32,000 nt of DNA from an uncultured Actinomycetes bacterium (GCA_963843975.1 CAWJMG010000003.1:1980001-2012000); one strand, 5' to 3'; shown: positions 1 to 32,000, numbered from the stretch's first letter. Notes: generated by a model not told the origin, from the sequence alone. Program-made: numbers and translations.

Positions 1-969
1 GGAGGCCGGTGCCCGGCCGCCGCGCACCCAGGCTGCGAGGCCCGCGAGGTCGGTGAACGCGAACCCGCGAGCCTTGAGGCCCTCCGTGTCGCTGTCGGAC
101 AGCGACCCCGGCAGCGTGAACAGCGAGGCGCTCACGAGCCCGTCCGAGAAGAGCTGGTGGATGACGGGGACGGCGCCGACCGAGCCGGCCGGCGCGCGAC
201 GGGTCTCGACGAGCGTGAGGCCGCCGGGGAGGGAGTCGGGGCAGTCGCAGCCGGCCTGTCGGGCGGCCCGCAGGCCCGCGGCGTCGAGCTCGCCGCCCCA
301 GGGGTCGTCAGCCTGCGTCGCCTCGGCACGGGCGACCGCGGCGGTGTCGGCCGACAGCACGATGGAGTCGAAGCCCGAGCGCACCCGGACGGCGCCCGTC
401 GCATCGACGAGCTCCTTGCGCAGCAGCAGGCTCGTCGCGCTGTCGATCCAGTAGCGGGCAGCGGTCTCGCCGTCGGCCCCCACGGCCACGACCGCCTCCG
501 CAGGGCGGCCGGCCACGGTGGCGTCCAGGTCGGCCTGACGGAGCACGCGGTAGTTGATGCGAAGGAGGTCGAGCTGGCGTCCCTCGTCGGCGAACGAGCC
601 GCTGCGGCCGTCGGCCGCGAACACGGGCTGGCTCAGGGTGTCCGAGATGACGGTGGTCAGCGTCCCGCGGCCGGGCGCGTGCACGAGCGTGGTGCTCATG
701 CGGCCGGCGCCGTCCTCGGCCGTCACCCGTCCTGAGTAGGCGACGGTGCTGGACGCCTTCGCGGAGCGCTGCAGCAGCTGGACGGCCACCTCGTCGTCGG
801 GGGTCATCGCGTCCTTGTCGGACACCGACACGGCGTCGACGGAGCCGGTCCAGCCGGCCCAGCCGTCGCCGGTCGCCTGCACCTGCGAGCCGCCCACGGC
901 GGACAGCGCGCAGAGCACGAGGACCGCCGTACCGGCAGCACCGGTCACGACGAGAAGGCGAACGCTCAC
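1..969 (-). CDS. MucB/RseB-like sigma-E regulatory protein (C-terminal end runs off the window)
   Basis: I translated the minus strand by hand from the GTG at 969. It gives VSVRLLVVTGAAGTAVLVLCALSAVGG (signal/anchor), then LLQRSAKASSTVAYSGRV and INYRVLRQADLDATVAGRPAEAVVAVGADGETAARYWIDSATSLLLRKELVDATG, which is the RseB/MucB sequence pattern. The frame stays open to base 1. It is absent from the ORF track because it has no stop inside the window. It starts 10 nt downstream of the rseA stop. Confidence 0.7.
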   Translation of the reverse strand, partial: MSVRLLVVTGAAGTAVLVLCALSAVGGSQVQATGDGWAGWTGSVDAVSVSDKDAMTPDDEVAVQLLQRSAKASSTVAYSGRVTAEDGAGRMSTTLVHAPGRGTLTTVISDTLSQPVFAADGRSGSFADEGRQLDLLRINYRVLRQADLDATVAGRPAEAVVAVGADGETAARYWIDSATSLLLRKELVDATGAVRVRSGFDSIVLSADTAAVARAEATQADDPWGGELDAAGLRAARQAGCDCPDSLPGGLTLVETRRAPAGSVGAVPVIHQLFSDGLVSASLFTLPGSLSDSDTEGLKARGFAFTDLAGLAAWVRGGRAPAS

Positions 970-979
970 GTCAGGGATC

Positions 980-1591
980 TCACGGCCGGTCGGACGAGCC
1001 GGACCCGCTGTCGTACGCCGCGGTGATGACGAGCGGCCCGGAGAACGGCATGCGCTGCGTGGAGGCCGAGTGCTCGTCGGCGAGGGCGTCGACGACGGGG
1101 GCGATCGAGGACGAGGCCGCAGGGGCCGGACCGCTCACGGCCGCGGGAGCGCCGCCGACCACGGCAGCCATCGCCAGAACGGCCACACCCGCAGCCGAGC
1201 CGACAGCGGTGCGGACGCGCCTGCGGCGGCTCGCGGGGCGGCTGGACGGCACCGGGGCGCCGGGTCGTACGCCGGCCGAGCCAGCGGGACGGGAAGCGCC
1301 CTGGACCGGCACGACGGGCGGGACGAACGGGCGCGCGGCCTCGGTCTCGGCGGCCGGGATGCCGAGCAGGCGGGCCATGAAGTCGTCAGACGGACCGGGC
1401 GCGGGCGTCTCGAGCGCGGCGGACGCAGCCCGCTCGGCGTCGAGCGCGACGCGGCAGCGGTCGCAGACGGCCACGTGCGCGAACGCCGTCTCGGTGTCCG
1501 CGGGCGAGAGCCGGCCGTCGGCGAGGTCGGCGACGCGGTCGCCGAGGCAGCCGCCGTTCGGGCGGCCAGGGAGGCCCGGGAGAACGGTCAC
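980..1591 (-). CDS. rseA: anti-sigma-E factor RseA (zinc-binding ZAS type, one TM)
   Basis: This is the C-terminal part of track ORF 980..2356. The GTG at 1591 overlaps the sigE stop (GTGA). It carries the HxxxCxxC motif (HVAVCDRC) and a TM segment ([19 protein letters not shown]), and it lies directly after sigE. Confidence 0.85.
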
Positions 1592-2269
1592 GTCGTGCCC
1601 CCTGCGGCGTCGTGGCCGAGCGGGAAGCGGACGGCGGTCTTGGGGGTGCGGTGAGCCAGCGCCTGACGCAGCGCGGCCCGGCCGCGGTGGATGCGCGAGC
1701 GCACCGTGCCGAGCTTGATGCCGAGGAGGTCCGAGATCTCCTCGTACGTCATGCCCTCGACGTCGCACAGCACCACGGCCACCCGGAAGTCCGGGTGCAG
1801 GGCGTCGAGCGCGCTCTGCACGTCGGCGTCGTACGCGCGGTCGTCGAGCAGCTGCTGCGGCCCGACCTCGCGGGACGGGATGCGGTCGGCAGCGTCGTCG
1901 GGCAGCCCGTCGAACCGGATCCTGGCCTTGCGGCGGACCTGGTCGAGGAAGAGGTTGGTGGTGATGCGGTGCAGCCAGCCCTCGAAGCTTCCCGGGCGTG
2001 TACTGCGACAGCGACCGGAACACGCGGACGAAGACCTCCTGCGCGAGGTCCTCGGCGTCGTGCTGGTTGCCCGTGAGGCGGTAGGCCAGGCGGTAGACCC
2101 GGGCGCCGTGGTCGCGGACGACGTCGTCCCAGGAGGGCGCGTCCCAGTCCGGCGCCACGACGGGCTCCGTGCCCATCGGCTCCGTCGGCTCGCTCACTGC
2201 GACCACCTCCGCACCGGACCGGTCCAGCAGGGCGAGTCGGGCCCTGTCCCCTCCGGTCGTGGACACCAT
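1588..2269 (-). pseudogene. sigE: ECF sigma factor SigE, reading frame broken by a 1-nt insertion at about 1989-1990
   Basis: The N-terminal part runs from the ATG at 2269 (RBS aaggaagg) and reads [41 protein letters not shown]. After one extra base, the sequence [26 protein letters not shown]...[40 protein letters not shown] continues in the frame of track ORF 1588..1821. Regions 2 and 4 are both intact but sit in different frames. Confidence 0.85.
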
Positions 2270-2391
2270 GGTGCCTTCCTTGCGGTCGCAGCGCGAAACG
2301 CAGCCCGGTCGGGTCTGCTCCCACGTGGACGAACGGGGCCGGTCGGGGGTTCCCACCCACCTGCGAGCACGTGTCCCGCTAGCCTCGCAAC

Positions 2392-3042
2392 GTGGACACC
2401 GATGCCCGTGCGCTGGCCGCCTCGCGCGCCAGCTGGGAGTACGCCGAGGCGTACGTCGCCGAGGACGCCCTGATCGCCGACGCCCGAGCCCGGGCCGAGG
2501 AGGTCGGCTGCGTCCCGATCATGCCCGGCAGCGGCGCCGCCCTGCGTCTCGTCGCGACCCTCCTCGACGCCAAGCACGTCGTGGAGATCGGCACCGGCAC
2601 GGGCGTGTCGGGCCTGTGGCTCCTGCGCGGGATGCGCGCCGACGGCGTCCTCACCTCGGTCGACGTCGAGGCCGAGAACCAGCGCCACGCCCGCGAGGCG
2701 TTCACCGCCGAGGGCATCCCCGCCTCGCGCGCCCGCCTGATCACCGGCCGCGCGCTCGAGGTGCTGCCGCGCCTGTCCGACTCCGCCTACGACCTCGTGC
2801 TCGTCGACGGCGACAAGGGCGAGTACGCCGAGTACGTCGAGGAGGCCGCGCGCCTGCTGCGGCCCGGCGGCGTGATGGCCATCGACAACAGCCTCTGGCA
2901 CGACAAGGTCGCCGACCCCGCCCAGCGCGACCCCGACACGATCGCCATCCGCGGCGTGCTCACAGCCCTGCGCGAGGACGAGCGCTGGGTCGTGGCCCTG
3001 CTCCCGGTCGGCGACGGCCTGCTCACCGCCGTACGCCGCTAG
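2392..3042 (+). CDS. class I SAM-dependent O-methyltransferase (caffeoyl-CoA OMT-like, Rv1220c-like)
   Basis: Track ORF of 216 aa with the SAM motif [15 protein letters not shown] and the sequence [14 protein letters not shown]. It sits divergent from sigE, as in mycobacteria. Confidence 0.85.
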
Positions 3043-3055
3043 CCCGCTCAGCACG

Positions 3056-3087
3056 AAGGCCCGGCCCCCTCGCGGGGGCCGGGCCTT
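3056..3087. terminator. bidirectional intrinsic terminator hairpin between convergent genes
   Basis: The sequence aaggcccggccccc-tcgc-gggggccgggcctt forms a perfect 14-bp GC-rich stem. It lies between the OMT stop (3042) and the stop of the small minus-strand gene (3105). Confidence 0.7.
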
Positions 3088-3104
3088 GTCGTTGTGGGCG
3101 AGAG

Positions 3105-3272
3105 TCAGCCGGCGACTGTGCCGAGCTGGGCGCCGAGGTCGCGTGCCTCGTCGGGCGTGAGCTCGACGACGAGACGTCCGCCGCCCTCGAGCGGGACGCG
3201 CATCACGATGCCCCGACCCTCCTTGGTGACCTCGAGCGGGCCATCGCCCGTTCGCGGCTTCATGGCGGCCAT
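3105..3272 (-). CDS. conserved actinobacterial small protein, DUF3117 family (55 aa)
   Basis: Manual translation gives MAAMKPRTGDGPLEVTKEGRGIVMRVPLEGGGRLVVELTPDEARDLGAQLGTVAG. The RBS aaagggg sits upstream. It is too short for the ORF track. Its position next to tag matches mycobacterial Rv1211. Confidence 0.8.
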   Translation of the reverse strand: MAAMKPRTGDGPLEVTKEGRGIVMRVPLEGGGRLVVELTPDEARDLGAQLGTVAG

Positions 3273-3407
3273 GCTGCACCCCTTTTCGCGTCGTACCTTC
3301 TGGGGACGCCGTGACCGGCGCCCGCACCGCCCGGTCAGCGGACCAGGCGAACCTGACCATTATCCCTGATCACCCGCCGTGCTCCCAAACCGCGGGGTGG
3401 GCGGGGG

Positions 3408-4004
3408 TCAGGCAGGGGACGCAGGCGGGACGTGGCAGGCCTCGAGGTGGTCGTCCACGAGGCCCATGGCCTGCATCGCGGCGTGCATCGTGGTCGGGCC
3501 GACGAACACGAAGCCGCGCTTCTTCAGGGCCTTGGCGAGGGCCACCGACTCCGGGGTGCTCGGCTGCACCTCGGCCAGGCTCCGGGGCCGGCGGCGCGCC
3601 TCGGGAGCGAACGACCAGACGAGGCGGTCCAGGGCCCCCTCGCCCTCCTCGTCGACCAGGCGCAGGGCCGCGGCGGCGTTGGTGAGGGTGGCGTCGACCT
3701 TGGCCCTGTTGCGGACGATGCCGGCGTCCTCCAGCAGCCGGGCCCGGTCGTCCGGGCCGAACGCGGCCACAGCAGCGAGGTCGAAGCCCGCGAACGCCGC
3801 CCGGAACCCCTCGCGCTTGCGCAGGATGGTGATCCACGCGAGGCCGGACTGGAACGCCTCCAGCGTGAGTCGCTCGAAGATCGGGACGTCGCCGTGGACC
3901 GGCCGGCCCCACTCCGTGTCGTGGTAGGCGACGTAGTCGGGTGTGGACAGCCCCCACGGGCAGCGGGCGAGGCCGTCGTCGCCGACGACGACGTCCGGGC
4001 TCAT
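3408..4004 (-). CDS. tag: DNA-3-methyladenine glycosylase I
   Basis: Track ORF of 198 aa reading CPWGLSTPDYVAYHDTEWGRPVHGD...FQSGLAWITILRKREGFRAAF, a typical Tag signature. Its start overlaps the upstream gene's stop (ATGA). Confidence 0.9.
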   Translation of the reverse strand: MSPDVVVGDDGLARCPWGLSTPDYVAYHDTEWGRPVHGDVPIFERLTLEAFQSGLAWITILRKREGFRAAFAGFDLAAVAAFGPDDRARLLEDAGIVRNRAKVDATLTNAAAALRLVDEEGEGALDRLVWSFAPEARRRPRSLAEVQPSTPESVALAKALKKRGFVFVGPTTMHAAMQAMGLVDDHLEACHVPPASPA

Positions 4005-4423
4005 GCCGTGGGGTTCCCCGGGCCGGGCGCGGTCTCCGCGCCCGGAGCCAGCGTGTCGGTCGCGGGGGCGAAGTCTGCGGCGCTGGCCTCGGCCCAGGCG
4101 GTTCCGGAGCCTGTCGGCGCCGCGACCGTGGCCCCCGGGGCGGGCGTGCCGCGGCCCTCCAGCTCGGCGATCCGGGCGTCGCGCTCGGCGATGTCGGCCG
4201 CCAGGCGGTCGAGGACGTCGTCGACCTCGTCCATGCGGTAGCCGCGCAGGCCGACCGCGAAGCGGACGTTGTCGACGTCCTCGCTCTCGACGAGGCGGGT
4301 GTCGGGGAGCAGCGTCGGCGGGCGGTCCGGCTCGGCCGGGGGCAGCTCGCCGAGGCGGCCGACGGCGAGCAGCGCGATGGCGGCCACGACGACGACACCG
4401 AGCACGAGGAACACGATCGTCAC
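4001..4423 (-). CDS. DivIVA-domain membrane protein (Rv1209-like)
   Basis: GTG at 4423 with RBS aggaggg. There is an N-terminal TM (VTIVFLVLGVVVVAAIALLAVG), then the DivIVA motif FAVGLRGYRMDEVDDVLDRLAADIAERDARIAELE. It forms the C-terminal end of the spurious 939-aa track ORF. Confidence 0.75.
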   Translation of the reverse strand: MTIVFLVLGVVVVAAIALLAVGRLGELPPAEPDRPPTLLPDTRLVESEDVDNVRFAVGLRGYRMDEVDDVLDRLAADIAERDARIAELEGRGTPAPGATVAAPTGSGTAWAEASAADFAPATDTLAPGAETAPGPGNPTA

Positions 4424-4555
4424 GGCTGCTGCCCTCCTGGACCTGCGCTGGCGGTGCTGCCGCGCCCGGAGGAGCGCGCCGAGGACGAGCATGCCACGCT
4501 GGTCCGGTTCGCCTCCCGCACCCCGCGGAACGGCGGGATCGGAAGGGGAACGACG

Positions 4556-5419
4556 GTGCCGCTGCGCCTCGGCCGCCACGTCTTCGCCGACGACGAGACC
4601 GTGGTCATGGCCATCGTCAACCGCACGCCGGACTCGTTCTACGACAAGGGCGCGACGTTCACCGACTCCGCGGCGCTCGAGGCCGTCGACCGCGCGGTGG
4701 ACGAGGGCGCGGGGATCATCGACATCGGCGGGGTGAAGGCCGGGCCGGGCGTGGAGGTCGACGCCGCCGAGGAGATCCGGCGTACTGCGTCCTTCGTGGC
4801 GGCGGTGCGCGCGCGGCACGACGTCGTCATCAGCGTCGACACCTGGCGCGCCGAGGTCGGCCGCGTGGTCGCGGCCGAGGGCGCCGACCTGCTCAACGAC
4901 GCGTGGGGCGGGCACGACCCCGAGCTCGCCGCGGTTGCCGCGGAGTTCGGCCTCGGCCTGGTCTGCACCCACACCGGCGGTGCGACGCCCCGGACACGAC
5001 CCCACCGCGTGGAGTACGACGACGTCGTCGCCGACGTGATCACCCGCACGGTGGCCGAGGCCGAGCGGGCCGTGGCTCTCGGGGTGCCGCGCGAGTCGGT
5101 GCTCATCGACCCGGGCCACGACTTCGGCAAGAGCACCCGCCACTCCCTCGAGGCCACCCGCCGCATCCCGGAGATGGTCGCGACCGGCTGGCCCGTCCTG
5201 GTCTCCTTGTCGCGCAAGGACTTCGTGGGCGAGGCCCTCGACATCGCGGAGCCCCGCGAGCGACTCCTCGGCACGCTGGCCGCGACGTCGGTCTCGGCCT
5301 GGCTCGGGGCGAGGGTCTACCGCGCGCACGACGTCGCCGCGACGCGCCAGACCCTCGACATGGTCGCCGCGATCGCGGGCACCCGGCCGCCGGCCGTGGC
5401 CCGGCGAGGCCTCGCCTGA
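4556..5419 (+). CDS. folP: dihydropteroate synthase (FolP2-like)
   Basis: GTG at 4556 after RBS ggaagggga. The sequence reads VMAIVNRTPDSFYDKGA...IIDIGGVKAGPG...LLNDAWGG...LIDPGHDFGKS...RVYRAHDV, a pterin-binding domain. Confidence 0.9.
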   Translation: MPLRLGRHVFADDETVVMAIVNRTPDSFYDKGATFTDSAALEAVDRAVDEGAGIIDIGGVKAGPGVEVDAAEEIRRTASFVAAVRARHDVVISVDTWRAEVGRVVAAEGADLLNDAWGGHDPELAAVAAEFGLGLVCTHTGGATPRTRPHRVEYDDVVADVITRTVAEAERAVALGVPRESVLIDPGHDFGKSTRHSLEATRRIPEMVATGWPVLVSLSRKDFVGEALDIAEPRERLLGTLAATSVSAWLGARVYRAHDVAATRQTLDMVAAIAGTRPPAVARRGLA

Positions 5420-5426
5420 CCCCACC

Positions 5427-5464
5427 CATCCGGCACTTCCGGATGAGGCCGCTCCAGGCGGCCT
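5427..5464 (+). terminator. two tandem hairpins after folP
   Basis: The hairpins are catccgg-cactt-ccggatg followed immediately by aggccgc-tccag-gcggcct. They lie 8 nt after the folP stop. Confidence 0.5.
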
Positions 5465-5596
5465 ACGAGGAAACGCGACGTTGCCCACCGACGGCCTTAC
5501 ACGACCCGTACACGTCTGGGACGACTGCCGAACGCGGGCGGCGCACAGTGGAGGCAGTCGAGGGCGAACCGTCCTCCATCCCACGAGGAGCACGTC

Positions 5597-6193
5597 ATGA
5601 CCACGACCGCCCGCAAGGCCGCCACCGCCGCCGCCTGGGTGACGGCGGGCGCCCTCGGCGCCACGATCCTCACCGGCGTCGCCTCGGCGGGGTCGTTCGG
5701 CCCGATGCAGGCCGGATCGACGGCCGCTTCGTCGTCCTCGACCGCCGACAGCACCGCCGCCGCGACCGCACGCCGCGGCATGATGCGCGACGTCCTGCAC
5801 GGCTCGCTCACCGTGAAGACCGACACCGGCACGAAGGTCGTCGACGTCCAGCGCGGCGAGATCACCGCTGCGTCCTCGACCTCGGTGACCGTGAAGAGCA
5901 CCGACGGCTTCACCGCGACGTACGCGATCTCCGACGCCACGACCGTACGGCGCGACCGCAGCACCGTGAGCGGCGCCGACCTCGTCGTCGGCGACACCGC
6001 GATGGTGCGTGCGACCTCTGGCACCGCGGACGTCGTCCGCGCGCTGTCCCCCGATGCCCTCACCAAGCTCAAGGACCGCATCGCCAACGGGCGCATGGGG
6101 AACGGCGGCATGGGACGTGGACTGGGTGCCGGCATGGGCTCCGGCATGGGCCCGGGCATGGGCCTGGGCTCGGCGGACGCCGACGGCGTCTGA
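5597..6193 (+). CDS. secreted hypothetical protein (DUF5666-like beta domain) with a Met/Gly-rich C-terminal tail
   Basis: RBS gaggag precedes the start. The N-terminal signal-like sequence is AAAWVTAGALGATILTGVASA, and the core reads GSLTVKTDTGTKVVDVQRGEITAASSTSVTVKSTDGF. The tail is GRMGNGGMGRGLGAGMGSGMGPGMGLG. The family assignment comes from my recollection of the sequence pattern only. Confidence 0.6.
   Translation: MTTTARKAATAAAWVTAGALGATILTGVASAGSFGPMQAGSTAASSSSTADSTAAATARRGMMRDVLHGSLTVKTDTGTKVVDVQRGEITAASSTSVTVKSTDGFTATYAISDATTVRRDRSTVSGADLVVGDTAMVRATSGTADVVRALSPDALTKLKDRIANGRMGNGGMGRGLGAGMGSGMGPGMGLGSADADGV
6092..6172 (+). repeat. in-frame 12-bp periodic repeat (ggcatgggcNNN) encoding GMG repeats
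   Basis: The unit ggcatgggc occurs at 6131, 6143 and 6155 with exact 12-bp spacing. Degenerate copies lie at 6092 and 6107. Confidence 0.7.
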
Positions 6194-6316
6194 CCGGTCC
6201 GGTCGGCGGCGTACGCCGGGGCGGCGACGCCGCGGGGTGACGGATACCTCGCACGCCCTGAGGCGTCGAGGGCCCGTCGCGCGGCACGATGGTGCCGTGA
6301 CCGCACGGAGCACCAC

Positions 6317-6799
6317 GTGAGCAGCCACCTCCCCCGTCTCGGCGGGCACGGAGGCGGCTGGGTCGCGCTGCAGTTCGGCCTGCTCGCCGTCGCGCTCGCG
6401 CTCGGCCTCACCGACCTGTCCGGCTGGGGCGACACCTGGGGCAACGGCCTGCGCTACGTCGGCATGCTGCTCGTCTCGGCAGCCGTGGTGATCGCGGTGC
6501 TCGCCGCCGTCGGTCTCGGGTCCTCGCTGACCGCGATGCCGGAGCCGCGGGAGGGCGGACGGCTCCGCACCGACGGCGTGTACGGCGTCGTGCGCCACCC
6601 GATGTACCTGTCGCTGCTGACAGGAGTGCTCGGCTGGTCGCTGCTGTCGTCGCCACGCGTGCTGCTGGCGCTCGCCGCGCTCGCCGTCGTCCTGGACTTC
6701 AAGCGCCAGGTCGAGGAGCAGTGGCTCGCCGAGGCGTACCCCGAGTACCCGGCGTACCGGATGCAGGTGCGCTGGGCGCTCGTCCCCTACCTCCGCTGA
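6317..6799 (+). CDS. isoprenylcysteine carboxyl methyltransferase (ICMT)/phospholipid methyltransferase family membrane protein
   Basis: Track ORF of 160 aa that is multi-TM. It carries the motif GLGSSLTAMPEPREGGRLRTDGVYGVVRHPMYLSLL, typical of the ICMT/PEMT family. Confidence 0.75.
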   Translation: MSSHLPRLGGHGGGWVALQFGLLAVALALGLTDLSGWGDTWGNGLRYVGMLLVSAAVVIAVLAAVGLGSSLTAMPEPREGGRLRTDGVYGVVRHPMYLSLLTGVLGWSLLSSPRVLLALAALAVVLDFKRQVEEQWLAEAYPEYPAYRMQVRWALVPYLR

Positions 6800-6806
6800 C
6801 GTACGC

Positions 6807-6867
6807 GAGTTACTGCCCATAGTGGGGCGTCGGGTGCGCCAATAGCCCCACTGTGGGCAGTAACTCG
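6807..6867. terminator. long hairpin (21-bp stem, one mismatch) between convergent genes; possibly a dispersed repeat
   Basis: The left arm gagttactgcccatagtgggg (6807-6827) pairs with the right arm ccccactgtgggcagtaactc (6847-6867). The region is noticeably AT-richer than its surroundings. Confidence 0.6.
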
Positions 6868-6874
6868 GGGCCTG

Positions 6875-7480
6875 TCACGGCTCGGCTTCGAGCCACTCGT
6901 TGGCGGTGGGCTCGCTGGGTACGACGCTTCCCGCCTCGGCCCAGCCCTCCTCGATCGCGGCCATCGCCTCGTCGACCGACGACGTCCACACGAGCTGGGC
7001 GGCGGCGACGTCCCGTACGAACCCGGCCTCGACCAGACCGCTCACGAGCTCGGCGAGCGGGTGCAGGTCGCGCCACGGGTCGAGCACCACGATCGGCTTG
7101 TCGTGCAGGCGCAGCGACCGAGCGACCCAGATCTCGAGCAGCTCCTCGAGCGTGCCGATGCCGCCGGGGAGGGTCAGGAACGCGTCGGCGCGACGGTCCA
7201 TCTCGCCCTTCCGCTCGCGCATGTCGTCGGTGACGACGAGCTCGTCGGCGCCGTGGTCGGCGACCTCCATCTCCACGAGCGCGCGCGGGATGACGCCGAT
7301 GGTGTGCGCGCCGCCTGCGCGGGCAGCGCGGGCCACGGCACCCATGGAGCTCACAGATCCACCGCCGCTCACCAGGGTCCAGCCTCGGCGCGCGAGCGCG
7401 AAGCCGACCTCGGCGGCGAGGACCTTGTAGCGCTCGTCGATGTTCTCGCTCGACGCGCAGAACACGGCGACTGCCGGCAT
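6875..7480 (-). CDS. LOG family protein (TIGR00730; cytokinin riboside 5'-monophosphate phosphoribohydrolase-like), short type
   Basis: From the ATG at 7480 it reads MPAVAVFCASS...GWTLVSGGGSVSSMGAVA...LTLPGGIGTLEELLE, containing the PGGxGTxxE motif. It starts 1 nt after the upstream LOG gene's stop. Confidence 0.85.
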   Translation of the reverse strand: MPAVAVFCASSENIDERYKVLAAEVGFALARRGWTLVSGGGSVSSMGAVARAARAGGAHTIGVIPRALVEMEVADHGADELVVTDDMRERKGEMDRRADAFLTLPGGIGTLEELLEIWVARSLRLHDKPIVVLDPWRDLHPLAELVSGLVEAGFVRDVAAAQLVWTSSVDEAMAAIEEGWAEAGSVVPSEPTANEWLEAEP

Positions 7481-7481
7481 C

Positions 7482-8231
7482 TCAGGCCTCCACGGGGGGC
7501 TCGACGTGGTGGGCGCCGTTTCCGGTGTGCCCGTGGATCTCCTGAGCGTCGAGGATGATCCGCACGACCTCGTCGAGATCGTCGGTGAGGTGCACCAGCG
7601 CGAGGTCCTGCGACGACACACGACCGGTGGCGAGCATCGTGTCGCGCAGCCAGTCGATGAGCCCGCCCCAGTACGCCGTACCCACGAGCACCACGGGGAA
7701 GGACGTGACCTTGCGCGTCTGCACGAGCGTGAGCGACTCGAAGAGCTCGTCGAGGGTGCCGAAGCCGCCGGGGAAGACGACGAACGCCTGCGCGTACTTC
7801 ACGAACATCGTCTTGCGCGCGAAGAAGTAGCGGAAGTTCACCCCGAGGTCGACGTACTGGTTCATGCCCTGCTCGAACGGCAGCTCGATGCCGAGCCCGA
7901 CCGACGTGCCGTCTGCCTCGCACGCGCCCTTGTTCGCCGCTTCCATGATCCCCGGGCCGCCGCCGGTGATGATCGCGAAGCCGGCGCCGACGAGCTTGGC
8001 CGCGATGTCGTGCGCCTGCTGGTACTCGGGCTCGTCGGGCTTGGTGCGCGCCGAGCCGAAGATGCTCACCGCCGGGCCGAGCCCGGCGAGCGCCCCGAAG
8101 CCCTCAACGAACTCGGCCTGGATGCGCAGGACCCGCCACGGGTCGGTGTGGACCCAGTCGCTCTCGCCCTGGCTGTCGAGCAGGCGCTGGTCGGTGGTGG
8201 TCTGCGGCACCTGCGAGCGGCGCAGCGTCAC
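7482..8231 (-). CDS. LOG family protein (TIGR00730), long type (Rv1205-like)
   Basis: Track ORF of 249 aa reading VSIFGSARTKPDEPEYQQAHDIAAKLVGAGFAIITGGGPGIMEAANKGA...VVFPGGFGTLDELFE. Confidence 0.9.
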   Translation of the reverse strand: MTLRRSQVPQTTTDQRLLDSQGESDWVHTDPWRVLRIQAEFVEGFGALAGLGPAVSIFGSARTKPDEPEYQQAHDIAAKLVGAGFAIITGGGPGIMEAANKGACEADGTSVGLGIELPFEQGMNQYVDLGVNFRYFFARKTMFVKYAQAFVVFPGGFGTLDELFESLTLVQTRKVTSFPVVLVGTAYWGGLIDWLRDTMLATGRVSSQDLALVHLTDDLDEVVRIILDAQEIHGHTGNGAHHVEPPVEA

Positions 8232-8353
8232 GGGGCCCTTGGTGCGGGTCGGGCCGTGCGGGGTGCCGTCGGTCGGCGGGGGAAGCTCACCGGGCGACGC
8301 TAACCCGTCGCGGCCGTTCCCGGGCGCCCCGCGCCGGGCTGGGGCGCCTGCGG

Positions 8354-8375
8354 GCGTGAACTCCGCGTGAACTCC
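8354..8375 (-). promoter_or_regulatory. tandem 11-bp direct repeat (minus strand GTTCACGCGGA x2), candidate OmpR/PhoP-family response-regulator site
   Basis: The plus strand reads gcgtgaactcc gcgtgaactcc, two perfect copies. It lies about 125 nt upstream of the long LOG gene and about 95 nt upstream of wrbA. Confidence 0.35.
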
Positions 8376-8418
8376 GCCACGGTCACCGGACGTCGGCTTG
8401 CGGGTCGGGTTGTTGTGT

Positions 8419-8453
8419 GTTCAACTATCCGTAGACGTTGAACGATCAACTAT
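8419..8453 (+). promoter_or_regulatory. AT-rich operator-like region upstream of wrbA
   Basis: The inverted repeat is gttcaac-N11-gttgaac. An overlapping palindrome gttga-acga-tcaac follows, and the direct repeat tcaactat occurs at 8421 and 8446. RBS ggagg is at 8461. Confidence 0.4.
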
Positions 8454-8470
8454 TCGCTCAGGAGGCTCCC

Positions 8471-9088
8471 ATGTCCGACGCCGTCAAGGTCGCGGTCATC
8501 TACTACTCGTCCACCGGTTCGGTGCACACCATGGCCGCGCGCGCCGCGCAGGCCGCCGAGAAGGCCGGCGCCGAGGTGCGCCTGGTGAAGGTCCCCGAGC
8601 TCGCCCCCGCCGAGGCCATCGCCTCCAACGAGGCCTGGGCCGCCCACGCCGCCGCGACCGCCGACGTCCCCGTCGCGACCGCTGACGACATCGACTGGGC
8701 CGACGTCGTGCTCTTCGGCACGCCGACCCGCTACGGCAACATCGCCGCCCAGCTCAAGCAGTACCTCGACACGCTCGGCGGCCTCTGGGCCCAGGGCAAG
8801 CTCGCCAACAAGGTCTACGCGGGCTTCGTCTCGACCGGCACCAAGCGCGGTGGCCAGGAGACCACGCTGCTCGCGCTCTACAACTCGGTCTACCACTTCG
8901 GCGGCATCATCGTGCCCCCGGGCTACACCGACCCGGCCGTGAAGTTCAACGACGGCAACCCCTACGGCGTCTCGCACGTGTCGTTCAACGGCGCCGCTGC
9001 CCCTGCCGACGAGGAGTTCGCGGCGCTCGACCACCTCGCCCAGCGCACGGTGGCCGTGGCCGGTCAGCTGAAGCGCGGCGCCGCCTGA
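8471..9088 (+). CDS. wrbA: NAD(P)H:quinone oxidoreductase, type IV (WrbA flavodoxin-like)
   Basis: ATG at 8471 follows RBS ggagg. The sequence reads KVAVIYYSSTGSVHTMAARAAQAAEKAGAEVRLVKVPE...LFGTPTRYGNIAAQLKQYLD...GGQETT. Confidence 0.85.
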   Translation: MSDAVKVAVIYYSSTGSVHTMAARAAQAAEKAGAEVRLVKVPELAPAEAIASNEAWAAHAAATADVPVATADDIDWADVVLFGTPTRYGNIAAQLKQYLDTLGGLWAQGKLANKVYAGFVSTGTKRGGQETTLLALYNSVYHFGGIIVPPGYTDPAVKFNDGNPYGVSHVSFNGAAAPADEEFAALDHLAQRTVAVAGQLKRGAA

Positions 9089-9122
9089 TCCAGGCGCCGC
9101 ACCTGCACCACCTCACTGCCCC

Positions 9123-9154
9123 GACGGGCGGTCCGCTCCGGCGGGCCGCCCGTC
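9123..9154 (+). terminator. GC-rich hairpin after wrbA
   Basis: The sequence gacgggcggtccgc-tccg-gcgggccgcccgtc forms a 14-bp stem with one mismatch. Confidence 0.5.
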
Positions 9155-9234
9155 GCCGTGTCCGGGAGCCTGCGCCGGTGCGCGGCGCTAGCGTCGGGCG
9201 CGCAGCACCGGGCTGCGGGGGGGGTGAGGGGCAC

Positions 9235-10158
9235 ATGGTCTGGTTCTCGCGCGTCGTGGCCGCGCTGGGGCTCGCGGTCGTCGCCTGGGCGTGCCTGACT
9301 GCCTGGCCGGCGATCGTGCACGGGCATCCGGCGTACGCCGTCCTGCTGGCACTGACGGTGGTCGTGGCGCTCGTGAGCCTCGTGCGCTCGCTGGGCGAGC
9401 CGCGCGAGCGCGGGGGATTCCGACGCTCCCTGCGCGTGGCAGTGCCCGTCCTGGGCGTCCTCTGGGTCGCGGCAATGTGGTGGCTGCGCCCGTTCAACGC
9501 CGTCGAGCCTGCGCTGGCCGCGATGCAGAGCGACGCGAAGGTCACCGTGACCGAGTCGATGACCGACATCGTGCTGACGCCCACATCAGGCTCCACCGGG
9601 GTCGGCGTCTTCTTCCAGCCGGGTGCGAAGGTCGAGGCCCGGGCGTACGCCGCGGTGCTGCGGCCCCTGGCCGAGGCGGGCCACCCGGTGGTCATCGCCA
9701 AGCAGCCTCTGTCGATCGCGTTCCTCGCGCTCGGCGCGTTCGACTCCGCCCGCGACGCTCACCCCGAGGTGACGCGGTGGGTCGTGGGCGGCCACTCCCT
9801 CGGCGGCACCGTCGCCGCGATCGAGGCGGAGTCGAGCACGACGGACCCGCGCGGTGTCGCGGCCGGGCTCCTGCTCTACGCGTCGTACCCGGCCACCGAC
9901 ATGAGCGACACGCTCGGCTCGTCGGTCCTCTCGGTGTCGGCGAGCCTCGACGGCCTCGCGACGCCGGCCGACATCGACGCCTCGAAGGCGAACCTCCCGC
10001 CGAACGCACAGTTCGTCGTGATCGACGGCGCGGTGCACGCGTTCTTCGGCGACTACGGGCCCCAGCCGGGCGACGGCACCCCGACCATCAGCCACGAGGA
10101 CGCGCGCAGCCAGATCGTCGAGGCGAGCACGGCGTGGCTCGCGGGGCTCGCGCCCTAG
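9235..10158 (+). CDS. alpha/beta hydrolase family protein with N-terminal TM segments
   Basis: ATG at 9235 follows ggtgagggg. It carries the nucleophile elbow GGHSLGG and the C-terminal sequence VIDGAVHAFF. Confidence 0.75.
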   Translation: MVWFSRVVAALGLAVVAWACLTAWPAIVHGHPAYAVLLALTVVVALVSLVRSLGEPRERGGFRRSLRVAVPVLGVLWVAAMWWLRPFNAVEPALAAMQSDAKVTVTESMTDIVLTPTSGSTGVGVFFQPGAKVEARAYAAVLRPLAEAGHPVVIAKQPLSIAFLALGAFDSARDAHPEVTRWVVGGHSLGGTVAAIEAESSTTDPRGVAAGLLLYASYPATDMSDTLGSSVLSVSASLDGLATPADIDASKANLPPNAQFVVIDGAVHAFFGDYGPQPGDGTPTISHEDARSQIVEASTAWLAGLAP

Positions 10159-10406
10159 CGGCGGTTGCGCTGCCGGGAGGCCCAGTACCCGAGGGTGAGG
10201 CACGCACCGACGAGAACGATGAAGCCGACCATGTAGACGATCGCGGTCACCGTGACGACGCCCTCGTTGCCGGGCGCGAAGAGCTCGTTGGGCAGCAGGA
10301 ACGTGAGCACGAAGGCGGCGACGCCGCTGACGATGCACCCGCCGAGCAGCCACGGGTTCCAGGGCCTCGGCTCGGGGTCGTCCGGGTTGCGTCGGGAGAA
10401 GCTCAC
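10155..10406 (-). CDS. small 2-TM membrane protein (83 aa), hypothetical
   Basis: From the GTG at 10406 it reads VSFSRRNPDDPEPRPWNPWLLGGCIVSGVAAFVLTFLL...VTAIVYMVGFIVLVGACLTLGYWASRQRNRR. GC3 is high. This is the tail of the track ORF 10155..11351. Confidence 0.55.
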   Translation of the reverse strand: MSFSRRNPDDPEPRPWNPWLLGGCIVSGVAAFVLTFLLPNELFAPGNEGVVTVTAIVYMVGFIVLVGACLTLGYWASRQRNRR

Positions 10407-10517
10407 GGGCCGAGCCTCGCACGCCTGCACCGGCCGCGGCACCTCGCGGCTGGCCGGGGGAACCGGGATGCTGAGACGCGCGTCACAGCACCACGGGGCG
10501 TTGAGGGGAGCTCGACC

Positions 10518-10931
10518 ATGACCAAGCAGCGCGGCTGGACCGTCGGGGCGCTCGTCGCCGTGATCGTGGGCATCGTCGTGGCGCTCGGCGTCTCCAACGG
10601 CTGGATCGGCGACGGCGACCCCGGTGCCGACGACACGACGTCCGGCGTCATCGTCCGGTACGACGGCCGCGACTACTGGGTCAGCGACTACGAGATCACG
10701 CCGACCGCCCTCGGCGAGACCCTCGCCACCGGTCTGCAGTTCCAGGACACGACGGCCGACGTCAAGGCGATCGAGGGCCAGGACCCGACCGTGACCGTCG
10801 CGGCCTACCTGCCACCGCTGTCCTCGTCCTCGCCGAAGGCGGGCTGGCGGCTCGTCTCGACCGACTCGGGCTACTGGACCGACTTGGCTCACGTGCAGGC
10901 CAACGCAGCCCTCTTCGTCAGCGCCCGCTGA
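10518..10931 (+). CDS. membrane-anchored hypothetical protein (137 aa)
   Basis: ATG at 10518 follows RBS gaggggag. The sequence reads MTKQRGWTVGALVAVIVGIVVALGV, followed by a soluble domain. This is the tail of track ORF 9291..10931. Confidence 0.6.
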   Translation: MTKQRGWTVGALVAVIVGIVVALGVSNGWIGDGDPGADDTTSGVIVRYDGRDYWVSDYEITPTALGETLATGLQFQDTTADVKAIEGQDPTVTVAAYLPPLSSSSPKAGWRLVSTDSGYWTDLAHVQANAALFVSAR

Positions 10932-11002
10932 CGGCAGCCGCCCGCTGAGGCATGCGGTAGCTGCGTGGAGAACGGGCTGCCTGCGACGCGATCGGCGTAC
11001 GG

Positions 11003-12079
11003 CTAGGCGGTGAGCCAGGCGCGCAGACCTCGTTCGACCGTTGCGAGGTCGGCGACCGGGCAGTACTCGCCCTGGCTGTGCGCGAGCGAGGGGTTGCCCG
11101 GCCCGAAGTTCACCGCCGGGACGCCGAGCGCGGTGAAGCGGGCGACGTCGGTCCAGCCGAACTTCGGGCTCGGCGCACCGCCGACCGCGGCGACGAAGGC
11201 TGCCGCGGCCGGGTGGCTGAGCCCCGGCAGGGCACCGTCGACCGTGTCGATCACGCTGACGTCGTACCCCTCGAAGACCTCGCGCACGTGCGCCTCGGCC
11301 TCGGCGCTCGTGCGGTTGGGCGCGAAGCGGTAGTTGACCGACACGACGCACTCGTCGGGGACGACGTTGCCGGCCACTCCCCCGCTGATGCCGACCGCGT
11401 TGAGGCCCTCGCGGTAGACGAGCCCGTCGATCTCGACCTGTCGCGGCACGTACGACGTGAGGCGGCGCAGCACGTCACCGGCGTCGTGGATCGCGTTGTG
11501 CCCCATCCAGCTGCGGGCGCTGTGCGCGCGCGTGCCCGTCGTACGGACCTCGACGCGCATCGTGCCCTGGCAGCCGGCCTCGACGACCGCGTTGCTCGGC
11601 TCCATGAGCACCGCGAAGTCGGCCGCGAGCAGCTCGGGGTGCGACTCGGCCACGATGCGCAGGCCGTTGAACTGGGAGTCGATCTCCTCGGCCTCGTAGA
11701 AGACCCAGGTGACGTCGCGCGTGGGGTCGGTGAGCGTGGCCGCGAGCTGCAACGAGATGGCGACGCCGCCCTTCATGTCGCAGGCCCCGAGGCCGTAGAT
11801 GCGGTCCTCGCCGTCCTCGGTGCGACGCGACGAGGGGATGTTGCGGTTGGCGGGCACGGTGTCCAGGTGGCCGCCGATCACGACGCGCTCGGCGCGACCG
11901 AGGTCGGTGCGGGCGACGATCGTGTGGCCGATGCGCGTCAGCGCGAGGTGGGGGTACGCCGACAGCGCCCGCTCGACGGCGTCCGCGAGCACCTGCTCCT
12001 CGCGCGACTCGCTCGGCACGTCGATCAGCGCCTGCAGGAGGTCGGCGAGATCGGCGTGCAGGTCGAGGGCGTCGGTCAC
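11003..12079 (-). CDS. dapE: succinyl-diaminopimelate desuccinylase (M20 peptidase)
   Basis: Track ORF of 358 aa reading GGHLDTVP...GLGACDMKGGVA...FYEAEE, an actinobacterial DapE pattern. It sits divergent from dapD. Confidence 0.9.
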   Translation of the reverse strand: MTDALDLHADLADLLQALIDVPSESREEQVLADAVERALSAYPHLALTRIGHTIVARTDLGRAERVVIGGHLDTVPANRNIPSSRRTEDGEDRIYGLGACDMKGGVAISLQLAATLTDPTRDVTWVFYEAEEIDSQFNGLRIVAESHPELLAADFAVLMEPSNAVVEAGCQGTMRVEVRTTGTRAHSARSWMGHNAIHDAGDVLRRLTSYVPRQVEIDGLVYREGLNAVGISGGVAGNVVPDECVVSVNYRFAPNRTSAEAEAHVREVFEGYDVSVIDTVDGALPGLSHPAAAAFVAAVGGAPSPKFGWTDVARFTALGVPAVNFGPGNPSLAHSQGEYCPVADLATVERGLRAWLTA

Positions 12080-12138
12080 GCCGCGAGCCTAACGACTACG
12101 AGCACGACCAGCCCGCCCGTCCGCCCGTCCTTGGTGTT

Positions 12139-12190
12139 CCCCTGAGGGTCACGAAGTGCCCTTCACGGGCACTCCCGTGACCCCAACTCG
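12139..12190. repeat. 52-bp intergenic repeat, copy A (upstream of dapD); contains its own hairpin
   Basis: The sequence is cccctgagggtcacgaagtgcccttcacgggcactcccgtgaccccaactcg. Its 18-bp core is the perfect reverse complement of 13420-13437. The internal hairpin is gggtcacgaagtgccc/gggcactcccgtgaccc. Confidence 0.7.
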
Positions 12191-12316
12191 GGGCGGGACG
12201 CGCCGTTGACCTCCCTGGACACCCGCCCCCGTCGTACGACGCATCATCTGCCGCGCGTCACGGACCGCGGATCCTCGGCGTCCACCGCCGCGCACGGGCT
12301 CGGTAGGTTGACCCGC

Positions 12317-13246
12317 ATGACGCTGCTGACCTCCCCCGCCTCGGCCGTCGGCCTGGCGACGTACGCCGACGACACGCTGCTCGACGTCTGGTACCCGGCG
12401 CCCGCGCTGTCGGCGACGCCGACGGACGTGGCCGGGCTCGGCGACGTCACGCGCGTGGACGACGTCCGCGGCACCCGCACCGTCACGCTGACGACGTCCA
12501 TCGCCGACCTGTCGGTGGCGCCGGTCGACGCCGCTGACGCGTGGCTGCGCCTGCACCTGCTCTCGCACCGCCTCGTGCAGCCGCGCACGATCGCGCTCGA
12601 CGGCGTCTTCGGGCTCCTCACCAACGTCGCGTGGACCTCGCTCGGCCCGGTCGCGATCGACCGCCTCACCCAGGTGCAGGTCTCCGTACGCCGCGGTGGC
12701 GGCTACCTCACGGTCTTCGGCGTCGACAAGTTCCCGCGGATGGTCGACTACGTCGTGCCGTCCGGCGTACGCATCGCCGACGCCGACCGCGTGCGCCTCG
12801 GCGCGCACCTCGCACCCGGCACGACCGTCATGCACGAGGGCTTCGTGAACTTCAACGCCGGCACGCTCGGCGCCTCCATGGTCGAGGGCCGCATCTCCGC
12901 AGGGGTCGTCGTCGGCGACGGGTCCGACGTCGGCGGCGGCGCCTCGATCATGGGCACGCTGTCGGGCGGCGGCACCGAGGTGATCACGATCGGCGAGCGC
13001 TGCCTCATCGGCGCGAACGCGGGCGTCGGCATCTCGCTCGGCGACGACTGCGTGGTCGAGGCCGGCTGCTACGTCACCGGCGGCTCGAAGATCACGTTGC
13101 CCGACGGTGCGGTGGCCAAGGGCCGCGACCTGTCGGGCGCGCACGGCCTGCAGTTCTGGCGCAACAGCGTGACCGGTGCGCTCGAGGCTCGTCAGCGCGA
13201 GGGCGCCTGGGGCTCGCTCAACGAGCACCTCCACGCCAACGACTGA
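12317..13246 (+). CDS. dapD: 2,3,4,5-tetrahydropyridine-2,6-dicarboxylate N-succinyltransferase
   Basis: From the ATG at 12317 it reads [19 protein letters not shown]..., with a C-terminal hexapeptide-repeat region ([52 protein letters not shown]). A TAGGTT -10-like hexamer lies 7 nt upstream of the ATG, so the mRNA may be leaderless. Confidence 0.85.
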
Positions 13247-13299
13247 GCACGAGGGCACCCCGGCGAGCCCGACCAAGATCACGATTCCGGGCACGATCC

Positions 13300-13356
13300 G
13301 TGCAGTTCAACTGCACTTTCCTTCCCTAAGGGAAGCAACCGGCAGTTGGACTGCAC
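13300..13356. terminator. composite long hairpin between convergent dapD and gltA
   Basis: The outer arms gtgcagttcaactgc and gcagttggactgcac pair with one mismatch. They enclose the inner palindrome cttccct-a-agggaag. The first arm is itself the palindrome gtgcagtt-c-aactgcac. Confidence 0.5.
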
Positions 13357-13385
13357 GCGCGCTGCCCAGATGTCCCGCCGTACGG

Positions 13386-13437
13386 CGAGTTGTGGGCGCT
13401 GGGAGTCCCTTGACGGGCGCTTCGTGACCCTCAGGGG
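13386..13437. repeat. 52-bp intergenic repeat, copy B (downstream of dapD, inverted relative to copy A)
   Basis: Its reverse complement is cccctgagggtcacgaagcgcccgtcaagggactcccagcgcccacaactcg. By hand alignment this matches copy A at about 80 percent, with an 18-bp perfect core. Confidence 0.7.
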
Positions 13438-13452
13438 CGAAAGCCGACCGGG

Positions 13453-14737
<1,285 letters not shown>

Positions 14738-14982
14738 CGGTCCTCCTGCACGTCGGGAGAGTCAGCAGGCGCGCCTCGTGAGCGCTCCCGTTGCCCGAAC
14801 TCTACGGAGCCGCCCTCCCCGAGTCTCCGTGACCCTGCGCACAGGCCCGCGACAGCGGGCGCCACGGAGGCGGTGCCCGGCTCAGCCCGCAAGCGTCGCC
14901 CTCCGATCGCAACCCGCAGCGGCCTGCGCTCTGGCACGCTGGCCCCGACGCGCGACGGGGGTCGCGCCGAAGGGGGTTCGCC

Positions 14983-15276
14983 ATGGCTGTCTCCGAACGC
15001 GCCCAGATCCCGACTCCGGCCCAGCGCCGAGCCGCAGCGCTCGAGACCTCCCGCTCCAACCTCACGCTGCTCGTTCTGGTGCTGTCGGTCGTAGCGGCGA
15101 TCGCGCTGTCCCTGGCCGTGACGACAGGCAGTGGCAGCTCGGAGGGCGGCGGCACGTCGCTCGCGCCCGGCCTGTTCGGGGTGATCGCGCTGTTCTGCGT
15201 CTGCTTCGCCGCCGCTGCGGGCGGCGCGGCGTTCGTGCTGTCGGCGCTGCGCGACGCCGCCCTGGCCGAGGGCTGA
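14983..15276 (+). CDS. small 2-TM membrane protein (97 aa), hypothetical
   Basis: RBS gaaggggg precedes the start and GC3 is high. It has two hydrophobic helices and the C-terminal sequence FVLSALRDAALAEG. Confidence 0.6.
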   Translation: MAVSERAQIPTPAQRRAAALETSRSNLTLLVLVLSVVAAIALSLAVTTGSGSSEGGGTSLAPGLFGVIALFCVCFAAAAGGAAFVLSALRDAALAEG

Positions 15277-15280
15277 CGCG

Positions 15281-15592
15281 GTGACCGTCACCGGCCGGTC
15301 CGACACCACGAGCGCTCGAACCTCAGCGCTCGAGAAGGCCTGCTCCCGCACCCTGGGGCTCTTCGTCGGCGCTGCCACGGTCGTGGCGTTCCTCAGCCTC
15401 GCCGTCTACCTGGAGCTCGACGCCTCTTCAGGCGGAGCCGTCTCGCTGGTCGTCCTGCTCTGGCTGGGTGGAGCCGCTCTCGTGGCGACCGCGGCCCTCA
15501 CTGCCCAGCTCGTCCTCGGCGGCCTGCGCGAGGCCGCCTACGCCGAGGATCTCGACGCCGAACGTCGTCGCCGCGAGGCCCCCTCAGGCTGA
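15281..15592 (+). CDS. small 2-TM membrane protein (103 aa), paralogue-like neighbour of 14983..15276
   Basis: The GTG start lies 4 nt after the previous stop. It has the same architecture and a similar C-terminal motif (LVLGGLREAAYAED). It overlaps the 3' end of convergent dapC by 9 nt. Confidence 0.5.
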   Translation: MTVTGRSDTTSARTSALEKACSRTLGLFVGAATVVAFLSLAVYLELDASSGGAVSLVVLLWLGGAALVATAALTAQLVLGGLREAAYAEDLDAERRRREAPSG

Positions 15593-16678
15593 GAGGCGCT
15601 CGACCGCTGCGTCGATGCGCTCGTCGGTCTCGGTGAGGGCGATGCGCACGTGCTGCTTCCCGGCCACGCCGTAGAACTCCCCCGGCGCCACGAGGATGCC
15701 GCGCTCCGACAGCCATCGGACGGTGTCCCAGCAGTCCTCACCGCGCGTCGACCAGAGGTAGAGCCCCGCCTCGGAGTGCTCGATCGTGAAGCCCGCACCC
15801 TCGAGCGCCCGCCGCAGCCGTGCGCGTCGGGCGCCGTACCGCGCCCGCTGCTCGGCCACGTGCGCGTCGTCGTCCAGCGCCGCGATCGAGGCGTCCTGGA
15901 CCGGCCCCGGCACCATGAGCCCCATGTGCTTGCGCGCCTCGAGCAGCGAGCCGACGATCGCCTCGTCGCCGAGCACGAAGCCCTCGCGGTAGCCGGCGAG
16001 GTTCGACCGCTTCGACAGCGAGTGGACGGCGAGGACGCCCTCGAGCGAGCCGCCGTTCACGCGCGGGTCGAGGATCGAGACGGGCTCGGCGTCCCACCCG
16101 AGCTCGAAGTAGCACTCGTCGCTGGCGACGACCGCCCCGCGCGAGCGGGCCCACTCCACGACCTTCGCGAGGTGCTCGACCCCGAGCACACGGCCCGTCG
16201 GGTTGCTCGGCGAGTTCAGCCACACCAACGAGACTCGCTCGGGCCCGAGCGCGACCGTGGAGTCCGACACCACGATGCGGCTGCCGGAGATGCGGGCACC
16301 GATGTCGTACGTCGGGTACGCGATCTCGGGGATCACGACCGTGTCGTCCGCGTCGAGCCCGAGCAGCAGCGGCAGCAGGGACACGAGCTCCTTGGAGCCC
16401 ACGGTCGGCAGCACGTTGGTGTGGTCGAGGTCGGCGTGCAGCGTGCGTCCGGCCCAACCGCAGATCGCGTCGCGCAGTGCCGGCGTGCCCCAGTTGGTGG
16501 GATATCCGGGCCAGTCGCTCGCGGCGGCCAGGGCCTCCTGGACGACGGCCGGCACCGGGTCGACCGGCGTACCGACCGACAGGTTCACGAGCCCGCCCTG
16601 GTGCGCCCGCGCGACCTCGGCGTACGGCGCGAGCTTGTCCCACGGGAAGTCGGGCAGCCGGTCGGCCAGGCGGGTCAT
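15584..16678 (-). CDS. dapC: succinyldiaminopimelate transaminase
   Basis: ATG at 16678 follows RBS gaggaa; the track ORF begins 4 codons earlier at a GTG. The sequence reads MTRLADRLPDFPWDKLAPY...NLSVGTPVDP...NSPSNPTG...SLSKRSNLAGYR, a class I aminotransferase in the DapC context next to fdxA. Confidence 0.9.
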   Translation of the reverse strand: MTRLADRLPDFPWDKLAPYAEVARAHQGGLVNLSVGTPVDPVPAVVQEALAAASDWPGYPTNWGTPALRDAICGWAGRTLHADLDHTNVLPTVGSKELVSLLPLLLGLDADDTVVIPEIAYPTYDIGARISGSRIVVSDSTVALGPERVSLVWLNSPSNPTGRVLGVEHLAKVVEWARSRGAVVASDECYFELGWDAEPVSILDPRVNGGSLEGVLAVHSLSKRSNLAGYREGFVLGDEAIVGSLLEARKHMGLMVPGPVQDASIAALDDDAHVAEQRARYGARRARLRRALEGAGFTIEHSEAGLYLWSTRGEDCWDTVRWLSERGILVAPGEFYGVAGKQHVRIALTETDERIDAAVERLSA

Positions 16679-16763
16679 GCGGTTCCTCACAGACGGGTGG
16701 ACGTGCGACGCGCCGCCGCCCGGGGGGCGACGGCGCGACGGACGTGCGGGTGGAGCGGGGGCG

Positions 16764-17093
16764 TCAGTGGCCCTCGTGCTCCTGCGGCTCGAGCGCCGAG
16801 ACGATCGCGGCGTCCTTGGCGATCAGGCCGTGCTTGGCGGCGCCGCCCGGCGAGCCGAGCTCGTCGAAGAACTCCGCGTTCGCCGCGGTGTAGTCCTTCC
16901 ACTGATCCGGGACGTCGTCCTCGTAGAAGATCGCCTCCACGGGGCAGACGGGCTCGCAGGCACCGCAGTCGACGCACTCGTCGGGGTGGATGTAGAGCAT
17001 CCGGTCGCCCTCGTAGATGCAGTCGACGGGGCACTCCTCGACGCACGCCTTGTCCTTGAGGTCGACGCAGGGCTGCGCGATGACGTAGGTCAT
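16764..17093 (-). CDS. fdxA: 7Fe ferredoxin (FdxA/FdxC type)
   Basis: ATG at 17093 follows RBS ggaagga. The sequence reads MTYVIAQPCVDLKDKACVEECPVDCIYEGDRMLYIHPDECVDCGACEPVCPVEAIF. Confidence 0.9.
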   Translation of the reverse strand: MTYVIAQPCVDLKDKACVEECPVDCIYEGDRMLYIHPDECVDCGACEPVCPVEAIFYEDDVPDQWKDYTAANAEFFDELGSPGGAAKHGLIAKDAAIVSALEPQEHEGH

Positions 17094-17213
17094 GTGTTCC
17101 GGATCCTTCCGATCCACGTGCAACTGTTCGGAAGCTTCGGGCGCCACGGTAGCGGCGGACGGGCCCGCTTAGTATCCCGACCCACCGAACCATGTCCGCG
17201 AAGGGGTTGCACT

Positions 17214-18222
17214 ATGGCGTCCCGCGACGAGCACGCGCGCCCCTCCGGCGGCCGCCCGGCCGCGCTGCTCGCGGTGCGGATCACCCCGGCGGACGTCGGC
17301 CGCCGCGTCACCGTCCGGCACCGCACCGACGACGGGATGCTCACCGACGTCGTCGGCGTGCTGCGGTCCTGGGCCGGCGGCACGCTGCTCGTGGAGCGCC
17401 GGACAGGTGCGCTGGCAGAGGTGCCCGAGGGGGACGTCGTGGCCGCCAAGGTGGTCGCGCCCGAGGTCTCGGCCGAGGCCGTGCAGCGGGTGGCGCAGGC
17501 CGGCTGGCCGCCGTTCGAGACCGCCGCGCTCGGCGAGTGGGAGCTGCGCGCCTCGGGCGGCCTCACCGGCCGCGCCAACTCGGTGCGGGTGGTCGGCGAC
17601 CCCGGAGTGCCGCTCGACGAGGCGCTCGCACGCGTGGTCGCCTGGTACGGCGAGCGCGCGCTGCCGCCGATCCTGCAGCTGCCCGAGCCGAGCCGCTGGG
17701 ACGACGACCTGGAGCGCCTCGGGTGGGCGGCGGCGCGGCGCACCACCGTCCGCACGGTCGTCACCTCCGACCTCGTGTCCGCGGCGGGCGACCTCCCGGC
17801 CGACGTGCGAGCCGAGCTGCACGACCGATCCGAGCGCCGAGGTGCTGGCGCTCGTCGAGCCGTCGCTGGATCCGGACGGCCTCGCCCGCATCCTCACCGC
17901 GCCGGCCGAGCGGGCGTTCGTCGCCCTGCGCGAGGCGGACGGCGGTCTCGTCGCGGCCGGTCGCGCGAGCACCGCGGCGTCCCCGGTGGGCCGGTGGGCG
18001 GGGATCACGAGCGTGGCCGTGGCGGAGCCTGCGCGCCGGCGCGGCCTCGGCACGGCGGTGATGGGCGAGCTGGGCAGGTGGGCCGCGGCTGCGGGCGCGG
18101 GCACGACGTACCTCCAGGTGATGGCCGCCAACGCGCCGGCCATCGCCCTCTACGAGCGGCTCGGATTCACGCTGCACCACGCCTACTGCTACCGCTCCCC
18201 CGGCCCGATCTCCCCCCGCTGA
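17214..18222 (+). pseudogene. two-domain GNAT N-acetyltransferase, frame broken by a 1-nt insertion near 17826-17830
   Basis: The N-terminal part from the ATG at 17214 (RBS aagggg) reads well up to ...DLPADVRAELHDR and then becomes Arg/Gly junk. The +1 frame (track ORF 17407..18222) continues PSAEVLALVEPSLDPDGLARIL...ITSVAVAEPARRRGLGTAVMGELGRWAAAAGAGTTYLQVMAANAPAIALYERLGF, which holds the acetyl-CoA motif RRRGLG. Confidence 0.75.
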
Positions 18223-18238
18223 CACCCCCACGCTCAAC

Positions 18239-19393
18239 CTGATCAATCCGTCGGCGGTCTCAAGCGGCTGTTGCACCGAGGACCTCGGTGAGGGCCTCGC
18301 GGGGAGTCTTCCAGTCCAGGGTCATGCGCGGTCGGGTGTTGAGGCTGGGGGCGACGGCGTCGCAGTCGGCCTGGGTCAGTCCGCGCATGTCGGCGCCCTT
18401 GGGCCAGTACTGACGCAGCAGCCCGTTGGTGTTCTCGTTGCTGCCTCGTTGCCAGGGTGAGTGCGGGTCGGCGAAGTAGATGTCGATGTCCGCTTCGATG
18501 GCGATCGCCGCGTGCTGGGCCATCTCCTTGCCCCGGTCCCAGGTCAGGGTCTTGCGGATCTGGTCGGGCAGTGAGGCGATCAGCGGGGTGAGGACCTCTT
18601 GGAGGTCGATCGCCTTGTGGGTGTCGGGCAGCGGAGCGAGCAGCACGAACCTGGTCGACCGCTCGACCAGAGTGATCACAGCGCCCTTGCCGATCCCGCC
18701 CATCAGCAGGTCGCCCTCCCAATGGCCCGGAACGGCACGGTCAGCGGCCTCAGCCGGCCGAGCGCTGATCGGGATGGTGCCGACCAGCTTGCCGCGGGTC
18801 TCCTTACGTCCCTGCGGCTTGCGGCTGGTCCGCCCGGTGCGCAGATGCTTGGCCAGCTCGCGGCGAAGCTCGCCGCGAGCCTGCACGAACAGTGACCGAT
18901 AGATCGTCTCGTGGCTCACCCTCATACCGTCCTGGTCGGGATAGAGCTCGGGCAACCGCTGGGCAATCTGCTGCGGGGACCAGTTCGCCTGAAGCAGCCC
19001 CGACACCACCAGCCCCAGGTCCCCGGCGAGCTTGAAACCCTTCGGCCGCCGAGCCGACTCCGTGGCCCGGGCCTGAGCGACCCAGGCGTGATAGACCGCA
19101 GAGCGTCCTCGGGTCCCGCGGCGCGCCGACCCCGCCGGATGCTTGGGCCTGCGATTGGGGCGCGACCCAGAGCCTTGCGACAACTCACGCGCCACGGTGG
19201 TGCGGTGCTTGCCCACCAGTTCGGCGATCTGCGGCACAGACAACCCCTGCCGCATGGCCCGCTCGATCACCCCACGGTCGTGCTCGGTCAACCTCGCTCC
19301 AGGCATCCCAACCTCCAAGCTGCACAAGACCACGTGCAACTACCAGTTGAGAACGCCGTCGTTTCCCGGCCCCGGAAGCGACGGATTGATCAG
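18239..19393 (-). mobile_element. IS30-family insertion sequence (about 1155 bp) with terminal inverted repeats
   Basis: The left end ctgatcaatccgtcg (18239-18253) is the perfect reverse complement of cgacggattgatcag (19379-19393). The IRs may extend 6 bp outward (ctcaac/ctcaca, two mismatches). It contains a single intact transposase ORF. Confidence 0.85.
18260..19306 (-). CDS. IS30 family transposase
   Basis: ATG at 19306 follows RBS ggagg. There is an N-terminal HTH (GLSVPQIAELVGKHRTTVAREL), then WSPQQIAQRL and HWEGDLLMG...TLTWDRGKEM...ADPHSPWQRGSNENTNGLLRQYWPKG, a DDE catalytic core. Confidence 0.9.
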   Translation of the reverse strand: MPGARLTEHDRGVIERAMRQGLSVPQIAELVGKHRTTVARELSQGSGSRPNRRPKHPAGSARRGTRGRSAVYHAWVAQARATESARRPKGFKLAGDLGLVVSGLLQANWSPQQIAQRLPELYPDQDGMRVSHETIYRSLFVQARGELRRELAKHLRTGRTSRKPQGRKETRGKLVGTIPISARPAEAADRAVPGHWEGDLLMGGIGKGAVITLVERSTRFVLLAPLPDTHKAIDLQEVLTPLIASLPDQIRKTLTWDRGKEMAQHAAIAIEADIDIYFADPHSPWQRGSNENTNGLLRQYWPKGADMRGLTQADCDAVAPSLNTRPRMTLDWKTPREALTEVLGATAA

Positions 19394-19461
19394 TGTGAGC
19401 GAGTGGGACACGCCGGGGGCTGTGACGTGCCGATCTCCGCAAGGTGGGTCACGATCGGCAC

Positions 19462-20295
19462 ATGAGTGCTGCCTCGCGCGAGCGCTTCGCCGACGTCGTC
19501 CGCCTGGGCGGCGCCGCGGGCGACCCGGACGACGTGCGCCTCGACCTCGCCCTGCTGCTGATCTCCGCCGAGGCCCTGCCGGACGACGTCTCCGGCGACA
19601 CCCTGGAGACCCTGCTCATGCGCGGCGTCTCAGACCTCGACGCCCTCGCCGAGGAGGTGCCGACGGACGGCCGCGACGACCAGCGCCTGCGCAGCGTGCT
19701 CGGCGGCTTCAGCGGCGAGTCCTCGGACTACGCCCGGCTCGAGTCGAGCCTGCTCACCGACGTCCTGAAGCGGCGTCGCGGCCTGCCGATCCTGCTGTCG
19801 AGCGTGTGGACCGAGGTGGCCCGCCGCGTCGACGTGCCGGCGTACGGCGTCGGGCTCCCCGGCCACTTCGTCGTGGGCGTCGGCGACCCCGACGGCAACC
19901 GCGTGCTCGTCGATCCGTTCGAGGGTGGCCGGCTGCTGCCCTACGACACCGCCCGCTCGATCGCCGAGCGAACCGGGCGCTCGCTGCGGCCCGAGCACCT
20001 GCGGCCGCACGACCCGATCGACACCCTCGACCGCGTGCTGACCAACATCCGCGCGTGGGCGAGCACGCCCGAGCGCGCATGGCACCGGCTCTGGGCGGTC
20101 GAGCTCGCGCTCCTGCTGCCGCGCCACGACCTCGGGCTGCGCCGCGAGCACGGCGAGGCGCTGATCAGCGTGGGTCGGTACTCCGAGGCCTCACGCGTGC
20201 TCGAGGAGTACGCCGAGACCGTGGAGGGCCCGATGCCGCTCGAGGCCGAGCACGCCCGCCGCGTCGCCCGCCAGGCCCGCTCGCGCCTCAACTAG
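19462..20295 (+). CDS. transglutaminase-like/TPR protein (SirB1 family)
   Basis: The sequence reads SSLLTDVLKRRRGLPILLSSVWTEVARRVDVPAYGVGLPGHFVVGV...VDPFEGG, followed by a TPR-like tail. I chose the ATG at 19462; the GTG at 19444 is an alternative start. Confidence 0.7.
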   Translation: MSAASRERFADVVRLGGAAGDPDDVRLDLALLLISAEALPDDVSGDTLETLLMRGVSDLDALAEEVPTDGRDDQRLRSVLGGFSGESSDYARLESSLLTDVLKRRRGLPILLSSVWTEVARRVDVPAYGVGLPGHFVVGVGDPDGNRVLVDPFEGGRLLPYDTARSIAERTGRSLRPEHLRPHDPIDTLDRVLTNIRAWASTPERAWHRLWAVELALLLPRHDLGLRREHGEALISVGRYSEASRVLEEYAETVEGPMPLEAEHARRVARQARSRLN

Positions 20296-20334
20296 CGTGA
20301 CGCGCACGCCAAGCTGGACACACGAGGGGGACCA

Positions 20335-21529
20335 GTGATCGGGACGCCGCCCACCATGCCGGCTCTCCGCGAGGTGGACGGCGTGCGCGCCCTCCACCTC
20401 GACGGCACGGGCGTGACGACCGTGACGCTGTGGATCGGTGCAGGTCTGGTCGACGAGACGTTCCGTTCCACGGGACTGGCTCACCTCGCGGAGCACGTGG
20501 TGATGCGCGCCCTGGGTCGAAGCACCGTGATGCACAACGCCACCACGTGGCCTGGGATGACGGAGATCTGGGTCCGCGGGCCGGCTGCCCAGGTAGCCGA
20601 GGCCATGGCGCGGATCTGCGAGGGCATCCGAGACGCGGCACGCGGGCTCGACCCGTCCACGGTCGCGGACGAGACACGCATCCTCGTGGCCGAGGGCGCG
20701 CCGGCATCCACCCTCTTCCACCCGCTCTACGAGCGGTACGGCCTGAGTGGCCCGGGGCTCCTCGCGATTCCGCCTGTCGCACCGCAGACGCTGACGGCTG
20801 ACGACGTCGCACGGTGGGTGTCCTCGTACTACGTGGCCTCGAACGTGGTCGTCACGGTTCTGGGTCCTTGGCCTGACAGCCTCCACCTGGAACTGCCCAC
20901 CGGCGTAGCAGCGCCCCGCGCGGAGGCGGTACCCCTCCCGGGCAGGACGTTGCCCGCCCAGTTGTCGCTCCCTGGATACCCGGGCGTCGCACTTCAGTGG
21001 CTCCGCCCGAGGGCAGAGGGTCACAGCGCGTTCGACCGCATCGTTGCCGACCGTCTCCACACCCGCCTGCGCACCGAGCTGGGCCAGTCGTACTCCGTGA
21101 CCCTCGAGACTCTCCCCGTCGATCGTCGGGATGTCGCGGTGACGATCGGGCTCGACTGCGCCCCGGGGGCCGAGGGCGAGGTGGCGCAGCAGTCGATCGC
21201 GGAAGCTTCTGCAACTGGCTGACGAAGGTCCCGATCCTGAGGACCTCGAGCACGACGCAGCGACCCTCGAGACGCTTCTCCTCGATCCCGAGTTCGGCGG
21301 CGCCATCCTCGCCACGGAGGCAGCTCGGCTCATCGAGCCGTTCGCGGACCCCCTGACCGGCCACACGCCACGTGATGCCGCCTTGCTGCCGACATCGATC
21401 CGCGCGCTGACGCAGCGCGTCGCACGGGAGAAGCTACCGGCGTGCGGTCGAGACCCTGGTAGTCGTCCACGGGGCCGGCGCGCCTATCGCCGCCCCGGCA
21501 CGTCTCGTGGATCTGCCCTCAGTGCCTGA
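20335..21529 (+). pseudogene. M16 (insulinase/pitrilysin) family peptidase-like gene, at least one and probably two frame disruptions
   Basis: Frame A (20335..21222) carries the inverted zinc motif GLAHLAEHVVM (HxxEH). From about 21203 the sequence continues sensibly only in the next frame (KLLQLADEGPDPEDLEHDAATLETLLLDPEFGGAILATEAARLIEPF...IRALTQRVARE). After about 21431 sense moves to a third frame (YRRAVETLVVVHGAG). GC3 is lower than in flanking core genes. Confidence 0.6.
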
Positions 21530-21854
21530 TTGCGTCCAGGGGGCGATCGAGGGAACGCCCCTAGGACGGAGGCTCTTCCGGGGAGTGCGACGCGGCGTGC
21601 GCATCGTGTGGAACCCCACAACCCTGGCGATCGGGTCCGGCACGACGTGGCACGTCGTCGCGATCGGGGACGTCGTCGGGCTGGGTGTGGCGGGATCGGC
21701 ACGACAGGTGGTCTCGCGCAGCGGTTGCTCCATCGACGTCGACCCCCGCCACTTCCGCGGAACAGACGCGCTTGTCGCCCACCTCGACCAGCGCATCGAC
21801 GCCGCCCTTCGTTTCCCCGATGACCGCGGGCCGACCCCCGTTCGGCACGGATAA
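21507..21854 (+). CDS. hypothetical protein (115 aa), or C-terminal continuation of the degraded M16-like gene
   Basis: This is a track ORF from a GTG. It is in the same frame as the third segment of the M16-like gene, and that frame is open from about 21413. The composition is protein-like, but I recognise no family. Confidence 0.35.
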   Translation: MDLPSVPDCVQGAIEGTPLGRRLFRGVRRGVRIVWNPTTLAIGSGTTWHVVAIGDVVGLGVAGSARQVVSRSGCSIDVDPRHFRGTDALVAHLDQRIDAALRFPDDRGPTPVRHG

Positions 21855-21865
21855 GTCGTCTCATC

Positions 21866-21888
21866 ATTCGGAAAGTTCTGTCCCGAAT
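21866..21888 (+). promoter_or_regulatory. AT-rich inverted repeat upstream of the methyltransferase gene
   Basis: The repeat attcgg-N11-ccgaat sits inside the most AT-rich stretch I noticed in the window. It is followed by tagtggtact (-10-like) and the ATG at 21915. Confidence 0.3.
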
Positions 21889-21914
21889 AGTGGTACTCGC
21901 TGCATGCTGCTCCC

Positions 21915-22691
21915 ATGAGCGCACAGCAGTGGGATGCAGCCGGGTACGACGCCGAGTTCTCCTTCGTCACGTCGTACGGCGACGTGCTGCTCGACCTGCT
22001 CGCCGCGCAGCCCGGTGAGCGCATCCTCGACATCGGCTGCGGCACAGGGCATCAGGCAGCCGCCCTGGCTGCCGCGGGAGCCGAGGTGGCCGGCATCGAC
22101 GCCGATGCGGCGATGCTCGAGATCGCGCGCCGCGACCACCCCGAGGTGCGGTTCGAGCAGGTCGACGCGCAGGACGGTGCCACCCTCGCGGCGACAGTCG
22201 GCGACGGCTACGACGCCGTGCTCTCCAACGCTGCGCTGCACTGGATGCCGCGACAGGACGACGTCGTCGCCGGGATCGCCGGCGTGCTCCGCCCAGGCGG
22301 GCGGCTCGTGGTCGAGATGGGCGGTGCCGGCAACGTCGCGCGGACGACGGCCGCGATCCGTGCGGGGCGCGTGGCGGTGGGCCTGCCCCCTGAGGTGCCG
22401 AGCAGCTGGACCTTCCCCTCGCCCGGCGAGCAGGCGTCACGGCTCGAGCGACACGGCTTCACCGTGCGCAGCGTCGCGCTGATCGACCGGCCGACACCGC
22501 TGGCGGACGGCGTCACGACCTCCGGCTGGGCGGCGATGTTCGGCGCACGGCTCGTGCAGGACGTGCCCGCGGACCGCCGTGCGGACTTCGACGCCGCCGT
22601 CGACGCGCACGCCCGCACCCTCGACCTCGACGGCCCCGAGGGCTGGTGGGCCGACTACACGCGGCTGCGCTTCACGGCCGTCCTCACCTAG
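21915..22691 (+). CDS. class I SAM-dependent methyltransferase (trans-aconitate methyltransferase-like)
   Basis: Track ORF of 258 aa reading ERILDIGCGTGHQAAALAAAGAEVAGIDADAAML...AVLSNAALHWM...LRPGGRLVVEMG. Confidence 0.85.
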   Translation: MSAQQWDAAGYDAEFSFVTSYGDVLLDLLAAQPGERILDIGCGTGHQAAALAAAGAEVAGIDADAAMLEIARRDHPEVRFEQVDAQDGATLAATVGDGYDAVLSNAALHWMPRQDDVVAGIAGVLRPGGRLVVEMGGAGNVARTTAAIRAGRVAVGLPPEVPSSWTFPSPGEQASRLERHGFTVRSVALIDRPTPLADGVTTSGWAAMFGARLVQDVPADRRADFDAAVDAHARTLDLDGPEGWWADYTRLRFTAVLT

Positions 22692-22715
22692 TGGTGCGAC
22701 CGGGCCGGACGACGA

Positions 22716-24554
22716 TCAGGTGGCGGACGGAGACGGGGACTTGGACGTCGACGGCTTGGGCGTCGGCGACTTGGAGCCCGAGCCGGACGGCGACGGAGAC
22801 GGCGACGGGGTCGGCTTGTCCTTCGGATCGGTGCCGCAGATCACGGTCGGCGAGGGGCGGTAGCGGGTGGTGATCTTCTCCCGCTTGACCTCCTTGCCGT
22901 CCTTGATGAAGACGCGGAACACGTCGATCGTGAAGCCCTGCTGGCCGCCCTGCGCGCGGCACGTGGGCGACGGGTCGTAGAGGGTGTCGAACGGCACGAT
23001 GTTGCGCTTGGCGCTCGACACGGCCTGGATGTCGTCGTAGACCTTGGTGCCCCACATCGTGACCGTGAGGGACGTCCTGGTCATGATCGTGGTGATGTAG
23101 ACGCCGTCCGGGGTGTCGTTCTTGAACTTCATGTCGAACGCGCCCCAGGCCACCGTGGCCTCGAGGCCGGCGCGGTAGCGCGGGATCCAGATCGAGTGGG
23201 CCTGGGTGTAGACGCGCTCGAGGCCGGAGTAGAACGCCGCCGACCAGGCTGTGGTCGCCGAGGCCGACACGCCGCCGCCCTGGTCCTCCTTGAACACGCC
23301 GCCAGGCCCGATGACGAAGCCCTTGGTGTAGCCGTTGGCGACGGTGCGCTCCTTGATCACCTTGTTGAGCGAGAACACCTCGCCCGGCTTCAGGAGCGTG
23401 CCGTTGATGTACTTGCCGGCCTGGCCGATGTTCTGGAAGCGGTAGGCGGCGTACGGGAAGTTCTGGGTGAACGAGCCGAGCTTCTCGACCACGTTGAGGG
23501 CCTTGGCCTGCTCGGTGGTGAGCTTGGGCTCGATCGTGCCGAGAGCGGGTGTGACCACCCGTGCGGCGGCGTCGGTGCTGCCCATGACGGCCGCGACGGC
23601 GGTCGCGAGATCGTCCGGGTTGATGCCGGTGCCCACCTTGGACGGGACGACGACGGGCTTGCCGCTCGAGACGTTCCAGGTGGCGTCGCGGCCGGGCTTC
23701 TCGACGGGCGCGAGCTCGTCCTCGATCGACGTCCGCAGGATCGCTCCGTCGAGCGAGCCGACGAGGTCGCCGCCCACCGGCGCGAAGGCCAGCGCGCGAC
23801 CGATCGCCTCCGCGGGGATGTCCGCCGTGACCTTGCCGGCCTTGACCGTCACGGGTGCCGCGATGGCGGCCTTGGCGACGAGGAGGGCGGCGTCGGCCTT
23901 GTCCTGCGGGACCGACGGCGTGGTCTCGATCTCCGGCAGCGCGACGGTGTCGGTGGTCACGAGGTACGCGTCGGCGAGGGCCTGCGCGGCGGCGGGCTGG
24001 TCCATCGCGCGGCCGTTGGAGCCGTTGACGAGGACGGCCTCGGAGCCGCGCACCTCGATCGAGGGCTCGACGGGAGCGGAGTCGGAGTCGGCGGCGAGCT
24101 GCTTCACCGCGGCGTCGAGCGCACCCTGGTCGACACCGGTGACCGGCGTGATGGTGGGGCCGCCGGTGAACTGGGTGATGAGCGTGACGGGGTTCCAGAT
24201 GCGGCCGGCGTAGCCGTCGACCGTCGCCGCGGCGTCGAAGGTGAGGCCGGCGTCGGCCGGGACGATGCTGACGCTGTCCTCGCCGATCGTGGCGTTGATG
24301 GGGTCGGTCGCGCGCGGACCGAGCTCGGTCTCCAGCTTCGCCGCCGCCTGCTCCTCGGAGAGGCCTCCTACCTCGACGCCCAGCACCTTGGCGCCGCGCG
24401 GCAGACCGTCGCCGCTGGCCGCCACGAGCGCGGCGTAGAACGCACCGACGAGCAGCACGGCGATGCCGCCCCACAGCAGGAGCCGCCGCCATCCGCCGGA
24501 GCGGTGCTCCGGCACGGTGGGGTCGGGGGCGATCGGGTCGGTCGTGGCAGTCAC
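22716..24554 (-). CDS. VanW family protein (N-terminal TM, VanW domain, G5-like domain, Pro/Ser-rich C-terminal tail)
   Basis: GTG at 24554, with TM WRRLLLWGGIAVLLVGAFYAALVAA. The VanW core reads QNFPYAAYRFQNIGQAGKYINGTLLKPGEVFSLNKVI...GGGVSASATTAWSAAFYSGLE. The tail is PKDKPTPSPSPSPSGSGSKSPTPKPSTSKSPSPSAT. Confidence 0.85.
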   Translation of the reverse strand: MTATTDPIAPDPTVPEHRSGGWRRLLLWGGIAVLLVGAFYAALVAASGDGLPRGAKVLGVEVGGLSEEQAAAKLETELGPRATDPINATIGEDSVSIVPADAGLTFDAAATVDGYAGRIWNPVTLITQFTGGPTITPVTGVDQGALDAAVKQLAADSDSAPVEPSIEVRGSEAVLVNGSNGRAMDQPAAAQALADAYLVTTDTVALPEIETTPSVPQDKADAALLVAKAAIAAPVTVKAGKVTADIPAEAIGRALAFAPVGGDLVGSLDGAILRTSIEDELAPVEKPGRDATWNVSSGKPVVVPSKVGTGINPDDLATAVAAVMGSTDAAARVVTPALGTIEPKLTTEQAKALNVVEKLGSFTQNFPYAAYRFQNIGQAGKYINGTLLKPGEVFSLNKVIKERTVANGYTKGFVIGPGGVFKEDQGGGVSASATTAWSAAFYSGLERVYTQAHSIWIPRYRAGLEATVAWGAFDMKFKNDTPDGVYITTIMTRTSLTVTMWGTKVYDDIQAVSSAKRNIVPFDTLYDPSPTCRAQGGQQGFTIDVFRVFIKDGKEVKREKITTRYRPSPTVICGTDPKDKPTPSPSPSPSGSGSKSPTPKPSTSKSPSPSAT

Positions 24555-24788
24555 AGGTGAGTCCAAGGATCGTCGGCGTCGTCGTCCCGACCTTCGACCG
24601 AGCCGCGGACCGCGGCGTCCGGGAGGGTCGCGTGGCACGCGACGGGTACCCCCAGGGTAGAGGCTCCCCGGGGATGCTCTGTATTCCGAGAGATGCGACG
24701 CGCCGCCCCGCGGCACGGTTCCGTCCTACATGCGGGCAGAGTCACCCGGTCCTCACGCTGCGCGCACGGCCGCGCGGATTCCGGACGG

Positions 24789-25316
24789 TCAACGGCCGGA
24801 AGGGTCACCGAGCGTGCCGTATCCGCTGGCGAAGTACAGCAGCGGGCGGCCTTCCGGGCGGGCGAGATCGAGGCCGACGACGCGGCCGACCACGATGTCG
24901 TGGTCACCGGCGCGGTGGACCGCCTCGGTGACGCACTCGAGCGTCGCGAGGCAGCCGTCGAGCAGGAGCGCGCCGTTCTCGACAGAGCGGCGGGTGGGCG
25001 TCGTGTCGAACTGGCCGACGAGCGGGCGGCCGCTCGTGGCGAACCACGTCGCCCGTCCCCGCTGGCCCTCCTCGAGCACGCTGACGTTCCAGGCGCCGGC
25101 GTGCAGCACGGCCTCGTGGAAGCGCGACTCGGTCTCGACGCACACGAGCACGAGCGCGGGGTCGAGGGAGACCGACGCGAAGGAGTTCGCCGTCATCGCA
25201 TGGTCGACGCCGTCCTGGACGCACGTCACCACCGTCACCCCGGTGGCGAACCTGCCCATGACCGTGCGGAAGTGGTCGGCCCGTACCGGGCCCGTGCCGA
25301 TCTCCGCCGCGCTCAT
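24789..25316 (-). CDS. flavin reductase family protein (NAD(P)H-FMN oxidoreductase, RutF/HpaC-like)
   Basis: Track ORF of 175 aa reading FRTVMGRFATGVTVVTC...MTANSFASVSLDPALVLVCV...GDHDIVVGRVV. Confidence 0.85.
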   Translation of the reverse strand: MSAAEIGTGPVRADHFRTVMGRFATGVTVVTCVQDGVDHAMTANSFASVSLDPALVLVCVETESRFHEAVLHAGAWNVSVLEEGQRGRATWFATSGRPLVGQFDTTPTRRSVENGALLLDGCLATLECVTEAVHRAGDHDIVVGRVVGLDLARPEGRPLLYFASGYGTLGDPSGR

Positions 25317-25363
25317 AAGGCAACCCTAACTTGTGCTGCGGCCGGTGGCCTGGCCGGCGGTCC

Positions 25364-26362
25364 TCAGACCCGGACGCCGGACAGGCGGGCGTGGTCGATG
25401 ACGACGGCGGCCGGCGGTGCGACGAGCCGCAGCGTCGTGAGCGCCGACTCCCCGAACGCGTTCGGCGCCGAGCTCGACAGCGCGAGGACGCCGAGGAGCC
25501 GTCCGCCCGCTCGCAGCGGCATCGAGAGGAACGTCGCGAGGCCCGGGTTCTCGACCGTGTCCGCGTCCGCAGCGCCGAGGCGCCCGTGCGGGTCGGCGAT
25601 CATCGGCAGCAGCTCGTGCGCGGCCGTGGGCACTCCGCTCGCCTGCTCGGCGGCCTGGGCGATCGCGTCGAGCATCTCGAGGTACTGCTGGTCGGTGACG
25701 TCGCGGGCGACCGAGACGTACGTCGCGTCCGGCGCCTCCCGGTGCGGGTCGAGCAGCAGGACGGCGGCGAGGTCGCAGTCGACGATCGCCTCCATCGCCT
25801 GCAGCACGGCCGCGACCGTCTCCTCGAACCCGTGCACGTCGGCCGCGATGGTCGTGACGTCCTGCGTCACCGACGCCTCGAACAGCTTGCGGTCGAGCAG
25901 GTCGCAGACGCGCGCGAGCACGTCGTCGTCGCTCAGCTCGATCGGGTCGGCCTTCATCGAGGGTCGGCCGCCACGCGCCCGCTCGGCGGTGAGGATCGCG
26001 CCGCGGACGGCGTCGACGAGCTCCGGGGCCTCGAAGTCCTTCGTGAGGAACCGCTCGGCACCTGCGCGGGCACCCCAGTAGCGGTCGCTCGCGGCGTTGA
26101 GCGAGGTGAGGAACAGCACCGGCATGTCCGCCGTCTGCCAGTCGTCCTTGAGCACGCGCGCGGCGACGTAGCCGGACACGCGCGGCATCTGGACGTCGAG
26201 GATCACGACGTCGGGCATCGTGCGGAAGACGGCCTGCACCGCCTCGACGCCGTCCTCGGCGAGGACCACCTCGAAGCCGGCGTCGCCGAGCACGCCCGCC
26301 ACGATGCGTCGCAGGGTGGGGCTGTCGTCCGCCACTACCGCCGTGGGCTTCCCGTACGTCAT
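25364..26362 (-). CDS. response regulator, receiver (REC) domain fused to a GAF-like domain, no recognisable output domain
   Basis: ATG at 26362 follows RBS gaggaagg. The REC domain reads AVVADDSPTLRRIV...DVVILDVQMPRVSGY...PVLFLTS...GAERFLTKDF. The C-terminal half reads ...AVLQAMEAIVDCDLAAVLLLD...FLSMPLRAGGRLLGVLALSS, which is GAF-like by pattern. Confidence 0.75.
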   Translation of the reverse strand: MTYGKPTAVVADDSPTLRRIVAGVLGDAGFEVVLAEDGVEAVQAVFRTMPDVVILDVQMPRVSGYVAARVLKDDWQTADMPVLFLTSLNAASDRYWGARAGAERFLTKDFEAPELVDAVRGAILTAERARGGRPSMKADPIELSDDDVLARVCDLLDRKLFEASVTQDVTTIAADVHGFEETVAAVLQAMEAIVDCDLAAVLLLDPHREAPDATYVSVARDVTDQQYLEMLDAIAQAAEQASGVPTAAHELLPMIADPHGRLGAADADTVENPGLATFLSMPLRAGGRLLGVLALSSSAPNAFGESALTTLRLVAPPAAVVIDHARLSGVRV

Positions 26363-26453
26363 GTCGTCGCCTTCCTCGTCCTTGTCGTCGCGGGTCCCGC
26401 CGTACGACCTGTGCTCCCCGTGCTGGTGGTGCTGGTCCCTGTCGCCATCGCGC

Positions 26454-28691
26454 TCACCGACCCACGAGCCGGCGCACGGTGTCGACCAGGGCGCGCTGGT
26501 CGAACTCCTTCTTGAGCAGGTACGCGTCCGCACCCGCATCGAGCCCTGCGCGCTTGTCGGCGTCGTCGCCGCGCGAGGTCATGATCACGACCGGGACGTT
26601 CTCCCAGCCGCGCGTCTTGCGGATCGTGCGGGTCAGCGTGAACCCGTCCATGCCCGGCATCTCGACGTCCGAGAGCACGAGGTCGACAGGGCCGCCCTGC
26701 AGCCGCGATGCGCCGTCGAGGCCGTCGACGGCGGTGACGACGTCGTACCCGGCGCCCTCGAGGATCGACCGCTGCAGCTCGCGGACGCCGAGCGAGTCCT
26801 CGACGACGAGCACCCTGGCGCGTCCCTCCCCCTCACGGGAGGGGCGTGGGGTGGGCTGCTCGTCGCCCGTCATGGTCGCCACGGCTGCGTGGTCCGCAGC
26901 GGCGGCGGAGCCGAGGGCGGAGGTGCCCGTCCAGCGGGCGGCCAGCTCGCGCAGGTCGACGAGCAGGAGCACCGAGCCGTCGTCGTCGATCGTGGCGCCG
27001 GCGGTTCCGGGCACGCGGCCGAGGAAGTCGCCGAGGCTCTTCACGACGACCTCCCGCTCGGACTCGACCTCGTCGACGGCCCAGGCCACCGACTCACCGG
27101 TGAGCCGGGCGACGACGGCCGCGCGCGGAGCGCGGGCGCCGACGACGCCGAGGACCTCGCCGAGGTCGGCGAGCGGCATCGTGGTGCTGGAGCCCTCGCG
27201 GGAGATGACCAGGGACCCGGCCACGTCGTGGACGGCGACGTCGCCGAGCGACAGCGTCTCGACGACGCCGGCGAGCGGCACGGCGTACCGCTCGGTGCCG
27301 CAGCGCACGAGCAGGCAGCGGGCGACGCCGAGCGTGACGGGGAGCGTGAGGACGAAGCGGGTGCCGGTGCCGAGCGCGCTGACGACCTCGATCGTGCCGC
27401 CCAGCTCCTGCACGGCGGTACGCACGACATCGAGGCCGACGCCGCGGCCCGAGGTCGTCGTCACGTCCTCGCGGGTGCTGAACCCTGCCTCGAACAGCAC
27501 CTGGTGCAGCACCGAGCCCGCTGCGGTCGTGCCCTCGGGCAGGTAGCCGCGGCGTACGGCGACGTCACGGAGCAGGCCGTCATCGACGCCCACGCCGTCG
27601 TCCTCGACCTCGACGACCACGGACGAGCCGGCGTTGCGTGCGGTGAGCGTGACGGTGGCCCGGCGGGGCTTGCCCGTGGCTACGCGGACGTCGGGCGTCT
27701 CGCACCCGTGGTCGACCGCGTTCGTGACGAGGTGGCGCAGGGCGTCGGCGACGCCGTCGAGCACGCGCACGTCGAGCTCGACGTCCGCGCCGACGAGCAC
27801 CAGCTCGACGTCCTTGCCGGAGGCGCCGGCGACCTCGCGGACGAGGGCGGGGAAGGCTGCGGCCACCCGGCGCACGGGCACCATCGCGAGGCCCATGGCT
27901 CCGTCGCGCACCCGGGCGAGGCGGTTGCCCGCGTCCTCGGTGCGCGAGCGCAGATCCCGCGTCGACGCGTGCAGGCGGTCGCTGACGCCGACCATCGCGG
28001 TGACGCAGTCGCCGAGCTCACCGGCGGCGGCACCGCGCAGCAGGGCGGCCCGCAGTGCCTTGACGAGGCCCTGGTGCTCGGCGAGGAGATCGGTGAGCTC
28101 ACGGGTGTGGCGCTCGACCCGGCGCACGTCGAGCTCGGCCTCGCCCACGACGTCGAGCAGGCCGTGGACGCGGCGGGTCGGCACACGAACCTGGTCGCCG
28201 AGGCGCCCGCCCGCGACGGGCTGGTGCGCCTCCGCGTCGGCGTCGTGGTGCTCGGCGGCGTCGACCGCCTCGACGGCGGGCAGGCGCGGCACGTCGACGT
28301 GCTCGCGGCCGGCGATCGCGGCGTCGAGCGAGGCGAGGGCTTCCGCGCGGATGGCGGGCGGAACGGCCCAGTCCTCGCCAGGCACCCAGCGCGAGAGCAG
28401 CTCGGTCGTGACGAGCAGGAGGTCGATGATGTCGCGGCGCGCGGCGACCCGGCCGTCGCGCACGCGCGTGAGCAGGTCCTCGGCACGGTGGGCCAGCTCG
28501 ACGACGTCGGACGCCCCGAACATCGTCGCGGAGCCCTTGAGCGTGTGCGCGTCGCGCATGAGCACGGTGGCGGCCTGACGCGGCTGGGCGGACCCCTCGA
28601 GCACGAGGAGCCCGTCACGCAGCGACGCGGAGCGCTCCGCCGCCTCGTGACGGAAGCTCGCCGCGAGCTCCGGGTTGTCCGACCAGGCCAT
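26454..28691 (-). CDS. cheA: hybrid chemotaxis histidine kinase CheA (HPt - dimerisation - HATPase - CheW-like - REC)
   Basis: Track ORF of 745 aa. The HPt domain is LMRDAHTLKGSATMFG. The ATPase region reads HLVTNAVDHG...VEDDGVGVD...GRGVGLDVVRTAVQELGGTIEVVSALGTGTRFVLTLP. The P5 (CheW-like) domain reads ERYAVPLAGVVE. The C-terminal REC reads RVLVVEDSLGVRE...DLVLSDVEMPGMDGF...PVVIMTS...GADAYLLK. Confidence 0.9.
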   Translation of the reverse strand: MAWSDNPELAASFRHEAAERSASLRDGLLVLEGSAQPRQAATVLMRDAHTLKGSATMFGASDVVELAHRAEDLLTRVRDGRVAARRDIIDLLLVTTELLSRWVPGEDWAVPPAIRAEALASLDAAIAGREHVDVPRLPAVEAVDAAEHHDADAEAHQPVAGGRLGDQVRVPTRRVHGLLDVVGEAELDVRRVERHTRELTDLLAEHQGLVKALRAALLRGAAAGELGDCVTAMVGVSDRLHASTRDLRSRTEDAGNRLARVRDGAMGLAMVPVRRVAAAFPALVREVAGASGKDVELVLVGADVELDVRVLDGVADALRHLVTNAVDHGCETPDVRVATGKPRRATVTLTARNAGSSVVVEVEDDGVGVDDGLLRDVAVRRGYLPEGTTAAGSVLHQVLFEAGFSTREDVTTTSGRGVGLDVVRTAVQELGGTIEVVSALGTGTRFVLTLPVTLGVARCLLVRCGTERYAVPLAGVVETLSLGDVAVHDVAGSLVISREGSSTTMPLADLGEVLGVVGARAPRAAVVARLTGESVAWAVDEVESEREVVVKSLGDFLGRVPGTAGATIDDDGSVLLLVDLRELAARWTGTSALGSAAAADHAAVATMTGDEQPTPRPSREGEGRARVLVVEDSLGVRELQRSILEGAGYDVVTAVDGLDGASRLQGGPVDLVLSDVEMPGMDGFTLTRTIRKTRGWENVPVVIMTSRGDDADKRAGLDAGADAYLLKKEFDQRALVDTVRRLVGR

Positions 28692-28700
28692 GGGGACGCC

Positions 28701-30272
28701 TCACGCCACCCGGAAGCGCTGGATCGACTCGCGCAGCTCGGACGACAGCATGGTGAGCTGGGCGGCCGCCGCGGCGGACTGCTTGGAGCCGACGGCGTAC
28801 TGGCGCGACACGTCCGACACCTGCGTCATCGCCGCGACCACCTGGTCGGACGCCGAGCGCTGCTGCTGGGTCGCGATCGAGATCTCCTTGGCCGCGGTGG
28901 TGGTCTCGTCGACCATGCCGGAGATGCGCTCGAGCGCCTCGACGACCTCGCGGGCGAGCTCGGCGCCGGCGTGGACCTCCTTGCTGCCGTCCTCGGTGGC
29001 GAGGATGGTCGCGTGGGTCTCGGTCTGGATCTGGGCCACGATCGCCTGGATCTGCCCGGCCGACTCCTGCGAGCGCTCGGCGAGCTTGCGCACCTCGGTG
29101 GCGACGACGGCGAAGCCGCGGCCGTGCTCGCCGGCACGCGCGGCCTCGATGGCGGCGTTGAGCGCGAGCAGGTTGGTCTGGTCGGCGAGGTCGTCGATCA
29201 CCTCGAGGATCCGGCCGATCTCCTGGCTCTTCTCCCCCAGCGACAGCGCGCGGGTGGCGATGGAGTCCACGCGGTCGGCGATCTGGTCCATGGAGTACAC
29301 CGACGCGGCGACGGCCTGACGGCCCTCCTCCGCGTGGCGCAGGGTCTCGGCGGCGTACCGGGCGACGGCCTCGGCGGTGTCGGCGATCTGCGCGGCGGTG
29401 GCCGCGAGCTCCTCGATGGTCGAGGTGGTCTCGGCGACGGCGGACGACTGCTGCGTGGCGCTGGCCGCGTGCTCCTCGGCGTTGGCGAGCAGCTCGGTGG
29501 CGCTGGCGGCGATCTGCTCGCCACCGCTGCGCACCTGCTCCACGAGCGTGGCGAGGTTCTCGAGCGCCTCGTTGACCGAGGTCGACAGCACCGCGACGGT
29601 GTCGATGTCGCCGCCTTCACCCTCTGCGAGCGCTGCGACGTCGATACGGGCGGACAGGTCGCCGGCGGCGGCGCGCTCGAGCTGCTCGGTGAGCGCGTCG
29701 ACGCGGGCCGACAGCTCGCTGCGCTCACGCGACGACCGGCTGCCGAAAGCGAGGACCGCCTCGACGAGCTGGCCGCCGATGAGCGTCATCGCCGGCAGGG
29801 CGACGAGCGCAAGGAGGCCGAGCGGGAGGGCCGAGCCGGTCCAGGTGCCGGTCACGGTGCCGGTGAACGCGACGCTCGCCGAGAGCAGCAGCGCGAACAG
29901 AGGCAGGGTCCAGCGCGAGAACAGCAGCGAGGCGAAGAGGACGTTGACGGCGAGCAGCACCGAGGCGGAGCCGAGCAGGCCGCCGGAGGCCACAGCCAGG
30001 CCGGTGATGTAGACGACGTTGGTGACGAGCAGGACGCGACCCACCTTGAGGGCCTGGTCGAGCACGGCTCCCGAGCGGTGGGCGCGCCAGGCGAGGTACG
30101 ACGTGAGCCCGGCGAGGGCCGCGCCGAAGCCCGTCCACGCCCAGGTCTGCACCAGGTCGACCGATGCGGCGGGCACGAACTGCAGCGTCAGGTACGCCGA
30201 GACGAGGCCGAGGACGACGCACCCCCAGGTGGCGACGCCCGCGATGACCGCGATGCGCTTGCTGAACTCCAC
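28701..30272 (-). CDS. methyl-accepting chemotaxis protein with a 6-TM N-terminal module and no periplasmic ligand-binding domain
   Basis: I prefer the GTG at 30272 (RBS gggag); the track ORF starts 12 codons earlier at 30308. The first 200 aa contain about six hydrophobic helices, then a HAMP-like linker. The MCP signalling core reads [43 protein letters not shown]. Confidence 0.85.
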
Positions 30273-30353
30273 GACTGCTCCCGCACTACGCCGCGCGAGA
30301 CCCCCCACGGGTCCCTACGTGGTTGTCGGCAGCCCTGGCGTCACCTGAAGGGG

Positions 30354-30872
30354 TCAACGGGGTCGGGATGCGTGACCGCGGGCGAGGCCCAGCACGGCCT
30401 GCGCGTCGAGCACGGCCACCGGCCCGGTGGCCGACCCGTCGTCCGCGAGGCCCACGACGAGGTCCGAGGCCTCCGACGCGAGCGTGAGCGGCGCCCGCTC
30501 GTGGTCGTCGGGCACCTCGATCAGGCCCAGGACCTGGTCGGCCACGATGCCGACCTCGACGTCGTCCGAGCGCACCACGACGACGCGGGCGCTGGAGGCC
30601 AGCGGGGTCGCCGCGATGCCGAGCAGCGGCCTCAGGTCGGCCACGGGGAGCACGTGGCCCCGCCAGTTGCCCACGCCGAGCAGCCAGGACGGTCCGGCAG
30701 GGACGCGCGTGAGGCCCGGCACGGGTACGACCTCGACCACGTGCGCGGCACCCACGGCGTACCGGCCCGCACCCAGGCGCACGACGACGTGCTCGTGCCC
30801 GACGACGGCGTCCACGTCGACGACGTCGTCGTCGAACCAGGTCGGCGCCGGGTCGGCGGGGTGAAGGCTCAC
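30354..30872 (-). CDS. cheW: CheW-like coupling protein
   Basis: The GTG at 30872 lies 7 nt after the upstream gene's stop. The sequence reads VVRLGAGRYAVGAAHVVEVVPVPGLTRVPAGPSWLLGVGNWRGHVLPVADLRPLLG...VVVVRSDDVEVGIVADQVLGLIEV. Confidence 0.8.
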   Translation of the reverse strand: MSLHPADPAPTWFDDDVVDVDAVVGHEHVVVRLGAGRYAVGAAHVVEVVPVPGLTRVPAGPSWLLGVGNWRGHVLPVADLRPLLGIAATPLASSARVVVVRSDDVEVGIVADQVLGLIEVPDDHERAPLTLASEASDLVVGLADDGSATGPVAVLDAQAVLGLARGHASRPR

Positions 30873-30879
30873 ACGTCCG

Positions 30880-31347
30880 TCATCGGACGTCGGCGGCGTC
30901 CCCTGTAGGGGGAACGGGGTCGCCGAAGCCCTCGAAGGGGCCCGCGAGGCGGCCGCCGCGCTCCTCGGCCATGAGCTCGGCGTGGCCCTCGGGCAGCCGC
31001 CAGACCAGTGCGAGGAGGCCGAGGACGAAAGCCAGGCCGAGGTACCAGTAGCTGCGAGGGACGTCGGGCAGCAGGACGTCGCCGCCAGGGGCGACGAGCA
31101 GGACGACCGCCGAGGCCACGAACCAGCCAGCCAGCAGGACACCGGCGGTCGGACGCGAGCCCGTGCTCCAGAGGGTGGCCCGCACCGCGACGCCGAGCGA
31201 GACGGCCATGAGGACGAGACCCCAGGGCAGCATCACCGAGCCCACGGGCGTGCGGGCGGCCGACACGACCGAGCCGACGAGGCCCAGCAGGACGCCGAGG
31301 AACCCCATGAGCACGACCGTGGTGGGGTTCGCCCGGGACGTCGTCAC
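30880..31347 (-). CDS. 4-TM integral membrane protein, hypothetical
   Basis: Track ORF of 155 aa. Its GTG start overlaps the FtsH-like gene's stop (GTGA). It has four hydrophobic segments and an acidic, Pro-rich cytoplasmic tail. Confidence 0.65.
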   Translation of the reverse strand: MTTSRANPTTVVLMGFLGVLLGLVGSVVSAARTPVGSVMLPWGLVLMAVSLGVAVRATLWSTGSRPTAGVLLAGWFVASAVVLLVAPGGDVLLPDVPRSYWYLGLAFVLGLLALVWRLPEGHAELMAEERGGRLAGPFEGFGDPVPPTGDAADVR

Positions 31348-32000
31348 ATGTCGAGGGTAACCGCGGCCTCCGTGCGGACAGCAGCGGCACGGACGTCGAC
31401 GACGGTGTCGGCCTCGGCCTTGGCCGCCGACGCTGCCTCGAGGATGTCGGTGATCTCCCGGCCGATGAGCTCGTGGCGCTCGACGAGCGCGTCGCGCAGC
31501 GCCTCGACGAGGTGACGGTTCTCGTTCAGGAGGGCGAGCGTGTACGCCTTCTGCGCCTGCAGCAGCTTCTCGACCCGCGCGCGTCCCTCGGCGTCGCCGA
31601 GCACCTTGCCGACCAGGTTGGTGTCGCTGAGGGCCGAGCCCTGCACGGCGGCGTAGGAGATCAGCGTGTCGGTCATGCCGGCGGAGCCGATCATCTGCGC
31701 GGCCACGTTGGTCGCGTAGAGCAGGTCGCCCGCCGGTCCGGTGCTGATGTCGTCGAAGAAGAGCTCCTCGGCCGCCTGACCGCCCATGGCGATCTGCATG
31801 AGCGCGATCATCTCCGAGCGAGAGCGCGTGAAGACGTCCTCGGCGTCGCCATGAGCGAGCATGCCCAGGGCGTCCTTGCGCTTGATGATCGTGAGCACCT
31901 CGAGGCGGCGCTGCGGCGCGGTGAGCCAGGCGGCGACCGCGTGGCCGGCCTCGTGCGTCGCGATGAGGCGCTGCTCGTGCGGGGTGTAGGCGACGGGCTG
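31344..32000 (-). CDS. ftsH: FtsH-like ATP-dependent zinc metalloprotease, C-terminal M41 peptidase domain (N-terminal part lies beyond the window)
   Basis: Manual extension to the window edge gives QPVAYTPHEQRLIATHEAGHAVAAWL (HExxH). It continues VLTIIKRKDALGML...MGGQAAEELFFDDISTGPAGDLLYATNVAAQMIGSAGM. This is diverged from housekeeping FtsH, so it may be a paralogue. Confidence 0.8.
   Translation of the reverse strand, partial: QPVAYTPHEQRLIATHEAGHAVAAWLTAPQRRLEVLTIIKRKDALGMLAHGDAEDVFTRSRSEMIALMQIAMGGQAAEELFFDDISTGPAGDLLYATNVAAQMIGSAGMTDTLISYAAVQGSALSDTNLVGKVLGDAEGRARVEKLLQAQKAYTLALLNENRHLVEALRDALVERHELIGREITDILEAASAAKAEADTVVDVRAAAVRTEAAVTLDM

Follow-up and report, generated by a model that had tools for sequence, protein, structure and literature searches.

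The window analysed here, a 32-kb stretch of actinomycete DNA, ends in six co-directional genes on the minus strand. In the order in which they would be transcribed, they encode an FtsH-like protease, a DUF6113-like membrane protein, a CheW adaptor, a chemoreceptor (MCP), a hybrid CheA and a REC-helix-GAF regulator, and two further genes follow on the same strand (Table 1). The initial annotation had proposed the six genes, their domains and their spacings. A Pfam scan of all six proteins recovered the domains that it had named, and the ORF coordinates bore out the spacings and the orientation. We refer below to the four genes from CheW to the REC-GAF regulator as the cassette.

Table 1. Coordinates and domain evidence for the genes of the locus.
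Feature	Coordinates	Strand	Evidence and remarks
FtsH-like protease C-terminus, 218 aa	31344..32000	-	Pfam Peptidase_M41 3.5e-31; gene truncated by window end
DUF6113-like 4-TM protein, 155 aa	30880..31347	-	PF19608 E 2e-3, below Pfam cut-off
CheW adaptor, 172 aa from GTG 30872	30354..30872	-	Pfam CheW 1.2e-27
Chemoreceptor (MCP)	28701..30308	-	MCPsignal 6.5e-47; alternative start 30272
Hybrid CheA	26454..28691	-	Pfam Hpt, HATPase_c, CheW, Response_reg
REC-helix-GAF regulator, 332 aa from ATG 26362	25364..26362	-	Pfam Response_reg 3e-22, GAF 1e-12
Flavin reductase (HpaC/FerA-like), backbone neighbour	24789..25316	-	Pfam Flavin_Reduct 2.4e-40
VanW/PG_binding_4 protein, backbone neighbour	22716..24716	-	Pfam VanW 1.1e-35

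The FtsH-like stop codon and the GTG start of the DUF6113-like gene overlap in a GTGA at 31344-31347, and 7 nt, read from the sequence, separate the DUF6113-like stop from the GTG start of cheW at 30872. By ORF coordinates and by MCP homologues that begin at VEFSKR, the gap between CheW and the MCP is 45 nt (start at 30308) or 81 nt (start at 30272). A gap of 9 nt follows between the MCP and CheA, and one of 91 nt between CheA and REC-GAF, both again from ORF coordinates, with the REC-GAF start taken as ATG 26362 after the gene calls in L001 and L004. Cassette and FtsH-like gene probably share a transcript. The co-directional flavin-reductase gene begins 47 nt past REC-GAF, and no terminator-like site was found between these two genes; it may share a transcript with the cassette but is not a cassette gene. 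GC3 of the ORFs was 0.90-0.96, high as in real genes. Terminator and promoter scans were uninformative on this sequence, which is 73% GC, and Rfam and tRNA scans of it were empty.

The core signalling unit is complete, as had been proposed, with the domains of the MCP, CheW and CheA all above the Pfam gathering cut-offs. CheA consists of an Hpt domain (His49), a divergent P3-like segment, a HATPase domain, a CheW-like P5 domain and a C-terminal receiver (Response_reg at 627-739, with Asp675); Pfam returned no P2 match. The P3-like segment starts with the motif VRVPTRRVHGLLDVVGE (residues 168-184). CheA gave no match to PF02895 (H-kinase_dim), and neither did WspE of our comparator L023, a verified P. 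putida wspA-B-C-D-E-F-R operon in which CheR and CheB are present. The receiver has its acidic pair (E631/D632), acceptor Asp (D675), Thr (T705) and Lys (K727), and all of these, together with H49 and the N and G boxes (G1/G2), were invariant in 13 CheA orthologues. More than 1400 CheA homologues were found. Among the matches listed in a contig profile scan with the CheA alignment, most were distant CheA-REC hybrids and three were close loci. WspE, an ACF protein, was the closest verified CheA relative outside the family, with 33% identity over residues 13-744 and an identical Pfam architecture. A C-terminal receiver is typical of F3, F5, ACF and Tfp CheAs (PMC10782961), and a hybrid CheA that has this receiver and no P2 domain, as found here, agrees with the ACF class. 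Our ACF placement is by proxies, namely the full-length 33% identity to WspE and the listing as ACF of an Acidothermus CheA with a W-M-A pattern, rather than by a class HMM or phylogeny.

One CheW gene was present per locus in all loci examined, and the CheW homologues of other loci were called at 153-174 aa. The MCP had been described as a 6-TM receptor. Kyte-Doolittle hydropathy gave five strong segments and a sixth that is weaker; we took the count as six because six places the HAMP segment in the cytoplasm. The hairpin Glu of the MCP is at residue 394, and the C-terminal arm runs 141 aa to the C-terminus. Alignment with P. putida WspA (32% identity) was gap-free from just after HAMP to a common C-terminal RF(R/K)V. 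Both the arm length and this alignment agree with twenty heptads per arm (40H), although they are proxies for the class HMM, and a WspA orthologue is classed as 40H in MiST (PMC11253619). We infer a receptor in which an N-terminal bundle of about six TM helices, lacking any extracytoplasmic domain, is joined to a HAMP-like segment and a 40H-length signalling domain. Among six orthologues the cytoplasmic domain was nearly invariant and the TM region divergent. The N-arm residues Q286/Q287, E293 and E299/E300, which are at heptad spacing, were invariant among orthologues, as were Q481-483 of the C-arm. The distances of the N-arm residues from the hairpin are those expected of the Tsr methylation sites plus two heptads. 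These Q/E pairs would suit continued methylation or deamidation of the receptor.

The REC-GAF gene lies directly 3' of the CheA gene in 15 of 15 loci (the window, L001, L002, L004, L005, L085, L088, L211 and L090, plus L003, L006, L007, L086, L087 and L212). The cassette has no stand-alone CheY, and the view that REC-GAF is the sole dedicated candidate for an output held up. The AF2 model (pLDDT 85.7) placed the receiver at 7-130, a helix at 145-175 and the GAF domain at 179-327. Neither Pfam nor the model gave a domain past the GAF, and GGDEF is absent. D12/D13, D56 and K108 were invariant and T86 nearly invariant among 40 sequences, as in a phospho-accepting receiver. The best fold matches were REC-GAF tandems of a dual-sensor kinase (6OAQ/6OAP, E about 1e-13), and others included WspR (3BRE) and, at rank 38, RssB. 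The cyanobacterial dual-sensor kinase (6OAQ/6OAP/6OB8) shares the succession of receiver, long helix and GAF, at 17-19% identity in the alignment, but its GAF serves within the histidine kinase as a photosensor that binds bilin, and that of the window protein is terminal. The GAF sequence by itself gave marginal matches in the PDB (E about 0.03). In a GAF-only search of 1.84 billion representatives, the REC-GAF architecture of about 320 aa was limited to a few 50% clusters, and the rest of the list consisted of giant multi-GAF proteins. Full-length homologues number more than 1000 each for CheA and REC-GAF. The protein is annotated here as the putative, non-enzymatic output of the pathway. JGI names some REC-GAF homologues 'PilH' by automatic annotation.

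The fragment of the FtsH-like protein in the window carries the HEAGH motif. Full-length orthologues (650-667 aa) have two N-terminal TM segments, by Kyte-Doolittle hydropathy as read from the L004 orthologue, a Walker A motif, an MYYG pore loop and a long insertion in the AAA domain. Canonical FtsH shares the two N-terminal TM helices, the Walker A motif and aromatic pore loop of the AAA domain, and the HEAGH of the M41 domain. In contrast to it, the paralogue has a very short extracytoplasmic loop, a long insertion that begins after Walker B, ends before sensor-1 and includes a conserved LCCGGL.GLP motif, and a gene that adjoins mshB, outside the usual ftsH neighbourhood. Although the AAA and M41 motifs are present, a score of 286 bits against the 600-bit equivalog cut-off of TIGR01241 rules out the housekeeping FtsH, and by its sequence features we class the protein as a divergent AAA+/M41 paralogue of the FtsH family. 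An anti-phage defence system was also considered and set aside; PADLOC gave only generic AAA matches (IetA, TRIP13) for the FtsH-like protein and none for the Che proteins.

The DUF6113-like protein has four TM segments by Kyte-Doolittle hydropathy. Its match to PF19608 was 18.2 bits (E 2e-3), below the 27-bit gathering cut-off, and PF19608 was matched by its positional counterparts in L002, L085, L088, L119 and L211, at 42.5 bits in L119. The one copy compared with it directly, that of the Che-less locus L089, for which no PF19608 match is recorded, was 37% identical (E 8e-20). DUF6113 is missing from L090 and from about five Che+ metagenome loci, and is an optional element of the locus.

The order CheW-MCP-CheA-REC/GAF was identical in the window, L001, L002, L004, L005, L085, L088 and L211, and it recurs in eight independent full loci with CheA identities of 59-89%. 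The cassette of L090 has three MCPs, and that of L085 has CheA and its receiver split apart. Relative to L001 and L004, the MCP was 95-98% and CheA 86-89% identical, and strong purifying selection on the cassette is apparent from these sequences. Wherever the locus was informative (25 of 25), the cassette came directly after the FtsH-like paralogue and in its orientation. The gene upstream of that paralogue encodes MshB (372 bits against a 224-bit cut-off). Among mshB-context metagenome loci, Che genes came after the FtsH-like gene in 16, and the gene directly behind it was that of a flavin reductase in 14 and VanW in two, with L089 a third VanW case. Thus 17 of the 33 classified mshB-context loci, L089 included, have the FtsH-like gene, with or without DUF6113, and no Che gene, as do 48 more distant loci. 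VanW is downstream in all long loci, and in L089 it follows FtsH-like/DUF6113 directly. The flavin reductase, whose NCBIfam matches were all under cut-off, was ruled out as a member of the cassette: 14 Che-less loci have it behind the FtsH-like gene, and the Che+ loci L005, L211 and L212 lack it. The backbone is accordingly mshB, the FtsH-like paralogue, DUF6113 in some loci, the cassette where present, the flavin reductase in some loci, and vanW. The conserved module is the four genes for CheW, MCP, CheA-REC and REC-GAF, and in evolutionary terms the set of six is not a single unit. Of the six-gene order that had been proposed for testing across relatives, the order within the cassette and its place behind the FtsH-like gene were kept, and constancy of DUF6113 was not. 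Because the FtsH-like gene occurs without Che genes in about half of the related loci, the protease does not need the cassette; it is an independent backbone gene.

No other che gene and no flagellar or pilus gene was found in the remaining approximately 25 kb of the window. In nine loci, the window and eight full loci, no CheR, CheB, CheY or motility gene was found within about 8-10 kb, which extends to relatives the earlier observation that adaptation and motility genes are not in view. Adaptation enzymes encoded elsewhere would be compatible with the invariant Q/E pairs of the methylation helices.

The Wsp system had been offered as a parallel, and the end-to-end match of CheA to WspE and the gap-free match of the MCP to WspA make it an apt one. 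Both systems have a hybrid Hpt-HATPase-CheW-REC kinase and receptor signalling domains of equal length, 40H in WspA, that align to the C-terminus. Each has as its output not a CheY but a stalked REC-X protein whose gene adjoins that of the kinase, and a non-motility function, which we propose for the cassette, would be a further likeness. The cassette differs from Wsp in having one CheW instead of two (WspB and WspD), no CheR (WspC) or CheB (WspF) in the cluster, and a multi-TM bundle in place of the periplasmic 4HB domain of WspA. Its output ends in GAF whereas WspR is a GGDEF diguanylate cyclase, and second-messenger synthesis is not evident in the cassette. A parallel in an actinomycete host is the ACF set of Acidothermus cellulolyticus 11B, whose class has MiST support (PMC10746217 Table S3). 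The accession numbers of its CheA (WP_011720708) and CheW (WP_011720706) differ by two, suggestive of a W-M-A order like that of the window; the comparison with the window CheA is by listing and accession spacing, not by sequence. A distant CheB/CheR/CheW set of this organism was assigned by the authors to the ACF set, and the study makes no mention of a REC-GAF output or an FtsH-like neighbour (PMC10746217). Literature searches on the cassette, on REC-GAF/CheY-GAF, on DUF6113 and on chemosensory systems of Nanopelagicales/Sporichthya turned up no specific account, consistent with the earlier opinion that the combination is not a characterised system. The cassette is a pared-down variant of the ACF/Wsp-like non-motility pathways, with an uncharacterised, non-enzymatic output.

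Our preferred reading, to which we assign a probability of about 0.6, is that the functional unit is a four-gene cassette of Wsp/ACF type (CheW, MCP, CheA-REC and REC-GAF) with a non-motility output. The receptor, CheW and the hybrid CheA would assemble into core signalling units that respond to a cue associated with the membrane or envelope. His49 would be the site of CheA autophosphorylation, and the phosphoryl group would go from there to Asp56 of REC-GAF, and also to Asp675 of CheA's own receiver, which might act as a sink or modulator. Phosphorylation of REC-GAF would re-pack the conserved helical stalk that links its two domains, as in stalked regulators of the WspR type, and thereby alter binding of a small ligand or a protein partner by the GAF domain. 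With GAF binding as the step that changes, the output would be a non-motility cellular response and not motor control.

The initial annotation had placed the chemosensory genes in upstream coupling with the membrane protease. On that reading all six genes would act together: the array would control proteolysis by FtsH-like/DUF6113, and phosphorylated REC-GAF would serve as adaptor or allosteric regulator, as RssB and CpdR do for ClpXP. The invariable position of the cassette behind the protease gene (25 of 25 informative loci, same strand), the GTGA overlap and the 7-nt gap in the window all point in this direction, and a REC-GAF with no enzymatic or DNA-binding output makes a protein partner plausible. 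The protease also looks active, to judge from its Walker A, aromatic pore loop and HEAGH motifs, and a Shewanella chemosensory system is reported to be tied to post-translational regulation of RpoS (PMC9855816). RssB and CpdR are functional analogues only: like REC-GAF they are receiver proteins without a DNA-binding domain, here encoded beside an AAA+ protease gene, but the homology is limited to REC and the tie of REC-GAF to the FtsH-like protease is positional. Set against joint action are the Che-less FtsH-like genes, 17 of 33 in mshB context and 48 more distant, and the dispensability of DUF6113. Furthermore, conservation is higher in the FtsH-like protein than in the Che proteins (in L002, 71% as opposed to 61% for CheA), two unrelated signalling genes intervene between FtsH-like and DUF6113-CheW in L119, and the distant REC-GAF of L213 sits beside a CheW and a glycosyltransferase in a 4-kb contig in which the protease was not found. 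We therefore regard the six-gene unit as unlikely. The adjacency in 25 of 25 loci could mean a one-directional dependence of the cassette, and we class it as positional. A more specific version, in which the 6-TM receptor would sense envelope state and CheA would send phosphorylated REC-GAF to dock on or gate the co-transcribed FtsH-like/DUF6113 protease, in hosts that are possibly non-motile, is more doubtful still.

Could the four-gene cassette instead belong to conventional taxis, with CheY, CheR, CheB and flagellum or pilus genes encoded elsewhere and fed by this CheA and MCP? The invariant Q/E pairs would suit such a role, as would the 'PilH' label, automatic as it is, and the origin of some homologues in Motilibacteraceae MAGs. 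Flagella and additional che loci also occur among relatives: Acidothermus cellulolyticus 11B is flagellated and has an F5 system and the separate CheB/CheR/CheW set in addition to its ACF CheA and CheW (PMC10746217 Table S3), and in Sporichthya polymorpha one cluster includes CheB and CheR (PMC6194562). However, the CheA is a WspE-type hybrid without P2, paired in 15 of 15 loci with a dedicated REC-GAF, the cassette has no single-domain CheY, and the nine loci lack motility genes over about 8-10 kb. In a survey of flagellated Actinobacteria, flagellar control was given to the F1/F5 systems, and the Acidothermus CheA of W-M-A pattern was listed as ACF (PMC10746217). A role in taxis is in our judgement improbable. 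Decay to a functionless remnant of a once-complete chemotaxis operon would explain the missing CheR, CheB and CheY, the loss of the cassette from about half of the related backbones and the split CheA of L085. It is very hard to reconcile with catalytic residues intact in 13 CheA and 40 REC-GAF sequences, an almost invariant receptor signalling domain, more than 1000 full-length homologues of both proteins and GC3 values of 0.90-0.96 as in real genes, and we give it almost no weight.

Non-motility chemosensory pathways are common in genomes, but no more than a handful are understood (Wsp, Che3 and similar). With a single receptor, adaptor, hybrid kinase and regulator, the cassette is near minimal for such a pathway. 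It offers a tractable case in which to ask what a GAF-terminated response regulator does, whether a receptor array can function without local adaptation enzymes, and what a purely membrane-embedded receptor senses. If REC-GAF did gate the protease, this would be a Che pathway that acts through an AAA+ protease and not through a motor, cyclase or transcription factor. As the apparent six-gene operon is a cassette set in a conserved backbone, the mshB-side protease paralogue is a separate and wider family, also uncharacterised.

The hosts of these loci are actinomycetes, mostly uncultured, from lineages that bear the labels Sporichthyaceae, Frankiales and 'Nanopelagicales' MAGs, with one cultured representative, Longivirga aurantiaca (GCA_042660085.1). 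Some homologues come from Motilibacteraceae MAGs.

The initial annotation had taken six minus-strand genes at the end of the window for a single chemosensory operon coupled to a membrane protease. Each of the domains named for these genes was recovered by Pfam (the DUF6113 match of the small membrane protein is sub-threshold), and the reported spacings were reproduced exactly: a GTGA overlap joins the FtsH-like and DUF6113-like genes, followed by gaps of 7 nt before CheW, 45 or 81 nt before the receptor (MCP), 9 nt before CheA and 91 nt before REC-GAF. Window G+C is 68-76%, and GC3 in the six ORFs is 0.90-0.96, the level of genuine genes. Hydropathy gave four transmembrane (TM) segments for the small protein, as described, and two in full-length FtsH-like orthologues, at the N-terminus. 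For the receptor, described as having six, five strong segments were found and the sixth was only weak.

Coordinates of the genes, variants and orthologues discussed in the text (window positions unless a comparison locus, L-number, is given)
Feature	Coordinates	Strand	Remarks
REC + GAF protein	ORF 25364-26539, probable start ATG 26362	minus	Pfam; 332 aa
CheA hybrid, Hpt-HATPase_c-CheW-Response_reg	26454-28691	minus	Pfam
Receptor, MCPsignal	28701-30308	minus	Pfam
CheW	ORF 30354-31142, real start GTG 30872	minus	Pfam
DUF6113-like membrane protein	30880-31347	minus	155 aa; Pfam match sub-threshold
FtsH-like protein, Peptidase_M41 C-terminus	31344-32000+	minus	Pfam; truncated by window end at 32000
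FtsH-like orthologues	L004:5354-7354, L001:5342-7342, L002:5279-7231, L085:3117-5087
GAF-ANTAR and PAS-GGDEF insertion	L119:2072-4351
Cassette with three tandem MCP genes	L090:11560-17160
Separate CheA and receiver	L085:7729-9959
Distant REC-GAF locus	L213:544-3604
IS30-type transposase gene	18254-19355, ORF 18260-19339	minus	rve + HTH_38
Rv0428c-like acetyltransferase	17214-18219	plus	frame junction ~17806-17819
DNA extra relative to L004	20293-21900		~1.5 kb
ORF within the extra DNA	20191-21366	minus	391 aa; no Pfam match
Two LOG-family ORFs	6875-8231 (6875-7621, 7482-8231)	minus	Lysine_decarbox/SLOG

The window CheA has more than 1400 homologues at E<1e-20, the best named one being from Longivirga aurantiaca (Sporichthyaceae, 86%). 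We compared eight further loci for which roughly 8-10 kb of flanking sequence was available (L001, L002, L004, L005, L085, L088, L090 and L211; CheA identity 59-89%). The gene order was kept in all of them: MshB, AAA+M41, DUF6113 (missing in L090), CheW, MCP, CheA-REC, REC-GAF, in some cases a flavin reductase, then VanW and, further on, ferredoxin and aminotransferase. The upstream MshB was confirmed as the TIGR03445 equivalog, the AAA+M41 protein is 644-668 aa at full length in these relatives, and REC-GAF directly followed CheA in 15 of 15 loci. No cheR, cheB, cheY or motility gene was in view within these flanks; thus the possibility that adaptation or motility genes lie just past position 32000 is not borne out in the relatives. 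In the window, the remaining 25 kb is a housekeeping block and likewise held no che, flagellar or pilus genes, as the initial annotation had stated. Two variants were seen: L090 carries three tandem MCP genes, and on the 3.5-Mb contig of L085 the CheA (639 aa) and receiver (119 aa) were called as separate overlapping genes, which is either a frameshift, an assembly error or a genuine split.

The motif ELLVQMQSF, specific to the FtsH paralogue, was used to search metagenome contigs, and the loci were classified by the gene that follows. CheW/MCP/CheA came next in 16 loci. A flavin reductase followed directly (38-500 nt), with no Che gene, in 14, VanW followed directly in two, and two more had other genes with MshB still upstream. 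The remaining 48 loci carried an FtsH-like gene of 42-61% identity among unrelated neighbors, with no MshB upstream. In L089, which reads MshB, FtsH-like, a 141-aa protein and VanW, the FtsH-like protein is 75% identical and occurs on 14 contigs; the 141-aa protein and the DUF6113-like protein of the window are homologues (37% identity, E 8e-20). The FtsH-like paralogue is also more conserved than CheA (71% versus 61% identity in L002). It is a backbone gene and can do without the cassette.

DUF6113, too, is optional: L090 lacks it, as do about five Che-positive metagenome loci in which 94-200 nt separate the protease gene from the start of CheW. The flavin reductase is present in most Che-positive loci and absent from L005, L211 and L212. 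These optional flanks reduce the invariant module to CheW, one or more MCPs, CheA-REC and REC-GAF, and the six genes do not form one unit. In L119, GAF-ANTAR and PAS-GGDEF genes separate the protease gene from DUF6113-CheW, indicating that the site accepts other signaling genes. Insertion into a conserved backbone largely accounts for the coupling to a membrane protease, which had looked the most unusual feature.

In the FtsH-like orthologues, about 18 residues separate the two TM helices. Walker A (GxPGTGKT), a Walker B-like FIEEID and the aromatic pore loop MYYG are present, and HEAGH is intact there as well as in the window fragment. Ahead of sensor-1 lies a long insertion whose conserved motif, LCCGGL.GLP, has its two cysteines side by side. 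With 286 bits, the protein falls below the FtsH equivalog cut-off of 600 bits; it is a divergent paralogue and, by its motifs, looks catalytically competent. The mshB-adjoining paralogue belongs to a wide, uncharacterized family (42-95% identity), with about half of the sampled loci outside the mshB context.

The receptor consists of a TM bundle without an extracytoplasmic domain, a HAMP-like segment (…AAGDLSARI…) and a signaling hairpin. Six orthologues share the topology of the TM region but little of its sequence; from HAMP onward the protein is almost invariant among them. The hairpin Glu is residue 394 and the C-arm spans 141 residues, or 20 heptads. Q286/Q287, E293 and E299/E300 are spaced by heptads (108, 101 and 94 residues ahead of the tip) and are invariant among the orthologues, as is Q481-483. 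We take these N-arm sites to be at the positions expected of Tsr 297, 304 and 311 plus two heptads. In CheA, no variation was seen across 13 orthologues at His49 (Hpt), in the N, G1 and G2 boxes or at receiver residues E631/D632, D675, T705 and K727; neither P2 nor H-kinase_dim gave a Pfam match in the window CheA or in WspE.

D12/D13, D56 and K108 of REC-GAF are invariant and T86 nearly so, and the interdomain helix (…ARVCDLLDRKLFEASV…) is among the best-conserved stretches. The AlphaFold model (pLDDT 85.7) comprises REC (7-130), a 30-residue helix (145-175) and GAF (179-327), with nothing C-terminal. The closest folds were those of the REC-GAF tandem in a dual-sensor kinase (6OAQ/6OAP/6OB8); WspR (3BRE) also aligned over the full length, and the GAF sequence alone gave only marginal PDB matches. 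Among 1.84 billion library representatives, this ~320-aa architecture accounts for just a few 50% clusters. One of the most distant members is that of L213, with 41% identity over its GAF region; CheW and a family-2 glycosyltransferase come after it, a hint that REC-GAF and Che genes are linked outside the mshB backbone as well.

The system most resembles Wsp in the way it works. The window CheA is 33% identical (residues 13-744) to WspE of the canonical wspABCDEFR operon of P. putida (L023), and the receptor signaling domain aligns with WspA without gaps throughout, to the common C-terminal RF(R/K)V, which bears out the resemblance proposed initially. A WspA orthologue is assigned to 40H, the class with 20 heptads per hairpin arm, in MiST (PMC11253619). 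In contrast to Wsp, the cassette was found to have no CheR and CheB in its operon, no second CheW paralogue and no GGDEF output. Since all three are defining features, the cassette does not belong to the Wsp system. It is no new kind of system but a Wsp/ACF-like pathway in reduced form, with another output domain. Placement in the ACF (alternative cellular function) class is likely, as judged by proxies rather than class HMMs. A published hint comes from Acidothermus: a survey covering flagellated Actinobacteria lists its CheA, with a CheW two accessions away, as 'ACF', and the survey's table assigns that CheA a CheB/CheR pair at another locus (PMC10746217). For Sporichthya polymorpha, a che cluster that includes CheB and CheR is reported (PMC6194562). 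Given these examples and the invariant Q/E pairs, the claim that there is no methylation module is unproven. Our literature search found no description of the cassette, of a REC-GAF chemosensory output or of DUF6113. The cassette is real, conserved and uncharacterized.

We favor, at a probability of about 0.6, a Wsp/ACF-type pathway running from receptor through CheA to REC-GAF with a non-motility output. The core signaling set is complete, its catalytic residues are intact, its order is strictly conserved and it is under strong purifying selection. Lacking an external domain, the receptor would report a cue associated with the membrane or envelope. CheA would autophosphorylate at His49 and pass the phosphoryl group to Asp56 of REC-GAF and also to its own Asp675, which would serve as a sink or modulator, a role known for receivers of other hybrid CheAs (PMC10782961). 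Phosphorylation would alter the packing of stalk and GAF, and hence GAF binding.

The cassette lies downstream of the FtsH-like gene on the same strand in 25 of 25 informative loci, directly adjacent in all except L119 (24 of 25), and the array might accordingly be thought to regulate that protease via REC-GAF. With the protease gene so often found without Che genes, we regard this as unlikely, and gating of the AAA+ membrane protease by the receptor array as a little less likely again. That the array feeds a conventional taxis apparatus encoded elsewhere would suit the distant CheB/CheR pair of Acidothermus; set beside the eight loci with no motility genes in view, it seems slightly less probable still. 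A decaying remnant, to which the separate CheA and receiver calls of L085 might point, is very improbable, given the intact catalytic residues.

The housekeeping block comprises genes for a sigma factor, tag, a folP-like protein, two LOG-family proteins, dapE, dapD, citrate synthase, an aminotransferase, ferredoxin, a transglutaminase-like protein, a methyltransferase, vanW and flavin reductase. The adjacent LOG-family ORFs, whose maximal coordinates overlap, point to tandem duplication. An IS30-type transposase gene sits between the Rv0428c-like acetyltransferase and transglutaminase-like genes, in a segment of about 1.1 kb absent from L004, a relative with 89% CheA identity. The acetyltransferase matched the L004 protein by tblastn in two pieces in different frames, so a frameshift (pseudogene or sequencing error) adjoins the IS element. 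The extra DNA between the transglutaminase-like and methyltransferase genes was also identified against L004, and L001 has a different extra gene (weak DUF5122 match) in another slot, between VanW and the methyltransferase.
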